From positions 5,600 to 69,599 of the forward strand of contig JAZBNZ010000234.1 of assembly GCA_036350895.1 (NCBI GenBank): DNA of 64,000 nucleotides, given 5' to 3'. How positions within the stretch are numbered: position 1 is the first letter of the stretch; the number at the start of each line of letters is the position of its first letter. Below the pieces are notes generated by a model, which was not told where the DNA came from, did no database searches, and was given only the letters and a program-made list of their open reading frames with translations. Position numbers and translations under genes: made by a program. Of this stretch, positions 1-64,000 are shown one piece after another. The stretch is from Woeseiaceae bacterium (GTDB taxonomy: Bacteria; Pseudomonadota; Gammaproteobacteria; Steroidobacterales; Woeseiaceae).

Positions 1-1167
1 GCGTTCCCGGTGCGGCCGCGCCGGGGCATTGACGAGCAGGAACAGCCGCTCCGGTCCGCCCGGCACGGCGGCATTCTCCCGGTCCTGGGCGCACACGTAC
101 ACCGTCGGCATGTCGGTGATCGTCGAGGCCTCGAACAGCGCCTTGAATTCGGCCGGGTAGTTGTCACCGAAGAAGACTGTGTGATGATCGAGCGGGAAGC
201 CGTCGGCCTCTGCCACCAGGCTCCACGTGATCGCCGACAGCGAGCGTGGTTCCTTCGACCGCGACGGGACCGCACGCGCGACCGCCTTGCCGAGCAGCCC
301 GCGGCCGAAAGCATCGACGTCCCCGTTGAAGACGACGGCGTCGACAGGAAGCTCGTCGCCGGACTCGGTCAGGACGCCGGTGACGCGACCACGGTCCGTG
401 CGCAGTTCGGCGGCACCGGTCGAGAACCGGAACTCGGCGCCGTGATTCTTGGCAATCCGCACCAGGGCCTCGGCGAGCCGCTGCATGCCCCCCTCGACGT
501 AGTAAACACCCGCGCGCTCGACGTGCGCGATCAGCATCAGGGTCGCGGGTGCCGAGAACGGGGACGAACCCGTGTAGGTCGCGTAGCGACCGAAGAGCTG
601 GCGAAGCCTGGGATCGTCGAAATAGCGGCCCAGCTCCGACCACAAGGTTCTGAACGGCTTCGTCGCATAAAGGCGCGGCAGGCCCCCGATACCGAGCGAC
701 ATGCCCAGCGAGACCGGGTTCGGCTTTTCGCGGCGCATGAACGTATCGGCGAGCGTCTCGTAAATCGCTTCCGAGTCGGCAGCGAAGCGGCGGTAGGCCG
801 CCGCCTCGCCAGCCCCGGCGAATGCCTCGATGGCCGCGGCCGAACGCTCGACGTCGGCATGGAGGTCGAGGCGGCTGCCATCCAGCCAGGCATGGCGCGC
901 GAGCAGATCCGCACGCGCGAGCGACAGCTCGTCGTCGAGGTTCGTGCCGGCCGAGCGGAACAGCTCGTCGAAGACCCAGCGCATCGTGAAGACCGTCGGG
1001 CCGGAGTCGATCGCCGCGTCGCCTGCGCACAGTTCGCGCATTTTCCCGCCCGGCACGCTGCCACGCTCGAGCACCGTCACGTCGCAGCCCTTGGCCGCAA
1101 GTTCCACCGCCGCCGCCAGGCCGCCGATGCCCGCCCCGATGACGGCGATGCGCGGACGCTGGCTCAC
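1..1167 (-). CDS. crtD: FAD-dependent carotenoid desaturase of the phytoene-desaturase family, CrtD-like (1-hydroxy/methoxyneurosporene 3,4-desaturase); the 3' end lies outside the window
   Basis: Absent from the ORF track because it runs off the edge. My minus-strand translation from the GTG at 1167-1165 gives VSQRPRIAVIGAGIGGLAAAVELAAKGCDVTVLERGSVPGGKMR...GPTVFTMRWVFDELF...YYVEGGMQRLAEAL..., with no stop down to position 1. It has a GxGxxG Rossmann N-terminus and a CrtI/CrtD-type body. The GTG overlaps the P450 stop (GTGA). CrtD versus CrtI cannot be settled without an alignment. Confidence 0.7.
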   Translation of the reverse strand, partial: MSQRPRIAVIGAGIGGLAAAVELAAKGCDVTVLERGSVPGGKMRELCAGDAAIDSGPTVFTMRWVFDELFRSAGTNLDDELSLARADLLARHAWLDGSRLDLHADVERSAAAIEAFAGAGEAAAYRRFAADSEAIYETLADTFMRREKPNPVSLGMSLGIGGLPRLYATKPFRTLWSELGRYFDDPRLRQLFGRYATYTGSSPFSAPATLMLIAHVERAGVYYVEGGMQRLAEALVRIAKNHGAEFRFSTGAAELRTDRGRVTGVLTESGDELPVDAVVFNGDVDAFGRGLLGKAVARAVPSRSKEPRSLSAITWSLVAEADGFPLDHHTVFFGDNYPAEFKALFEASTITDMPTVYVCAQDRENAAVPGGPERLFLLVNAPARPHRER

Positions 1168-2546
1168 GCTGACGATCCGCGCCGGCGGACCCGCACGAGG
1201 ATATCGTTGGCCGGCCGAGTCGTCAGCCGCGCAACCGGCCGGACGTCGGCCGCGTTGTCGATCGTGAAGTCGTAGCGCCGGGCCAGCCGGGCCAGGATCA
1301 GGCCGCTCTCGATCGTCGCGAACGCGGCGCCCACGCAAACACGAGGCCCGAGTCCGAAGGACATCAGCACCCCCTTGTCCGCACTCTCGCCGCTCGGCGT
1401 ATCGAAACGATCGGGATCGAAGCGGTCCGGGTTTTGCCAGAGCAGGGCATTCCGGTGCGCGGTCCACGGCGACACCATGATCATCGCGCCTTTCTTGACG
1501 CGGAAGCGACCGATCGTCGCACGCTCCGCCGCGACGCGCGGGATGAAGGTGATCGGTGGATACAGCCGGAGCGTCTCGCGGAAGACGTTGCGGACGAAGC
1601 CGAGCTGCTTGACCTCCTGGATCGTCACCGGCCCGTCACCGGCGATATCCTCGACCTCGGCCCGCAGGCGCTCGAGGATGTCCGGGCGCGTCGCGAGAAT
1701 GAAGAATGCCCAGGTCAGGACGCTGGCCGTCGTCTCGTGCCCGGCCAGAAAGAACACGCCGATCTCATCGATCAGCTCTTCGCGGCTGAAGCCCTCGCCG
1801 GTCTCCTTGTCGCGCGCCGCCATCACGGCCTCGACGATATCGTCGGCCGCCGGGGCGCTGCCGTCGAGCCTGGGATCGACCAGCTCCCCGATGAGTCGCC
1901 GGATGCGCGCACAGGCCTCGAGCACCGCCGCCGGCTGCTTCACGTCCGCCCACGGTTTGCCGAAGATCAGCTGCCAGAGGTCAACGCTCGCGACGCTCGA
2001 TTCGAATTCGGTGAACGAATCGCAGACGTCCCGGGCGGTCTCTGACTCCAGCGAGCGGGAGAAGATCGTCCGGCAGATGACATCGGCGGTCAGCTCGCTC
2101 ATCGCGTGATCGAGGGAAAAGCGGCGATCGTCGGCGGCGCGCCGGTCGAGCTCGGTCTCGTAGTCGTCGACGGCGGCCTGCATCGAAGCAAACGCGGTAT
2201 TGATACGCAGGCCGGTAAAGGCCGGGTCGATCATCTCGCGCTGGCGGCGCCAGCGCTCGCCGCTGGAGACAAAGATGGAATCACCGACGAGCGGCTCCAG
2301 TGCGCCGACCATCAGGTCATTCTTGGGAAATATCTCGAGCGGGTCGGTCAGGATGTCACGCGCGATCGACGGATCGTTGACCAGCAGTATCGAGCGTCGC
2401 GAATAACCGAGCCAGGTGTAGGGCTTCTCGTACGCGTCGATCGGCACGAGGCTCAGGAGGTCGCCGTCCCCCTGGCGCATGACGCGCCACAGGGATCGCA
2501 GCGGGGGTTTCGGTCGCGGCGCCGGCGGCCGGTACAGCTCCGTCAT
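1164..2546 (-). CDS. Cytochrome P450 monooxygenase (460 aa)
   Basis: I-helix AGHETTASVLTW, K-helix ETLRLYPP (ExxR) and Cys-ligand loop FGLGPRVCVGAAFA. Start re-picked at the ATG at 2546 (MTELYRPP...), preceded by AAGAGG. The track's 537-aa version adds an Arg/Ala-rich extension. The stop overlaps the crtD GTG. Confidence 0.9.
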   Translation of the reverse strand: MTELYRPPAPRPKPPLRSLWRVMRQGDGDLLSLVPIDAYEKPYTWLGYSRRSILLVNDPSIARDILTDPLEIFPKNDLMVGALEPLVGDSIFVSSGERWRRQREMIDPAFTGLRINTAFASMQAAVDDYETELDRRAADDRRFSLDHAMSELTADVICRTIFSRSLESETARDVCDSFTEFESSVASVDLWQLIFGKPWADVKQPAAVLEACARIRRLIGELVDPRLDGSAPAADDIVEAVMAARDKETGEGFSREELIDEIGVFFLAGHETTASVLTWAFFILATRPDILERLRAEVEDIAGDGPVTIQEVKQLGFVRNVFRETLRLYPPITFIPRVAAERATIGRFRVKKGAMIMVSPWTAHRNALLWQNPDRFDPDRFDTPSGESADKGVLMSFGLGPRVCVGAAFATIESGLILARLARRYDFTIDNAADVRPVARLTTRPANDILVRVRRRGSSA

Positions 2547-2663
2547 TGGCGCCTCTTGTCCCCTGTCCCGTTCACCCGCAAAGTATACGCCGTTCGGCTG
2601 CGGCCGTCGTAACGCGAACAGCATGACCCAGTCCATCCACGCCCCGACGATAGTAAAGGCAGC

Positions 2664-3797
2664 ATGCCCCGCACGGCGCTCCTGACGCTTGGCCGGCTGC
2701 CGGTCGGCCTCGACATTGCCCGGAGCTTCAGCGCCGCCGGCTGGCGCGTCATTGTCGCCGAGCCCTACGCGATGCATCTCTGCCGCATGAGCCGGTCGGT
2801 GGACCGGTCGGTCCGCGTCACCAGTCCTGCCGCGGACCCGGAAGGCTACCTGCGGGACCTTGCCCGCATCGTCGCCGCCGAGCAGGTCGACCTCGTGATC
2901 CCGGTCTCCGAGGAAACGCTGCGCATCCCGGCACTGCGCGACACGATGCCTCCCGGCACGTGTGTATTTGCGGCGGAAGCGGCGCTGCTACACGAACTCC
3001 ACGACAAGTACCGCTTCACCGAGCGCGCCCGGGCAATCGGTCTCGCCGCCGCGAGGAGCTGGCTCCCCGGCAGCGTGGACACGGCCGCAAGCAGTGGCTA
3101 CGTGATAAAGCCGCGGCGCTCCTGCTCCGGCAGGGGCGTGCGCTTCGCCGCCTCGGACGCCGACGTCCGGGCAGAGACCGGCGATGTCGTCCAGGAGCGC
3201 CTCGTCGGTGACGAGGTCTCGGGCTTCGGCGTCGCCCGCAGCGGTGAGCTCCTGGCCCCGGTGGTCTACCGGAGCCGGGTGTCGTCGGGCAGCGTTGCCG
3301 TCTGCTTCGAACGCGTCGTCGACGATGGCGCGGTGGTCGACTGGATGCGACGTTTCGTGTCGGCCACGGGCTATTCGGGATTCATTGCCTTCGACTTCAT
3401 CGTGGTCGCGGGCCAGCCGGTCGCCATCGAATGCAATCCGCGCGCGACCAGCGGCATCCACTTTCTCGCCGGCGACGCAATCGAGCCGCTGGTAAGCGGC
3501 AATACACCGCCGCAGCGTTTGTACCGCGACGACACGCTGCTGGCCGAGAAATGGTCCTGCTACACGGCCACACTCGGCCGGCTGCGCTCACCGGGCGAGT
3601 TCGCCCATGCCCTCGGACTGTTGTTCCGGTCGAAAGACGTAAGCTGGCGGCGGGCCGATCCGTGGCCGTTCCTGCTGATGCCCGTCAGCACCTTTCGCAT
3701 CATCGCCGACGCAATCCGCACCCGCAGCACGTTTGCCGAAGTCGCGGTTGCGGACGTCGCCTGGCGCGATGCGCCGGACCCGACCCCCATCCCGTGA
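2664..3797 (+). CDS. ATP-grasp superfamily ligase (377 aa), substrate unknown
   Basis: YVIKPRRSCSGRGVRF (ATP-binding Lys / Gly-rich loop) and FIAFDFIVVAGQPVAIECNPRATSG (E-x-N metal-binding motif), arranged as in ATP-grasp enzymes. Divergent from the P450. Confidence 0.8.
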   Translation: MPRTALLTLGRLPVGLDIARSFSAAGWRVIVAEPYAMHLCRMSRSVDRSVRVTSPAADPEGYLRDLARIVAAEQVDLVIPVSEETLRIPALRDTMPPGTCVFAAEAALLHELHDKYRFTERARAIGLAAARSWLPGSVDTAASSGYVIKPRRSCSGRGVRFAASDADVRAETGDVVQERLVGDEVSGFGVARSGELLAPVVYRSRVSSGSVAVCFERVVDDGAVVDWMRRFVSATGYSGFIAFDFIVVAGQPVAIECNPRATSGIHFLAGDAIEPLVSGNTPPQRLYRDDTLLAEKWSCYTATLGRLRSPGEFAHALGLLFRSKDVSWRRADPWPFLLMPVSTFRIIADAIRTRSTFAEVAVADVAWRDAPDPTPIP

Positions 3798-4822
3798 GTC
3801 ACCGTTACCCTGCAGCGCGGCTCTGTCGTGACGAACGGCCCTCCCGGGAGCTCGTGAGCTTTCTCGAAGGCGTCGAGTTCGGCGGGCAGGGCCTGCGTTA
3901 CCGGCGTAAACACCTGCTGCCGGCGCTGGAGCGCCTCGACGATCCGGTCTTCCTCTCTCTTCGTGAAGACGACGCGATCCGCGCCAGCTACGCGCTGACG
4001 GACTCCGCAGCAAGCCTCGACGGCCAACCGCTCGCCGCCGTGTACCGCGGCCTCCTGGCGGTCGACCCGGCCCGGCGCCGCCGCGGGCTCGGCCGACGGC
4101 TGGTAGAGTCCGCCCTGGCTGGAATCGAGGCGCGCAGCGCGGGGCAGCCGTTCCTGTCCTTCGGCCTCATCGAGGCAGAAAACACGGCATCCCTGCGACT
4201 GCTGGAATCGCTGGGGGCAACGGACGTAGGCAAGCTGGAAAGCCGCCTCGTCTACCGGCAATGGCCACGGCGCTCAACGCGACTCGTCGAGCTCGACTCC
4301 GGTCTCGCGGGCGCCTTCGAACGACAGCTCTCGGCACAACGTGGGGACCGCGGTCTCACCCTCCGTGCGTCCGCCCGCTATCCCGCCTACGGGCTCGTCG
4401 ACGGCGGCGACCTGCTGGCTGCGGCCCGGGTCGGCGTTACAACGCTCGATCTCGGTGCGGGCGGCCCGCTGGCCCGCTTCCTGCACCGGAACGCCTACGG
4501 GCGTTTCAGGATGCTCGGCAAGCGTTACAACCGGCGCGCATTTCGTTACCTGACCATCCACGATCCCCTCGTCGGCGATGACGCCGACGCCTGGCCGGGC
4601 TTCCTGCAGGGACTGCTCGCCCACCATGACACGCACATGGCGCTGTTTACGCTCGATGCACGCTCGGACGTCGCCGCCCGCCTCGGCACTGCCGGATTAT
4701 TCGGGCGCTTCGCGAAAACGACGCAGCAAGACCTGGTGCTGGTCGCCAGCGGCTGGAACCTGGGCGACGGGTGGACGGAACGAATCCGGAGCGCGCCCGT
4801 AACGGGCGGCCCGGTGTTCTAG
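3794..4822 (+). CDS. GNAT-family N-acetyltransferase with a second C-terminal domain (342 aa)
   Basis: GNAT motif A in LAVDPARRRRGLGRRLVESAL (R-x-x-G-x-G). About 190 further residues follow, with no motif I recognise. The GTG start at 3794 overlaps the ATP-grasp stop (GTGA). The track ORF 3431..4822 is an upstream extension of the same frame. Confidence 0.75.
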   Translation: MSHRYPAARLCRDERPSRELVSFLEGVEFGGQGLRYRRKHLLPALERLDDPVFLSLREDDAIRASYALTDSAASLDGQPLAAVYRGLLAVDPARRRRGLGRRLVESALAGIEARSAGQPFLSFGLIEAENTASLRLLESLGATDVGKLESRLVYRQWPRRSTRLVELDSGLAGAFERQLSAQRGDRGLTLRASARYPAYGLVDGGDLLAAARVGVTTLDLGAGGPLARFLHRNAYGRFRMLGKRYNRRAFRYLTIHDPLVGDDADAWPGFLQGLLAHHDTHMALFTLDARSDVAARLGTAGLFGRFAKTTQQDLVLVASGWNLGDGWTERIRSAPVTGGPVF

Positions 4823-4850
4823 ATAACGGTGTTCCGGACGACAAGGTGCC

Positions 4851-4890
4851 GCGCCGGCCGCCACGTCGGGGAGATGCAGGCGGCCGGCGC
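4851..4890. terminator. Perfect 12-bp GC stem-loop between the convergent GNAT and pufC genes (possible bidirectional terminator or 3'-end stabiliser; no U-tract)
   Basis: GCGCCGGCCGCC (4851-4862), a 16-nt loop, then GGCGGCCGGCGC (4879-4890). It sits in the 88-nt gap between the two stop codons. Confidence 0.5.
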
Positions 4891-4910
4891 AGAGCAGAAA
4901 CGGGATTGCC

Positions 4911-5918
4911 TTATCGGCCTCCCAAAGACGGGTACGCCGATACCGCGTCCGCTCCGCCAAGCGGCTTATTCAATCCCTGGTGGCAGGTAGCGCAGTACGC
5001 TTTCGGCGCATCACCCACGTGCGGTCCAAGGCGGTTGTCCGGGTACGTCGGCCCCAGGGGAACCAGGTAGTTCCCGTTGAGGTCGCGGACCATGTTGAGC
5101 CCGTAGTGCGCCGTTATGCGTTGCGGCGTGCTCGACTCCCAGTTCTGGAACGCGCGCGAGTTGTGACAGAACGTGCAGTTCACACCCAGTGAGGAAGACC
5201 AGTTCATCATCAAGGCATACGTGTACTCGGCGTCCTTGATCGTCAACGGTTCGACCGCTGCGCGCCGCCAGTCGTCGCCGGCAATCCGCACGCTGTCGCT
5301 CTGCGGCGAGACCTGGAACCGCGAGAACGGATCCGAGGGCAAGGTCGCGTAAGCCACTGCTTCGACGGGGCGGTTCTGGCCGGCACGCCAGCCCGCAAAC
5401 GGCGAGTTGCCGTAGGTCGAGTCGCCTTCGTCGAACCAGATGTACTCCGGTACGTTCTTGCCGCGGTGACACGTGTAGCAGTTGACGCCGTTCTGGCCGA
5501 CATGATCCGTCCAGTTCCCGTTTACGTGCTGGGTCATCTGGATCATCCGCCGGGAGACCACCTTGGTGTACTTGCCGTCGTCCGCGAGATTGTCAGGATA
5601 GTGGCAGTAGTTGCAGCCCTCTTCCGGCGAAACCCACTGGGTAATCGACGTCATCAGGCGGGTAAACTGCCCGACCGAGAGGTCTCCGAGAACCTGGACG
5701 TTCTCATAGACCTCACCGGCCTTCGGTCCCGATGCCGGCGCAGCCGGCAGGGCCGCCGGGTAACCTGCCTCTAGAGCCTCTGCTCGCGGGTTGGTCACGT
5801 CGCCCATCGCCACGCCGCGGAAGCCGTACTGTTCCGTATCGACGGGTGGCCGTTCGCACGCGGCGAGAACCAGTGCGATCGATGTCAGGACAATCGCTTT
5901 TCTTGTTGCGCTCATCAT
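4911..5918 (-). CDS. pufC: Reaction-centre tetrahaem cytochrome c subunit
   Basis: Four CxxCH motifs (CNYCH, CYTCH, CTFCH, CATCH). Immediately downstream of pufM. The N-terminus ...LVLAAC resembles a lipoprotein signal. Confidence 0.95.
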   Translation of the reverse strand: MMSATRKAIVLTSIALVLAACERPPVDTEQYGFRGVAMGDVTNPRAEALEAGYPAALPAAPASGPKAGEVYENVQVLGDLSVGQFTRLMTSITQWVSPEEGCNYCHYPDNLADDGKYTKVVSRRMIQMTQHVNGNWTDHVGQNGVNCYTCHRGKNVPEYIWFDEGDSTYGNSPFAGWRAGQNRPVEAVAYATLPSDPFSRFQVSPQSDSVRIAGDDWRRAAVEPLTIKDAEYTYALMMNWSSSLGVNCTFCHNSRAFQNWESSTPQRITAHYGLNMVRDLNGNYLVPLGPTYPDNRLGPHVGDAPKAYCATCHQGLNKPLGGADAVSAYPSLGGR

Positions 5919-5928
5919 TTCAGCTCCC

Positions 5929-6894
5929 TCACGGTGCGGCCGCCGGATCGCTCATACCGGGTGCCACCTCGGGATAGACCGGCACCAGACCGTGCTCGAG
6001 ACCCCATTGGTACCAGTTATCAACGACCGTGCCTGTAAGAATGATCCCGATGCCGCCGGTGAGCGTCGTCAGGACGGCGAACCACCAGGCCCAGCGGTGG
6101 ATCGACTCGAACGTCGCGTTGAAGCCGATCGTCCAGCGCCAGAACAGGCCGCCGCGTTCAGCTGCCGTGCCCCGGTCGACGATCTGTTCGATCTCGCGGT
6201 GTGCACCGTAGTTGCCAGCGGCGAGAATCGTCGCGCCGTGCATGGCGAACAACAGCGCCGAACCGTAGAGGAACGCGATCGACAGCATGTGGAACGGGTT
6301 GTAGAAGAGGTTGCCGTAACGCAGCGAGAAGGCCGTTGTCCAGTCGAGGTGCGGGAAGATGCCGAAAGGCACTGCTTCGCTCCAGCTACCCATCAGGAGC
6401 GGCCGGAAGAACCCGAGCACCAGGTACAGCCAGATTGCCGAGGCAAATGCCCAGGCCACATGGGTACCCATGCCGAGCTCGGTCGCACGACGATACATGC
6501 GGACCCACCACAGCAGGATCGATACGGTCAGGGAGAAACCCGCCAGTATCCACCAGCCACCCTCGTTGAGCGGCGGGAAGGACAGCCCGTATTCGGGCCC
6601 GGGCGGTTCCAGCGCGAGCCAGGGCAGGAGCCGGAAGAACTCTACCGGATCCCAGCCGACGGAAGCCCACATGTTCAGGCCGATGATCTCGAAAGCAACC
6701 AGCCCGAAAATGATCGAGAACAGGCCCGTCGTACCGAGGTAGGCGGGACCGATCTGCGCTTCGCCGAAGCGGCCGATCAGGTAATTGAAGAAAGCTCCGG
6801 TGCGGTCGAAGATGCCCTTCGACTTCAGCGGAACCCCGAGGTCGGGTTCGCCGTGAACCTGCACCCGGTTAAAGATATTTTGATACGTCGCCAT
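5929..6894 (-). CDS. pufM: Photosynthetic reaction centre M subunit
   Basis: [23 protein letters not shown]... with five hydrophobic helices; typical PufM sequence in the position after pufL. Confidence 0.97.
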
Positions 6895-6903
6895 GTCGTT
6901 CCC

Positions 6904-7731
6904 CTAGCCCCAGATCGGCAGCGACAGCCACCAGTTCCACCACTCGGGCCAGCCGCGTGTCCAGAACGGTCCGCTGATGATGATGCAGATCGCACTCCAG
7001 AAGCCTGCGTTCAACGCAAGAAAGAGGCCGAGACGGTGAATGCCGAGCGACCCGATCGAATACGCGATCGTGTCACGGAAGAATGCGTTTTCATGGTAGT
7101 TGCCTTTGACCGTATCGCCCTTCTTGTGGGGATTCGTCGCAGACAGGATCGCCCCACCGTGCAGACCCAGCGCCAGGGTGGTCGTGAAGAAGAACGTCAC
7201 TGCCAGCATGTGAGCGGGGTTGTAGTGGAAGTGCAGGTACTGGTAACCCGTGTTCGAGACCCAGTCGAGGTGACTCATGATTCCGTACGGGAAGCCGTGA
7301 CCCCATGCGCCCATCAGGACGGGCCGGATCACCACGAGGCTTATGTATGCGAATACCGCAACGCCGAACGCAACCGGTATGTGGTAGTTCATTCCGAGCT
7401 TGCGAGAGATCTCAGCCTGTCGCAGGGCCCAGGAAACGAACGCACCGATTGCGCAGAAAGTTATCAGCTGCCAGAGTCCGCCGTCCGTGAGTGGCGCGAG
7501 CGAGAGACCGTAACTCAGATCCGGAGGTGCAATGTTGATCTGCCAGATGTTCCAGGTCGGGCCGATCGCTGCCCCGTAAAGGATCAGCGCGGTTCCGAGC
7601 AGCGTGAAAAAAAGCGTTGTTACGCCGAAAAAGCCGACGTAGAACGGACCGACCCAGAAATCGAACAGGTCGCCTCCGATCAGGGTTCCGCCGCGCACTC
7701 GATATTTTTTTTCGAAGCTCAGCATAGACAT
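6904..7731 (-). CDS. pufL: Photosynthetic reaction centre L subunit
   Basis: [36 protein letters not shown]... is the canonical PufL N-terminus. GGAGGG Shine-Dalgarno upstream. Confidence 0.97.
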
Positions 7732-7790
7732 TGAACTTACCCTCCGGCGCCGGGTTGTCAGGCCAGCGCCCTACGCATTAAAAGCTGCTG

Positions 7791-7828
7791 CCAGATCACA
7801 CCGGGCCGTGAAGCCCGTTGTGATCCGG
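7791..7828 (-). terminator. pufA-pufL intercistronic stem-loop (about 16 bp) followed by CUUUUAAU on the mRNA; partial terminator / mRNA-stabilising hairpin
   Basis: Plus strand: CCAGATCACACCGGGC / loop CGTGAA / GCCCGTTGTGATCCGG. In the minus-sense RNA there is one mismatch and one G-U wobble, with a U-run directly 3' of the stem. Confidence 0.6.
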
Positions 7829-7844
7829 ACAACAGCATTCTGGT

Positions 7845-8057
7845 TCAAACCCTGTAGATGTCGCGAGACTGCAGGGCCGCAGGTTCGACCAATGTGGTCG
7901 GTGCTACGACGTCTGCCGCTGCGCGCGGGCCTTCGATCCAGTTGAAACGATCAGTGCTCAACAAGATGAAGTGAATCAACAGAGCCAGGACGAGAAGAAA
8001 GACCGCCATGCCGACCATTACTCGGCGTGGGTCGAAAATTAACCAAATTCTCCACAT
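7845..8057 (-). CDS. pufA: Light-harvesting 1 alpha polypeptide
   Basis: [12 protein letters not shown]...[15 protein letters not shown]: LH alpha fold with the BChl-ligand His in a single TM helix. Follows pufB. Confidence 0.93.
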
Positions 8058-8069
8058 GATCCTTTCTCC

Positions 8070-8288
8070 TTAACTGAAGCGCGTAATGACGCTGTGGGCG
8101 ACAGCATTCACGCTATCGGTGAGAGCCGCGTACCCTTCAGGTCCGGGGAACCAGGGCCGCCACTGCCACACTAGGAAGTGGGCGATAATGGCGATGACTG
8201 TGAACACGATGAAACCCATCATGAAGAAGCGATGGAATTCCTTAGCTTCTCGTGAACTCAGTCCTGACGTTGAACTACTATCGGACAT
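8070..8288 (-). CDS. pufB: Light-harvesting 1 beta polypeptide
   Basis: ...[34 protein letters not shown]: LH beta signature with both conserved His. GAGGAG Shine-Dalgarno upstream. Confidence 0.93.
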
Positions 8289-8330
8289 TGTTTTTACTCC
8301 TCAACACAAAAGTCGACTTGGTTGCGGTTA

Positions 8331-8353
8331 CCGCGAAACCCTCGCGGCGAGGG
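8331..8353 (-). other. Two mutually exclusive short stem-loops in the pufQ-pufB spacer
   Basis: CCGCGA-AACCC-TCGCGG (8331-8347), or CCCTCG-CGG-CGAGGG (8339-8353). The two share nucleotides. Confidence 0.3.
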
Positions 8354-8393
8354 ATCCCCGCAAAGCGTTAGCTCGACGGGCAATTCGTTGTCG

Positions 8394-8621
8394 TTACTGG
8401 AAGACGGTCCCTGCTATCGTCGCAGACAGCTTGCGGGCCTCTTCGAACGGCGAGCCGTATCCTTTACGTCCACCAGACGGCCACGGCCGCCACCGCCAAC
8501 CCGACAAGCGGGCCACGATTGCAACGGGCAGCAACACGGCGAAACACACCATCCACACGAAACGGCACGACCAGATTTCGTCTTTCCTCAGTCCGTGCGT
8601 CAGCTTGTTTTCCGTCTTCAT
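8394..8621 (-). CDS. pufQ: PufQ-like small membrane protein (75 aa)
   Basis: Sits between bchZ and pufB, where pufQ is found. One central TM helix (FVWMVCFAVLLPVAIVARL). Strong GGAGGA Shine-Dalgarno 6-7 nt upstream of the ATG. Sequence similarity to PufQ was not verified. Confidence 0.55.
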   Translation of the reverse strand: MKTENKLTHGLRKDEIWSCRFVWMVCFAVLLPVAIVARLSGWRWRPWPSGGRKGYGSPFEEARKLSATIAGTVFQ

Positions 8622-8686
8622 TTTCTTTCCTCCACGTCCGCTTACCGGACGTCGTTGCCGGCGAACCGGCGAGTTCTGCTGCAGTT

Positions 8687-10144
8687 CTAGGCGGCGGCTT
8701 GTCCTGCTCCGCTGTCGCCAGCCACGTCGCGCACCAGTTCGAGCGAGACTTCGTCCAGCCCGGCGTTGCGCGCCTTGAGTTCGATGGCATCCCGCAACTG
8801 GCGAGCCGCCGAAATTCGTATGAGTACCGGTTTCGCCGCGACGATCCGATCCAGCGCCTGTTGCGCATCCGGATGCCAGCGGAGTTCGCGATCGACGTTC
8901 GCCGGTGTGCTCTCGATATTGTCGAGCTGCGTTCCGAGCGGCAGGATGTTGAACAGCGCGTCGAAGAGCGCGTTGCAGACTTCCTGGACGACGTAGGTCG
9001 CCCCGCCATAGCCCATGAACGGCGTACCCGTGTGCCGGCGAATGATCGAGCCGGGGAACGAGGCCGGTATGTACTGCGCCGGCGAACCGGATTCCGCGAG
9101 ATACATCCGTTCGTTGTAGCTGCCGAAAACGACCAGCGGGCTGTGCTCACGCAATGCGTCGCGAACGCCCTCGTTATCGGTCTTCTGGCCGGGCTTGCGC
9201 CTGACGACGACCGGGCACGGCATGCCGAGATCGTTCTCGAGAAAATTGCTGAGCCCGCGTGCGTAGGTCTCGCCGGCGACGATCGCGACGTTCGCAGTCC
9301 CGAAGAAGTCCTGCGTGACGGAGCGCCAGAGATCCCACAGCGGCTTGATCGTCGTGTGCTTTTCACGCTCGATGAACGGCTCGGGATCGAGGTCGAGCAG
9401 CTCGCCGAGTTCTCTAAGGAAACGGGTCGTGCTGGAGAGACCGATCGGTGCCTGCAGGTACGGGCGGTCGAGCGCTTCGCATAGTATGCGTCCGAACTCT
9501 CGGTACATGCAGATGTTCAGGTCGGCGTTCGCGAGCTTCGACACGTCCTTCAGGTCCGAGCCCAGCGGGAAAACGAGATTGATCTCGGCGCCGACGCCTT
9601 CGACCAGGCGTCGAATCTCGGCCAGGTCGGACGGCATGTTGAAGGTGCCGTAGGCAGGTCCGATGATGTTGACGCGCGGCTTTTCACCGTCCTTGCGCTT
9701 GCGCGGTGCGACCTTGCCTTTCTTCGGACCGAACTCGGTCCACAGCCAGTACATCGCCCTGTCGGCGCTCTGCCACTGGTCCTCGTCGATCGTCCGCGGC
9801 AGGAAGCGTTTGATCCGGGTGCCTTCGGGCGTCACGCCACCACCGATCATCTCGGCGATAGAACCCGTGACGACGACACTCGGCTGGTTCGGATCGAGCA
9901 CGCTGTGGGCGCGCTTCATGGCGGCCTCGGTGCCGGTCTGGCCGAGCTCTTCCTCGCCGAGACCGGTGACGACGATCGGCAGCTCGTGCGGCGGCAGCGC
10001 GTCGGTGTAGTGCAGCACGGAGGTCACCGGCAGGTTCTCGCAGCCGACCGGGCCGTCAATGATGACCTGCAGGCCCTTGATCGCAGTGAACACGTAGACA
10101 CTGCCCCAGTAGCCTCCCGCCCTGTCATGGTCGAGGACCAGCAT
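8687..10144 (-). CDS. bchZ: Chlorophyllide a reductase subunit Z
   Basis: [40 protein letters not shown]...: nitrogenase-like BchZ. Follows bchY with no gap. Confidence 0.95.
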
Positions 10145-11611
10145 CTATGCTCCTCCCTCTGTGGGGGCCACCGGTGCATCCTGCCAGACGCCGCTGGTGG
10201 CGCCGGTGCCTACGCCCTCGAAGAACTCCCGCATCGCATCGAAGCGTTCTTTCTGGCCGAGCGCCGCGTTGATGACCTGCGCCAGCGAACCGGGTCCGGG
10301 CACGCCCATCAGCGGCCGCGCGGAGATCAGGTTGGTGAAATACAGTGCCGGCGTCGATGCTTCCTTCGCCTTCTGCACGACCGGTGTCGTTCCGATCGCG
10401 AGGTCCGGCTCGAACTCCTCGATCGCGGCGAGATCGTCTTCGAGTGACGCCCGGTAGTTCACGCTGACGCCTTTGGCGGCCAGCCACTCGCGATCCGGCT
10501 CGGACCACGCCGTTTTCGGGCAGGCAGTGCCGACGTAACGCACGTCGGCGCCACTCTCGACCAGCATGCGGGCGACGAGCAGTTCAGAACCCTCGTAGCC
10601 GGACAGCGTGATGCGCCCCTTGATCGGCGAGCCCTGGACGGCACCCGCAATGATCGGCAGGAAGCGATTCTTCGCCTTGTCGACGACGGCTTTCTGCACG
10701 CCGGCAGCCTCGCCGATCGCATCCAGCCACGCAGCCGTTCCATGCTGCCCCACCGGGGCGGAACCGACGACCTTGCGACCCGCCGTCTGGAATTCCCGGA
10801 TCGAGGCCGTGTAAAACGGATGGATGGCCGCGGCAACCGGACTCGCCAGCGCGGCATACAGTTCGCGCCATTCGCGCGTCGGCACGACCGGGCCGGCCGC
10901 GAGCCCGAGCGGCTCGAGCAGCTGCCCGATGCTGACGGGATCCGCCGGGAACATTTCGCCGAGGAGCGCAACCGTAGGCACTTCCTTGCGATCCCTGGGC
11001 GCCGCGACGGGACCGGTTTCGGCCTCCTCGCGGGCATACTTGAGCATTGCCCCGGCCAGGATGTCCTTCGCTTCTGCGTGCGTCGGCACGCCAAACCCGG
11101 GGACGTCGATGCCGATGATCCGGACGCCATTGATCGCCTTCGGCAGCATCCTGAGCGGCACACCCGACGCGGTCGGGACGCAAAGATTGGTAACAACGAT
11201 GGCGTCGTATTTCTCGGGATCCGCCATCTGGTGGACGCTGTCGCGGATATCCTCGTACAGCTTGCCGGTGACGAGCGTCTCGGAGTTGAACGGCACGTAG
11301 CCGACCGAGCGGCGCGCGCCGTAGAAATGCGAGGTAAACGTCAGGCCGTAGACGCAGCACGCCGATCCCGACAGGATCGTCGCGGTACGGCGCATGCGCA
11401 GACCGACGCGCAGCGACCCGAATGCGGGGCACATGCTCTGCGGCTGGTCGTGCGGCCCGGTCGGATAATCGGTCGCGTACTGCTCGAGTACGTCGCCTTT
11501 ACCGGCCTTGATCGCCGATTCGCGGAGCTCGTCGCGCGAATGACACACGCCGGCAGTCTCGCCCGGTGCGGTCATGCCGGCTGTCAGCTTGTTGTTGTCC
11601 CCTTTCGTCAT
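10145..11611 (-). CDS. bchY: Chlorophyllide a reductase subunit Y
   Basis: ...PQSMCPAFGSLRVGLRMRRTATILSGSACCVYGLTFTSHFYGARRSVGYVPF...: BchY-type cluster-binding region, in bchXYZ order. Confidence 0.95.
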   Translation of the reverse strand: MTKGDNNKLTAGMTAPGETAGVCHSRDELRESAIKAGKGDVLEQYATDYPTGPHDQPQSMCPAFGSLRVGLRMRRTATILSGSACCVYGLTFTSHFYGARRSVGYVPFNSETLVTGKLYEDIRDSVHQMADPEKYDAIVVTNLCVPTASGVPLRMLPKAINGVRIIGIDVPGFGVPTHAEAKDILAGAMLKYAREEAETGPVAAPRDRKEVPTVALLGEMFPADPVSIGQLLEPLGLAAGPVVPTREWRELYAALASPVAAAIHPFYTASIREFQTAGRKVVGSAPVGQHGTAAWLDAIGEAAGVQKAVVDKAKNRFLPIIAGAVQGSPIKGRITLSGYEGSELLVARMLVESGADVRYVGTACPKTAWSEPDREWLAAKGVSVNYRASLEDDLAAIEEFEPDLAIGTTPVVQKAKEASTPALYFTNLISARPLMGVPGPGSLAQVINAALGQKERFDAMREFFEGVGTGATSGVWQDAPVAPTEGGA

Positions 11612-11677
11612 TTCTTCTGTCTGTCTTTGTTATTCATGTGAGCCACCGTGGCGCCCCTCATCCGTCGGAGTGCAGGC

Positions 11678-12700
11678 TCATGCGTCGTCGTAAATCACCT
11701 CGAGCGAAGGCCGCTCGACAAAGGCCTTGCCGCACATGTCGGCAGCGGTCGCCGGCGTCAGCGGAATGGCTACGTCGTCGTCGTGACTATCGAAAAGTCC
11801 CAGCAGACCGTCCTGGTCCAGCGGCGTCGGCAACAGCGGTGGTGCCTCGGCGATGCCGGTCGAGAGTTCCTCGAAAAGGCTCGCCCACTGGCCGCCGGGC
11901 TTGCCGACGATTTCGTAGTTGGCACTCTTGCGGCGGATATCGTCGTCGGCCGGGATTGCAGAGAGCACCGGGATGCCGGCTGCGTCGGCAAAGCGCTGCG
12001 CCTCGCCGGTACCGTCGTCCTTGTTGATCACCATGCCCGCCACGCCGACATTGCCGCCGAGCTTGCGGAAGTACTGCACGGCCGAACACACGTTATTGGC
12101 GACGTACAGCGACTGCAGGTCGTTCGAACCGACGACGATGACCTTCTGGCACATGTCGCGGGCGATCGGCAGGCCGAAGCCGCCGCAGACCACGTCGCCC
12201 AGGAAGTCGAGCAGCACGTAGTCGAAGTCCCATTCGTGGAAGCCGAGCTTCTCCAGGAGTTCGAAACCGTGGATGATGCCGCGCCCGCCGCAACCGCGGC
12301 CGACTTCAGGACCGCCGAGTTCCATCGCGAACACGCCGTCGCGCATGAAGCAGACGTCGCCGATCTCGACCTCCTCGCCGGATTCCTTTTTCTTCGACGA
12401 GGTCTCGATGATCGTCGGGCAGCTGCGTCCGCCGAACAGCAGCGACGTCGTGTCGCTCTTCGGGTCGCAGCCGATCAGCAGCACTTTCTTGCCCTGCTGC
12501 GCCATCATGTAGGACAGGTTGGAGAGCGTGAAGCTCTTGCCGATGCCGCCTTTGCCGTAGATCGCGATGACCTGCGTCTCCTTCGCCGGCTCGCCACTCG
12601 GCACCGGGTCGGGATCGATTGCGGCTTCCTGCCGTAACCGGTCACGCTGTTCGATCTGCGCGTCTACTTTGAATTCTTTGGGTGTGGCTCGGTCAAGCAT
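11678..12700 (-). CDS. bchX: Chlorophyllide a reductase iron protein subunit X
   Basis: [39 protein letters not shown]: NifH/BchL-like P-loop, with the longer N-terminus typical of BchX. Confidence 0.95.
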   Translation of the reverse strand: MLDRATPKEFKVDAQIEQRDRLRQEAAIDPDPVPSGEPAKETQVIAIYGKGGIGKSFTLSNLSYMMAQQGKKVLLIGCDPKSDTTSLLFGGRSCPTIIETSSKKKESGEEVEIGDVCFMRDGVFAMELGGPEVGRGCGGRGIIHGFELLEKLGFHEWDFDYVLLDFLGDVVCGGFGLPIARDMCQKVIVVGSNDLQSLYVANNVCSAVQYFRKLGGNVGVAGMVINKDDGTGEAQRFADAAGIPVLSAIPADDDIRRKSANYEIVGKPGGQWASLFEELSTGIAEAPPLLPTPLDQDGLLGLFDSHDDDVAIPLTPATAADMCGKAFVERPSLEVIYDDA

Positions 12701-13681
12701 TCAGGCACTCCTCCAGTCGAGGACCATCTTCAGGCACTCAGGGTCTGTAAAGGCGACCGGGTATGCCTGGCGCGCGGCGGATGCCGGCAACCGATGGCTT
12801 ATCAGGTCCTTGAGATCCAGCGCACCGCTGTCGATCAGGGCGTTCACCGACTCGAGGTCGGACGGCAGCCACTCCGCGACGACGCGTAGCCGCGCCTCGC
12901 GCATGAAGGCCGCCGGGAACGTGAAGGACAGGGGTTCGGAATAGAAACCAGCCAGCACGATCTCGCCATGCTTCGCGAGATGCTGGACCAGCTGATCGAG
13001 AATAGTGGGATCGCCGCTTGCGTCCATGATGCGCCGGTAGTCGCAACGCTCGTCCTCGGACGGTGACATCACCGGGTAACCGTGCTCGCCTGCCGCGCGC
13101 TGCGGATTCGTCTCCCAGACGACCGGCGGCTCATCGCCGAGCGCCACCGTAAGTCTTGCGAGCAAGCGGCCCAGCACGCCGTGGCCAATGATCAGGTCGG
13201 GTAGCGCGAGCTCGCCGCGGTCGTGCAGGCAATGATGCGCCGTGGCGGCCAACGCGAGCAGGATCGCATTTTCGTTGAGACCGGCATCCACCGGGAGCAG
13301 CTTGCTTTCCGTCACGACGAGTCGTGACGCAGCGCCACCGAACAGGCCGCGGATATCGCCGAAACAATGCGCACCCATCACGAAGACGCGGTCACCGGGG
13401 CTGACCGTGACGCCCTCTCCGCAGGCGGAGACGCGACCCACGGTTTCGTAACCGGGAACCAGCGGATAACCCATGCCGGGGAAAGCCGGCATCCGGCCGT
13501 CGTAAAGCAGTTTTTCGGTACCGGTACTGATACCGGTCCACTCGACGTCGACCAGCACCTCACCCGGACCGGGCGGCGCGATCTCGAGGTCCCGGAGGTC
13601 GAGTTCCCCGGGTTCTTCGAAGACAACGGCGCGCGCCAGCAATTGCTCGCAGCCGCGACCTTTTTCAGGCTGGCTTGACAT
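12701..13681 (-). CDS. bchC: 2-desacetyl-2-hydroxyethyl bacteriochlorophyllide a dehydrogenase
   Basis: Zn-dependent alcohol dehydrogenase fold (GMGYPLVPGYETVGRV..., GHGVLGRL Rossmann), in the canonical position ahead of bchXYZ. Confidence 0.9.
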   Translation of the reverse strand: MSSQPEKGRGCEQLLARAVVFEEPGELDLRDLEIAPPGPGEVLVDVEWTGISTGTEKLLYDGRMPAFPGMGYPLVPGYETVGRVSACGEGVTVSPGDRVFVMGAHCFGDIRGLFGGAASRLVVTESKLLPVDAGLNENAILLALAATAHHCLHDRGELALPDLIIGHGVLGRLLARLTVALGDEPPVVWETNPQRAAGEHGYPVMSPSEDERCDYRRIMDASGDPTILDQLVQHLAKHGEIVLAGFYSEPLSFTFPAAFMREARLRVVAEWLPSDLESVNALIDSGALDLKDLISHRLPASAARQAYPVAFTDPECLKMVLDWRSA

Positions 13682-13685
13682 AGAG

Positions 13686-13729
13686 TGTCAGTTTACCCTG
13701 ACTCGTAAGATTGTCAACATTTATTTACA
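13686..13729. promoter_or_regulatory. Pair of PpsR/CrtJ-type operators 8 bp apart, overlapping a putative bchC promoter
   Basis: TGTCAGTTTACCCTGACT (13686-13703; TGT-N12-ACT) and TGTCAACATTTATTTACA (13712-13729; perfect TGT-N12-ACA). On the minus strand the second operator contains TTGACA (-35) and the first contains TAAACT (-10), with a 16-nt spacer. Confidence 0.6.
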
Positions 13730-13740
13730 GTCTTGGACGT

Positions 13741-14847
13741 CTAGCGATCGGCCAGCAAGACGCCGGTAATCATGGGCACCCGGGTCCGGCGCCGGCGGAC
13801 CCGCCGAAAGCCGGCCGCGTGGCACAACTCGGCAAGACGCTCCGGCCGCCTCGGCAGGCCGCTGCCCATCGCGAACAGGTACACGTTGAAGTAGGCGCTC
13901 ACGAGGCGCCCCGACGGCGAATTCCCCGCCATCGGCTCGCCGACGAGAAGAGTCCCGCCGGGCCGCAGCGAACGATACGCAGCCCCCAGGAGTTTCATGA
14001 CCGTGTCATCGCCGTGGTCGTGCAGGATCCGCACGAGGGACACCATGTCGAATCCGTCGGGCAATGGGTCGGCCGTCGCATCCGCGCCGAAGACATCGAT
14101 GCGGTCGTCGAGGTCTGCCGCACGAATCCGCTCCCGCGCTATGGCCGCGACCGGCGGAAGATCCGCGACCGCTACGTCGAGCTTCGGCCAGCGCCGGGCT
14201 GCCGCCATCGCGAAGGCACCGCTGCCACCACCGATGTCGAGCAATGACCGGCATGAGCGCAGCGGTACCGCCCCGAGTACCTGGTCTGCCACCATCGTCT
14301 GCGAGACGGCCATCAGTTCGCTGTACTGCCGGACCGCAGCAGGATCCAGGCTGTCACTGCCCTCTCCCGACGCGTATGCCCACAGGTTGCCCATCCGGGT
14401 GTCTCGATGCTCGCCGCTGAAGAGCGCGACCGGATCGAGGAGATCCTCGTAGAACAACGCATGATGACGAATCATCGCGAGGACACCCGGATTGTCGACG
14501 AGGGTGGCGCCGCGAGGGCCCAGCATCACCCGCCCGTCCTGCTGCAGCTCGAGGAGCCCCAGCGCATCGGCAGCCGCGAACAGGTGGCGTGCACCCTCCT
14601 CCGACAAGCCGGTCTCCCGGGCGAGCGCCGACGCGTCGACCGCGCCGTTTCGCAGCCGCTCGACCAGGTCGAGCCGGACGCAGGCGAGGAGCACCTGGCT
14701 GTGAATGAAGCCGCCGACCAGGCGGAACAGGTCATTCGCCTGGGAGCGAGCAACGTATTGAAATAAAGGAACTTTCTGAATCGAATCCCGGAACCGGGCA
14801 CTACCGAGTAAACGGTTTCTCAGGCTCGGAAAGACACCGCCAGCCAT
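13741..14847 (-). CDS. crtF: Hydroxyneurosporene / demethylspheroidene O-methyltransferase
   Basis: Class I SAM methyltransferase motif LLDIGGGSGAFA, preceded by an O-methyltransferase dimerisation-type N-terminal domain. Lies between crtE and bchC, as in other PGCs. Confidence 0.85.
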   Translation of the reverse strand: MAGGVFPSLRNRLLGSARFRDSIQKVPLFQYVARSQANDLFRLVGGFIHSQVLLACVRLDLVERLRNGAVDASALARETGLSEEGARHLFAAADALGLLELQQDGRVMLGPRGATLVDNPGVLAMIRHHALFYEDLLDPVALFSGEHRDTRMGNLWAYASGEGSDSLDPAAVRQYSELMAVSQTMVADQVLGAVPLRSCRSLLDIGGGSGAFAMAAARRWPKLDVAVADLPPVAAIARERIRAADLDDRIDVFGADATADPLPDGFDMVSLVRILHDHGDDTVMKLLGAAYRSLRPGGTLLVGEPMAGNSPSGRLVSAYFNVYLFAMGSGLPRRPERLAELCHAAGFRRVRRRRTRVPMITGVLLADR

Positions 14848-14886
14848 CGTGTCACGAAGTGGGAACGGGACGCAGCGGCCGGACCG

Positions 14887-15774
14887 CTAGGCGGCCCGGC
14901 GCGCGTTGAGCGCGTTGTTGAGCAGCCGGGTCGCCTCGTCATGGATCATCATACGCAGCCGGTGCTTGCCGCGGCAGTCCGGCACCGATTCGACGGCCGC
15001 CTCGATGCGCGCGCGGAGCAGGTCGGTCGCACCCTCGATGCCATGCTCACGCACAGCGCTGGGACGGTCGAGGCGATGGTCCTGCCCGATCGGTTTACCG
15101 ATGAGTTCTGGATCGCCAACGCTGTCCATCAGGTCGTCTGCCACCTGGTAGGCAGCACCGATCACTTCGCCCAATGCCGCCCAGCGGGGATCGCACGCAC
15201 CGGCTGCCGCGGCGCCGGCGAGCGTTGCCGCGCGGAACAGGACGCCGGTCTTGGCACGCTGGTATTCGTCGAGCGGCACCGCCGCCTCGCATTCCCAGGA
15301 CTGTCCCGCCACGATGCCGTTCGGCGCGCCGACGGCGTCGCTGACGATATCGAGAAGTTCGGCCGATCGGCGTGGCGCTATGCGGGCAGTGCCTGCGATC
15401 GTCTGGAATGCGAGCACGATCAGGGCATCACCGCACATTAAAGCAAGTGGCTCACCGAAAGCGACGTGGACCGTCGGCTTGCCGCGACGCAGTTCCGCAT
15501 CGTCGAAACAGGGCATGTCGTCGTGTACGAGCGATGCACAGTGGAGCAACTCGAGGCTGGACATTGCGGCATTGACCAGCTCGGGATCCGGACTATCATG
15601 CGCCTCTGCAACGGCCAGGCACAGCCGCGGACGTATCCGGTGCCCGCCGGGGAAAACGGCATAGCGCATCGCGGCCGCGAGTCCCTGCGGACAACCGGGG
15701 CCGGTCGCCTTGTTCAGCGCAGCCTCGATGGCCCGCTCGATACGGACGTCCGCACGATGTTGCGCTTCGCGCAT
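14887..15774 (-). CDS. crtE: Geranylgeranyl diphosphate synthase
   Basis: LLHCASLVHDDMPCFDDAELRRGKPTVH (first DDxxD) and AYQVADDLMD (second). The start could be the ATG at 15774 or the in-frame TTG at 15792 (the track's start); neither has a clear Shine-Dalgarno. Confidence 0.9.
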   Translation of the reverse strand: MREAQHRADVRIERAIEAALNKATGPGCPQGLAAAMRYAVFPGGHRIRPRLCLAVAEAHDSPDPELVNAAMSSLELLHCASLVHDDMPCFDDAELRRGKPTVHVAFGEPLALMCGDALIVLAFQTIAGTARIAPRRSAELLDIVSDAVGAPNGIVAGQSWECEAAVPLDEYQRAKTGVLFRAATLAGAAAAGACDPRWAALGEVIGAAYQVADDLMDSVGDPELIGKPIGQDHRLDRPSAVREHGIEGATDLLRARIEAAVESVPDCRGKHRLRMMIHDEATRLLNNALNARRAA

Positions 15775-15786
15775 GTCAAGCGTTAT

Positions 15787-15830
15787 TGTCAACTTAACTT
15801 GTCACCTGTACATGTAAGGTAATGTAGACA
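15787..15830. promoter_or_regulatory. Pair of PpsR/CrtJ-type operators 8 bp apart in the crtE / crtC divergent region
   Basis: TGTCAACTTAACTTGTCA (15787-15804; TGT-N12-TCA) and TGTAAGGTAATGTAGACA (15813-15830; perfect TGT-N12-ACA). The region is AT-rich within a GC-rich genome. Confidence 0.55.
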
Positions 15831-15884
15831 GTCCGGAGCGTCGCGTCAACCATAATCCGCGGCCCGGGAACCAGGGAGAAACCA

Positions 15885-16820
15885 GTGAAACCAGTCGCCC
15901 CCCCCATAGCGTTCGACCAGGCCGTGCCCGATTCGGGATACCGTTGGTGGTATATCGACGGCGTATCGGCGGACGGACGCTTCGGCGTGGTCATCATTGC
16001 CTTCGTCGGCTCGGTGTTCTCCCCCTACTATTACCGGGCCCGGCAGCGCGGACCGGTCCGCCCCGAGGATTACACGTCGATCAACGTGTGCGTCTACCGC
16101 CCCGGCGGCGACCGCTGGGCGATGACCGAGCGCAGCGCGCGATCGCTCGAAAGGCGCTCGGACTTTTTCCGGGTCGCGGGCAGTCATCTCGCCTGGCACG
16201 GCGACCGCCTGGTGATCGAGGTTGCCGAGCGCTCGGCCCCCTTCGCACGCCGTCTCGCGGGCACCATCGAACTCACGCCGCGCACACTCAACGACGAGGC
16301 ATTCACGCTCGACCTCGACGACCGGCACTTCTGGCGCCCGGTCGCGCCAATGGCCGACATTCGCGTGAACTTCACGCAGCCGGAAATGCGCTGGACCGGG
16401 CACGGCTACCTCGACACGAATTACGGCAGCCGCATGCTCGAACTGGATTTCGCCACCTGGGACTGGAGCCGGTCCGCCGAAGCGGACAGCACCAGCATCT
16501 ACTATGTCGCCCGCCTGCTGGGCGGCGAGGAGCGCACGCTCGGACTGCGCTTCGCCAGCGACGGCTCTCGAGAGGCGCTCCCGGTGCCGTCGGCACAACC
16601 CTTGCCCAAGACGGGATGGCGGGTCGCCCGGCAGCCGTCGAATCCCGTGACGCTCAGGGTCAGGCGGGTACTCGAGGACACGCCGTTCTATTCACGGTCG
16701 CTGCTGTCGGGAGTGGATGACGAATCCGGTTTGATCGTGCACGAAAGCCTGGACATGCGCCGGTTCAGCGCCGCCTGGGTGCGCAGCTTGCTACCGTTCA
16801 GGATGCCCCGACTCGCCTGA
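15885..16820 (+). CDS. crtC: Acyclic carotenoid 1,2-hydratase (hydroxyneurosporene synthase)
   Basis: ...DSGYRWWYIDGVSADGRFGVVIIAFVGSVFSPYYY...: CrtC-family N-terminus. GTG start preceded by AGGGAGAA. Confidence 0.85.
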   Translation: MKPVAPPIAFDQAVPDSGYRWWYIDGVSADGRFGVVIIAFVGSVFSPYYYRARQRGPVRPEDYTSINVCVYRPGGDRWAMTERSARSLERRSDFFRVAGSHLAWHGDRLVIEVAERSAPFARRLAGTIELTPRTLNDEAFTLDLDDRHFWRPVAPMADIRVNFTQPEMRWTGHGYLDTNYGSRMLELDFATWDWSRSAEADSTSIYYVARLLGGEERTLGLRFASDGSREALPVPSAQPLPKTGWRVARQPSNPVTLRVRRVLEDTPFYSRSLLSGVDDESGLIVHESLDMRRFSAAWVRSLLPFRMPRLA

Positions 16821-16973
16821 CGAGGCTTCTGGCGAGTCACCCGGCTCCCGATTCACGTCCGGCCGTTCGCGGTCACGCAGTTCGGGATCACGACCGAGGC
16901 GAACGACTTCCCAGATCGCGAATGCCAGGATCGGCAGGTAGATCGCAAACGACTTGAGCAGCCCCAGGTCCAT
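16791..16973 (-). CDS. Hypothetical small membrane protein (60 aa) directly downstream of crtB
   Basis: The ATG lies 5 nt after the crtB stop, with AGGCGG upstream. N-terminal TM helix LLKSFAIYLPILAFAIWEVV, with GC-rich third positions in the TM part and a charged tail. The last 30 nt overlap the 3' end of convergent crtC. Confidence 0.3.
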   Translation of the reverse strand: MDLGLLKSFAIYLPILAFAIWEVVRLGRDPELRDRERPDVNREPGDSPEASSGESGHPER

Positions 16974-16978
16974 GCCGC

Positions 16979-17923
16979 CTACTGGGCGACGCGGCAGGCT
17001 TCCACGAGAAAGCGCGTCTCGTCGAGCGGCGGCGCCAGCACTTCTTCGCGCTCGCTTATCGTCATGCCTATCGCGCTCGCCAAGAGCCGAAGCTTGCGAC
17101 GGTTATCGACGATCGCCCGCTGGCTGACGGAATCGAGGCCGTTGGACTCGATCTTGCGACCGATCTCGGCGTAAATCGTCCGCGCCGCGAAGATACCGGG
17201 GCGTACCCGGGCCGGCAGCTGGGCAATCCCCCATTCCGCCCGCTCATAGAGCTCGTCGGCAAGCGCAAGCAATTCTCTGACCGCCGCCGCAATGCCGTCG
17301 TTGAATTCCGGCGCCCGAAGCCAGGCATCGGCATCGATGCCGTTCGCCGCGAGCGTGTCCACGGGCAGGTAAAGACGACCGTTGCGAGCATCCTCGCCGA
17401 CGTCGCGCGCGATGTTGGTGAGCTGCATCGCGACGCCGAGGTCGCAGGCCCGGCTGATGACGTCCGGCCGCCTGACGCCGAGCAGGATGGCCATCATCGC
17501 GCCGACGGTGCCGGCGACGCGGGCTGAGTACGCGTAGGTGTCCGACATCGTCTGGTAGCGACGCCCCACCACGTCCCATTCGAATCCTTCGAGCAGCGCG
17601 AGCGGCAATGTCTTGGGAATCTCGTGACGAAGCACGACGTCGGAAAAAGTGCGGTCGACGGGATTCTGCTCGGGGCGTCCCTCGTAGATCCTGTCGAGGC
17701 GGTGCTTCAGACGCTCGAGACCCGCTTCCGGCTCCAACGCGTTGTCGATCGCATCGTCTGCGATGCGGCAAAACGCGTACAGGGACGTAATCGAGTGCCG
17801 ACACTCGAAGGGCAGGAGCAGCGACGCCGCAAAGAAGGAATGCGAGCCGTGCCGGAGCAGTTCGCGACACTCGGCGAGATCCGCGTCGAAACGCAGAACG
17901 GCCTTGAGGTTCTTACCGTGCAT
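16979..17923 (-). CDS. crtB: Phytoene synthase
   Basis: SFFAASLLLPFECRHSITSLYAFCRIADDAIDN and YAYSARVAGTVG...NIARDVGEDARNGRLYLP: squalene/phytoene synthase signatures. GAGGAGG Shine-Dalgarno upstream. Confidence 0.92.
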   Translation of the reverse strand: MHGKNLKAVLRFDADLAECRELLRHGSHSFFAASLLLPFECRHSITSLYAFCRIADDAIDNALEPEAGLERLKHRLDRIYEGRPEQNPVDRTFSDVVLRHEIPKTLPLALLEGFEWDVVGRRYQTMSDTYAYSARVAGTVGAMMAILLGVRRPDVISRACDLGVAMQLTNIARDVGEDARNGRLYLPVDTLAANGIDADAWLRAPEFNDGIAAAVRELLALADELYERAEWGIAQLPARVRPGIFAARTIYAEIGRKIESNGLDSVSQRAIVDNRRKLRLLASAIGMTISEREEVLAPPLDETRFLVEACRVAQ

Positions 17924-17967
17924 AATTCAATCTCGCCTCCTCGGCGCGCGATTCGAGGTCCGGTGCA

Positions 17968-18066
17968 TCAGTCCACCGTCCCGGCGACGAACAGCGCAAT
18001 CGCGATGCCGCCTATGATACCTGTCTGCGTGGCCAATCCCAGCGCCGTTAACGTCCTGCGGGACAT
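17968..18066 (-). CDS. Candidate 32-aa single-TM peptide between bchO and crtB
   Basis: MSRRTLTALGLATQTGIIGGIAIALFVAGTVD. It is the C-terminal part of track ORF 17968..18363. Third positions are mostly G/C. No convincing Shine-Dalgarno, and it contains rare TTA and ATA codons. Confidence 0.2.
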   Translation of the reverse strand: MSRRTLTALGLATQTGIIGGIAIALFVAGTVD

Positions 18067-18113
18067 ACGCTTCGTTATCGAGCACGCGATGCCCCGGATT
18101 TTCGCCGGCGGAT

Positions 18114-19040
18114 TCAGTCCCGGGCATGAACCCCCACTCCGTCGGCGAGGCAAAAGTCCTCGATGATAGCCGCCACCCGATCCGGCTGTTCCTCGTGCGC
18201 GAGATGCCCGCAGTCGTCGAGTTCGATGACCGATGCGTGTTCCAGGCGGGCGGCGACACGCGTCGCCTCTCCCGGCTTCACCGCCCGGTCCCGGCTTCCG
18301 CTGACCAGCAGCAGCCGAGCCATCAGGTCCGGAAGATCGTGGATCAGCCCGGTCAGATCCCATGCCGCCATCATCGCCAGCACCGCCTCGACGTGCGCCT
18401 CGTTCCTGAGCAGCGCCTGGTAGTAGCCGATGCCGTCGGCATCCAGCACCGAGCCCGTGCCCCGGATGACGCGCTCGACCGCCTTCTTGTCACAGGCGCG
18501 TCGCGCGAGCATGGAAGGCATGAGTCGAGTGCTCGCGAAAAACTGCGCCAGCGGTGAGAAGAATTGCCGCAGGACGCCACCGAAAGGCAGCAGCGCCGCG
18601 TTCAGCCCGATAACGGCGTCCGGCTCGCGAGCGCTGTCGAGCGCGAGGCGCAGCGCGATCGCGGCCCCGGCCGAGTGGCCGACGACGAACTGCGGTTCGA
18701 GTTTCAGCGTCGCGAGCAGTCCGGCGACACCGCGCGAAATGGCGGGCAGGGACATTTGCCGGTCCGGGAGGCGCGTCGTGAACCCGTGGCCCGGCAGGTC
18801 GATTGCGATGATCGAGAAGCGCCGTTCCAAAAGCGGAATCAGGTGACGGAAACTGTGTGTCGATGCGGCCGTGCCATGAATGAGCAGCAGTGACGGGCCC
18901 GAACCGCACTGCTGGACATGCCAGCGGGTACCGAAAGACTGGACGATGCGGCTGCATTCGGCGAGCGGCCAATCCGCCGGCACCGGCGACGGCGTCTCGT
19001 CGGTCGTCTCCGCAGAGAACCATGCCGCCGGCACGCTCAC
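18114..19040 (-). CDS. bchO: Alpha/beta-hydrolase BchO (Mg-chelatase-associated)
   Basis: LLLIHGTAASTHSF...GHSAGAA nucleophile elbow. Positioned after bchI-bchD. The GTG start overlaps the bchD stop (GTGA). Confidence 0.8.
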   Translation of the reverse strand: MSVPAAWFSAETTDETPSPVPADWPLAECSRIVQSFGTRWHVQQCGSGPSLLLIHGTAASTHSFRHLIPLLERRFSIIAIDLPGHGFTTRLPDRQMSLPAISRGVAGLLATLKLEPQFVVGHSAGAAIALRLALDSAREPDAVIGLNAALLPFGGVLRQFFSPLAQFFASTRLMPSMLARRACDKKAVERVIRGTGSVLDADGIGYYQALLRNEAHVEAVLAMMAAWDLTGLIHDLPDLMARLLLVSGSRDRAVKPGEATRVAARLEHASVIELDDCGHLAHEEQPDRVAAIIEDFCLADGVGVHARD

Positions 19041-20776
19041 GCGACGCTCCGCTGCACCGAGGCGGAAATGGCCGCCGCGTCGGCGAATGGCAGCGGCACG
19101 TATTCGCCGCCCATCTCGGCCGCGAGACGCCGGGCCCTTGGCCGCGGTCGCCGCGACGTGTCGACGAGCAGTGTGCGCAGGCCCTCGGCACGCAGCAGGC
19201 GTGCCGCCTTGATCGCGTCTTCGTCCGCGACGTCAGCGCCGGTCGTACCGTCACGGGCCACGTTGCCGCGGCCGTCGGTCAGGACCACGATCGCCGGTAC
19301 GCGGCCGAGGCGCGCTACCGACACCGCCATGTCACGGGCAGCGTCCAGGCCTGCCGCAAGCGGGGTCGCGCCGCCGCCCGGCAGTGCCGACAGCGATCGC
19401 TTCACCCGGGCCAGAGCGCGGGTGGGCGGCAGAAGCGTCTCGGCGCTGTCGCCGCGAAACGCGATCAGGGCCACCTGGTCCCGACGCACGTAGCAATCGT
19501 TCAGCAAAAGCTCGATCGCGCCCTTCACTTCGGCCAGGCGTTGCGCAGCCTGCGAACCCGAGGCGTCGACGACGAAGATCGTGCTCGTCTCGACATTGTC
19601 TTCGTAGCGGGTCACGTGCAGGTCTTCCTTGCGCAGCGCGATCCGCCGCGCCTCGAGATCCTGTTCCTGCCGCCTCAGCGTCTGCCAGGGCGCCGCCGCC
19701 TTGAGCGTCGCGAGGATGTTCAACCGGGATGCACCGAGGTCATAACTGGGTCGTACACCGACCGGCCGACCGCGGCGCTTGCTGCGCGTCCGCGACTTGC
19801 TGCGGCCGCCCGAGGACGCTCGTGGCGGCCTCGCGTTGCCGGCCAGCATGTCGAGCAGGTCTTTCGGCAACGCAGCACGCACCGCGTCGACCATTACTTC
19901 ATCCGGCATCGTGTCGCCGGACTGGCGCTCGGCCCCGGGCTCGTCCGCGGGCGGCTCCTGTTCGGCAGGCGCCGGCGTGCTGTCGGACTCCTCTGCCGGC
20001 ATGCGGGTCGCCCGCGTGCTGTACACGAGCCGTGCAGCGAGTGCGGCGTCATCCTGCGTAACCGTCTGTCGGCCGGCGAGCGCGGCGGCGGCGCGCGCCG
20101 CCTCGATCGCGAACAGTTCGGCGCGAACGGAATCGATGCCGAAGGCCAGCGCCACTGCGACAAGCTGTTCGATGCTCTCGCCGCCGACGGTGACCGCCGC
20201 CAGCCGCTGGCGCGCGCGAACGACGTCGACGCGAGACAGGCCGAGCGCCGCGCCCCGGCATTCGGCGAGCGCCTCACTGCCGATCTCGAACGCCAGCCGG
20301 TCCTTCATTGCGGGATTGAGCTGTTCCTCCGGCTCGAGTCCCTCGTCCAGCGCCACGACCAGGAAACTCGTGGCACGGGTGAGCGTGACGCCATCGCGCT
20401 CGATGCGGATCTCGCCCCGGTCGATCGCCTGGTTGATCACCGCGGCCGTGGACTCGGCGAGGCGTTCAGCCATGGCGAGGTTCAGCACTCCGCCATTCGC
20501 CGCCTCGAGCAGCCCGGTCGCGAACACGGGACTGCCGGCCGCAACCGTTGCGGCAAAGTCGAGCCCCCCCAGGAGCCGGTCGAAGCCGATCGTCACGGGC
20601 ACTTTCACCCAGGCTGCCGTGTCCGGCAGGAGGCACTTGAGCGCCTCGGTGAACGCGTCGCGATCGGGACCCGACAATGCCCGGATGCTCGCGCCATTCA
20701 AGCCGGCCGGGTTGACCGCCAACAGCGTCGCTGCCAGCAGGGCATCCTGTTCCGGCAGCTTCGGGTCACCGGCCAT
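19037..20776 (-). CDS. bchD: Magnesium chelatase subunit D
   Basis: AAA-like N-terminal half, an acidic/Pro-rich linker (PAEESDSTPAPAEQEPPADEP) and a C-terminal vWA domain (IFVVDASGS...). Follows bchI. Confidence 0.92.
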   Translation of the reverse strand: MAGDPKLPEQDALLAATLLAVNPAGLNGASIRALSGPDRDAFTEALKCLLPDTAAWVKVPVTIGFDRLLGGLDFAATVAAGSPVFATGLLEAANGGVLNLAMAERLAESTAAVINQAIDRGEIRIERDGVTLTRATSFLVVALDEGLEPEEQLNPAMKDRLAFEIGSEALAECRGAALGLSRVDVVRARQRLAAVTVGGESIEQLVAVALAFGIDSVRAELFAIEAARAAAALAGRQTVTQDDAALAARLVYSTRATRMPAEESDSTPAPAEQEPPADEPGAERQSGDTMPDEVMVDAVRAALPKDLLDMLAGNARPPRASSGGRSKSRTRSKRRGRPVGVRPSYDLGASRLNILATLKAAAPWQTLRRQEQDLEARRIALRKEDLHVTRYEDNVETSTIFVVDASGSQAAQRLAEVKGAIELLLNDCYVRRDQVALIAFRGDSAETLLPPTRALARVKRSLSALPGGGATPLAAGLDAARDMAVSVARLGRVPAIVVLTDGRGNVARDGTTGADVADEDAIKAARLLRAEGLRTLLVDTSRRPRPRARRLAAEMGGEYVPLPFADAAAISASVQRSVA

Positions 20777-20781
20777 CTCGC

Positions 20782-21780
20782 TCAGAGTTCCGCTTCGAGT
20801 ACGCGTTGGACGCGCGCGCTCGCGCTCGACTCGTCGAGCGGGTTGCGGCGCAGGCGATGCGACAGCGCCATCGGCGCCACGTCGCGGAGGTGGTCGATGG
20901 TAACGGCGGCGTCGCCATCGAGCGCGGCGTGGGCGCGGGCGGCGCGAATGAGCGTCAACTCACCGCGCGATCCGTCGGTTTCCAGCGCCATACAGATCTC
21001 TGCCGCCTTCGCGAGCATGTCGTCACTGACGTCGACGGCTTCGATGCGCTCCCGCGCTTTTACGATCCGGCGCCGGAGCTTGCCGTCGGCACGCGACCAT
21101 TTCTTCCCGAACGCCTCCGGATCCCGCTCGTAGGCATCGCGACGCTTGATGACTTCGACGCGACCCTTCACGTCAGTCGACGTCGACACCTCGACGGCGA
21201 GGCCGAACCGGTCGAGCAGCTGGGGCCTGAGCTCACCTTCCTCCGGGTTGCCGCTACCGACGAGCACGAAGCGTGCCGGGTGCCGCACAGACAGGCCCTC
21301 GCGTTCGACCAGGTTTTCACCGGAGGCCGCCACGTCGAGGAGCAGGTCCACGATGTGGTCCTCCAGCAGGTTGACCTCGTCGATGTAGAGAAAGCCGCGG
21401 TTGGCCCGGGCGAGCAACCCGGGGTCGAAGGATTTCTGTCCCTGGACGAGCGCTTTTTCGATGTCGAGCGCGCCGACGACGCGGTCCTCGGTAACGCCGA
21501 GCGGCAGGTCGACCACGGGCACGGGGTAGAGCTTCGACTTGCGCCTGGTGACGCCGCAATGCGAGGTATCGCATTGATACTTTTCGGGGTCACAGGAATA
21601 CGGGCAACCGACGACGGCCCGCATCTTCGGCAACAGACTCGCCAGTGCCCGGATTGCGGTGGACTTGCCGGTACCCCGGTCACCGAACAAAAGGACACCA
21701 CCGATGCTGCGGTCCACCGCCGCAATCATCAGTGCATGTTTCATATCGTCCTGGCCGACGATCGCGGAAAAAGGAAACAT
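20782..21780 (-). CDS. bchI: Magnesium chelatase ATPase subunit I
   Basis: MFPFSAIVGQDDMKHALMIAAVDRSIGGVLLFGDRGTGKST (Walker A), followed by FLYIDEVNLL (Walker B). Confidence 0.96.
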   Translation of the reverse strand: MFPFSAIVGQDDMKHALMIAAVDRSIGGVLLFGDRGTGKSTAIRALASLLPKMRAVVGCPYSCDPEKYQCDTSHCGVTRRKSKLYPVPVVDLPLGVTEDRVVGALDIEKALVQGQKSFDPGLLARANRGFLYIDEVNLLEDHIVDLLLDVAASGENLVEREGLSVRHPARFVLVGSGNPEEGELRPQLLDRFGLAVEVSTSTDVKGRVEVIKRRDAYERDPEAFGKKWSRADGKLRRRIVKARERIEAVDVSDDMLAKAAEICMALETDGSRGELTLIRAARAHAALDGDAAVTIDHLRDVAPMALSHRLRRNPLDESSASARVQRVLEAEL

Positions 21781-21782
21781 CG

Positions 21783-22562
21783 TCAGCCGGCTGCCGTCCT
21801 GCGGTTACGGCGCGAGCGCAACCCGAGCCGCCAGAGAAAACTGTCGTCGAAATTCACGACGAGCAATCCGTGCTCGAGGATAGCGAGACCGAGCAGGGTC
21901 GCAAGCAGCGTTGCGCCGACTGCCGCCGCGGAAGCCGCGGGCGCGCCGATGGCGGCGGCGACGAGTAGCAGGAATACAGACACCGACACCAGCATCGACA
22001 GCGGGAAAAGCTCGTTCATCGACCGCTTGCGGACGAAGGTCTTGAGATAGCCGAGGTGTGCCGGCAGGTATTCGAAATGCAGGTTCCTGACGCCGAGGAA
22101 TATGTTCAGTTTGACGCTCCAGCGCATGAACCAGAGCACGCAGAACGTCCACAACGCCACCTTGTTGTCGGCATTCCAGGTCACGATCGCGAGCACCGCC
22201 GCCGTCGCGATTATCGCGAGCTCGTGATAGACGCAGGTCTGGACGCCGCGTACAAAACGCTTCCAGCCCCTGACGTCGGGCGGACAGGGCTCGGGGCGCG
22301 GGCCGGTCACGAAGCCGAACAGGTAGGTGACTTCATGCCAGACCCACACGAGCAGGCCGGCGAAGAAACCCAGGTAGACGCCGGCGAGACCGCCTGCGTA
22401 GACACTCGCAAACAGGGCCAACAGCCCCGCCGCCAGCGCGAAAGTAGCGCCGGCGAGGGTCTTTAGATAAGACCTCTCCGGCAGACCGGCCCGGTACATG
22501 ACGATGATCGTGCTGGCCCACCAGGCCAGCACGACGGTCACGACCGGCAACGCATAGTCCAT
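21783..22562 (-). CDS. puhE: Photosynthetic complex assembly protein PuhE (DUF3623-type polytopic membrane protein)
   Basis: Seven hydrophobic segments and the motif CVLWFMRWSVKLNIFLGVRNL. Positioned next to acsF, as puhE is in other PGCs. Confidence 0.75.
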   Translation of the reverse strand: MDYALPVVTVVLAWWASTIIVMYRAGLPERSYLKTLAGATFALAAGLLALFASVYAGGLAGVYLGFFAGLLVWVWHEVTYLFGFVTGPRPEPCPPDVRGWKRFVRGVQTCVYHELAIIATAAVLAIVTWNADNKVALWTFCVLWFMRWSVKLNIFLGVRNLHFEYLPAHLGYLKTFVRKRSMNELFPLSMLVSVSVFLLLVAAAIGAPAASAAAVGATLLATLLGLAILEHGLLVVNFDDSFLWRLGLRSRRNRRTAAG

Positions 22563-22588
22563 CTTTATCTCCCCGATATCGACCGCGC

Positions 22589-23656
22589 CTACCAGGTCGG
22601 CGCGAGACGGACGTTTTCCGGTACGTCGTGGTGCAGCGCCGGCAAGGTATAGAGCCGCGCGAATATCAGTGCACCGGCGACCGAGTATGCACCGCGCCTG
22701 AACCAGTTGATGATCCCGCCCTGTTCCTTCGCAGCCGTCGTCTTGTGATTGAGGCTTACGAGCCTGTCGAGTCCGGCCTTGAAGCGAGGATCGTCGATAT
22801 TGAGCGTCAGCGGGAAAATCTGCCGGCAGATCTCGTTGGTGATGCCGAGCACCTCCATATCGTAGTCGGTGGGATCGAATCCCAGCGCCTCGTGCATCGC
22901 CGGGCGCGTGTGGTCGCGCACGTACATCGTCGCGTAGACCGCCAGCAGGAAGAACCGTATCCAGAGCTTGTTGTGCCCACGCAGCAGCCCGGGGTTCGCC
23001 TTCAGTATCAGCGCGAACACTTCGCCGTGGCGAAACTCGTCGTTACACCAGTCCTTGAACCAGCGGAACATCGGATGGAACCGGCGCTCCGGGTGCCGCT
23101 CCAGCTGGCGATAGATCGTGATGTAGCGCGCGTAACCGATCTTCTCGGAGAGGTAGGTCGCATAGAAGATATACTTCGGTTTGAAGAAGGTATATTTCTT
23201 CGCCTTCCTCAAGAACCCGAGGTTGACCGGTATGCCGTAGTCCTTGAGGGCCTGGTTGATGAAGCCCGCATGACGGGACTCGTCACGCGCCATGTAGGCC
23301 ATGACCTCGCGCACGTCCTCGTTCTTGACCGCCTTGCGGATGTCGGCGTACAGCACGTGGCCGGAATACTCCGACGTGCAGGACGACACCATGAAGTCGA
23401 GGAACTCCTTCTCGAGTTCGGGCGGAAGGTCCTTCAGCTCCTTCTCGAAGTTCTCGTCGCGCTTGAAATGACTCTGGTTCCTGTCATCCCGGAACTCGGC
23501 CATGAGCTGGTCCCACTCCTCGCGGATGGTGCTCATGTCGAGCTTGTCCATCGCCTCGAAGTCGGTCGTGTAGAAGCGCGGCGTCAACAGCGTCTCGGTA
23601 CGTGCCTTGGTCGTCGACTCGTTGCCGCGCGTCTCTGTAACGGGGGGCGTTGTCAT
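22589..23656 (-). CDS. acsF: Aerobic Mg-protoporphyrin IX monomethyl ester oxidative cyclase
   Basis: [14 protein letters not shown]..., with di-iron E-x-x-H motifs ([16 protein letters not shown]). AGGAA Shine-Dalgarno upstream. Confidence 0.95.
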
Positions 23657-23668
23657 CGTGATGATTCC

Positions 23669-24838
23669 TTAGTGGTTGTCTCGTAGAGCTACGGTGCTGT
23701 CCGCGTCGTTCCCGCCATCGGCATTGGCGCCGGAAACCCGGGCGTCCATAGATGGCGCGAAGAGGAACCGCGTAAATGCTTGTGAATTTTCCTGGCCGAA
23801 CGCGCGCAGATCGATCCTGCGGTCTGAGACCGGGTCGAACAGGTAGATCTGGCCGGCATCGGTCTGGCCGACGGTGAACGGCTCCTCGCTGCCGGCATTC
23901 AGCGCGTCGCGGGCCCTGACGAGCCCCCGCAGCGTTGCCCGAACGAAACCGTTCGTGCCGGGTTCCAGCGTATCGACGACGCTGCCGTCGGCTGCGTTTC
24001 GAACGACAACCGAACCGTCCGCCTGGTCCTCGAAATAGAGGTCGACCTGGCTGACGAAAGGCACCGGAGCCGCAGCGTCGGAAGTATCGGTCAGCTGGTT
24101 CCAGGCGACAGCGATCAGCGAGAAGCCGACGAGCGCCACGCCCGCGGCGAGCGGAACGGTCGGGTACGGACGCCAGCGAGGCCTGTCCGCGCCCGTGTCA
24201 CGCTCGGCAGCATCGCCTTCCTGCACGACGCGAACGGCGGGACCGGTTGCCTCGGCGGCCCGGCAAAGAGCGCCGGCCAGCGTCTCGGCCACGCTGCGAG
24301 CATCAGCGATGCCGCGCAGAACCGGTCGCACGCGCAGGAACCGCCACGGTTTGACCATGGGCCAGACCAGCAGCCAGGAGACGCGATTGCCGCGAGCCGG
24401 CAACAGGCTGATGTCACCGCTGTCGTCGCCGTGTAACCTCAGCTCGGCCGACTCGATCAACCTGTAGGGCAGGTTGATCGTGACCGGCAGGGCAACACCG
24501 GTTCGGATCACGACGCGTCGGTCAGTGATCGTGAACAGGCTCGACCGCGCCACCAGGCGCGCATAGCCGGCCACGATCCCGAGGGCCACCAGGGCCAGCA
24601 GGGTATAGCCGGCCGTCGTGCCGATCGCATCACCCACCGGTGTGTTACCGGCTACCGAGAGACCGAACTGCAGGACCAGGAGCGCCCCGAAATACACGGC
24701 CAGCGTCCTGAGCCGGAAGCTGCCGACGGCGAGGCTGCGGAAATCCGGCGCCCCCTGCCATAGCATCGTCTCGTTGTCAGGAAGCGGCTCGGGGATACCG
24801 GGCTCGTGTTCCTGATCGTGTTCGAGCATGTTATTCAA
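23669..24838 (-). CDS. puhB: PuhB-PuhC fusion protein (RC-LH1 assembly factors in one ORF, 389 aa)
   Basis: Residues 1 to about 205 are PuhB-like: two TM helices plus a bPH-type LFTITDRRVVIRTG region. Residues about 225-389 are PuhC-like: a TM helix VPLAAGVALVGFSLIAVAW, then GFVRATLRGLVRARD...LFDPVSDRRIDLRAFGQENSQAF. There is no stop between the two parts. The track start is a TTG overlapping the puhA stop (TTGA); an alternative ATG is at 24829. Confidence 0.75.
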   Translation of the reverse strand: MNNMLEHDQEHEPGIPEPLPDNETMLWQGAPDFRSLAVGSFRLRTLAVYFGALLVLQFGLSVAGNTPVGDAIGTTAGYTLLALVALGIVAGYARLVARSSLFTITDRRVVIRTGVALPVTINLPYRLIESAELRLHGDDSGDISLLPARGNRVSWLLVWPMVKPWRFLRVRPVLRGIADARSVAETLAGALCRAAEATGPAVRVVQEGDAAERDTGADRPRWRPYPTVPLAAGVALVGFSLIAVAWNQLTDTSDAAAPVPFVSQVDLYFEDQADGSVVVRNAADGSVVDTLEPGTNGFVRATLRGLVRARDALNAGSEEPFTVGQTDAGQIYLFDPVSDRRIDLRAFGQENSQAFTRFLFAPSMDARVSGANADGGNDADSTVALRDNH

Positions 24839-25596
24839 AGGTACGGCTCCGCTCGTTTGCTGTCAGCGAAAAGCAACCCGCCACCGAAGTAACCGCAGAT
24901 CTTGTCTTCTTCCAGCGGCGTTATCTGGTCAGGGGAGGCAATCTGCGGCACGTCATCGAAATGCTTCGAGTGGATCACGTTGACGCGAATCACACCGGCC
25001 CGCTTGTCGATCTCGGCGAACCCGAACGGCACCATCGCCTTGCCGCCCTTGGACCGGTCGACCTCGAGGTAGTAGATCTGCGGTTCCGCGAGATCGATCC
25101 AGAGATCGGACACGGTACCGACGTCGACGCCGTCGCCGGCCACGACCGTCATGCCGCGAGGATCGGTGTCCCGCTGATCGACCTCGAGGCTGGCATCCGC
25201 CCGCATCGGGATGATGCGCGGCTTGCCATCGAGCGTCTTTTCCGGAACTTCGGAGCGTTTCGCCCAGGAACCGGTGCCGAAACCCGACTTCATCGGATCA
25301 CCGACCGGGTTGAACGGCGCCCCCGGATAGCTCGCGGCAGGTTCTGCCGAGAAATGCTCTTCCGGTGCTTCGGCGGCCGGCTTCTGCACCGTCCTGCCGT
25401 CATCGAGGAAAAAGGTCTTCGGGTCCGGCATAGCCGGGAAACCCTGGACCGTTACATGGTCGCTGCGATCCGAGACCAGGGGATAACCTTCCCGCTTGCC
25501 CTCACGATGCAGGTACAAAACCAGCACGATGAAAAACAGCCAGAACAGGGTAAACAAAATTTCAACCAGATCGATATTTCCTAATCCGCTAGACAT
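24835..25596 (-). CDS. puhA: Photosynthetic reaction centre H subunit
   Basis: ...IDLVEILFTLFWLFFIVLVLYLHREGKREGYPL... is a typical PuhA N-terminal TM helix, followed by a PRC-barrel C-terminal domain. Confidence 0.93.
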   Translation of the reverse strand: MSSGLGNIDLVEILFTLFWLFFIVLVLYLHREGKREGYPLVSDRSDHVTVQGFPAMPDPKTFFLDDGRTVQKPAAEAPEEHFSAEPAASYPGAPFNPVGDPMKSGFGTGSWAKRSEVPEKTLDGKPRIIPMRADASLEVDQRDTDPRGMTVVAGDGVDVGTVSDLWIDLAEPQIYYLEVDRSKGGKAMVPFGFAEIDKRAGVIRVNVIHSKHFDDVPQIASPDQITPLEEDKICGYFGGGLLFADSKRAEPYL

Positions 25597-25616
25597 GGCG
25601 GACCTCCCGTTTCTTT

Positions 25617-27053
25617 CTAATTTGGAAATTCGGCAAAGCCGAACCTATGCTCGCTGTCCGAATCGGACTTCCTGGAAAATGCCGCCAGGGGGCCGATAAC
25701 AATCAGCGTTCCGAACAACAACACCCACTCGAGGTGATAAACAAACGCGTAACCGACCCCCGGTCCCGCGAGCCCTGGACCCAGTGCGCCTTCCGTGGCG
25801 AGGCCCGAAACGATATCCCGCAACGCACCCCCGGCCGCTATCGCGACGCCGGTTGCCGTTGCCTGCACCGCGCCCCAGGCGCCGAGCGCCAGGCCACGAT
25901 TGTGTTCTCTCGATATCGCCATCGCTGCCGTCAGCGTGCCCATGGCGAACAGTCCCCCACCGATGCCGATCATGACGACGCCGATGGCAAACAGAGTCTT
26001 GAACTTCAGTACGCTCACGAGGCCGATCAGCGCGAAGGCGACGATGCCCTGCAGCGCCCCGTAAGCCGCGAGTCGATGCGGATCCATACCCGTCGCGAGC
26101 CAGCGCGCGGCCACCACGAATGCAACGAGCATCCCGCCGGCGAGCAGCGCTGTGAGTCCGGTCGTCGCACTGACGGACAGGCCAAGTATCTGGCCGCCGA
26201 ACGGTTCGAGCAGGATGTCCTGCATCGTGAAGCCGATCGTGCCGAGCGCAACGGCGAGGAGCAGCCGCCGGGACCGCGGGTCCTCGCGGAGTTCGGCCAG
26301 CGCTTCGGAGAACGACGCTTTCGCCGCCGCATCCTGCTGCCGGATCATGCCGCGCGGCTCCTGCTTCCACATCGAGATCATGTTCAGGATGAACGAGATC
26401 AGCGCGGCGCTCTGGATCACGCGAATGAGTTTGAGCGGTTCGAAGTCCCGCAACAGCCAGCCGAACAGCAGCGCGCTGAAGACCATCCCGACCAACAGCA
26501 TCACGAACAACAGCGCGACCAGGCGCGGCCGCACGTCCGGCGGAGCGAGATCCGATGCGAGGGCGAGACCTGCCGTCTGCGTCGTATGCAGGCCGAGACC
26601 GATCATCAGGAAGGCGAGACCGGCGCCGACCTGGCCCCATATGACGGGGCCGACGCCGTCACCGGACAGGACCAGCAGCGCAAAGGGCAGGATCGCGAGG
26701 CCGCCCCACTGCATTAGCGTGCCGAACCAGATGAAAGGTACGCGCCGCCAGCCGAGCGCCGAGATATAGGTATCGGAACGGTGGCCGATCAGCGCGCGCA
26801 GCGGCGCGAAGACGACCGGCAGGGCAACCATCGCGGCAACGAACCACGCCGGCACTCCGAGCTCGACGATCATCACGCGATTCAGCGTGCCAGTGATCAG
26901 CACGAGCGCCATTCCGACCGACACCTGGAACAGTGACAGCCGGAGAATGCGGCCGAGCGGCAGGTCGTCGGTCGCAACATCGGCGAACGGCAGCAGGCTG
27001 GGTGCAAGCTCCCGCAGTCGATGTCGAATGCCCTGACTCGCGGTTGTCAGCAT
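25617..27053 (-). CDS. lhaA: LH1 assembly protein LhaA (PucC-family MFS, 478 aa)
   Basis: ...LPLGRILRLSLFQVSVGMALVLITGTLNRVMIVELGVPAW..., with 12 hydrophobic segments. Lies between bchM and puhA. Start re-picked at the ATG at 27053, which overlaps the bchM stop (ATGCTGA); the track's 547-aa form is an extension. Confidence 0.85.
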   Translation of the reverse strand: MLTTASQGIRHRLRELAPSLLPFADVATDDLPLGRILRLSLFQVSVGMALVLITGTLNRVMIVELGVPAWFVAAMVALPVVFAPLRALIGHRSDTYISALGWRRVPFIWFGTLMQWGGLAILPFALLVLSGDGVGPVIWGQVGAGLAFLMIGLGLHTTQTAGLALASDLAPPDVRPRLVALLFVMLLVGMVFSALLFGWLLRDFEPLKLIRVIQSAALISFILNMISMWKQEPRGMIRQQDAAAKASFSEALAELREDPRSRRLLLAVALGTIGFTMQDILLEPFGGQILGLSVSATTGLTALLAGGMLVAFVVAARWLATGMDPHRLAAYGALQGIVAFALIGLVSVLKFKTLFAIGVVMIGIGGGLFAMGTLTAAMAISREHNRGLALGAWGAVQATATGVAIAAGGALRDIVSGLATEGALGPGLAGPGVGYAFVYHLEWVLLFGTLIVIGPLAAFSRKSDSDSEHRFGFAEFPN

Positions 27054-27750
27054 GTCCGCATGACTCCGATCGCCTGCGAAATATAGAACCCGGACGTTAT
27101 GCGGGCGGTCCTGTCGGCCGACCAGCCGGCCGGGCCCACGGAGCCGTTGATGCCCTCTACGAGGCGCTGTGTCTTCAGGGGCACGATCGACGGCGCCCGG
27201 TGCGAACGATGCGGTAACAGGCGGCCGACGAAATGCATGGCCCCGAGCATCGGGGTCCACGGCGCGCTGGTGAACAGCACACCCTCGCGCGAACGCGCGG
27301 TGAAATCGCCGATCACCTTCAGAACGTCGTCCTGCTCGTAGTGAATCAGGGAATCCATTGCGACGATGTAGTCCACCTCCGCGGGTGCATCCTCGAGCAT
27401 GTCCCCGACCCGGAACTCGACGCTGCCGGAGGTGTAGACCTCAGCCGCGCGCCGGCGTGCCACGTCGATCAGGTTGGCGGCGACGTCGATGCCGACGACG
27501 TCGGCACCCCGCGCGGCCGCCTCGACCGATAGCGCGCCCGTGCCGCAGCCCGCGTCGAGCAGCGTCTTGCCGCTCAGGTCGTCGGGCAGCCAGTCGAGGA
27601 GCGTCTGCCGCATTTCATCGCGCCCTGCCCGCACCGTGCGCCGGATACCGTTGACCGGATCCGTCGACGTCAAGGCCTGCCAGGCCTTGGCCGCCGTCTG
27701 GTCGAAATAAGTCGTCAGCTGGTCACGACGTTGCAGGTAGGACTGGCGCA

Positions 27751-27751
<1 letters not shown>
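27047..27751 (-). CDS. bchM: Mg-protoporphyrin IX O-methyltransferase
   Basis: LLDAGCGTGALSVEAAARGADVVGIDV SAM motif, with a BchM-type N-terminus (...YFDQTAAKAWQALTS). ATG at 27751; an alternative TTG at 27754 overlaps the bchL stop. Confidence 0.92.
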
Positions 27752-32337
<4,586 letters not shown>

Positions 32338-32363
<26 letters not shown>

Positions 32364-33888
32364 CGTACAGCGTCTCCGAGGTTATGGTCTGTATGCCGCG
32401 CTCGCGGGCGAAAGCTTCGGTGTTGCGCCGGGCCTTGCCGCGGACGAAGAACGGGATGCGGCGCAGGGTCTTTTCGGCGTCGGCGCTCCAGGCGAGACCG
32501 GCCGCGTCGCCCGGTTCGAGTGCCGCGGTTTCCCCGCCGCTGTTCCCGGGCTTGTCCTTGGTACCGCCGCCGAGGTGCGACGGCGTCGCATCGTTGTGGA
32601 ACTCGAAGTCGTCGCTGAACATGCCGAGCAGGTGCTCCTCGAGCCCCATCATCAGCGGGTGCACCCAGGTATCGAAAATGACGTTGGCGCCCTCGTAGCC
32701 CATCTGCGGCGCGTAGGCGGCCGGGTAGTCCTGGACGTGCGTCGGTGCCGAGATGACCGCGCAGGCGATCCCGAGACGCTTGGCGATGTGCCGCTCCATC
32801 TGCGTCCCGAGGACGAGCTCGGGTTGCAGTTCCTGCACCTTCGCCTCGACCTCGAGGTAGTCGTCCGTGATCAGCGGCTCTATGCCGAGTTCGCGCGCCG
32901 TGGCCCGAACCTTCTTGGCCTGTTCGCGGCTGTAGGTACCGATACCGACGACATCGAAGCCGAACTCGTCCCGGCACATGCGGGCGGCGGCGACGGCGTG
33001 CGTGGCGTCGCCGAAGACGAAGACGCGCTTGTCGGTCAGGTAAGTCGAGTCGATCGAGCGGGAATACCACGGCAGCCGGGAGTGCGCGGTGCCGAGCACC
33101 GGGGCCGGATCGAGACCGGTCAGCGCGGCGACTTCGCGAACGAACTGGTTCGTCGCCTCGACCCCGATCGGCACCGTGTCCACGTACGGCTGGCCGAAGT
33201 TGCGCTCCAGCCAGCGTGCCGTGGTCTCGGCGATCTCGGGATAGAGACAGACGTTGAAATCCGCCTCACCGATCCGGCGTATGTCGTCGGGCGTCGCATT
33301 CCACGGCGCAACGACGTTGATGTCGACGCCAAGCTGTGCGAGCAGCGTCGTCACCTCGGTGACGTCATCCCGATGCCGGAAGCCCAGCGCCGTCGGGCCG
33401 AGGACATTGCAGCTCGGCTTTAGCGCCGCCGCCCGCTCGGGATCCGGCGCGACGGCGAGCGTGCGCACGATGTAATAGAAAGTCTCGGCGGCGCCCCAGT
33501 TCTCCTTGCGCTGGTAGGACGGCAGCTCGAGGGGAATAACGGGAATCGGCAGCGCGAGCGCCTCCGCGAGCCCGCCCGGGTCGTCCTGGATGAGTTCGGC
33601 CGTGCAGGATGCGCCGACGAGCATTGCCTTCGGCTGGAAGCGCTCGTAGGCATCGCGCGCGGCATCCTGGAACAGCTGCGCCGTGTCGGAGCCCAGGTCG
33701 CGGGCCTGGAACGTCGTGTAGGTGACGGGCGGCCGATGGGCCCGGCGCTCGATCATCGTGAACAGCAGGTCCGCATAGGTGTCACCCTGCGGCGCATGCA
33801 GCACGTAATGAACGTCGCGCATGGCGGTGGCCACGCGCATCGCGCCGACGTGCGGCGGTCCTTCGTATGTCCACAGCGTCAGTTCCAT
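32338..33888 (-). CDS. bchB: Light-independent protochlorophyllide reductase subunit B
   Basis: [48 protein letters not shown]... is the canonical BchB N-terminus. Confidence 0.95.
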
Positions 33889-35697
<1,809 letters not shown>

Positions 35698-35743
35698 TTA
35701 GTTCTTGTCACTCTCGCCACCGACGGCGCGAGTCCGAGCCCAG

Positions 35744-35807
35744 AGTATAGTGTCAATTTTGCCTTACGTAAATATTTCTTGACATCTTCCGCAAAGAGGC
35801 GTTAAGT
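35744..35807. promoter_or_regulatory. AT-rich divergent bchF / ppaA promoter region with a TGTCAA...TTGACA palindrome and degenerate PpsR-like boxes
   Basis: TGTCAATTTTGCCTTACG (35751-35768) overlaps CGTAAATATTTCTTGACA (35767-35784). Plus strand: TTGACA (35779-84), 17 nt, TTAAGT (35802-07). Minus strand: TTTACG (35772-67), 17 nt, TATACT (35749-44). Confidence 0.4.
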
Positions 35808-35923
35808 GATCCTCGATGCGCGGATCGTTCAGAGTGCGCGTCACTTGATTAGCGGGGCTGTCGGGGAGGTCCTGCGCGCGGGCGGCGTGCTATTTGGGTT
35901 ATCATCGGGTCTCCTCGCGAGAC

Positions 35924-36817
35924 ATGATAATGACAAGAGAAAATCCGGATCAGCTTAAGAGCGATACCGCGCAGGGAAAAATTCAGGAGTTCGATTCCCC
36001 GAGCAATTCAGAAACGAATAGCGCGGGCGAGCTGGGTGATTTCAGCCTGAAAATGCTGACCCAGCTCGGTCGGACCATCGAGAATGAACTGATACCGCGT
36101 CTTATGCTGGCATTTGATTCAACTCCTGCGAGTACTGCGGCTCCCGCCGCAAACAGGCTCTCGGAGCACGTCGACACCTTCGTTCAGCTCGTCATTGAAA
36201 ACGAAGCCGATGTCGCCGCGCGTTATGTAGACACCCTTCGCGCCGAAGGCTTTCCGATAGCAACCCTGTACCTGGACCTCCTGGCACCCGCTGCCCGCCG
36301 TCTCGGTGATATGTGGGACACCGATGACGTCTCCTTCGCAGACGTCACGATCGGCGTCTGCCGCATGCACCAGGTACTGTTGGAATTCACTCGCTGTTTC
36401 GACGCCACGACCAAGAACGGCGACGACTCGCAAACTGCGCTGATCGCACCGGCTCCCGGTGAACAGCACACGTTCGGGTTGTTCATGGTCATGGAATTCC
36501 TGCGCCGCGAAGGGTGGACCTGCTACAGCGGTACGCCTTCGACGCGCAAGGAATTCCTAAAACTTGCCAACAGTGCGGATTTCAGGCTCATCGGTCTGTC
36601 GATAAGCGCCGATCGCAACCTGCAGGAAGCCGGCCAGCTCATCAAAGACCTCCGGCGACGAACCGACGCGAAAATACTCGTTGGTGGTCGCTGCGTACTC
36701 GAGAGTCCGAAACTGGTGGATGAACTCGGTGCTGACGCCATGGCCAGAGACGGCCGCGAGGCAGCCCGTGTCATCAACAAACTGATTCGCGAAGCGCGCA
36801 GTCACCAGACTCCTTAG
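35924..36817 (+). CDS. ppaA: Cobalamin-binding antirepressor PpaA/AerR
   Basis: B12-binding-domain signature APAPGEQHTFGLFMVMEFLRREGW (E-x-H-x-x-G) followed by RLIGLSIS...ILVGG. Immediately upstream of ppsR. ATG at 35924 (or 35930); the track starts at an upstream TTG. Confidence 0.8.
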   Translation: MIMTRENPDQLKSDTAQGKIQEFDSPSNSETNSAGELGDFSLKMLTQLGRTIENELIPRLMLAFDSTPASTAAPAANRLSEHVDTFVQLVIENEADVAARYVDTLRAEGFPIATLYLDLLAPAARRLGDMWDTDDVSFADVTIGVCRMHQVLLEFTRCFDATTKNGDDSQTALIAPAPGEQHTFGLFMVMEFLRREGWTCYSGTPSTRKEFLKLANSADFRLIGLSISADRNLQEAGQLIKDLRRRTDAKILVGGRCVLESPKLVDELGADAMARDGREAARVINKLIREARSHQTP

Positions 36818-36875
36818 TCGGTAATGGGCAGCGTCGCCCTTAGGCGGCGTCAGGACGAAAGGAAGCAACCGCAAA

Positions 36876-38264
36876 GTGGTCAAGACGCAATCACCGGATG
36901 TGCTGTCGAACGCGCTGAGCACGGGCATTGCATCGAGGCTCGTACTCGAAGCCAACGATATCTGTCTCGTCATCGACCCGAAGGGCGTCATCCAGGACGT
37001 CTCCCTAGGCTCCGAAGATGCTGCACTGGAGCCGCTCAGGGACTGGATCGGCCAGCAGTGGGTCGACACGGTAACCGTCGAAAGTAAAAATAAAATCAAA
37101 GACTTACTGAACGGTGCCACCAACGCTTCGCGGTGGCGCCAGGTCAACCATGTCATGGCGGAGGGCCTGGACCTCCCTATCTCCTGGAAGACCATGGACC
37201 TCGGCGAAAACGGCGCCGTGCTGGCGGTCGGCCGCAACCTGCGGCAGGTCTCGCAGCTGCAGCAGCGCCTGCTCGACGTCCAGAACTCGCTGGAGCGCGA
37301 CTACGCGCGGCTGAACCAGGCCGAAGTGCGCTACCGGATGCTGTTCTCGATGGCCTCCGAGGCCATACTTTTCGTGGATGCCGACAGCCGCAAGATCGTC
37401 GAGGCGAACCCGGCCGCGGGACGACTCCTCGACAAACCGGCGAGCAAGCTCTTGAACCGGACGTTTCCGCGCGGCTTCACCGACAACAGCAGCGATGCAA
37501 TCGAGGAACTGATGCTCAGGGTGCGCGCCGCCGGCGGCGCGGAGGACCTCATCGTCAAGACCGCGCATAACGACAAGGCGATACGCATCAACGCCGCTCT
37601 CGTGCGTCGCGAAGACGGCCCCTATTTCCTGATCCGGATGCACGCGCCGGAACACGGCGTGCACGACGATCATTCGAACCAGATCCTCGACATCATCAAC
37701 CGCGCGCCCGACGCCTTCGTCGTGACCGATCCGGATGGCCGGATTCGCGCCACCAACCAGGCGTTCCTCAACCTGACGGCCATGGCAACCGTCCTGCAGG
37801 TGGCCAACGAGCCGCTCGACCGCTGGCTCGGCCGAACGGGCGTCGACGTGGCGCTGCTGCTCCGCAACCTGCGCGACCGGAACGAGATTCGCTCCTACGA
37901 TACAACCCTGTACCCCGAGTTCGGCGACCCGCTCGATGTCGAACTCTCGGGCGTATCTGCGCTCGACAGTGATGATCCCTGTCTGGGCTTTATCATTCGC
38001 CGCCGGGTGCAACCGACGACCGCACCGAGCAGCGATGCACCGCAACTGCCGCGCTCCCTCGAGGAGATGACCGAGCTCGTCGGCCGCGTCCCGCTGAAGG
38101 AACTGGTGCGCGAAACGACGGACATCATCGAGCGCATGTGCATCGAGGCTGCCCTCAAGATGTCCGACCAGAGCCGCGCGGGTGCGGCCGAGATGCTCGG
38201 CCTCAGCCGACAGAGCCTCTACGTCAAGCTGCGGCGTTACGGGATCGGCGGCGACGACGACTAG
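36876..38264 (+). CDS. ppsR: Photosynthesis gene repressor PpsR/CrtJ
   Basis: Multiple PAS-like segments and a C-terminal Fis-type HTH (AAEMLGLSRQSLYVKLRRYGI). Position between ppaA and bchG. Confidence 0.88.
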   Translation: MVKTQSPDVLSNALSTGIASRLVLEANDICLVIDPKGVIQDVSLGSEDAALEPLRDWIGQQWVDTVTVESKNKIKDLLNGATNASRWRQVNHVMAEGLDLPISWKTMDLGENGAVLAVGRNLRQVSQLQQRLLDVQNSLERDYARLNQAEVRYRMLFSMASEAILFVDADSRKIVEANPAAGRLLDKPASKLLNRTFPRGFTDNSSDAIEELMLRVRAAGGAEDLIVKTAHNDKAIRINAALVRREDGPYFLIRMHAPEHGVHDDHSNQILDIINRAPDAFVVTDPDGRIRATNQAFLNLTAMATVLQVANEPLDRWLGRTGVDVALLLRNLRDRNEIRSYDTTLYPEFGDPLDVELSGVSALDSDDPCLGFIIRRRVQPTTAPSSDAPQLPRSLEEMTELVGRVPLKELVRETTDIIERMCIEAALKMSDQSRAGAAEMLGLSRQSLYVKLRRYGIGGDDD

Positions 38265-38374
38265 GCGGGTCGAGGGCACCTCGTCCGGAAAGCGCCACCG
38301 GGACCCGTCACGACGATTTTTTCGGCTTTCCGCCGCGAAAGATTCGAAGATTGGCGCAGGTCGCCGCTCGAGAC

Positions 38375-38418
38375 TGTAATTTTTAGTTGACGCTTTGATG
38401 TGTCAAGTATTATTGTCA
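38375..38418. promoter_or_regulatory. Pair of degenerate PpsR-type boxes 8 bp apart upstream of bchG
   Basis: TGTAATTTTTAGTTGACG (38375-38392; TGT-N12-ACG) and TGTCAAGTATTATTGTCA (38401-38418; TGT-N12-TCA). They embed TTGACG (38387-92) and TATTAT (38408-13); the -10-like hexamer ends 9 nt before the bchG ATG. Confidence 0.45.
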
Positions 38419-38422
38419 GTCG

Positions 38423-39331
38423 ATGGGACGTGCGACTGCCAGTACTGTAACTGCCGAACGCCCGGCCTGGACCGCCTATATAGAGCTCCTGAAACCGATC
38501 ACGTGGTTTCCGCCGATGTGGGCCTTCGGGTGCGGGGTGGTGTCATCCGGTCAGGCCTTGCCGGAGCGCTGGCCGTTCGCGCTCGCCGGTATCCTGCTGG
38601 CGGGACCGCTCGTCTGCGGCGCCAGCCAGATCGTCAACGACTGGTTCGACCGCGAGGTCGACGCCATCAACGAGCCTGGCAGGCCCGTGCCGTCGGGGCG
38701 TGTCCCCGGCAGGAATGCCCTGTATTTCGCCATTCTGTGGTCGGCGCTGTCACTCTGGGTCGGCGCGATGCTCGGAACCTGGGTATTCGCCGCAACCGTC
38801 GTCGGCGTCGCTCTCGCCTGGGCCTACAGCGCCCCGCCGTTCCGGCTGAAGCTGAATGGCTGGTGGGGTAACGCGGCCGTCGGCCTCTGCTACGAGGGAC
38901 TGCCCTGGTTTACCGCCGCCGCCGCGATCGTCGGCGGCCTGCCGGCAACCGAGGTCATCCTGCTGGCGCTGCTGTACAGCGCCGGTGCGCACGGCATCAT
39001 GACACTCAATGACTTCAAGGCGATCGAGGGCGACCAGCAGCTGGGCGTCCGGACCCTGCCGGTGCAGCTGGGCGCCGATGGCGCTGCCCGGGTCGCCTGC
39101 GGGGTGATGCTGGTGCCGCAACTCGTCGTCATCGCACTGCTCCTCGACTGGAACCTGCCGGTGTCGGCAGCGGCCGTCGGCGCCCTGGTGCTGGCGCAGG
39201 CCGGCTTGATGGGCTGGTTCCTCGCCCGGCCGATCGAACGGGCAATCTGGCTGAGCGCGTTCGGGGTTACGCTGTACGTCCTCGGCATGCTGGCGAGCGC
39301 TATCGGCGTTCGCGGACTGGTGATCGCATGA
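38423..39331 (+). CDS. bchG: Bacteriochlorophyll synthase (UbiA prenyltransferase family)
   Basis: ...YIELLKPITWFPPMWAFGCG...NDWFDREVDAINEPGRPVPSG: UbiA-family Asp-rich motif, in PGC context. Confidence 0.93.
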   Translation: MGRATASTVTAERPAWTAYIELLKPITWFPPMWAFGCGVVSSGQALPERWPFALAGILLAGPLVCGASQIVNDWFDREVDAINEPGRPVPSGRVPGRNALYFAILWSALSLWVGAMLGTWVFAATVVGVALAWAYSAPPFRLKLNGWWGNAAVGLCYEGLPWFTAAAAIVGGLPATEVILLALLYSAGAHGIMTLNDFKAIEGDQQLGVRTLPVQLGADGAARVACGVMLVPQLVVIALLLDWNLPVSAAAVGALVLAQAGLMGWFLARPIERAIWLSAFGVTLYVLGMLASAIGVRGLVIA

Positions 39332-40659
39332 ACGCGCCGCTGTCGTGGTGGGGTATCTGCCGCCTGGGGCTCGTCCAGACTTCGCTCGGCGCCATTGTCG
39401 TCATGACGACATCGACGCTGAACCGGGTCATGGTCGTCGAACTCGCACTCCCGGCCATGTTGCCGGGCGCTCTCGTCGCACTGCACTACTTCGTCCAGAT
39501 TTCACGGCCACGATTCGGCCACGGTTCGGATACGGGCAGACGCCGGACTCCCTGGATCATCGGCGGTATGGCCGTGCTCGGTGCCGGCGGCGTCCTCGCC
39601 GCGGCGGCGACCGCCTGGATGGCGACCGCGCCCGCCTTCGGCATTATGCTGGCGATGTTCGCCTTCGTACTGATCGGCGCAGGCGTCGGTGCCAGCGGTA
39701 CCTGCCTGCTCGTACTGCTGGCCGCCACGGTCGCGCCGGAGCGACGTGCTGCCGCGGCCAGCATCACCTGGATCATGATGATCATGGGCTTCGCGGTCAC
39801 CGCGGGTATCGCCGGTGCGTTCCTCGATCCGTTCACGTTCACGCGGCTCGTCGTCATTTCTGCCGTGATCGCCGCGATAGCGCTCTCCGTGACCGTGGTG
39901 GCGCTGCGCGGCATCGAGACGACGCCCGCAACGGCACAGACCGAGGGCGAACCGGCACCGCACCGTTTCCGGGAAGCGCTCGCCGAGGTCATGGCCGAGT
40001 CGCATACGCGCCGCTTTGCTCTGTTCGTCTTCGTCTCGATGCTCGCGTACAGCGCCCAGGACCTGGTCCTGGAACCGTTCGCCGGCGCCGTGCTGTCGCT
40101 GACGCCCGGCGCCTCGACGCAGCTCGGTGGCCTGCAACACGGCGGCGTCCTGCTCGGCATGGTCGCCGTCGCCCTGCTCGGCTCGCGCATCGGTGCGGGA
40201 CGGCAGCGCTTCATGCGCACATTCGTCGTCGCCGGCTGCCTAGGTTCGACCGTCCTGCTCGGCGGCCTGGCGATTGCCGGCTTCGTCGGCGACAGCTGGC
40301 CGCTGTACGCCAACGTCTTCCTGCTGGGTATCGCCAACGGCGTCTTCGCGGTTGCCGCCATCGGCGCGATGATGGGTCTCGTCGCCGAAGGCGCCAAACG
40401 GCGTGACGGCGTACGCATGGGCGTCTGGGGCGCCGCACAGGCCATTGCATTCGGCCTCGGCGGCGTGCTCGGTACAACGATGGTCGACATCGTGCGCTGG
40501 GTCACCGGATCGCCGCTGTATGCCTACTCTTTCGTGTTCCTCGCCCAGGGCGTGCTTTTCTCGGTCGCGGTCGTTCTCGCACTGCGCCTGTCCGCAGCCG
40601 ATGCGGACTCCCATTCAATCAACGTGCCGGCCGGCCAGTTGCGCCCCGAGGCCGGATAA
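39328..40659 (+). CDS. PucC-family MFS protein (the 'bch2'/orf428-type gene between bchG and bchP)
   Basis: LGLVQTSLGAIVVMTTSTLNRVMVVELALPAMLPG..., paralogous to lhaA. The ATG overlaps the bchG stop (ATGA). Confidence 0.8.
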   Translation: MNAPLSWWGICRLGLVQTSLGAIVVMTTSTLNRVMVVELALPAMLPGALVALHYFVQISRPRFGHGSDTGRRRTPWIIGGMAVLGAGGVLAAAATAWMATAPAFGIMLAMFAFVLIGAGVGASGTCLLVLLAATVAPERRAAAASITWIMMIMGFAVTAGIAGAFLDPFTFTRLVVISAVIAAIALSVTVVALRGIETTPATAQTEGEPAPHRFREALAEVMAESHTRRFALFVFVSMLAYSAQDLVLEPFAGAVLSLTPGASTQLGGLQHGGVLLGMVAVALLGSRIGAGRQRFMRTFVVAGCLGSTVLLGGLAIAGFVGDSWPLYANVFLLGIANGVFAVAAIGAMMGLVAEGAKRRDGVRMGVWGAAQAIAFGLGGVLGTTMVDIVRWVTGSPLYAYSFVFLAQGVLFSVAVVLALRLSAADADSHSINVPAGQLRPEAG

Positions 40660-40671
40660 GGACCAGTCAAT

Positions 40672-41853
40672 ATGAAACAGTATGATGTTGCGGTAATCGG
40701 CGGAGGCCCTTCGGGTGCCACTGCGGCCCACGAGCTCGCCGAACGCGGCCTGTCCGTGCTGCTGCTCGACCGGAATGGCCGGATCAAGCCCTGCGGGGGC
40801 GCCGTACCGCCGATCCTGCTGCGCGAATTCAACGTGCCGGAATCGCAACTCGAGGCACGGGTTACCGCGGCGCGGATGGTGGCGCCGTCCGAGAAGGAAG
40901 TCGACATGGACATCGGCGGCTTCGTCGGCATGGTGAATCGCGGCCAGTTCGATCCGTGGCTGCGCGAACGGGCAGCGAATGCCGGCGCGGATTACATCGA
41001 AGGTCACTTCGACGGCCTCGAGCGCGAAACCGGCGGCGGGCTCACCGTGAGTTACCGGCCCGGCAGCAAATCGGCCGCCGTCGAAAAAGCCCGGGTCGCG
41101 ACCGTGATCGGTGCCGACGGCGCCGCCTCGCGGGTACGCAAGCAGGCGCTCGGTCACCAGGAAACGATGAAACACGTCTTCGCGTACCACGAAATCGTCC
41201 GCTCCCCGGACGGCAAGACCCCGTGGTTCGACCCCGAACGCTGCGACGTCTACTACCAGGGCAAGGTCTCGCCGGATTTCTACGGCTGGGTCTTCCCGCA
41301 CGGCGAGTGCACGAGTGTCGGCGCAGGTTCGGCCGTGAAGGGCTTTTCGTTGCGGAACGCCGTCAAGATCATGCGCGACAAGGCCAGGCTCGACGACAAT
41401 GCGATCGTGCGCACGGAAGGTGCGCCGCTGCCGCTGAAACCGCTCAAGCGCTGGGATAACGGCCGCGACGTCGTGCTGGTGGGCGACGCTGCAGGCGCCG
41501 TCGCCCCCTCCTCGGGCGAAGGCATCTACTACGCGATGTCGAGTGGCCGCTCGGCGGCCAATGCCGTCACGGCGTTCCTGGAATCCGGCAACCCGAAACG
41601 GCTCGCCGACGTCCGCAAGGACTTCATGAAATCGCACCGCACGGTGTTCTTCGTCCTCGGGGTCCTGCAGTACTGGTGGTACTCGAGCGACAAGCGCCGC
41701 GAGAAATTCGTGGAAATCTGCCGCGATCCCGACGTTCAGAAGCTCACGTGGGACGCCTACATGAACAAGCAACTCGTGCGCGCGAAACCGGCTGCGCACG
41801 TGCGCATCTTCTTCAAGGACATCGCCCACCTGGTCGGGCTCAACCCACGCTGA
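40672..41853 (+). CDS. bchP: Geranylgeranyl diphosphate / geranylgeranyl-bacteriochlorophyllide reductase
   Basis: MKQYDVAVIGGGPSGATAAHELAERGLSVLLLDR FAD fold, and GDAAGAVAPSSGEGIYYAM. Confidence 0.93.
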   Translation: MKQYDVAVIGGGPSGATAAHELAERGLSVLLLDRNGRIKPCGGAVPPILLREFNVPESQLEARVTAARMVAPSEKEVDMDIGGFVGMVNRGQFDPWLRERAANAGADYIEGHFDGLERETGGGLTVSYRPGSKSAAVEKARVATVIGADGAASRVRKQALGHQETMKHVFAYHEIVRSPDGKTPWFDPERCDVYYQGKVSPDFYGWVFPHGECTSVGAGSAVKGFSLRNAVKIMRDKARLDDNAIVRTEGAPLPLKPLKRWDNGRDVVLVGDAAGAVAPSSGEGIYYAMSSGRSAANAVTAFLESGNPKRLADVRKDFMKSHRTVFFVLGVLQYWWYSSDKRREKFVEICRDPDVQKLTWDAYMNKQLVRAKPAAHVRIFFKDIAHLVGLNPR

Positions 41854-42335
41854 TGGATGCGGGCGACAACAGGTTCATCGTGATCGCCGTCGCGGCGGGC
41901 GCGGCGATCGTCGTCGCGATTCTCGGCGCCGTGCTGACCGATATCAGCGACTGGTATTTCTCGCTCGAACGGCCGCCATGGCAACCGCCCGAGTGGGCTT
42001 TCGGCCCTGCGTGGACCACGATTTTCGCATTGACGGCGACCGCCGGCGTCATCGCCTGGACGAAAGGCCCCGAGAGCCGCCCGCTGATCGCGGCGGCTTT
42101 CGTCGTGAACGGCCTATTGAACGTCGCCTGGAGCTGGCTGTTTTTCAGGTTACGGCGCCCCGACTGGGCCTTCGTCGAAGTCTTGCTGTTCTGGGTGTCG
42201 ATCGTGGCACTCATCGTTGTATGCGGGGGTGTGGATACCCTCGCGGGCTGGCTGCTGGCGCCCTACCTCGCGTGGGTGACGTTTGCGGCTTATCTGAATC
42301 GCGTGATCGTCCGGCTCAACCGGCCATTCGCGTAA
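41853..42335 (+). CDS. tspO: Tryptophan-rich sensory protein TspO (160 aa)
   Basis: ...WYFSLERPPWQPPEWAFGPAWTTIF...NVAWSWLFFRLRRP... The ATG overlaps the bchP stop (TGATG). The track ORF 41676.. is an extension reading through the end of bchP. Confidence 0.88.
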   Translation: MDAGDNRFIVIAVAAGAAIVVAILGAVLTDISDWYFSLERPPWQPPEWAFGPAWTTIFALTATAGVIAWTKGPESRPLIAAAFVVNGLLNVAWSWLFFRLRRPDWAFVEVLLFWVSIVALIVVCGGVDTLAGWLLAPYLAWVTFAAYLNRVIVRLNRPFA

Positions 42336-42389
42336 GCAGTAAATAATTAGCAGCCGGCGCATACCGGCTCGAGAAAAAAGGGGCTAGTG

Positions 42390-43886
42390 ATGACGGGAAT
42401 AATCGACATTAAGTCATCGGATCAGTCGACGATCGGGTTGAGCGGCCTGGCGGTCTACATACCGCCGTTCAGGGTCAGGCTCGAGGACTGGTGCGAATGG
42501 ACGGGCAGCCCCTGGCAGAAGATCAGCAAGGTCGTCGGCCGAAGTTTCCGCCTGCGGGGACCGGACCAGAGCATGTACACGATGGCGGCGACCGCCGTCA
42601 TGCGCCTGATCGACCAGTACGAACTCGATCCCGCCGAGATCGGCTTCCTGGGCCTCGGCACAGAATCGAGCAGCGACAACTCGGCGGGGGCGATTATCGT
42701 CAAGGGCATGCTGGACCGGGCGCTCACTGAGCGGGGTTCTGCGCCGCTGGCGAGAAACTGCGAGGTGCCCGAGTTCAAGCACGCCTGTCTCGGCGGCGTC
42801 TACGCCATGAAAGGCGCGCTGCGCTATCTCGCCCTCGACGGTCGCGGCAAGAAGGCGATCGTGGTCTGCGCCGACATTGCCGAATACGCACGCGGCAGCA
42901 CCGGTGAACCCACCCAGGGTGCGGGCGCGGTGGCCATGCTGCTCGAGTCCAACCCGACGCTGGCCGCGGTCGATCTCGCCAACTCCGGTTCGGCTTCCGA
43001 CTATCGCATCATGGACTTCCGCAAACCGATGATCCGCTTCTGCGGCCAGGATCGCAGCGAGAGCCATCACATCCAGGATTTCCCCGTCTTCAACGGCAAG
43101 TACTCGACGACCTGCTACATCGACGAGACCCTGCAGGCACTCGAGGACATGTACTCGAAACGCGGCCTCGAGCCGATCGACTATTTGCGGAGCCTGAAGA
43201 ACGTCTTCATGCACCGCCCCTACCGGCGCATGCCGGAAAACGGCTGGGCCGTTGCCTGGCTGTTCGCTCTCGGGCGCGGCTCCCAGCGGGACCGCGAACT
43301 CCTCGGCAGCTACGCCGGTAAATCCGGCATCGAACTCGACGCACTGCTCGCCGAGATGGCCGCCGCGGTCGACGTGCAGGATTTCGCGACGCCGGAAGGC
43401 CTGAACATCGAACCGTATCCGCTGACGATGGCCACCCTGCACGCGTTCCGCCAATCGGAAGACTTCGAGGACAGCGTTCTCTCAAGGCTCGCGCTGGGCG
43501 CCACGGATATCCGGGATCTCGGCAACCTCTATACGGCCGCACTGCCGGCGTGGCTGGCCGCGGGCTTCGAGGAGGCACTCCGCGACGACCTGCCGATAAC
43601 CGGGGACGAGTTGCTGACGATGGGCTACGGCAGCGGCGACGCGGCCGAGGTCATCCCCTTCTACGTTGCCGAAGGCTGGCAGGAAGCCGCCAGCCGGATT
43701 CGCTTCACCGACGCCCTGACCAGGGCCGTCGACCTGACGCGTGAACAGTACGAGGCACTGCACGATGGCCGGCGGGTCACGGACCTCGGCTACGATCCGG
43801 CGGACGAATTCGTCGTCGAACGTGTCGGCCAGAGCGACGACCGGCACTTCCAGGACATCGGCATCGAGTACTACCGCTACGCCTGA
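42390..43886 (+). CDS. Hydroxymethylglutaryl-CoA synthase family protein (498 aa)
   Basis: Blocks align by eye to bacterial MvaS: LGLGTESSSDNSAGA (catalytic Glu), EFKHACLGGV (catalytic Cys), VVCADIAEYARGSTGEPTQGAGAVAMLL, VFMHRPYRRM (His), GNLYTAALPAWL and MGYGSGDAAEV. About 100 aa longer than MvaS. AAGGGG upstream; a GTG at 42387 is an alternative start. Confidence 0.85.
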   Translation: MTGIIDIKSSDQSTIGLSGLAVYIPPFRVRLEDWCEWTGSPWQKISKVVGRSFRLRGPDQSMYTMAATAVMRLIDQYELDPAEIGFLGLGTESSSDNSAGAIIVKGMLDRALTERGSAPLARNCEVPEFKHACLGGVYAMKGALRYLALDGRGKKAIVVCADIAEYARGSTGEPTQGAGAVAMLLESNPTLAAVDLANSGSASDYRIMDFRKPMIRFCGQDRSESHHIQDFPVFNGKYSTTCYIDETLQALEDMYSKRGLEPIDYLRSLKNVFMHRPYRRMPENGWAVAWLFALGRGSQRDRELLGSYAGKSGIELDALLAEMAAAVDVQDFATPEGLNIEPYPLTMATLHAFRQSEDFEDSVLSRLALGATDIRDLGNLYTAALPAWLAAGFEEALRDDLPITGDELLTMGYGSGDAAEVIPFYVAEGWQEAASRIRFTDALTRAVDLTREQYEALHDGRRVTDLGYDPADEFVVERVGQSDDRHFQDIGIEYYRYA

Positions 43887-43906
43887 GCGACGCAGCGCTG
43901 CTTCGC

Positions 43907-44767
43907 CTACAGCAGCCGTGGCTGCTCGGGCACCGGCCAGCGCGGCAGCGCCGGCATGTCTGTCCTCTGCCGGACGCGCTCGTGGAAATCGAGCGCGAGT
44001 GGCGGGCAATGCAGGTTGTTGGGACAGTGGATCATTATCCACGGCAGAAGCCCTGCCCCGATCCAGTCCGCGGTCCGCTCGGCCCACGCATTAAGGTACG
44101 GCTCGTTGGAAACGAGATCCGGGTGCAGTATCAGCCTCACGAACGGCGTGTCGCCGTAGACGCTGTCGAGAACGGGCAAATCGGGCTTTTCGTGCAGGGC
44201 ATCGAGCACTTCCGGGTGCGTCCGGTCGCCCTCGTAGATCGGCCGCGAATCCAGCATGACGCGCCCGGCCCCGTAGCGCTCGAGCCAGGGCTCGAGCAGC
44301 TCGGGCTCGCTGAAGAATACCCGATGCCGCACCTCGACCACGAAGGCATGACGGCCGGCGAGCGCCTCGAAGACCGGCTCGAGGCGCTCGATGGCGATCG
44401 CGTCGACGCTCGCGGGCAACTGCACCAAGAGCGGGCCCAGCAAATCGCCGAGCGGCCGGACGGCCACGAGAAAGCGTTGCAGCTCGCCCAGGTCGGGCCG
44501 GCGCTCGTGGGTAACCCGTCGCGGCAGCTTGAAACAGAAGCGAAAATGACCGGGAACGTCGGCCAGCCAGCGGCGGATCGTCGCCTCCGCGGGCGTGGAG
44601 TAAAAAGTCGTGTTGCCCTCGACCGCGTTGAACACGGCAGCGTAGCTCGACAATCGCGACGGATGATCGACAAAATAGCGGTCCCGCCACCCGGCGAATG
44701 CCCACGCGGGCAGCCCGAGAAAATAGGGCAGGCGGGTCACGGAATGTTGATCGTCGGGAATGTTCAC
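43907..44767 (-). CDS. DUF72 (YecE/UPF0759) family protein
   Basis: ...LGLPAWAFAGWRDRYF...YAAVFNAVEGNTTFYSTP...: the characteristic DUF72 N-terminal pattern. Confidence 0.8.
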   Translation of the reverse strand: MNIPDDQHSVTRLPYFLGLPAWAFAGWRDRYFVDHPSRLSSYAAVFNAVEGNTTFYSTPAEATIRRWLADVPGHFRFCFKLPRRVTHERRPDLGELQRFLVAVRPLGDLLGPLLVQLPASVDAIAIERLEPVFEALAGRHAFVVEVRHRVFFSEPELLEPWLERYGAGRVMLDSRPIYEGDRTHPEVLDALHEKPDLPVLDSVYGDTPFVRLILHPDLVSNEPYLNAWAERTADWIGAGLLPWIMIHCPNNLHCPPLALDFHERVRQRTDMPALPRWPVPEQPRLL

Positions 44768-44818
44768 GGCGCAATGCTGTCCATAACGCGAACTACCCTA
44801 CCGCAAAGTTGACGTCGA

Positions 44819-46360
44819 ATGCTGTTAGCCGAATTGGGCGACGCGTCGCGCGCCGTTGCAGCGACGCGGAGCCGTCTCCGGAAACGTGCCCTGCTCGCCC
44901 GCCTGTTCAGCGACGCCGATCCGGCGAGCGTCGGGCTCGCCGTGAATTACCTGACCGGTACGCTGCCGCAGGGGCGTATCGGTCTCGGCCCGGCGATCGT
45001 CCGCCGCGCGCTGGACGGTATCGACGGCAGCACCGCCGAGCAGGCACTCGATCTCGCCGCGGTCGACCGCGCGTTCAGCACGATCGCGGCGACACGGGGC
45101 AAGGGCGCGGTGGAACAGCGGGAGGCCGTTCTCCGGTCGCTGTTCGAACGCAGCTCGGCCGGCGATCGCGAATTCCTCGCAAGGCTGGTACTCGGCGAAC
45201 TCCGGCAAGGCGCGCTCGAGGCCGTCATCCTCGAAAGCATCGCCGAGGCGAGCGGTCTCGATGACGCCGACATCCGCCGGGCCGCGATGCTGACCGCGGA
45301 CCCGGCTATCGTTGCGACGACGGCGTTCGAGGACGGACTCGAAGGCCTGCGCCGATTCCGGCTGACGCCGCTCGCACCGGTGCGGCCGATGCTGGCACAG
45401 CCCGCCGGCACGCTGGTCGATGCGATAGGGGCGATGCCCGATGACGCCCAGCTCGAGTACAAGCTCGACGGTGCACGCGTCCAGCTACACCGCGACGGCG
45501 ACGCGGTCCGGGTATTCACGCGCCAGCTCAACGACGTCACCGATAACGTGCCCGAGCTCGTGGCCACGGCGCTGGCACTACCGGCCGAACAGCTGATCCT
45601 CGATGGCGAAGCGATCGTGCTGCGCGACGACGGCAGCCCGCAACCCTTCCAGGTCACAATGCGCCGCTTTGGCCGCAAGGCCAGCGACGAACGCGTCCAG
45701 GCCGAGCTGCCGCTGTCCGTGTTCCTGTTCGATTGCCTGTTCGTCGACGGGGAATCGCTGCTCGATCGCCCGCTTCACGAACGCATGAGCGTGCTCGATC
45801 GAATTGCACCCGACATCCGGGTGCCATGTCTCAGGACCGGCGAACCCGCGGCCGCGCATCGCTTCCTGCGCCAGGCGCTGGACGCCGGGCACGAAGGCAT
45901 CATGGTCAAGACGCCGGCGGGCCGCTACGCGGCCGGCAGCCGCGGCGCGGACTGGCTCAAGGTCAAGGAAGCGCACACGCTCGATCTCGTCGTCCTGGCG
46001 GCAGAATGGGGCAGCGGGCGGCGCCGCGGCTGGCTGTCGAACCTGCACCTGGGCGCCCGCGACGGGGACGGTTTCGTCATGCTCGGCAAGACCTTCAAGG
46101 GTCTGACCGACAAGCTGCTCGCATGGCAGACCGGTGCCCTGCTCGAGCGGGAACTCGAGCGCGACGATCACACCGTGCACGTGCAGCCGGAACTGGTCGT
46201 GGAGATCGCCGTCAACGAGATTCAGGCCAGCCCGCACTACCCGGCCGGCATGGCGCTGCGCTTCGCGCGTGTCAAGCGTTACCGCGACGACAAAGCACCC
46301 GCCGAGGCTGATACGATCGAGACCGTACGAGCCCTGTTCAGGCAGCAGAACCCCGAATGA
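44819..46360 (+). CDS. ATP-dependent DNA ligase
   Basis: Adenylation motif I EYKLDGARVQLH (KxDG), motif V-like MVKTPAGRYAAGSRGADWLKVK, and an OB-domain tail. Confidence 0.9.
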   Translation: MLLAELGDASRAVAATRSRLRKRALLARLFSDADPASVGLAVNYLTGTLPQGRIGLGPAIVRRALDGIDGSTAEQALDLAAVDRAFSTIAATRGKGAVEQREAVLRSLFERSSAGDREFLARLVLGELRQGALEAVILESIAEASGLDDADIRRAAMLTADPAIVATTAFEDGLEGLRRFRLTPLAPVRPMLAQPAGTLVDAIGAMPDDAQLEYKLDGARVQLHRDGDAVRVFTRQLNDVTDNVPELVATALALPAEQLILDGEAIVLRDDGSPQPFQVTMRRFGRKASDERVQAELPLSVFLFDCLFVDGESLLDRPLHERMSVLDRIAPDIRVPCLRTGEPAAAHRFLRQALDAGHEGIMVKTPAGRYAAGSRGADWLKVKEAHTLDLVVLAAEWGSGRRRGWLSNLHLGARDGDGFVMLGKTFKGLTDKLLAWQTGALLERELERDDHTVHVQPELVVEIAVNEIQASPHYPAGMALRFARVKRYRDDKAPAEADTIETVRALFRQQNPE

Positions 46361-49300
46361 CGGCATCACGATTCCAGGCGGCCACCAAGCGCTGGTTCGC
46401 CGACAATTTCGCGGCACCCACCGACGTGCAGGTGCGCGGCTGGGAGCACATACTCGGCGGCCATCATGCCTTGCTGGTCGCGCCCACCGGCAGCGGCAAG
46501 ACGCTGGCGGCGTTTCTCGCCGGCATCGACCGCCTGGGCCGCCTGGCGGAGGACGCGGAGCCGGGTGTTCGGCTGCTCTACGTATCGCCGCTCAAGGCGC
46601 TCGTGTACGACATAGAGCGCAACCTGCGTGCCCCGCTGGTCGGCATCACGCGCAGCGCGGAACAGCTCGATCAGGCGTTTCGCCAGCCGAGTGTCGCGAT
46701 CCGCACGGGGGACACGCCGCAGCGGGAGCGTCAGCGCCAGCTCAAGGAACCGGGCGACATTCTCGTCACGACGCCGGAGTCCCTCTTCCTGATGCTCGGT
46801 TCGAAAGTCGCGGAGACGCTGGCGACCGTCGAGACGGTCATCATCGACGAGATACACGCGCTCGCACCGAGCAAGCGCGGCGCGCACCTCGCGCTGTCGC
46901 TGGAGCGCCTCGATGCCCTCGCCGCGCAGCCGGTACAAAGAATCGGCCTGTCCGCGACGGTACGGCCGCTGGACAGCGTCGCACGCTACCTTGGCGGGGA
47001 TCGTGCCGTGGAGATCGTCGACTGCTCGAGGGCGCCCGCGATCGACCTCGAGGTCAGGGTGCCGGTCCCCGACATGGAGGCGCCGCCGAGTCCGTCGCCG
47101 GCACCGCCGGGCGGCTCGATACTGGGCCAGCTGTATTCTCGCGAGGTCGGCACTCCGCAGGGCGAACGCGGCATCTGGCCGTCGATATACCCGCAGCTGC
47201 TCGAGGCCGTGCGGACTCACCGGTCGAGCATCATCTTCGTTAACAGCCGCGGCCTGTGCGAACGCCTCGCCCACAAGCTCAACGAACTGGCCGACGAGGA
47301 GCTGGTCAAGGCGCATCACGGCAGCATTTCTCACGCCCGGCGCGCCGAGATCGAGGAAGGGCTGAAATCGGGCGCGATTCGCGGCATCGTCGCAACGAGC
47401 TCCCTCGAACTCGGGATCGACATGGGCGCCGTCGACCTCGTCATGCTCGTCGAGTCACCGGGGTCGGTCGCGCGCGGGCTGCAGCGCGTCGGCCGCGCCG
47501 GGCACGGCGTCGGCGAGATCAGCAGCGGCCACCTGTATCCGAAGTTCCGCGGCGACCTGCTCGAGAGTGCCGTCGTGGCATCGCGCATGCTGGATGCGGA
47601 AATCGAAGCGATCACGGTGCCGGTCAACCCGCTGGATGTCCTTGCGCAGCAGATCGTCGCGATGTGCTGCCAGGCGCCGCTCACGGTCGACGAGATCGAG
47701 CGTGTCGTCCGGCGCGCCTGGTCCTACCGTGAACTGTCACGCGGTCTCCTCGAGGCCGTGCTCGACATGCTTTCCGGGCACTACCCCTCGACCGATTTCG
47801 CCGATCTCAAGCCGCTACTGTCCTGGAACCGGGCCAACGACACGCTGTCGCCCAGGCGGGGCGCGGCGATGGTAACCCGCATGAACGCGGGCACGATCCC
47901 CGACCGTGGCGCCTACGGCGTCCACCTCGGTGAAGACGGTCCGCGCGTCGGCGAGCTGGACGAGGAAATGGTCTTCGAGACCCGCGCCGGCGACAACATA
48001 ACGCTCGGCGCGAGCACCTGGCGGGTGGAAGCGATCACGCGGGATCGCGTCGTGGTGACGCCGGCGCCGGGTGAACCGGGACGCCTGCCGTTCTGGCGGG
48101 GTGACGGGCCCGGCAGGCCGATCGAGCTCGGCCGCGCCCTGGGCGAGTTTGTCCGCACCCTCGGCGGAATGAGCCAGGCAAAGGCGGAAGCCTGGCTCGC
48201 CGACAACACGCCGCTCGATGCCCTGGCCGCTCGCAACCTCGCCGCTTACGTGAGTGAACAGCAGCGCGAGACCGGGACGCTGCCGACCGACCGGCAGATC
48301 ACCGTCGAGCGCTTCCGGGACGAGCTCGGAGACTGGCGCATCTGCATCCTGACGCCGTTCGGCGCACGCGTGCACGCGCCATGGTCGATGGCGCTGCAGC
48401 GCCTGCTCGCACAGGAGAGCGGCTACGAAATGCAGGTCATGTACACGGACGACGGCATCGTGCTCAGGTTCGCCGACGCCGACGAACTGCCGTCGCTCGA
48501 CCATCTCGTCCCCGACCCGGACAGCGTGGAGGACATGATCATGGAACAGCTGGCCGGCACGTCGCTGTTCGCCGGCCTGTTCCGCGAGAACGCCGTACGC
48601 TCGCTGATCCTGCGGCGCCGCCGGCCCGGCCAGCGCGCGCCGCTCTGGGCACAGCGACTCAAGGCGCAGAACCTGCTGGCGACCGTGCAGAAATACCCGT
48701 CGTTCCCGATCGTCATGGAAACCTACCGGCACGCCATGGCGGACGTATTCGACCTGCCTGCGTTCAAGACACTCCTGAAAGACCTGCGCAGCCGGGCCAT
48801 CCGCATCGACGACGTCGAGACGCGCAGCGCCTCGCCGTTCGCCCGGTCGCTGGTGTTCGCGTATGTCGCCGCGTATCTCTATGAACAGGACGCACCGCTG
48901 GCCGAGCGCAAGGCCCAGGCGCTGACGCTCGACCGGGGGCTGCTCGCCGAACTCCTTGGCCAGGGAGAACTGCGCGACCTGATCGACCCGGCGGTGCTCG
49001 CCGAACTCGAGGAAGACCTCGGCTTCCTGAGCGAGGACTACCGGGCACGGGACGCCGACGACCTGCACGACCAGCTGCGCCGGCTGGGCGACCTGCACGG
49101 CGACGAAGTCGACGCGCGCAGCGACGGCGATTCGGCGGCCTGGCTCCGTTCACTCCTCGACGAGCGGCGGGTCGTCGAGATACCGATCGCCGACGAGCGC
49201 CGCTACATCACCGCCGACGATGCAGGGCTGTATCGCGACGCGCTCGGCATCGCGCCGCCCGCCGGACTCCCCGATTCCTTCCTCGAACCCGTCGACGATG

Positions 49301-50844
49301 CACTGGCCGCGCTGATCCGGCGCTACGCCCGTCACCGGGGCCCTTTCCTGACCTCGGCGGTAGCCGCGCGTTTCGGCCTGAGGCAAGCCCAGGTGCTCCC
49401 CGTACTCCAGGCGCTCGTGACCGCCGGTGAACTCGTACACGGCGAGATTCGTCCCGGGGGCGCCGAGCCCGACTGGTGCGACGCCGAGGTGTTGCGGCGG
49501 CTCAAGCGGCGCAATATCGCGAAGCTGCGGGACGAGGTCGCCGCCGTCGACGGCCGGACGCTCGCGCTGTTCCTGCCGGACTGGCACGGCATCGGCGACC
49601 AGCGGACGGGACTCGGCCCGCTCCGGGAAGCGATCGCGAAACTGCAGGGTCTGCCGCTGTCGTGGACGCTGCTCAATACGACCATCCTGCCTTCGCGCGT
49701 CGCCGGATACCGGGCCGACATGCTGGACACGCTGGCCGCCTCCGGTGAACTCGTCTGGGTCGGCGCCGGGGCCAATGGCAAGAGCGACGGCCGGATTGCG
49801 CTCTACCTCCGGGACCAGGTCCGTGACCTCCTGCCGCGCGGCGAGGCCTACGAGCCACCGAGCCCGCTGCACGATGCGATACTCGACTGCCTCGACGACT
49901 CCGGCGCCTCCTTCAGGATGGAGATCAACGACTGGATCGAAGAGACCCTGCCCGGCACGGCCGACCGGGACATCGATCGGGCAATCTGGGACCTTGTCTG
50001 GGACGGCCAGGTCAGCAACGACACGTTCGCGCCACTCCGGAACCTCGGCCGTTCGAGCGGCCGCCGCCGGCAGTCCCGACTCGCTCCCGTACAGGCATCT
50101 GCCGGCGGCCGCTGGTCCCTGGTCCGCCGGCTGACGCGGCGGACATCGAATGCTACCCGCGAGGCGGTCGCCCGCGCCCGGCTGCTGCTGGACCGTTACG
50201 GCGTCGTGAGCCGCGCGGCCGCGGCGCATGAGAACCTGCCCGGAGGCTGGAGCACGCTGTACAAGGTCTATCGCGAGCTCGAGGAACAGGGCCAGGTTCG
50301 CCGCGGCTATTTCGTGGAAGGCCTTTCGGGTGCCCAGTTCGCGTATGCCGGGGCAGTGGATCGCCTGCGCGGAGCGCGCGACGAGGCGGAGGATCGGGAC
50401 AGGCCCGTCACGGCCGACGACGTCAGGATTCTGGCCGCCAATGATCCGGCCAATCCTTACGGCGCCCAGCTCGACTGGCCCGAAACCGGCAACCCCGACG
50501 TTGCACAGCCGCGGCGAATCAACGGCGCGTGGCTGCTGCTGGTCCGCGGCAGCCCGGCCCTGTATGCCGCCCGCAACGGACGCGCGCTCGCAAGCTTCCC
50601 GTCGACGCTGAGCCGGCTCGACGGGGCGCTCGACGAGGCCATCGAGGCATTGCGGCGCCTGCCCAAAGGCAATCGCAAGAGCCTGCTCGTGATCGAGAAG
50701 ATCGACGGCGTCAACGTGCTCGAGTCGCCCCTCCTGGAGGCCTTCCGTGCGGCTGATTTCGGCATCGACTATCGCGGCCTCATCGACGTGCGGCCACCCG
50801 GCCAGCGGCCGGTGGCGAGGCTTGAGCGCAATGCCCGAGGGTGA
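46357..50844 (+). CDS. lhr: Large helicase-related protein Lhr (SF2 DEAH-type helicase, 1495 aa)
   Basis: Walker A APTGSGKT, DEIH box (VIIDEIHAL), motif VI QRVGRAGH, and a long C-terminal extension as in E. coli Lhr. The ATG overlaps the ligase stop (ATGA). Confidence 0.9.
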   Translation: MTASRFQAATKRWFADNFAAPTDVQVRGWEHILGGHHALLVAPTGSGKTLAAFLAGIDRLGRLAEDAEPGVRLLYVSPLKALVYDIERNLRAPLVGITRSAEQLDQAFRQPSVAIRTGDTPQRERQRQLKEPGDILVTTPESLFLMLGSKVAETLATVETVIIDEIHALAPSKRGAHLALSLERLDALAAQPVQRIGLSATVRPLDSVARYLGGDRAVEIVDCSRAPAIDLEVRVPVPDMEAPPSPSPAPPGGSILGQLYSREVGTPQGERGIWPSIYPQLLEAVRTHRSSIIFVNSRGLCERLAHKLNELADEELVKAHHGSISHARRAEIEEGLKSGAIRGIVATSSLELGIDMGAVDLVMLVESPGSVARGLQRVGRAGHGVGEISSGHLYPKFRGDLLESAVVASRMLDAEIEAITVPVNPLDVLAQQIVAMCCQAPLTVDEIERVVRRAWSYRELSRGLLEAVLDMLSGHYPSTDFADLKPLLSWNRANDTLSPRRGAAMVTRMNAGTIPDRGAYGVHLGEDGPRVGELDEEMVFETRAGDNITLGASTWRVEAITRDRVVVTPAPGEPGRLPFWRGDGPGRPIELGRALGEFVRTLGGMSQAKAEAWLADNTPLDALAARNLAAYVSEQQRETGTLPTDRQITVERFRDELGDWRICILTPFGARVHAPWSMALQRLLAQESGYEMQVMYTDDGIVLRFADADELPSLDHLVPDPDSVEDMIMEQLAGTSLFAGLFRENAVRSLILRRRRPGQRAPLWAQRLKAQNLLATVQKYPSFPIVMETYRHAMADVFDLPAFKTLLKDLRSRAIRIDDVETRSASPFARSLVFAYVAAYLYEQDAPLAERKAQALTLDRGLLAELLGQGELRDLIDPAVLAELEEDLGFLSEDYRARDADDLHDQLRRLGDLHGDEVDARSDGDSAAWLRSLLDERRVVEIPIADERRYITADDAGLYRDALGIAPPAGLPDSFLEPVDDALAALIRRYARHRGPFLTSAVAARFGLRQAQVLPVLQALVTAGELVHGEIRPGGAEPDWCDAEVLRRLKRRNIAKLRDEVAAVDGRTLALFLPDWHGIGDQRTGLGPLREAIAKLQGLPLSWTLLNTTILPSRVAGYRADMLDTLAASGELVWVGAGANGKSDGRIALYLRDQVRDLLPRGEAYEPPSPLHDAILDCLDDSGASFRMEINDWIEETLPGTADRDIDRAIWDLVWDGQVSNDTFAPLRNLGRSSGRRRQSRLAPVQASAGGRWSLVRRLTRRTSNATREAVARARLLLDRYGVVSRAAAAHENLPGGWSTLYKVYRELEEQGQVRRGYFVEGLSGAQFAYAGAVDRLRGARDEAEDRDRPVTADDVRILAANDPANPYGAQLDWPETGNPDVAQPRRINGAWLLLVRGSPALYAARNGRALASFPSTLSRLDGALDEAIEALRRLPKGNRKSLLVIEKIDGVNVLESPLLEAFRAADFGIDYRGLIDVRPPGQRPVARLERNARG

Positions 50845-51616
50845 CACGATCCACAAGATAGCGGCCTTCATGGCGCCGCGCCTGACCGGGCAAACGGTCG
50901 ACAAGATACGCTTAGGCGCGAACGCTCCAGGCCGCTTCGCGGGCGCGACCATCCGCTCGATCGAGGCGCGTGGCAAGCACCTGTGGCTGGATCTCGACAA
51001 CGATTCGTCGATACGTACGCACCTCGGCATGTACGGCTCGTGGCACGTCTACAAGCACAGCGAACGCTGGCGCAAGCCGGCCCGCCAGGCGTCGCTCGTA
51101 CTCGAGTCCGGCGACGAGCGCTACGTGTGCTTCAATGCGCGCGACGTCGAGATCGTCGATCGACCCGGCGTGCGCGAACGCGTGCTCGACGCACGGCTCG
51201 GCCCCGACCTGATCGCCACCGTGGTCGACCCTGCCCGGCTGCTTGCGCGGGCCCGCGAATTCGACACCGGCGACACCCTGCTGATCGACACGCTGCTGGA
51301 CCAGCGCGTCGCCGCCGGCATCGGCAACGTCTACAAATCGGAGGTCCTGTTCCTGCATCGGCTGCCACCGGATCGCGCGCTGGCGGCCACGCCCGACGAG
51401 ACCATCGCCGGATGCTTCCTGACCGCCGCTGACCTCCTGCGCCGCAACCTGGGTGGCGGCAAACGGACCACGCGCTTCGCCGGCGACATGGCGGGACGAC
51501 TGTGGGTCTACGGCCGGACCGGCCAGCTCTGCCACGAGTGCGACACGCCGATCCGGCAGCGCCGGATGGGCCGGCACCATCGAGGGACCTACTGGTGTCC
51601 GCGCTGCCAGGCCTGA
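50831..51616 (+). CDS. nei: Fpg/Nei-family DNA glycosylase / AP lyase (endonuclease VIII-like, 261 aa)
   Basis: N-terminal MPEGDT (catalytic Pro2/Glu3), H2TH region [12 protein letters not shown], and C-terminal zinc finger CHECDTPI...YWCPRCQ. The start overlaps the 3' end of lhr by 14 nt. Confidence 0.85.
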
Positions 51617-51731
51617 GGATCGCGCGACCGCTCGTGCGGAAACGGGCGATTGCAGTAAGCTTCGGTCGGCGCGCAATTGTTTTGCCGCAGCCACCGGGCT
51701 CGTGCCGGGCAATCAGCAAGGAGAAACCGCA

Positions 51732-52052
51732 ATGATCCAGACGACGACACCCACTGTCGAAGGCCGCAAGATCACCGAGTATCACGGCGTCGTGACCGGC
51801 GAAGCTATCCTCGGCGCGAACATCTTCAAGGATTTCTTCGCCAGCATCCGCGATATCGTGGGCGGGCGCTCGGCCGCCTACGAGAAAGAGCTCGCGCGAG
51901 CGCGCGAGATCGCGTTCGACGAAATGGCCGCCGAGGCCCGCAACCTGGGCGGCAACGCCGTGGTCGGCATCGATATCGACTACGAGTCGATCGGTAGCCA
52001 GGGAAGCATGCTGATGGTCAGCGTCAGCGGGACGGCAGTCACGGTCCGCTGA
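51732..52052 (+). CDS. ybjQ: YbjQ/UPF0145 family protein (106 aa)
   Basis: ...[43 protein letters not shown]...M...A...[13 protein letters not shown]... AAGGAGAA Shine-Dalgarno upstream. Confidence 0.8.
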
Positions 52053-52067
52053 GACGCGCCGGCCGGC

Positions 52068-53270
52068 TCAGCTCCCGTCCAGTTCGCCCAGGATACTGCG
52101 CACCTGGCCGCGAAGTTCCTCGGAGCGCTCGGCCCGGGCCAGGTACTGCCGCGCTGCAGACTCGTTGCCCGCACGCATCGCCGTGAGCCCGGTCAGCATC
52201 TCGAGGCGGTGAAGGTCCTCGTCTTCGGGATCGGTCATGCTGAGCGCCCTCTCGAATGCGGCATACGACTTTTCCCACTCCGCGTCCTCGAAGTGGATGC
52301 TCGCAAGGAACTCGAGTGTCTTGGCGTCGGGTTCGATCTCCGTCGACCTCCAGAGCGCAGTCTTCGCATTCCCGCGCTCCCTGGCCAGCATCCAGAGATC
52401 CCCGAGCTGCCGCCAGGTCTCCGCGTCCCCCTCGACCTTGCCCTCTTCGATCCAGCCGGCGAGCCGGCGTGCGGCACGCTCCGGGACATAGACCTGGCTG
52501 TACAGCGAGGCGATCCGCCGGAGATCCGACTCCGTTTGCATCGCGCCGGTCAGTGACGCCACCTCGGCCGTCGCGAGGGCCTGCCTGTAGTTCTCGAGGC
52601 GCATGTGGTGGCTCGCGAGCAGGCGCCAGAACTGTTCGTTGCCCGGCTCGCGGTTCACCAGGCCGACCGCGATGCGTTCCGCGGCGGCATAGTCTTCGGA
52701 TTCGAACAATACCTGGTAGTAGAGCCGCAGCCAGTTGTCCGGCGGCTTCGAAGACTCGTCGATCGCACGCGAGACGAAAGTGCGCGCTTCCGGCAGATGA
52801 CCGGACATGTAGTTGGCGTAACCAATGGAGAACAACTGGGCAGGGCTCGGCGGTTCGTCGGTGATCGCGAGCCACTCGTCGAACAGACGTTTTGCGAGCT
52901 CGAATTCCTCGTCGCCGATGACGATCTGCGCATAGAACATCTTGAGTTCACCCAGCAGCTGCTCCGGCAGGCCCGGCATCCCGAGCGCCGCCTCGAGCGC
53001 AGGACGGGCCCGCTCCTGCTCGCCCATCATGACCGCCGTATGCGCAAGATACTGGTTTGCGAGCGCAAAATCGTACGGCTTGTCGCGCGTCGACGCGACG
53101 AGTTCCTCCAGCATCGTGATCGCTTCGGGATAGCGGTCTTCTTCCCAGAGTTCCTGCACATCCATGAGCTTCACGAAGGTCGAGCGGGAGGCCTGGGGAT
53201 CGGCTGCAAACGTCGTCGCGGCGAGCAGGCCGAGCACGACGATTGACACTATCGCAACGGGCCGTCTCAT
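52068..53270 (-). CDS. Secreted TPR-repeat protein, last gene of the TonB operon (TtpD-like)
   Basis: Signal peptide MRRPVAIVSIVVLGLLAATTFAADP, followed by repeated helical TPR-like units. The ATG overlaps the tonB stop (ATGA). Confidence 0.7.
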   Translation of the reverse strand: MRRPVAIVSIVVLGLLAATTFAADPQASRSTFVKLMDVQELWEEDRYPEAITMLEELVASTRDKPYDFALANQYLAHTAVMMGEQERARPALEAALGMPGLPEQLLGELKMFYAQIVIGDEEFELAKRLFDEWLAITDEPPSPAQLFSIGYANYMSGHLPEARTFVSRAIDESSKPPDNWLRLYYQVLFESEDYAAAERIAVGLVNREPGNEQFWRLLASHHMRLENYRQALATAEVASLTGAMQTESDLRRIASLYSQVYVPERAARRLAGWIEEGKVEGDAETWRQLGDLWMLARERGNAKTALWRSTEIEPDAKTLEFLASIHFEDAEWEKSYAAFERALSMTDPEDEDLHRLEMLTGLTAMRAGNESAARQYLARAERSEELRGQVRSILGELDGS

Positions 53271-53902
53271 CGCTCCGCTTCCTTGTCCGCGAGGACGAAA
53301 CGGACGGTCGAGATGGCGTAGACGCGGGTCGGCTTGCCGTCGCGAATCTGCGGCTGGAACTTCCAGCGCAGGACCGAGCGGCGCGCCGCGCGGTCGAACA
53401 CGCCGGAAGGCTCGGAACGCAGCACTTCCGGATCCTCGACCGAACCGGTCTCGGTCACGATGAAGCGGAGCATGACGTAACCCTCGATCCCGTCCGAGAG
53501 GGCACGGACCGGGTAATCCGGGGGCACGCGAACGAGCGGCGTCAGTTCACGGGCGATCGCGATGTCGCTGCCGAGATCGAGCCCGACATCCACGTCGAAC
53601 TCGGGCACGTCGAACGCGAGGTCGCCGAGGCCGCTCGAACTCGCCGCCGAGAGACGCCGCAGGTCCTTCTGAACCTCGCTCCGGGGTTTCTGCGGCGCGG
53701 TCGGCTCACGGCGCGAACGCACTTCCCTCGAATCCTCCTGCATCCGGATGAAGTTGGCGATATCGAAGTCTTCGGTCGCCGTGAGGCGGACGCGCTTGAC
53801 GCCGACCATGAACTCGATGGCCGTGAATAGCAGCACGTTGACGAGGAGTGCGGCCAGCAATATCGCCGGCAGGCGCAGCGACGGATGAATCGCCGCGGCC
53901 AT
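53267..53902 (-). CDS. tonB: Energy transducer TonB
   Basis: N-terminal TM anchor and a C-terminal TonB domain (VPPDYPVRALSDGIEGYVMLRFIVTETGSVEDPEVL...). Confidence 0.8.
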   Translation of the reverse strand: MAAAIHPSLRLPAILLAALLVNVLLFTAIEFMVGVKRVRLTATEDFDIANFIRMQEDSREVRSRREPTAPQKPRSEVQKDLRRLSAASSSGLGDLAFDVPEFDVDVGLDLGSDIAIARELTPLVRVPPDYPVRALSDGIEGYVMLRFIVTETGSVEDPEVLRSEPSGVFDRAARRSVLRWKFQPQIRDGKPTRVYAISTVRFVLADKEAER

Positions 53903-53904
53903 GG

Positions 53905-54318
53905 CTACCGCCCGGGCGGCGTGGCCGCGACTGCCACGTTTTCGACGCCCGCCAGGCGAGCCTGGTCGAGCACCTCGATGACGAGCCCGGTCCGCGATTC
54001 CTCGTCGGCGAGAATGACGACCGAACCTTCGGGGTTCTCGGCATGCAGGCGCTCCACATGGCCGCGGACGCTGCGGGGGTCGACTCGCTGCCTGTCGACC
54101 CAGACCTCGTCGTTCTCCGTCACGGCGATCATGATGTTCGCCTGCTGCTTCGTCTGCGCCGTGCGCGCGCTGGGCCGTTCGATTTCGACGCCGGCTTCCT
54201 TGACGAAGGAGGCGTTGACAGCGAAGAAGATCAGCAGGATGAAGACCATGTCGATCAGCGGCGTGATATTGAGGGCCGTGGGGCCGGCTTCGGATTTCAG
54301 ATGGTCACGGGTTGCCAT
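53905..54318 (-). CDS. exbD: Biopolymer transport protein ExbD/TolR (137 aa)
   Basis: ...ALNITPLIDMVFILLIFF..., followed by a periplasmic domain. The ATG at 54318 overlaps the exbB stop (TAATG). The track's 281-aa ORF is an extension. Confidence 0.88.
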   Translation of the reverse strand: MATRDHLKSEAGPTALNITPLIDMVFILLIFFAVNASFVKEAGVEIERPSARTAQTKQQANIMIAVTENDEVWVDRQRVDPRSVRGHVERLHAENPEGSVVILADEESRTGLVIEVLDQARLAGVENVAVAATPPGR

Positions 54319-54815
54319 TACTGCTCCTCGACGAGTTCCGCTTCGAAGCGTCGCGCCAGCTCCTGTGCACGGCTCTCGAGATCGGACACGAAATACAGCC
54401 CGGCCAGCGCGGTGAACAGGCCGGCCATCGTCGTGACCAGGGCCTCGGAAATACCGAAGGCCATGCCACGCGTATTGCCGCTGCCGAACACCGTGATGAC
54501 GTCGAATACCTTGATCATCCCGGACACGGTGCCGAGGAGGCCGAGGAGCGGCAGAATCGTCGTCAGCGCATTGAGCGCCGGCAAGTTGCGGCTCGCTTCC
54601 GCCCGCAGATCGCCGACCAGGGCCTGGATCCGCGTGAACGACTGGTATTCGCCCATCGCCCGGCGATTTTTCCACTCTTCGTAAAGCCGGGCACGCAGCA
54701 CCGGCAGTTCGCGGAAGTGCGCCCAGTAGCGCTCGATGATCAGGATCCACAGCAGGATAGACGCAAACAGGATCGCCCAGAGCGTGGCGCCGCCCTGCTC
54801 GAACAGGGCGGACAT
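54318..54815 (-). CDS. exbB: MotA/TolQ/ExbB proton-channel protein (165 aa)
   Basis: MSALFEQGGATLWAILFASILLWILIIERYW...GLLGTVSGMIKVF. Start re-picked at the ATG at 54815, preceded by GGAAGGG; the track start at 54842 overlaps the upstream gene. Confidence 0.88.
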   Translation of the reverse strand: MSALFEQGGATLWAILFASILLWILIIERYWAHFRELPVLRARLYEEWKNRRAMGEYQSFTRIQALVGDLRAEASRNLPALNALTTILPLLGLLGTVSGMIKVFDVITVFGSGNTRGMAFGISEALVTTMAGLFTALAGLYFVSDLESRAQELARRFEAELVEEQ

Positions 54816-54828
54816 CCCTTCCGTGTAG

Positions 54829-56157
54829 TTAGTCCACCCCATAACCCGTCAACATGTCGCTGTTGTATTTGCCGAGCTTCTCGACGAGGCGATTGACCTG
54901 GCCCGTCAGGAGCGAATGCAGGAGGACCAGCGGGATCGCTACCGCGAGCCCGAGCTGCGTGGTCACGAGCGCCTGCGAGATACCGCCGGACATGAGTTTC
55001 GGATCCCCGGTGCCGAACAGCGTGATCGACTGGAATGTCTCGATCATCCCCGTCACGGTACCCAGGAGCCCGAGCAGCGGGCTGACCGCCGCCAGCACTG
55101 CAACGGTCGGCAGTCCCCGGTTCAGCATCGAACTCTCTTCCGCAAGCTGCTCTTCCAGCCGGATGGCCGTCGCCTCCGGGTCTTCCTGCTGGTGATCCAG
55201 CGCGATCTTCCTGAGCCGGCCCAGCGCATTTCTGGAGCTCGGCGTGTCGCTGCCGGCCTGATTTTCGACGGCGCGTCGGGCGAGGAACAGTCCGACGGCC
55301 CTGCGCAGCACGATGAGCAGGCCGATGCTGCCGAGGCCGAGAATCAGGTAGCCGATGATGCCGCCCTGGTCGATACGCTCCTGCATGTCGGGGGACTGCA
55401 CCATCAGGCTCAGGATCGCGCCTTTCGATGGGTCGAGGGCCATTGCCGTAACGCCCGACGTGGTTTCCTGCAGGTTCATGGCCATGTTCCGGAACCGTGC
55501 CGGCGGCTGGCGGCTCAGCTCGACCAGCTTGCCCGCGTCGGGCAGGTAGCGCAGGAAGGCGCCATTACTGACGGCGGTGAAGACGCCGGCGCGCGTCACG
55601 ACTTGCTCGGCCTCGTCGCCCTGCGGCTTGATCACGGTTGCGTCGAACTTGACGACCTTGCCCGACTCGCTGATCTCGGTCAGCACACTCGTCCAGAGCC
55701 GCTTGATGTCGTCGATCGACGGCGGTGTCTGTCCCTTGCCGAGTTCCTCGAGGAAGGGTGAACGGTCGACCTCCTCCGCGGCGACGAGGGAGTTCTTCAG
55801 GAAGCTGTTCGCGTTGAGTGCTGCCTGCCGCACGATCGCGAACGTATCGTTGAGATCGCCGGCCCGCTCGGTCAGTTCGCCTTCGTAGCGCGTCAGCGTG
55901 CGTTCGTTTTCCTCGTACTCGGCGCGCAGCGCATCGGCACGTGAATTGGCACGGGCGAGTTCGGCCCTGGCCTCGCGAAGCAGTTCTGCCTGGGCATCCC
56001 GCGCGTCCAGGAACCGTTCGATGCGCTCCTCGTCGAACGCCGCCTCCTTGAGCGCTTCCTGGCGGACGGCCTCGACGAGGTCGTCGATCTCTTCGATGCT
56101 GGCGAAAGCTGCGGGTGCAAGCGACGCTGCGAACAGGGCTACGATCAGTCTTTTCAT
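54829..56157 (-). CDS. Large MotA/TolQ/ExbB-family protein with an N-terminal periplasmic coiled-coil domain (TtpC-like, 442 aa)
   Basis: Signal peptide, about 250 aa of periplasmic helical region, then an ExbB-type C-terminus (LLGLLGTVTGMIETF...ALVTTQLGL). The ATG overlaps the upstream stop (ATGA). Confidence 0.75.
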   Translation of the reverse strand: MKRLIVALFAASLAPAAFASIEEIDDLVEAVRQEALKEAAFDEERIERFLDARDAQAELLREARAELARANSRADALRAEYEENERTLTRYEGELTERAGDLNDTFAIVRQAALNANSFLKNSLVAAEEVDRSPFLEELGKGQTPPSIDDIKRLWTSVLTEISESGKVVKFDATVIKPQGDEAEQVVTRAGVFTAVSNGAFLRYLPDAGKLVELSRQPPARFRNMAMNLQETTSGVTAMALDPSKGAILSLMVQSPDMQERIDQGGIIGYLILGLGSIGLLIVLRRAVGLFLARRAVENQAGSDTPSSRNALGRLRKIALDHQQEDPEATAIRLEEQLAEESSMLNRGLPTVAVLAAVSPLLGLLGTVTGMIETFQSITLFGTGDPKLMSGGISQALVTTQLGLAVAIPLVLLHSLLTGQVNRLVEKLGKYNSDMLTGYGVD

Positions 56158-56921
56158 GTCCTGTCCTCCGGCGCCGGGACGGGCAGGCGCACGAGATCAG
56201 GCGGCAACTGCTTGCGCGCTATGCGGATCGCACGATCGAGCGGCTGCAGGTACTCGCTGCCAAGCTGCTCCCACTGGTCCGTCTGGTTGTTGTAAAAGCC
56301 GGCCCCGAGGCCATCGAGGGTGAGGTAAAACAGCCCGAGCCGGCCGAAGCGCAGGAAGTTGACCGTCCGCGACTGGCCCTGGTCTTCCAGTTCGCCCTCG
56401 TAGGCCTCGATGGTATGGCCGTACTCCAGCTCGATCTGGTAGGCCTCGCTGACGCGCCGGTACTTCTCCGACGTCGGGACTTCCGGGCGCTCCATGAGTT
56501 TCCTGAGCTCCGCGATCCGCATCCGGCGCTCGCGCTCGAGAAACGGTATGTCGAGGCCGACGAATTCGTCGAGGACCTCGATCTGCCGGACGATGAGCGG
56601 CAGGATCCGGCGCTTGGTCACCTCGATGTCGTTGAACTGCCGCTCGTAGTCCGCCAGCTCGACACGCTGGGTTGCGACGAGGCGCTCCAGCTGCTCATTG
56701 TAGGCATTCAGGTCGCTGATCTGGGCCGTCGCCTGCCGGTACTCCTCGAGCATCTGCCGGGTGGCATCATCCAGCCGGTCGATACGCTGCTGTACGGAGG
56801 CGCTGGCCTCGATGCTCTGCGACTCGACGTCGACCGCTTGCTCGACGCTCTGCTGGGCGTCGGCAATACCGGTGTCAGTGGCGAGGACGATTCCGAACAG
56901 CAACAGGCAGGCTGTACGCAT
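56154..56921 (-). CDS. Secreted coiled-coil protein, first gene of the TonB2-type operon (DUF3450/TtpB-like)
   Basis: Signal peptide MRTACLLLFGIVLATDTGIADA, followed by a long heptad-rich helical region. The family assignment rests on position and architecture only. Confidence 0.6.
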   Translation of the reverse strand: MRTACLLLFGIVLATDTGIADAQQSVEQAVDVESQSIEASASVQQRIDRLDDATRQMLEEYRQATAQISDLNAYNEQLERLVATQRVELADYERQFNDIEVTKRRILPLIVRQIEVLDEFVGLDIPFLERERRMRIAELRKLMERPEVPTSEKYRRVSEAYQIELEYGHTIEAYEGELEDQGQSRTVNFLRFGRLGLFYLTLDGLGAGFYNNQTDQWEQLGSEYLQPLDRAIRIARKQLPPDLVRLPVPAPEDRT

Positions 56922-57146
56922 GGCATTCCCCTTGAGGCCGTAGCATTTCTCCGGGTTTCTAACCCAGTGTAGAAGAACTGCCCGCAGCCATCGTCAGGGA
57001 TATTACGTAGCGAATTCGCGCTGCCGAAGGGCCCCGGGACCGACCCGGGCCCGGCCGCAAAATGGGCACTGCGTACATCCGGATGTCACGAACTCCGGGT
57101 ACAGTTCGTTGTCCATTGATTATCCGATCGATTCAGGGACTCGACG

Positions 57147-57947
57147 ATGACGGACCAGACGACAGAAACCGGCGCGGTGGAGCGACTGCGCCCATCCGGC
57201 TACGGCTTTCGCTTTCTCGGCATCGGTGGCCCCGGGGCCGCGCTGGGTCCGTTTGCCGTAGCGGAAAAGGACGGCGCCCCCCTCTTGATGATCGACTGCC
57301 CGCCCGGTGCGCTCGAGGCCTACCGCGAACAGTACGCCGCGGTACCGCGAAACCTCTACATCACCCATACGCACCTCGATCACGTCGGCGGCATGGAAGA
57401 GCTGTTTCACGGGATCATCGCAGACGTCGAGGAGGATCCGGCACAGCGCGTCCGCGTGTTCGCGCATGCCGCGATCATCCCCTCGCTCCAGGAGCGGCTC
57501 GTCTGTAACAAGTTCATCCGGGCGGAAGGTGGTATCAACTTCTGGGACGCCTTCCAGCTCGTACCGGTATCCGCCGGTTTCTGGATCGGCAATGCCTGGT
57601 TCCACGTGTTCGAGTCGAGGCACATGCAGCCTCGCTTCTGCTTCGGTGTCGGCCTCGAGGGGGCCTTCGTCTACACCGGCGATACGCGGCCTATTCCCGA
57701 AGTGCTGGCGAGCGTTGCCGACGAGGGCGAGACAATCTTCCACGACTGCGCCCTGCGGGCCAATCCCGCGCATACCGGCTTCGTCGACCTGCTCAACGAA
57801 TACCCGGCCGACCTCCTGAACCGGGTCGTCTGCTACCACTACGGCTCGGAGACCGAGGCAGCGCGGCTCGAAGCACACGGCTTCCGCGTCGCGCGGGCCG
57901 GCGAGGCGCTGTCGATACCCTGCCTGGGCAGCCAGGCGGCCGCCTAA
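57147..57947 (+). CDS. MBL-fold metallo-hydrolase
   Basis: Metal-binding motif ITHTHLDHVGG (HxHxDH) and later His/Asp residues (HDCALR...H). Confidence 0.75.
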   Translation: MTDQTTETGAVERLRPSGYGFRFLGIGGPGAALGPFAVAEKDGAPLLMIDCPPGALEAYREQYAAVPRNLYITHTHLDHVGGMEELFHGIIADVEEDPAQRVRVFAHAAIIPSLQERLVCNKFIRAEGGINFWDAFQLVPVSAGFWIGNAWFHVFESRHMQPRFCFGVGLEGAFVYTGDTRPIPEVLASVADEGETIFHDCALRANPAHTGFVDLLNEYPADLLNRVVCYHYGSETEAARLEAHGFRVARAGEALSIPCLGSQAAA

Positions 57948-58120
57948 CGCCCGCCACCACCGGCCTGGCGGGACTTGCATCGGCGTTCGCAGGTGCCGCG
58001 GGAAACATTGCATCGCTGCTACATTGCCCCTAGCATTGTGCGCTGCACAAAATCCCCGGAAATCCCGGAACCAACTCCCGCGGCGCCCGGCGTGCCGGAC
58101 CTCGGGCAACAGGACAGCGC

Positions 58121-59911
58121 ATGCCGGACGAGCAAGACAGCAATTACACCCAGAAGAACGTCAACAATCTCCCGGCCGAGCTGCTGAACGTCCTCAAGAA
58201 GCAGCAGGGACCGCTCAAGCGGCTTCTTGCGGCGCCGGCGCGTTCGGTCACCGCGCTCGTCGACCCCTTCAACACCGCGGGCGCCTTCGTTCGCGGTGCG
58301 CGTGAACTCGCCATGCGTCCCGACAAACTGATCCGGGCGAACTTCGAACTGTGGCAGAAGCAGATGGCGCTCTGGGAGCACGTAACGCGGCGCATGCTCG
58401 GCCTCGATACCGAGCCGGTCGCGGCGCCGGACAGGGGCGACCGGCGCTTCAAGTCTCCCGAGTGGGACAACAACCCGGTGTTCGACGTGATCCGCCAGTC
58501 CTACCTTGTCACGAGCCGCTGGCTCGTCGACACGATGTCGGACGTCGACAACCTGAGCGAGGAAGACGCCCACAAGATCCGCTTCCATACCCAGCAGATC
58601 GCCGATGCGCTGTCGCCCAGCAATTTCTTCTGGACGAATCCGGAGGTCCTGCGCGAGACCCTCGACTCGCGCGGCAAGAACCTGGTTCGAGGCTTCAGGA
58701 ATCTCAAGCGGGACGTCGAGGCGGGCGGCGGCCGGCTGAAGATCGCGATGACGGACGAGGCGGCGTTCGAACTCGGCCGTAACATCGCGACGACACCCGG
58801 CAAGGTCGTATTCGAAAACGAGATCCTGCAGCTGATCCAGTACGAACCGACCACGAAGACCGTCTTCCGGCGGCCACTGGTCATCTTCCCGCCGTGGATC
58901 AACAAGTTCTACATACTCGACCTGCAGCCGGAAAACTCCTTCATCCGCTGGGCGGTCGACCGCGGCTACACGGTATTCGTCGCCTCCTGGGCCAACCCGG
59001 ACGAGGAACTCGCGGAGCGCACGATGACGGATTACCTGCAGCAGGGCATCCTCGCGGCCCTCGACGCCGTCGAGGACGCCACGGGCGAGCGCGAGATCAC
59101 GACGATCGGCTACTGCATCGGCGGTACGCTCATGGGTGCCGCCCTCGCCTACATGGCTGCGACCGGTGACGACCGCGTCAAGGCGAACACATTCTTCGCC
59201 GCACAGATGGACTTCTCCGAGGCGGGCGACCTCAGGGTATTCATCGACGAGAAGCAGCTCGAAAACCTGGACGACAAGATGTCGGAGCGCGGTTACCTCG
59301 ACGGGGACGCCATGTACGCGTCCTTCAACCTGCTGCGTGCCAATGACCTCATCTGGTCGTTCTACGTAAATAACTACCTGCTCGGCAAGGAACCGCTGCA
59401 GTTCGACCTCCTGTACTGGAATGGCGACACGACGCGCATGCCCCGCGAGCTGCACATGTTCTACCTCCGGGAAATGTACCTGAAGAACAACCTCGCAAAG
59501 CCGGGCGGCATCGAGCTCGGCGGCGTGCCGATCGACCTGTCCAAAGTAGAAACACCGATCTATCTGCAGGCGGCTCGCGAAGACCACATTGCACCGTACC
59601 CGTCGGTCTTCAAGTCGAAAAACCTGTTTTCCGGGCCGGTCCGCTTCATGCTCGCAGGGTCCGGACACATTGCAGGCGTCATCAATCCGCCGGCGGCCGG
59701 TAAATACAACTACTGGATGAACGAAGAGCAGCCGGACGAGCTCGACGCCTGGGTCGAGGGTGCAACGTCGCATGCCGGTTCCTGGTGGAACGACTGGCAC
59801 GAGTGGCTGAGCGGCTACTCCGGGGAACAGGTGCCCGCGCGAATGCCCGGCGATGGCAAGCTCGACGTCATCGAAGACGCGCCGGGCTCATACGTCAGCG
59901 TCAAGAGCTGA
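58121..59911 (+). CDS. phaC: Class I poly(3-hydroxyalkanoate) synthase
   Basis: 596 aa. Lipase-box-like GYCIGGT with the catalytic Cys, a PhaC N-terminal domain, and conserved W/D/H downstream (GSGHIAG). Confidence 0.93.
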   Translation: MPDEQDSNYTQKNVNNLPAELLNVLKKQQGPLKRLLAAPARSVTALVDPFNTAGAFVRGARELAMRPDKLIRANFELWQKQMALWEHVTRRMLGLDTEPVAAPDRGDRRFKSPEWDNNPVFDVIRQSYLVTSRWLVDTMSDVDNLSEEDAHKIRFHTQQIADALSPSNFFWTNPEVLRETLDSRGKNLVRGFRNLKRDVEAGGGRLKIAMTDEAAFELGRNIATTPGKVVFENEILQLIQYEPTTKTVFRRPLVIFPPWINKFYILDLQPENSFIRWAVDRGYTVFVASWANPDEELAERTMTDYLQQGILAALDAVEDATGEREITTIGYCIGGTLMGAALAYMAATGDDRVKANTFFAAQMDFSEAGDLRVFIDEKQLENLDDKMSERGYLDGDAMYASFNLLRANDLIWSFYVNNYLLGKEPLQFDLLYWNGDTTRMPRELHMFYLREMYLKNNLAKPGGIELGGVPIDLSKVETPIYLQAAREDHIAPYPSVFKSKNLFSGPVRFMLAGSGHIAGVINPPAAGKYNYWMNEEQPDELDAWVEGATSHAGSWWNDWHEWLSGYSGEQVPARMPGDGKLDVIEDAPGSYVSVKS

Positions 59912-59965
59912 ACGCAGGGCTCCAACCCGGACGCACGGCTTCCGGCACACGTGAAGTCGGCGTGA

Positions 59966-62900
59966 TCAGGCCGGCTTGATGACGAACAGCAGGTCGCCCG
60001 TGTTGACCTGCGCGCCGTTGGACTGGTTCACACGCACGATCTTGTAGTGCTTGTCCGCAGGATACAGTTCGGTGTCACCGTTGAAGCTCGACAGCGACAC
60101 CGACGTGAACATCTTCATCGCCTCGATCTGGCAGAGCGTCTTGTCGACGCCGATCTTGTCACCGGGCTTCACGTAGGGCGGATCCGACGGCGATGCCGTC
60201 GCGTAGAAGATACCGGTCTGCGGTGACAGCACCTTGAGTTCTCTGGAGCCGTCGATCTCGATAGAGGTCGCGTCGCTCGAGACGCCGGTCGCCTCCATCT
60301 CTGCGAGCATGGCATCGGTATCGGTCCGGCGCAGGAAGGCCGGCAAATAACTCGTGTCGAACTCGCCCTTCACGAAGACCTCGTCCTCCAGCACGCGCGT
60401 GAGCACCGGGATGTTCGTACAGATACCCTTGATCTCGACCGCCTCGAGGTAGGCCTTGAGTTTGCGGAGTCCGTCCTCGCGATTCTCGCCGTACGCAATG
60501 ATCTGTGCCACGAGGCTGTCGTAGAACGGCGATACCGACTTGCCGGGCCCGATCGTCGCGATGACTTCGACGTCGTCCCACTCGGGAAAGACACAGGTTT
60601 CCAGCGTTCCCGGCGTAGGCACGAAATCGATATTGCCCGCCGCGTCGCGCACACCTTTTTCCGCGGTGACGCGGGCTTCGATCGCATAACCGCGACGGTT
60701 GATTTCCATGGACTCGATACTCTCGCCCTCGGCAATCCGGAATTGCGTATCGACGATGGAAATGCCGGTCGTCCATTCGGTAACCGGGTGCTCGACCTGG
60801 AGCCGCGTATTCATCTCCATGAAGTAAAGCGCGTTGTTCACGAGATCGAAGATGAACTCGACGGTACCGGCGCCGAGATAGTCGATTGCATCGGCAAGGC
60901 GCCGGGCGTGATCGTAGGCCGCCTGTTCGAGGTCCGCCGGCAACATAACCGACTCCGATTCCTCCAGGACCTTCTGGTTGTTGCGCTGCACGCTGCAATC
61001 GCGAAGCCCCAGTATCTTCGTGTTGCCGTGGCTGTCCCTCAGGATCTGGACCTCGATGTGGCGCAGCGACTCGACGAACTTCTCGAGGTAGAGATCGCCG
61101 CTGCCGAACGCACTCTTGGCCTCCGCGAACACGGTCATGAAGACGTCGCGGATCTCGTCAGGGGAGCGAACCACCTTGATGCCCTTGCCGCCGCCGCCGT
61201 GAACGGCCTTCAGGAGGACCGGGTAGCCGATCTCCTCGGCGACCTCCGCGGTTACCTCGGCACTGGTCAGGATGCCGTGACTCCCCGGCACGACCGGCAC
61301 GTCGTGGGACATGGCGGTGCTGATCGCGTTCGACTTGTTCCCCATGACGGCCATGTTGCGTGCCCACGGCCCGACGAAGTTGATGTGCCGGTCGCGGCAG
61401 GCCCGGGCGAATTCCTCGTTCTCGGACAGGAAGCCGATGCCCGGGTGCAGCGAATCCGCGCCGACACGCTCGGCAATCGCGAAGACGCTCATCGCGTTCA
61501 GATAACTCTCGTCGGGTGTCTGCCCGCCGAGGCTCAGGAGTTCGTCACCTTCGCCGAGCATATCCGCGGCAACGGAGTCCATATCCGGATCGGACTGCAC
61601 GAGTACGACTGCACTGTTCCGCTGCTTGGCAATGCGAATAAGCTTGACCGCCGTACACCCGCGCGCATGGATGAGCACGCGCTTGATCGGGCCCATCAGT
61701 GCTCGACCGTCCGCGGGCTCTTCGGCAGACGTGTCTACCGCCTCGGGCAACAGTGCGCCGGCAAAGATGCGTTCGATGACGTCCTCGACTGTTTCGGTCG
61801 GTACCGGAATGCGCGGATCGATGGCCCGCAGTTCCTGGTCGAGCGTCTCGGCGAACGGGTGCTTGACCAGGCCACGCATAGAACCCGGATTCGTGGACAG
61901 GTAGTTGGAGACGATGCACTGCGACGGCAGGAACGAAGGGACGACGACGCGACCGGCGAAAGGCATGTTCGCGCCGCTGAAGTAGTAGGTCTGGACCAGC
62001 GGGTGGGTGACGAAACTCGCCTGCGAGCCACCGGTGCAATCGCCGAATCCGAAGACGACGACCGGCAGGTCGTTGTCGCGAACGAAGCGCGTGATCCGGT
62101 CGTTGCAGACGGCCATCGCGAACAGCGCGCCCGGCCCCTCTTTCGTCTGCATGCCGCCGGATGAGACGAAACAGATCAGCGGCAGACGGTTTTCGACGCA
62201 CTCGTACAGGAGCCGCGAGAGCTTTTCGCTGCTCGCCATGTCGAATGCTCCGGCCTGGAACGCGACGTTCGATACCAGCACACCGACCCGTGACGCCGGC
62301 CCGAATGCCAGTCTCGCGGTGCCGGTAACGACCCCGCACGGTCGCTGACCATTCTCGAGCGCACGCTCGACGGAGAACCGGAAGCCCGGGAAGCTGACCG
62401 GGTCCGCCGTCATCAGGTTCGCGTCCAGTTCCTCGAAGTCCTGGAAGAAACGGTCGCAGATCGCCTCGACGGTCGTCAGCTTGCGAGCCTTGTGGCTGTC
62501 GAGCACCCGTTGCACGAGCACGTCGATGTAAGCGATGTCGAGCTGGTTCCAGAAATCCTTGCGCTTGCCGATGCGGGTGGGCTTGATCGTGCCGTCATAG
62601 CTGCCCTTGCCTTCCTGCACCTTGAGGAAGTCTGGAATCAACGACTCGAACATGAACGTGATCAGCACAAGGAGCGCGTCGGACAGGCGCGTGAAGTGGA
62701 CACGCTTCCATTCCTCGACGTCCTTCAGGAACGCACCGCGGCCGTTGAAGCGAACGAAGTAGCGTATCCATTCGGAGAAGGCATCGGCATTCGCGGCCAG
62801 GAAGCGCCCGGTCTCGCCCGTCTCCGCGTCGCCCTTGACCTGTCGCGCGGCCGACGCGAGTGAGCTGTCGAGCAGCTGGTGCAGGGACTCCTGCGAAATC

Positions 62901-64000
62901 TTGTGCGAGCGCCGCGCCTCCTCGGCGATGTCGGCGAAGCCGTTGACGATCGCATCGTAGAGCGCATCGAAGATCAGGAGGTTCACGAACGTGCTGGTGA
63001 GCGATTCACGCAGGCTCGCGTCGAAGATCACGTCGCGCACCGTCACGTCCGCCGCAGGGATGTGGTCGACGCGTTCGGCGGGGATTTCCTCCGCCCGAGA
63101 GGCCAGCAGGTCGATCAGGCGCCGGAAATTGTATGCCGACGAGGACTTCCAGCGGTTGTAGAGATACAAGCCCAGACGGAAACAGAGATCGACGCGCGCA
63201 TTCTCGAAGTTCCGCTGCGGTTCACCGAGGAGGATCGCCGTGAGCCGGTTACGCTCCTTGTCGAGACCTTCCTTGCGCTGCCGGTAGGTCTTCAGCGCCT
63301 TTGCCAGCGAGTCGTTGTACACGATCCGGTCGGGATCGTGCAGCCAGTTGTCGAAGGCATCGTCGCGAATGGCACGCGTGCGCTCCTCGAGATCGCCGGC
63401 CGGTATCTGCGCGTTGGCGAGACGACCGTAAGTCTCGACGGTCGACGTGCGGATACGGCGATGGAGCCCGATGTAGCGCAGGTACCGGGACGACAGGCCG
63501 AACGCGTCGGGCACCGCACGGCGAGCACCGGCGAACGAGAAGGCCGACATCGACTTGACCGTCTCGAGTTCCGGCGACGGATTCAGGTTGCGCCGCACCG
63601 CCCGTTCGTACTGCCGCAACACGACGGGCTGGTTGGCAACGAAGTTGCGCGTGGCGAGCTCGATAGACTCGATCGCGCTGCAGATCGCCGCCTGCAGCCG
63701 CGCGATATCCGGCGACGGGTCTTCCGGCGCATAGTCGATCACGCCGTCGACGACGCCTTTACCGAGCAGCTCGTAGGAGGACAGGCCGACGTAGCGCGCG
63801 CATTCCTGCCACGACAGGTTGAACTTGCGGGCGATGCTCGCGAGTCCCTTCGGCTGGATCGTGTTGAAGACGCCGCTGCGAACGCACAGCAGCACGTTCG
63901 TCGCCGCCAGCGGTATCGCCCCGCCCGAGTAACCGAGGCCGTAGACGATGCCGACCGTGGCGACCTGGAGGTTGCACATCTCGGCGAGCAGCCGCGAGAT
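59966..64000 (-). CDS. Giant fused biotin-dependent carboxylase (carboxyltransferase AccA-like, long linker, AccD-like, biotin carboxylase, BCCP); the 5' end lies outside the window
   Basis: The reading frame is open through position 64000 (ISRLLAE precedes the track's Met). The AccA-like motif GLGYSGGAIPLA is at the window edge. The AccD-like block is LPLICFVSSGGMQTKEGPGAL...GGSQASF. Biotin carboxylase: GYPVLLKAVHGGGGKGIKVV, YFMEMNTRLQVEHPVTE. The C-terminal biotinyl motif is CQIEAMKMF. Confidence 0.88.
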   Translation of the reverse strand: MSRLLAEMCNLQVATVGIVYGLGYSGGAIPLAATNVLLCVRSGVFNTIQPKGLASIARKFNLSWQECARYVGLSSYELLGKGVVDGVIDYAPEDPSPDIARLQAAICSAIESIELATRNFVANQPVVLRQYERAVRRNLNPSPELETVKSMSAFSFAGARRAVPDAFGLSSRYLRYIGLHRRIRTSTVETYGRLANAQIPAGDLEERTRAIRDDAFDNWLHDPDRIVYNDSLAKALKTYRQRKEGLDKERNRLTAILLGEPQRNFENARVDLCFRLGLYLYNRWKSSSAYNFRRLIDLLASRAEEIPAERVDHIPAADVTVRDVIFDASLRESLTSTFVNLLIFDALYDAIVNGFADIAEEARRSHKISQESLHQLLDSSLASAARQVKGDAETGETGRFLAANADAFSEWIRYFVRFNGRGAFLKDVEEWKRVHFTRLSDALLVLITFMFESLIPDFLKVQEGKGSYDGTIKPTRIGKRKDFWNQLDIAYIDVLVQRVLDSHKARKLTTVEAICDRFFQDFEELDANLMTADPVSFPGFRFSVERALENGQRPCGVVTGTARLAFGPASRVGVLVSNVAFQAGAFDMASSEKLSRLLYECVENRLPLICFVSSGGMQTKEGPGALFAMAVCNDRITRFVRDNDLPVVVFGFGDCTGGSQASFVTHPLVQTYYFSGANMPFAGRVVVPSFLPSQCIVSNYLSTNPGSMRGLVKHPFAETLDQELRAIDPRIPVPTETVEDVIERIFAGALLPEAVDTSAEEPADGRALMGPIKRVLIHARGCTAVKLIRIAKQRNSAVVLVQSDPDMDSVAADMLGEGDELLSLGGQTPDESYLNAMSVFAIAERVGADSLHPGIGFLSENEEFARACRDRHINFVGPWARNMAVMGNKSNAISTAMSHDVPVVPGSHGILTSAEVTAEVAEEIGYPVLLKAVHGGGGKGIKVVRSPDEIRDVFMTVFAEAKSAFGSGDLYLEKFVESLRHIEVQILRDSHGNTKILGLRDCSVQRNNQKVLEESESVMLPADLEQAAYDHARRLADAIDYLGAGTVEFIFDLVNNALYFMEMNTRLQVEHPVTEWTTGISIVDTQFRIAEGESIESMEINRRGYAIEARVTAEKGVRDAAGNIDFVPTPGTLETCVFPEWDDVEVIATIGPGKSVSPFYDSLVAQIIAYGENREDGLRKLKAYLEAVEIKGICTNIPVLTRVLEDEVFVKGEFDTSYLPAFLRRTDTDAMLAEMEATGVSSDATSIEIDGSRELKVLSPQTGIFYATASPSDPPYVKPGDKIGVDKTLCQIEAMKMFTSVSLSSFNGDTELYPADKHYKIVRVNQSNGAQVNTGDLLFVIKPA

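What the first reader, a model, noticed from the sequence alone, without database searches (positions are those of the whole stretch)
1164..2546. Cytochrome P450 translationally coupled to crtD inside the photosynthesis gene cluster
Seen in the sequence:
- A complete P450 (ExxR, I-helix AGHETT, FGLGPRVCVG haem loop) whose stop codon overlaps the GTG start of the crtD-like desaturase (GTGA at 1164-1167). The two are therefore almost certainly co-transcribed and co-translated.
- The pair sits between the puf operon and the left edge of the PGC.

Established knowledge:
- The canonical purple-bacterial spheroidene/spirilloxanthin pathway uses CrtB, I, C, D and F, with CrtA as its only oxygenase, and no P450.
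- P450s that act on carotenoids or retinoids are known in other lineages (CYP175A1 in Thermus, CYP120A1 in Synechocystis).

Inference: this P450 is a candidate carotenoid-tailoring oxygenase (hydroxylation, ketolation or terminal oxidation) in this phototroph, possibly filling the role of the crtA that is missing from the window.
Basis: partly seen in the sequence, partly recalled or inferred. Interest (0 to 1): 0.7.

Follow-up and report, generated by a model that had tools for sequence, protein, structure and literature searches.

The report
Carotenoid-linked P450 coupled to crtD
A complete cytochrome P450 gene overlaps the start of the carotenoid desaturase gene crtD in this photosynthesis gene cluster, and its orthologues sit beside carotenoid genes in four bacterial lineages, so it is very probably an uncharacterised carotenoid-oxidising enzyme.

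Summary
Window 1164-2546 (- strand) encodes a complete 460-aa cytochrome P450, and its TGA stop overlaps the GTG start of a genuine crtD (GTGA, 1164-1167).

- In 49 loci carrying an orthologue (53-100% identity), carotenoid desaturase genes are almost always adjacent. The taxa are Woeseiaceae and other Gammaproteobacteria, Alphaproteobacteria, Burkholderiales and Gemmatimonadota.
- The 4- or 8-nt stop/start overlap with crtD is kept in 23 of 24 loci where crtD directly follows the P450.
- The nearest non-orthologous P450s (37-38% identity) have no carotenoid context.
- No crtA is found in the window or in any locus.

- The P450 is part of a larger conserved module. It includes an unannotated 7-helix membrane protein ("MP", 44/49 loci, just left of the window in relatives), an ATP-grasp ligase (39/49) and, in the Woeseiaceae-type gammaproteobacterial loci, a GNAT protein.
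- The module also occurs outside photosynthesis clusters.
- The cluster continues left of the window.

The reaction catalysed is not established. I slightly favour allylic C-2 oxygenation (CrtA-like) over methyl-to-carboxyl oxidation. The papers I could search do not describe this family.

The parts
1164..2546 (-). Cytochrome P450, 460 aa, complete CDS including stop
   Evidence: Pfam p450 245 bits. AGHETT, ETLR and FGLGPRVCVG motifs present. AlphaFold2 model pLDDT 84, pTM 0.88. Foldseek TM 0.72-0.81 to solved P450s, CYP97C1/A3 first.
1..1167 (-). crtD (1-hydroxycarotenoid 3,4-desaturase), first 389 codons; the gene runs off the left end of the window
   Evidence: NCBIfam NF045637 518 bits over model positions 1-378/485. 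Full-length orthologues pass the 580-bit cutoff.
1164..1167 (-). GTGA overlap: crtD start GTG (1167-1165) and P450 stop TGA (1166-1164)
   Evidence: Read directly from the sequence. The same ATGA/GTGA overlap occurs in 17 other loci, and an 8-nt ATGnnTGA overlap in 5 more.
2547..2663 (.). 117-bp divergent intergenic region between the P450-crtD pair and the ATP-grasp-GNAT pair; holds a -10-like TATACT (read on the - strand, 2587-2582) about 35 nt upstream of the P450 start
   Evidence: A TATACT/TATAAT element recurs upstream of the P450 start in most Woeseiaceae-type loci. There is no exact TGT-N12-ACA (PpsR-type) site here, although such sites occur at 8289, 13712 and 15813.
2664..3797 (+). 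ATP-grasp ligase of unknown specificity, 377 aa, divergent from the P450
   Evidence: Pfam ATP-grasp_3; NCBIfam PRK06849-like 222 bits, below cutoff. Adjacent to the P450 in 39/49 loci, including loci outside photosynthesis clusters. A profile search against the PDB finds only generic carbamoyl-phosphate-synthase-like and L-amino-acid-ligase folds.
3794..4822 (+). GNAT-domain protein, 342 aa; its GTG start overlaps the ATP-grasp stop (GTGA at 3794-3797)
   Evidence: Pfam FR47 and Acetyltransf hits. Weak PDB matches to YncA and MshD. Overlap read. Present in 22/49 loci, all of the Woeseiaceae-type gene order.

Best explanation
The gene encodes a soluble, O2-dependent cytochrome P450 that is the oxygenase of a conserved carotenoid-tailoring module. 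In this window it starts a two-gene P450-crtD pair. The pair probably has its own sigma-70-like promoter, and crtD translation is coupled to P450 termination through the GTGA overlap, so the two enzymes are made together.

I infer that the P450 oxygenates the acyclic end group that CrtC and CrtD build in the spirilloxanthin branch. My preferred reaction is hydroxylation, possibly followed by oxidation to a ketone, at C-2. CrtD's 3,4-double bond makes C-2 allylic, and C-2 is where the unrelated haem enzyme CrtA acts in Rhodobacter and Rubrivivax. CrtA is absent here.

The oxygenated carotenoid would then be modified further by the divergently encoded ATP-grasp ligase and GNAT acyltransferase. 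The conserved 7-helix membrane protein MP would act as the P450's membrane partner, for substrate hand-over or electron supply. In close relatives MP is encoded about 3.5 kb left of the window.

Shown: the gene, the overlap, the synteny and the absence of crtA. Inferred: the carotenoid substrate, the regiochemistry, and the roles of MP, ATP-grasp and GNAT.
For: - Synteny: 49 loci with orthologues show CrtD (39), a CrtI-family desaturase (36), MP (44) and ATP-grasp (39) within about 3.4 kb of the P450.
- The link to carotenoid genes survives outside photosynthesis clusters. L015 is a free-standing six-gene island among housekeeping genes. L042 lies among xanthine-dehydrogenase-like and Pel genes. 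Gemmatimonadota loci sit next to crtB, cruF and crtI.
- The stop/start overlap with crtD is conserved in 23 of 24 loci where crtD directly follows the P450. In the other arrangement the P450 is divergent from an MP-crtD pair, 105-253 nt away.
- In L043/L044 the MP stop overlaps the P450 start by 4 nt.
- The orthologue group is compact. It has one full-length representative at 50% clustering, and the next relatives are at 39-46%. Two paralogues at 37-38% have no crt context.
- Best solved-structure matches are the carotene hydroxylases: CYP97A3 at 184 bits against 137 for the next with the single sequence, and 243 against 201 with an orthologue profile. CYP97C1 and CYP97A3 are also top by Foldseek.
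- No crtA in the window or in any locus, including upstream of bchI in L029 and L031.
- AcsF, the O2-dependent cyclase, is in the same cluster, which fits an aerobic phototroph.
- Published reviews state that the enzymes for several oxygenated acyclic carotenoids are unknown (PMC10604819, PMC8342508).
Against: - No biochemical or genetic data exist for any member, and every orthologue I could name comes from a metagenome-assembled genome (MAG). No product chemistry can therefore be tied to the gene.
- C-2 oxygenation does not explain why an ATP-grasp ligase, which needs a carboxylate substrate, is so tightly linked.
- In Gemmatimonadota the neighbouring desaturase is CrtI-type, not CrtD-type, so the link is to carotenoid genes in general rather than to 3,4-desaturation.
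- The CYP97 resemblance is weak evidence. Identity is 31.9%, Foldseek E-values for P450 BM3 are almost the same, and at least 150 uncharacterised clusters are nearer in sequence.
- No ferredoxin or reductase gene is in the module.
- There is no PpsR-type site in the promoter region.
Confidence: 0.4

Rival explanations
1. Same module and same carotenoid substrate, but the P450 oxidises a methyl group stepwise to alcohol, aldehyde and carboxylic acid. The methyl could be terminal (C-16/17) or in-chain (C-19/20). The ATP-grasp ligase then activates that carotenoic acid as an acyl phosphate and joins it to an amine or alcohol. The GNAT acylates the conjugate in the lineages that have it. Where ATP-grasp is absent (Gemmatimonadota), the free acid or aldehyde would remain.
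For: - ATP-grasp enzymes use a carboxylate substrate (established chemistry of the superfamily), and one is adjacent to the P450 in 39/49 loci, including outside photosynthesis clusters.
- ATP-grasp and GNAT are themselves coupled by a GTGA overlap.
- Aldehyde- and carboxyl-bearing acyclic carotenoids exist in phototrophs, and their oxidases are unknown: rhodopinal; gemmatoxanthin with 19'-al and 16-oic acid (PMC10604819, PMC8342508).
- Gemmatimonadota loci carry MP-P450 without ATP-grasp, and the P450 occurs in MAGs assigned to the genus Gemmatimonas.
Against: - It does not explain the conserved translational coupling to CrtD in particular.
- No complete Gemmatimonas genome appeared among the best 120 relatives of the Gemmatimonadaceae orthologue, so there is no link to a strain known to make gemmatoxanthin.
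- The ATP-grasp has no informative relative, so its substrates are unknown.
- As far as I know, no natural carotenoid amide or amino-acid ester has been reported.
Confidence: 0.3
2. The P450 is not a biosynthetic tailoring enzyme. It turns carotenoids over or cleaves them into apocarotenoid or retinoid-like products, as a repair or signalling function under oxygen and light.
For: The module occurs in non-phototrophic contexts as well.
Against: Being encoded head-to-tail with the biosynthetic desaturase, with an overlapping stop/start kept in 23 of 24 such loci, is the signature of a pathway step rather than of catabolism. No cleavage dioxygenase or retinal-binding protein gene was seen in the flanks examined.
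Confidence: 0.08
3. The P450 acts on a non-carotenoid membrane molecule (bacteriochlorophyll, quinone, hopanoid or fatty acid) and merely travels with the cluster.
For: - P450s of this clan include fatty-acid and sterol hydroxylases (CYP102, CYP3A, CYP46).
- No NCBIfam equivalog assigns a function.
- No redox partner is encoded nearby.
Against: The linkage is to crtD, crtI, crtB and cruF, and it persists where no bch or puf gene lies within the roughly 10-kb flanks (L015, L038, L042, L043, L045). In loci inside clusters the gene always sits within the crt sub-cluster or next to crtD/crtI, never within a bch operon.
Confidence: 0.08

Closest known systems
CYP97A3 (LUT5) and CYP97C1, plant chloroplast carotene beta- and epsilon-ring hydroxylases
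   Same: P450 fold. Best-scoring solved structures by sequence (184 bits with the single sequence, 243 bits with the orthologue profile, clear of the next hit) and first by Foldseek. They act on C40 carotenoids, which is the substrate class inferred here.
   Different: Only 31.9% identity over 386 aligned positions, below the 40% convention for a CYP family. At least 150 clusters of uncharacterised P450s are nearer, and none of them resembles CYP97 (<=34% identity to CYP97A3). CYP97 enzymes hydroxylate rings, whereas this cluster's genes (crtC, crtD, crtF-like, with no cyclase found) point to acyclic carotenoids.
CrtA, spheroidene monooxygenase of Rhodobacter and Rubrivivax
   Same: An O2-dependent haem oxygenase encoded in a photosynthesis gene cluster that oxidises the end group made by CrtC, CrtD and CrtF (PMC10604819, PMC13488962). 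This is the role the P450 may fill here.
   Different: Unrelated protein: His-ligated haem, not a P450 (PMC13488962), and no sequence similarity. CrtA sits upstream of bchI, while this P450 sits upstream of, or divergent from, crtD.
Bacterial carotenoid P450s: CYP175A1 (Thermus beta-carotene 3-hydroxylase) and CYP287A1 (Deinococcus 2-beta-hydroxylase)
   Same: Bacterial P450s that hydroxylate carotenoids. The Deinococcus pathway also uses CruF and CrtD (my own knowledge, not tested here).
   Different: No entry labelled as a Thermus P450 or CYP175 was among the 60 best solved-structure matches listed. CYP287A1 could not be compared because no sequence was available. Both are ring hydroxylases. 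Neither is known to have a 7-helix membrane partner or an ATP-grasp neighbour.
CYP184A1 of Streptomyces avermitilis (7wzl) and P450 BM3 / CYP102
   Same: Second-best solved match to the orthologue profile (201 bits) and comparable Foldseek scores. Same broad clan, with the FxxGxRxCxG haem loop.
   Different: About 21-26% identity in the structural alignment. No carotenoid connection. BM3 is fused to its reductase, whereas this P450 stands alone.

Membership tests
Cytochrome P450 superfamily (PF00067) | Profile match above the curated cutoff | tested here: met
   245.2 bits against a cutoff of 22.8, residues 42-439.
Cytochrome P450 superfamily (PF00067) | Cys-ligand loop FxxGxRxCxG, K-helix ExxR and I-helix (A/G)Gx(E/D)T(T/S) | tested here: met
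   FGLGPRVCVG 397-406, ETLR 324-327, AGHETT 268-273. The core residues of all three motifs (including Cys404, E324, R327 and A268-T272) are invariant in 42 orthologues.
Cytochrome P450 superfamily (PF00067) | P450 fold | tested here: met
   AlphaFold2 pLDDT 84, pTM 0.88. TM-scores 0.72-0.81 to solved P450s.
Cytochrome P450 superfamily (PF00067) | Haem binding and a 450-nm CO-difference spectrum | not testable with these tools
   Requires purified protein.
CYP97 family (carotene hydroxylases) | At least 40% amino-acid identity to a family member (CYP nomenclature convention) | tested here: not met
   31.9% identity to CYP97A3 over 386 aligned positions.
CYP97 family (carotene hydroxylases) | CYP97 proteins are the nearest relatives in sequence space | tested here: not met
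   The 150 best 50%-identity representatives all score at least 219 bits, against 184.5 for CYP97A3. None exceeds 34% identity to CYP97A3.
CrtA (spheroidene monooxygenase) | Sequence homology to CrtA | tested here: not met
   tblastn with R. litoralis CrtA found nothing in the window at E<=10 and nothing better than E 0.69 in any locus. The P450 is a different fold.
CrtD, 1-hydroxycarotenoid 3,4-desaturase (the downstream gene) | NCBIfam NF045637 equivalog score of at least 580 bits | tested here: inconclusive
   The truncated window copy scores 518 bits on 378 of 485 model positions. Full-length orthologues beside the P450 score 643 bits (L015) and 607 bits (L042).
Photosynthesis gene cluster component | Located inside a cluster of bch, puf, puh and crt genes | tested here: met
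   The window holds pufCML, bchZYXC, a crtF-like methyltransferase, crtE, crtC, crtB, bchODI, puhE, acsF, puhBC, puhA, bchM, bchL, bchN, ppsR, bchG and bchP. 29 of 49 loci show cluster markers.
Photosynthesis gene cluster component | Restricted to photosynthesis clusters, or under PpsR control | tested here: not met
   The module also occurs with no bch, puf or puh gene within about 10 kb on either side (L015, L038, L042, L043, L045). There is no exact TGT-N12-ACA site in 2547-2663.

The most novel reading that the evidence does not exclude
The P450 and the unannotated 7-helix, four-histidine membrane protein MP form a new two-component, membrane-docked carotenoid oxygenase. MP would hand the membrane-embedded carotenoid, or electrons, to an otherwise soluble bacterial P450. 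Together with the ATP-grasp ligase and GNAT, the module would make a class of acylated or amidated oxygenated acyclic carotenoids not yet described. These would occur in aerobic anoxygenic phototrophs and in some non-phototrophs. The module could also be the missing route to oxygenated acyclic carotenoids such as rhodopinal-, gemmatoxanthin- or oscillol-type pigments.
Probability: 0.25. Interest if true: 0.85.

Novelty: new variant of a known kind. Interest (0 to 1): 0.66.

Why it matters
Carotenoid biosynthesis in purple and aerobic anoxygenic phototrophs is treated as solved, with CrtA as the only oxygenase. Yet recent reviews state that the enzymes for several oxygenated acyclic carotenoids are unknown. 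These include rhodopinal and the aldehyde and carboxyl groups of gemmatoxanthin (PMC10604819, PMC8342508); from my own knowledge the 2-hydroxyl of oscillol belongs in this group too.

This P450 family is abundant in metagenomes. It is compact in sequence and tied to crtD or crtI across four lineages. It comes with a conserved partner set (a 7-helix membrane protein, an ATP-grasp ligase and a GNAT) that no known carotenoid pathway uses.

That gives a concrete, clonable candidate for those missing steps. It may also be a new way of coupling a soluble bacterial P450 to a membrane substrate. Finally, it shows that MAGs assigned to Woeseiaceae carry full photosynthesis clusters.

Tried and rejected
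1. CYP97 as sister family: rejected. It is the best solved structure, but at least 150 uncharacterised clusters are nearer and none is CYP97-like.
2. MP as a distant CruF-type hydratase: hhalign probability 0.1%.
3. MP fold assignment: Foldseek against the PDB found nothing (best E 0.39, TM <= 0.31). Pfam and NCBIfam found nothing.
4. ATP-grasp specificity: single-sequence and profile searches of the PDB gave only generic carbamoyl-phosphate-synthase-like and L-amino-acid-ligase folds.
5. PpsR control: no exact TGT-N12-ACA site in the P450/ATP-grasp intergenic region.
6. Orthologue on a plasmid or in an annotated cultured genome: PLSDB hits are all <= 38% identity and lack crt context.
7. A cultured host: every named orthologue is from a MAG. 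The look-up of the contig that probably holds this window failed, and cluster-member names gave only 'Gemmatimonas sp.' MAG entries.
8. Rosetta-stone fusion: the N-terminal domain of the 863-aa relative P0366 matches none of the module proteins.
9. Literature: no paper in the library combines P450 with crtD and pufM, or with a photosynthesis gene cluster and crtD.
10. Recent horizontal insertion: GC content of 1-5000 (66-69%) is close to the window mean of 65%.
Full report
**1. What is in the window**

The - strand ORF 1164-2546 encodes a 460-aa protein that matches Pfam p450 at 245 bits. It carries the I-helix AGHETT (268-273), the K-helix ETLR (324-327) and the haem loop FGLGPRVCVG (397-406). 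The longer ORF listed from 2777 is not the real start. All orthologues begin at the equivalent of ATG 2546 with a conserved MxxLYRPPAPxP, and AAGAGG lies 8 nt upstream.

The TGA stop (1166-1164) overlaps GTG 1167-1165. That GTG is the only start codon ahead of the FAD-binding GxGxxG motif, which begins 26 nt after the stop.

The downstream protein runs off the window after 389 codons. It scores 518 bits on NCBIfam's proteobacterial CrtD model over 378 of 485 positions. Full-length orthologues in the same position pass the 580-bit cutoff.

**2. Surroundings**

The window is a 65% GC photosynthesis gene cluster spanning about 1-41.9 kb. On the - strand unless marked, it holds:
- crtD, the P450, then ATP-grasp (+) and GNAT (+);
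- pufC, pufM, pufL, bchZ, bchY, bchX, bchC;
- a crtF-like methyltransferase, crtE, crtC (+), crtB;
- bchO, bchD, bchI, puhE, acsF, a fused puhB-puhC, puhA, lhaA;
- bchM, bchL, and two large ORFs at the usual bchH and bchB positions that were not scanned, then bchN;
- a B12-binding regulator (+), ppsR (+), bchG (+), a PucC-family gene (+) and bchP (+).

There is no crtI and no crtA in the window. tblastn with R. litoralis CrtA gives no hit in the window and nothing better than E 0.69 in any locus. crtI is simply off the left end. In the closest relatives the order is pufBALMC > <GNAT <ATP-grasp >P450 >crtD <crtI >MP, followed by unrelated genes. These relatives are Woeseiaceae MAGs L001-L004 and metagenome loci L048/L049, with 78-83% P450 identity. 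The cluster's real left edge thus lies about 3.5-4 kb beyond the window.

ATP-grasp and GNAT overlap by GTGA at 3794-3797, exactly like P450 and crtD. The two coupled pairs diverge from a 117-bp spacer. This spacer carries a -10-like TATACT that recurs in relatives and has no PpsR-type palindrome.

**3. The linkage test**

One scan of species-representative genomes gave 41 loci, and contig look-ups added eight. Counting the window but not the comparison loci L047, L050 and L051, there are 49 loci, three pairs of which are near-duplicates. A tblastn tally within the available flanks gives:

| Feature near the P450 | Loci (of 49) |
|---|---|
| CrtD orthologue | 39 |
| CrtI-family desaturase | 36 |
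| Conserved ~250-aa membrane protein (MP) | 44 |
| ATP-grasp | 39 |
| GNAT | 22 |
| bch, puf or puh markers | 29 |

The taxa are Woeseiaceae, Steroidobacteraceae, Acidibacter and other Gammaproteobacteria; Hyphomicrobium, Tepidamorphaceae, Geminicoccaceae, Anderseniella and a Rhizobiaceae-group MAG; Burkholderiales; and Gemmatimonadaceae.

Two arrangements dominate:
- P450>crtD with a 4-nt (18 loci including the window) or 8-nt (5 loci) stop/start overlap. That is 23 of 24 loci where crtD directly follows the P450.
- An MP-crtD pair divergent from the P450, only 105-253 nt away.

The link does not depend on phototrophy.
- L015 is a six-gene island (GNAT, ATP-grasp, P450, crtD, crtI, MP) among LysR, EamA, MFS, aldolase, glyoxalase, GSDH and TonB-receptor genes.
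- L042 sits between xanthine-dehydrogenase-like and Pel genes.
- In Gemmatimonadota, an MP-P450 pair whose coding sequences overlap by 4 nt is inserted between clpX and clpP-tig. It lies 2.5 kb from crtI, cruF and crtB.
- In L045, MP, a 137-aa ORF and the P450 are convergent with crtI-type and cruF genes.

By contrast, the two closest non-orthologous P450s I could inspect (37-38% identity, on Microbulbifer and Polaromonas plasmids) have no carotenoid neighbours.

**4. What family it is**

No NCBIfam equivalog fits. The best is albaflavenone monooxygenase at 166 bits against a 700-bit cutoff.

Against solved structures the plant carotene hydroxylase CYP97A3 is clearly first:
- 184.5 bits against 137 for CYP3A with the single sequence;
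- 243 bits against 201 for CYP184A1 and 187 for CYP3A4 with a 31-sequence orthologue profile;
- CYP97C1 and CYP97A3 also head the Foldseek list, though P450 BM3 is practically tied.

Identity to CYP97A3 is 31.9%, so it is not a CYP97 member. An exhaustive search of 1.84 billion cluster representatives shows the orthologue group collapsing to one full-length representative (55% identity). A continuum of 39-46% relatives follows. All 150 best hits score above CYP97A3, and none resembles CYP97.

The CYP97 resemblance is therefore a modest hint of substrate class, not a family assignment. This is a distinct, compact P450 family that no paper in the searchable library describes.

**5. The partners**

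- MP has no Pfam or NCBIfam family and is always annotated as hypothetical. It is predicted with confidence as seven long, mostly hydrophobic helices (pLDDT 89, pTM 0.86). It has no structural neighbour in the PDB and is unrelated to CruF. It keeps four invariant histidines across 42 divergent homologues.
- The ATP-grasp and GNAT proteins have only generic relatives.
- No ferredoxin or reductase is encoded in the module.

**6. Mechanism**

Shown:
- a P450 is encoded head-to-tail with crtD, with a conserved overlapping stop/start;
- the P450 family is linked to carotenoid genes inside and outside photosynthesis clusters;
- crtA is absent.

Inferred: the substrate is a carotenoid of the acyclic CrtC/CrtD branch. 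About 85% of my confidence rests on readings in which the substrate is a carotenoid.

For the reaction I slightly prefer allylic C-2 hydroxylation or ketolation, the CrtA reaction (0.4). CrtD creates the allylic position, and crtD is the gene the P450 is welded to. The main rival is methyl-to-carboxyl oxidation feeding the ATP-grasp ligase (0.3). It explains the ligase better, and it fits the unexplained aldehyde and acid groups of rhodopinal and gemmatoxanthin (PMC10604819, PMC8342508). Carotenoid turnover and a non-carotenoid substrate are minor rivals.

I could not tie the family to any cultured strain with known pigments. All named members are from MAGs, including 'Gemmatimonas sp.' entries. 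That is the main gap.

**7. Verdict**

The feature turns out to be part of a wider conserved module that appears to be undescribed. It is a new variant of a known kind (carotenoid P450 oxygenases), with partners that no known carotenoid pathway uses.

Noticed in passing
Not in the window; L001:14453-15202 (+), L048:10001-10732 (+), L043:9264-10004 (+): A conserved ~250-aa protein with seven predicted helices, four invariant histidines, no Pfam or NCBIfam family and no structural neighbour in the PDB. It is linked to the P450 in 44/49 loci. In relatives of the window it marks the end of the photosynthesis cluster, just beyond crtI.
   Followed up: yes
window 2664-3797 (+) and 3794-4822 (+): ATP-grasp and GNAT-domain genes overlap by GTGA and diverge from the P450. 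ATP-grasp travels with the P450 in 39/49 loci, even outside photosynthesis clusters. Its substrates are unknown.
   Followed up: partly
L033:9154-11314, L043:9264-11410, L044:745-2891: In Gemmatimonadota the MP-P450 pair is inserted inside the otherwise conserved tig-clpP-clpX-lon array, 2.5 kb from crtI, cruF and crtB.
   Followed up: partly
L001-L004, L010, L018 (Woeseiaceae MAGs) and the window itself: MAGs assigned to Woeseiaceae carry photosynthesis-cluster genes. From my own knowledge the family is regarded as sediment chemoheterotrophs. A library search found no paper whose title or abstract opening describes phototrophic Woeseiaceae.
   Followed up: partly
window 23669-24838 (-): A single 389-aa ORF holds both a PuhB domain (residues 8-179) and a PuhC domain (226-359), which looks like a puhB-puhC fusion.
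   Followed up: no
window 33889-35691 (-): The BchN ORF has about 190 extra N-terminal residues with no match to the BchN models. This may be a mis-called start or read-through from bchF.
   Followed up: no
window 42387-43886 (+): An HMG-CoA-synthase-like gene lies about 0.5 kb downstream of bchP, just past the right edge of the photosynthesis cluster.
   Followed up: no
window 44819-51616 (+): ATP-dependent DNA ligase, a 1495-aa Lhr-type helicase and a Nei2 endonuclease lie in a row, forming a DNA-repair cassette next to the cluster.
   Followed up: no
window 59966-63979 (-): A 1337-aa ORF fuses carboxyltransferase, biotin carboxylase and biotinyl-carrier domains. A PhaC synthase gene lies next to it at 58121-59911 (+).
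   Followed up: no
P450 residues 4-12 (window 2537-2511, - strand); relative P0366 residues ~390-400: An N-terminal proline-rich motif, LYRPPAPxP, is conserved throughout the orthologue group (P7, P8 and P10 invariant). It is even kept at the domain junction of an 863-aa fused relative. It could be a docking motif.
   Followed up: no
window 8289-8306, 13712-13729, 15813-15830: Exact TGT-N12-ACA palindromes (PpsR/CrtJ-type) lie upstream of the puf operon, between bchC and the crtF-like gene, and between crtE and crtC. None lies upstream of the P450. The window-wide count of 7 is not above chance.
   Followed up: partly

Follow-up and report, generated by a model that had tools for sequence, protein, structure and literature searches.

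We find that a predicted ATP-grasp ligase and a tandem-GNAT acyltransferase, encoded side by side in the photosynthesis gene cluster (PGC) of a Woeseiaceae bacterium, have as their constant partner a cytochrome P450 that sits inside carotenoid clusters, and not the reaction-centre genes; we therefore consider that the pair probably builds an undescribed decorated carotenoid. Our best explanation, to which we give about an even chance, is that the P450, the ATP-grasp ligase and the GNAT act in this order as a carotenoid-tailoring module, through oxygenation, ATP-dependent ligation and N-acylation, where it is the chemistry and the class of substrate that we infer. The genes lie near the left end of the 64,000-nucleotide stretch of DNA analysed here (the window), and a conserved three-gene set, in which the P450 and ATP-grasp are accompanied by a membrane protein described below, gave at least 563 confirmed metagenomic matches.

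The ATP-grasp ligase and the tandem-GNAT acyltransferase

The ATP-grasp ligase (377 aa; positions 2664-3797, forward strand) has an ATG start and an AAAGG ribosome-binding site, and is joined to the tandem-GNAT acyltransferase (342 aa; positions 3794-4822, forward strand) exactly as the earlier note had read it, with the stop codon of the former overlapping the start of the latter as GTGA. The GNAT opens at GTG, a start position consistent with 24 homologues. Both ORFs are confirmed as real genes, because their GC3 values (0.85 for the ATP-grasp and 0.80 for the GNAT) are similar to those of adjoining genes and because full-length homologues with invariant catalytic residues were found for each.

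Profile searches, which had been proposed for both proteins, bore out the ATP-grasp_3 and GNAT assignments. For the 377-aa protein, membership of the ATP-grasp superfamily follows from its Pfam match to PF02655 (ATP-grasp_3; 33.5 bits versus a cut-off of 23.2), and the ATP/Mg2+ residues K149, D244, E256, N258 and R260 are invariant across 41 homologues. The AF2 model (pLDDT 93.1, pTM 0.92) shows the three-domain ATP-grasp fold, with PylC, PurK, biotin carboxylase and PurT as the best Foldseek matches (E = 1e-17 to 1e-13). The best single match is PylC, the 3-methyl-D-ornithine:L-lysine ligase (E = 2e-17, TM 0.56-0.59), and the window protein shares with it, and with related carboxylate-amine ATP-grasp ligases, both the three-domain fold and the K / E-x-N-x-R set. 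The protein probably employs the acyl-phosphate ligation chemistry of PylC. The two are nevertheless far apart, with an identity of approximately 17% and a score of 10.5 bits on the NCBIfam PylC model versus a cut-off of 248, and the window gene is located among carotenoid rather than pyrrolysine genes. A further difference is a C-terminal stretch of approximately 90 family-specific residues, kept across the family and including the motif W..R.DPWPFLLMP; in the AF2 model the last elements, from residue ~296 onward, are all helices. The NCBIfam family PRK06849 (NF005315, 'hypothetical protein') aligns with the ATP-grasp from end to end at 221.7 bits versus a cut-off of 406, so that by sequence score the protein is a relative of this family and not a member.

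In the GNAT the Pfam families Acetyltransf_1 (24.4 bits versus 20.7) and FR47 (26.4 versus 22.1) place the protein in the superfamily, covering residues ~55-145 only. Motif A (RRRGLGRRL) occupies residues 94-102, where G100 is invariant and G98 nearly so. The C-terminal half, which had been singled out for structure prediction, is resolved by the AF2 model (pLDDT 89.6) as one of two alpha/beta GNAT-type halves, a tandem-GNAT architecture in which the N-terminal domain (~9-158) carries motif A and is the predicted catalytic domain, while the C-terminal domain (~164-342) is GNAT-like and has no detectable CoA-binding motif. On this model the C-terminal half represents a further GNAT domain, in degenerate form. 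It is nonetheless strongly conserved, with R244, R248, D257, H281, D288, G339 and P340 invariant, and the extreme C-terminus (GGPV-x) is constant in both length and sequence.

The best Foldseek matches of the GNAT model are the N-myristoyltransferases (NMT; TM 0.59-0.63), to which the modelled fold lies closest, followed by the tandem GNATs 4my0 and MAB_4324 (7q3a). All of these have two GNAT folds per chain, with the CoA motif in the N-terminal half and lost from the C-terminal one. The GGPV-x terminus also recalls the catalytic C-terminal carboxylate of NMT, a resemblance that we take as a lead only. In contrast to this likeness of fold, the identity is only 6-10% in the Foldseek alignments at a TM of ~0.6, neither Pfam NMT nor NMT_C matched the GNAT at E <= 1, and the window protein is bacterial and partnered by an ATP-grasp ligase. 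A 384-aa GNAT from a Paenibacillus cluster of the plasmid collection was also considered as a relative of the tandem GNAT and was found not to be detectably related (hhalign probability 0.6%).

The P450 and the carotenoid context

In the earlier note the pair diverges from a P450-crtD operon, with 117 bp in between, and this arrangement holds, the spacer lying at 2547-2663. The P450 (460 aa; positions 1164-2546, reverse strand; Pfam p450 E = 2.8e-72) displays the FGLGPRVCVG haem loop along with ETLR and AGHETT motifs in its translation. It precedes crtD (1-hydroxycarotenoid 3,4-desaturase; positions 1-1167, reverse strand, identified by tblastn), which is cut by the left edge of the window and is represented by its 5' part only. 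The GTG start of crtD overlaps the P450 stop as GTGA (1164-1167). By tblastn the window crtD is 57% identical to the CrtD of a related locus, L018, which itself scores 650 bits on NCBIfam NF045637 versus a cut-off of 580.

The best solved relative of the P450 is the plant carotene hydroxylase CYP97A3/LUT5 (E = 2.9e-53, 184.5 bits, residues 46-442), and the next family is fourteen orders of magnitude worse (8e-39); CYP97C1 likewise matches. Like these enzymes the window P450 is associated with carotenoid enzymes, in its case genomically. Unlike them it is bacterial and of the soluble type, and its context is one of acyclic carotenoids (crtC/D/F), with no beta or epsilon ring to hydroxylate. No NCBIfam carotenoid equivalog matched the P450, the ATP-grasp or the GNAT.

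A conserved neighbourhood across metagenomic loci

An alignment scan of metagenome contigs with the ATP-grasp gathered 96 non-redundant loci, with ATP-grasp homologues of 39-100% identity; all homologues found derive from MAGs or metagenomes, with no cultured strain among them. The strongest signal in these data is the link to the neighbouring P450 that the earlier note had suspected, as a P450 directly adjoins the ATP-grasp in 84 of the 96 loci. The exceptions are nearly all contig ends: among the 12 loci with no adjacent P450, only L016 and L063 have more than 1.5 kb on both sides, and in L063 a P450 is still present 2.3 kb from the ATP-grasp. In L053, whose flanks are both shorter than 1.5 kb, the membrane-protein gene described below and crtI are present, and no P450 is seen. 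In L016 the ATP-grasp homologue is solitary, beside Calvin-cycle genes and not beside crt genes.

The wider survey of gene neighbourhoods that had been called for gave a divided answer, in which linkage to crt genes was upheld and linkage to puf genes proved variable. Carotenoid genes (crtI/D/B/C/E/F) lie within 12 kb in 79 of the 96 loci, a frequent gene order being crtI crtD unk245 | P450 ATP-grasp crtB crtC crtE crtF bchC-Z, and most ATP-grasp homologues lie between crt genes and distant from puf. Here unk245 denotes a polytopic membrane protein of approximately 245 aa, without a family, that usually accompanies the P450 and ATP-grasp and whose gene falls just outside the window. The pair had been thought to interrupt an otherwise canonical PGC, a description that must be revised: every related locus shows this arrangement again, and it is no accident.

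The same survey bears on whether the module might act on another hydrophobic PGC product that bears a carboxylate, such as the propionate of a (bacterio)chlorophyllide or a quinone or isoprenoid intermediate. The carboxylate that ATP-grasp enzymes require is available in tetrapyrrole intermediates as free propionates, the module does sit inside the PGC, it lies near ubiE/ubiB in L013, and in several relatives an FrhB/FdhB-like (BciB-like) gene and a hydrolase directly follow the GNAT. Guilt by association, moreover, does not separate carotenoids from other hydrophobic products of the PGC. We regard this reading as improbable, as the immediate neighbours are the crt genes of those 79 loci, with bch genes only farther off, and the P450 shares an operon with crtD and resembles carotene hydroxylases most.

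The P450 and ATP-grasp are co-directional in 50 loci and make up a single compact operon there, where the median gap between aligned ends is 11.5 nt, mostly below 50 nt and with several overlaps. These short distances also speak to a graspetide-type RiPP system, in which an ATP-grasp macrocyclase, a GNAT N-acetyltransferase and a tailoring P450 would process a ribosomal peptide. Microviridin clusters do pair ATP-grasp ligases with a GNAT (MdnB/C/D), and the window P450 resembles the RiPP P450 model ApyO (1.8e-45), albeit far under the model cut-off. However, in most loci the gaps around the P450 and ATP-grasp leave no room for a precursor gene, the 117-bp spacer showed no conserved small ORF, and no graspetide ATP-grasp model of NCBIfam was matched, and we hold such a system to be very improbable indeed.

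The tandem GNAT is restricted to one monophyletic clade of the ATP-grasp tree, where it always lies directly 3' of the ATP-grasp, overlapping it or a few nt away. In P0168/L103 the two form a single ATP-grasp-GNAT fusion within the same crtD-P450 context. The possibility that the pair is a common housekeeping dyad can be set aside, as every tandem-GNAT homologue with readable context adjoins ATP-grasp and P450-crtD genes. At 61 loci the ATP-grasp and P450 occur with no tandem GNAT at all, usually distant from puf. The conserved core is the P450, the ATP-grasp and the ~245-aa membrane protein, and the GNAT is a lineage-specific add-on. Between loci the ATP-grasp and GNAT are 33-58% identical, versus 68-85% for the P450 and 82-92% for PufL/M; the faster divergence of the pair fits a peripheral tailoring role, but it would fit relaxed constraint as well.

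The earlier note had also raised a tie to puf, by which the pair would modify polypeptides of the reaction centre (RC) or LH1. In the form weighed here, assembly polypeptides would be targets as well, and the ATP-grasp would add a group to a terminus or a side chain while the GNAT acylates N-termini. In favour of this proposal the operon and pufC converge both in the window and in many Woeseiaceae-type loci, in fold the GNAT comes closest to NMT, a protein N-terminal acyltransferase, and the termini of PufA (70 aa) and PufB (72-aa ORF) are long here. The comparison does not support the tie. Adjacency to pufC is confined to part of one clade; in other relatives 2-4 unrelated genes separate the GNAT from pufC, and in L010, L018 and L045, where the module is complete, the 5.7-10 kb 3' of the GNAT contain no puf gene, L018 (unk245-crtI-crtD-P450-ATP-grasp-GNAT) having neither puf nor bch genes within 10 kb. 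The conserved neighbour of the ATP-grasp is a P450 among crt rather than puf genes, as in the many loci that do without a GNAT. Nor did we find the affinity to RimK and RimI/J that had been suggested, as no RimK, NMT or graspetide-ligase model matched and the RimI scores fall far below the cut-offs (12.5 bits versus 86.4 for TIGR01575, 12.7 versus 173 for PRK09491). On balance we rate modification of RC or LH1 polypeptides as quite unlikely.

A second suggested parallel was Ngg, the bifunctional N-acetylglutaminylglutamine synthetase of NAGGN formation, which likewise combines a GNAT with an ATP-grasp, as the fused form in P0168 does. In our case, however, the GNAT is a tandem protein of 340 aa, the order in P0168 is ATP-grasp followed by GNAT, the context is P450/crt and not osmoregulation, no Ngg model matched, and no asnO-like (asparagine-synthetase-like) neighbour appears in any locus gene list. 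In a broader form of the idea, the product of the P450, ATP-grasp and GNAT would be a small soluble compound other than a carotenoid derivative, e.g. a dipeptide or amino-acid conjugate, oxidised and N-acylated, with a role as sunscreen or osmolyte, its genes being co-located and perhaps co-regulated with those for pigments. Amino acids are well-established substrates of combined ATP-grasp and GNAT chemistry, the ATP-grasp is structurally most similar to PylC, and the close homologue in L016 stands apart from crt genes. In the plasmid collection, only distant ATP-grasp homologues (26-33% identity) were found, in unrelated, non-carotenoid clusters of secondary-metabolite-like type that contain a KAS III, an oxidoreductase, an MBL hydrolase and an F390-synthetase-like enzyme. 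Yet a soluble product would leave much unexplained: the CYP97-like P450, the translational coupling to crtD and the placement inside, not beside, crt operons at approximately 80 loci, and the recurring polytopic membrane partner. The module also lacks any conserved gene for amino-acid supply or export. We consider it an unlikely alternative.

Intergenic regions and potential regulatory signals

The 117 bp that separate the divergent P450 and ATP-grasp genes are presumed to hold a bidirectional promoter region. In 22 related loci the corresponding spacer spans 76-211 nt from one aligned end to the other. The window spacer contains no sigma-70 consensus match, and a promoter/terminator consensus scan was at chance level. 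Perfect PpsR-type palindromes (TGT-N12-ACA) are present before puf, bchC and crtE/crtC; the spacer has no perfect site and a single one with 1 mismatch, at position 2557, so that co-regulation cannot be argued from the sequence.

[quoted passage not shown] Its 12-nt arms (4851-4862 and 4879-4890) are 100% complementary and 16 nt apart, and it folds with -45.5 kcal/mol (z = -3.4 versus shuffles). A GC-rich stem-loop occurs at the same place in 8 related loci, with differing sequences and compensatory changes. No T-run was seen at the hairpin, which likely represents a bidirectional terminator or an mRNA 3'-end stabiliser.

A proposed route of carotenoid tailoring

Under our preferred reading of the genes as a carotenoid-tailoring module, the P450 would oxygenate an acyclic carotenoid of the crtC/crtD/crtF (spirilloxanthin-type) pathway, converting a methyl group to an alcohol, aldehyde or carboxylate, chemically as in rhodopinal and gemmatoxanthin. 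The ATP-grasp ligase would then use ATP to form an acyl-phosphate and join the oxygenated carotenoid to an amino-bearing partner, yielding either a carotenoic acid amide or, where a carotenoid hydroxyl is the site of attachment, an aminoacyl ester. A final step, limited to the Woeseiaceae-type clade, may be N-acylation of the free amine of this conjugate by the tandem GNAT, with an acyl-CoA bound to its N-terminal domain and the degenerate C-terminal domain serving as a putative acceptor pocket. The acceptor is probably a small lipophilic molecule, although the likeness to NMT could equally point to a peptide. We know of no carotenoid amide or aminoacyl ester, and the proposed product class is therefore without chemical precedent.

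Precedents do exist for late decoration genes within crt operons, including the CrtA ketolase and CrtF methyltransferase of purple bacteria and, from carotenoid acid pathways, CruH and the staphyloxanthin enzymes CrtP/CrtQ/CrtO. The biosynthetic logic of staphyloxanthin is one of methyl oxidation followed by conjugation and acylation. None of these pathways, however, possesses such a P450, ATP-grasp ligase or tandem GNAT.

Significance for phototrophic bacteria

As a separate observation, bacteriochlorophyll-based phototrophy genes are here documented in Woeseiaceae, a family known mainly as sediment chemoheterotrophs, and in the literature searched we found no paper linking the family to a photosynthesis gene cluster.

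The annotation of PGCs in purple and aerobic anoxygenic phototrophs is considered essentially complete, and a conserved three-gene set inside their carotenoid section would represent a real gap in it. The suggestion that the module was previously undescribed has stood, in that no paper in the searchable full-text literature describes a P450/ATP-grasp/GNAT module; the P450 mentions in PMC3338782 and PMC10037100 are irrelevant to these genes. RC-LH complexes contain linear carotenoids with formyl and carboxyl groups, for which the methyl oxidases are unknown (PMC8342508), and a 2023 review lists as likewise unknown the purple-bacterial genes behind rhodopinal and behind the glycosylation and acylation of carotenoids (PMC10604819). 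The window P450 is a concrete candidate for the genes of such methyl-oxidised carotenoids as rhodopinal and gemmatoxanthin.

Although speculative, it is tempting to extend this view, and we do so tentatively, to a widespread and unrecognised carotenoid branch in proteobacterial PGCs formed by the P450, ATP-grasp and membrane protein. Here the P450 would be the sought methyl oxidase of formyl and carboxyl carotenoids of the rhodopinal/gemmatoxanthin type, the ATP-grasp would make the first ATP-dependent carotenoid conjugates (amide or aminoacyl ester), and the NMT-like GNAT would add N-acylation in Woeseiaceae-type phototrophs. If true, ATP-grasp ligation on a carotenoid would constitute a new type of pigment chemistry, and the conjugation could influence the anchoring of carotenoids in RC-LH complexes or their exclusion from them.

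Gene organisation in the window

The ATP-grasp ligase gene (2664-3797, +; 377 aa, ATG start with AAAGG in front) and the GNAT gene (3794-4822, +; 342 aa) are coupled by a GTG start that overlaps the ATP-grasp stop as GTGA, and their third-codon-position GC (0.85 and 0.80, respectively) is like that of the neighbouring photosynthesis genes. Upstream, a P450 gene on the minus strand most plausibly starts at 2546, leaving a divergent spacer of 117 bp. ORFs, coordinates, Pfam and codon-position GC therefore bear out the gene pair of the earlier note, and the P450 start agrees with the spacer given there. The divergent P450-crtD operon that it reported is present too, with its order corrected: on the minus strand crtD follows the P450, to which it is joined by a separate GTGA overlap (1164-1167). 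The hairpin described before pufC is likewise found, as a perfect 12-nt inverted repeat (4851-4862 and 4879-4890) in an 88-bp convergent spacer that folds stably (-45.5 kcal/mol, z = -3.4). Since the same spacer in 8 related loci holds an equivalent stem-loop of differing sequence with compensating changes, the GC hairpin is conserved as a structure; it is most simply read as a shared terminator or a stabiliser of 3' ends.

A full photosynthesis gene cluster (PGC) is present in the window, and in it crtD, the P450, ATP-grasp and GNAT genes, pufCMLAB, bchZ, bchY, crtF, crtE, crtC, crtB, bchO, puhE, acsF, puhA and lhaA were identified, together with a PpsR-like regulator gene (PAS plus HTH_8; 36876-38264) and a second pucC-type gene; ORFs are present where bchX and bchC are expected. 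A 389-aa ORF (23669-24838, -), matching PuhB over residues 8-179 and PuhC over residues 226-359, is an apparent puhB-puhC gene fusion. The PufA (70 aa) and PufB genes lie at 7845-8057 (-) and 8070-8288 (-); the 72-aa PufB ORF runs about 25 residues past the WRPWFPG motif, gene calls in relatives being 48 aa, and may reflect a C-terminal extension or a differing stop or gene call. Perfect TGT-N12-ACA palindromes (PpsR/CrtJ-type) fall upstream of puf (8289-8306) and in the bchC/crtF (13712-13729) and crtE/crtC (15813-15830) intergenic regions; the window as a whole has 7 such sites against 4.8 expected, no excess over chance, and the P450/ATP-grasp spacer has no perfect site. Just past the PGC (42387-50844, +, and 59966-63979, -) are an HMG-CoA-synthase-like gene, an ATP-dependent DNA ligase gene followed by an overlapping one for a 1495-aa Lhr-type helicase, and a 1337-aa ORF uniting carboxyltransferase, biotin carboxylase and biotin-carrier domains.

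Gene neighbourhoods of ATP-grasp homologues

Gene contexts came from exact-protein look-ups, a species-genome scan with a GNAT profile (7 loci, every one from a MAG of Woeseiaceae or of unclassified Pseudomonadota) and a metagenome scan with an ATP-grasp profile (at least 563 confirmed matches, with 80 loci kept among the matches listed), and all loci were annotated by a tblastn panel and an HMM. The survey set, drawn partly from the matches listed, comprises 96 non-redundant loci whose ATP-grasp homologue is 39-100% identical; no cultured carrier of the module was among the homologues and loci found. The earlier note had proposed such a survey and had suspected a link to the P450, and the link is borne out: a P450 gene lies within 600 nt of the ATP-grasp gene in 84 of the 96 loci, and crt genes within 12 kb in 79. 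Only two of the 12 P450-less loci (L016 and L063) have two flanks that each exceed 1.5 kb, and in L063 a P450 is still present 2.3 kb off; the flanks of L053, each shorter than 1.5 kb, contain crtI and the membrane-protein gene described below, and no P450.

Three arrangements were found. In class A (50 loci) the P450 precedes an ATP-grasp gene of the same strand; the median gap between their aligned ends is 11.5 nt, several pairs overlap, and the genes often run in the order crtI, crtD, unk245 (the membrane-protein gene), then P450, ATP-grasp, crtB, crtC, crtE, crtF, bchC-Z. The two genes are convergent in class B (11 loci) and divergent, P450 (-) and ATP-grasp (+), in class C (22 loci including the window). 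A tandem GNAT accompanies 21 of the 22 class C loci, the exception (L060) being a contig of 1.6 kb with about 190 nt beyond the ATP-grasp gene, and also L028, whose contig ends before any P450; none was found in the class A and B loci surveyed, even when their six-frame ORFs were all searched with an HMM.

The genes do not keep a fixed place beside puf. Three loci (L010, L018 and L045) carry the whole module, and the 5.7-10 kb of sequence downstream of their GNAT contains no puf gene; in five others an alpha/beta hydrolase gene and an FrhB/FdhB-like, possibly BciB-type, gene are inserted between GNAT and pufC (L012:10264-13801, L017:11140-13244, L019:11142-13255, L009:5721-7791, and L029), the L012 insert additionally containing genes for a small Acetyltransf_3 GNAT and a CPBP/Rce1-like intramembrane protease. 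The closest ties of the ATP-grasp gene are thus with the P450 and the membrane protein; carotenoid genes come second, and its link to puf is incidental. An action of the module on the carboxylates of tetrapyrroles or quinones is quite improbable, the immediate neighbours being crt and not bch genes.

Properties of the encoded proteins

The 377-aa protein has a 100% identical counterpart at NCBI from a Woeseiaceae MAG. It matches Pfam ATP-grasp_3 above the gathering score, and NCBIfam PRK06849 ("hypothetical protein") aligns with it end to end at 221.7 bits against a cut-off of 406. Because K149, D244, E256, N258 and R260 are invariant among 41 homologues, and the nearest structure to its model (pLDDT 93.1) is the amide ligase PylC, followed by PurK, biotin carboxylases and PurT, it looks to be a catalytically competent carboxylate-activating ligase. 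Its C-terminal ~90 residues are family-specific, conserved and predicted to be mostly helical. A graspetide RiPP system, with no model match and, in most loci, no room for a precursor gene, is scarcely credible. Distant homologues (29-33% identity) on plasmids of Roseateles (L020), Pontibacillus (L021) and Paenibacillus (L022) share a recurring gene neighbourhood with KAS III, an NAD(P)-oxidoreductase and an MBL-fold hydrolase, to which the Bacillota plasmids (L021 and L022) add an F390-synthetase-like enzyme and L022 alone a 384-aa GNAT.

The P450 has haem-loop, ExxR and I-helix motifs, and the solved structure nearest to it in sequence is that of CYP97A3, a plant carotene beta-ring hydroxylase (E = 2.9e-53 versus 8e-39 for CYP3A); CYP97C1 also matches. 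Identity among loci is much higher for the P450 (68-85%) than for ATP-grasp (41-58%) and the GNAT (33-56%), and is 82-92% for PufL/PufM. A ~245-aa polytopic membrane protein that accompanies the P450 and ATP-grasp genes, within 2.5 kb in 51 of the 96 loci (e.g. L018:2718-3452, L015:5732-6475 and L001:3571-4320, all -; here it would lie left of window position 1), may be a third module component; it is 44-79% identical between lineages and matched no Pfam or NCBIfam family, with weak DUF2306 similarity only (E = 1e-3). In Woeseiaceae-type loci its gene is convergent to one for a conserved hydrophobic, probably membrane, protein of 90-103 aa (GRIVD...NIGAGGSLMLALRA...FH.DL..RW; L012:2413-2697, L002:3246-3530, L001:3302-3574, L017:3237-3521 and L018:2418-2729, all +), just upstream of which L012 has a ferredoxin-reductase-like gene, a possible redox partner of the P450. 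Some class A loci have two crtD-like genes (e.g. L015:4274-5653, -, and L015:10101-11495, -), one beside the membrane protein and P450 and the other in a crtD-crtC pair, so the module-side copy may be a paralogue of different specificity.

Pfam GNAT families match residues ~55-145 of the 342-aa protein above gathering scores. Among 5.8 billion proteins, a word-indexed search gave only 26 clusters of homologues, all of ~340 aa, and a profile run exhaustively against 1.84 billion representatives gave 533 matches (78 below 1e-30), nearly all full length (330-370 aa). One of them, P0168, is a 751-aa fusion of ATP-grasp_3 and GNAT whose gene adjoins a P450 and a crtD-like gene. In a neighbour-joining ATP-grasp tree the GNAT-paired proteins group together in one clade, whose basal branch is the fused protein; the translational coupling, the fusion and the single clade mark the GNAT as an extension downstream of the ATP-grasp step that is specific to one lineage.

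The C-terminal half of the GNAT, unexplained in the earlier note, is conserved at least as well as the N-terminal half, and R244, R248, D257, H281, D288, G339 and P340 are invariant in the alignment. As its AlphaFold model (pLDDT 89.6, pTM 0.87) comprises two GNAT-type alpha/beta halves, with CoA-binding motif A confined to the N-terminal one, the C-terminal half is predicted to be a degenerate second GNAT domain, which by analogy may shape the acceptor site. The best PDB matches by Foldseek are N-myristoyltransferases (NMTs; TM ~0.6), then bacterial tandem-repeat GNATs; with an identity of 6-10% and no Pfam NMT match, however, NMT membership was rejected. Family tests placed the pair in the ATP-grasp and GNAT superfamilies and outside the PylC, PRK06849, RimK/RimI and Ngg families, so that the analogies once drawn with Ngg and RimK/RimI fall away. 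Modification of LH1/RC polypeptides by the pair, also suggested at that time, would suit the NMT-like fold and the pufC adjacency, but this adjacency varies between loci and the RimK, RimI and NMT models have no match, making it very unlikely.

A possible role in carotenoid tailoring

From the observed linkage and folds we infer a substrate and chemistry for the module, of which the most economical version is a three-step tailoring route. The P450 would oxygenate an acyclic carotenoid; the ATP-grasp ligase, via an acyl-phosphate, would form an amide from a carotenoic acid and an amine, or an ester between an amino acid and a carotenoid hydroxyl; and the GNAT, where present, would N-acylate the leftover amine. 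We give carotenoid tailoring about an even chance, and this specific amide- or ester-forming and then acylating chemistry roughly half of that. The idea gains chemical plausibility from gemmatoxanthin, a linear carotenoid with formyl and carboxyl groups that is bound within the Gemmatimonas RC-dLH complex and made by oxidising enzymes as yet unidentified (PMC8342508), and from a published statement that nothing is known in purple bacteria on genes for rhodopinal or for carotenoid glycosylation or acylation (PMC10604819). A soluble amino-acid-derived product would agree with ATP-grasp/GNAT precedent and with the non-carotenoid contexts of very distant ATP-grasp homologues, but we consider it unlikely, as it leaves the CYP97-like P450, the crtD coupling and the intra-operon position unexplained.

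Our full-text literature search turned up no photosynthesis or carotenoid gene cluster described with a P450/ATP-grasp or an ATP-grasp/GNAT pair, and no paper tying Woeseiaceae to a PGC; its coverage is incomplete, so "undescribed" is a provisional label. The proposal of a new PGC-associated module survives in its recurrence and its P450 link, and is given up in its tie to puf. A P450, a ligase and an acyltransferase together follow ordinary natural-product logic. Such logic applied to PGC carotenoids, with an ATP-grasp ligase, would be new, and the core of the module is widespread among uncultured phototrophs.
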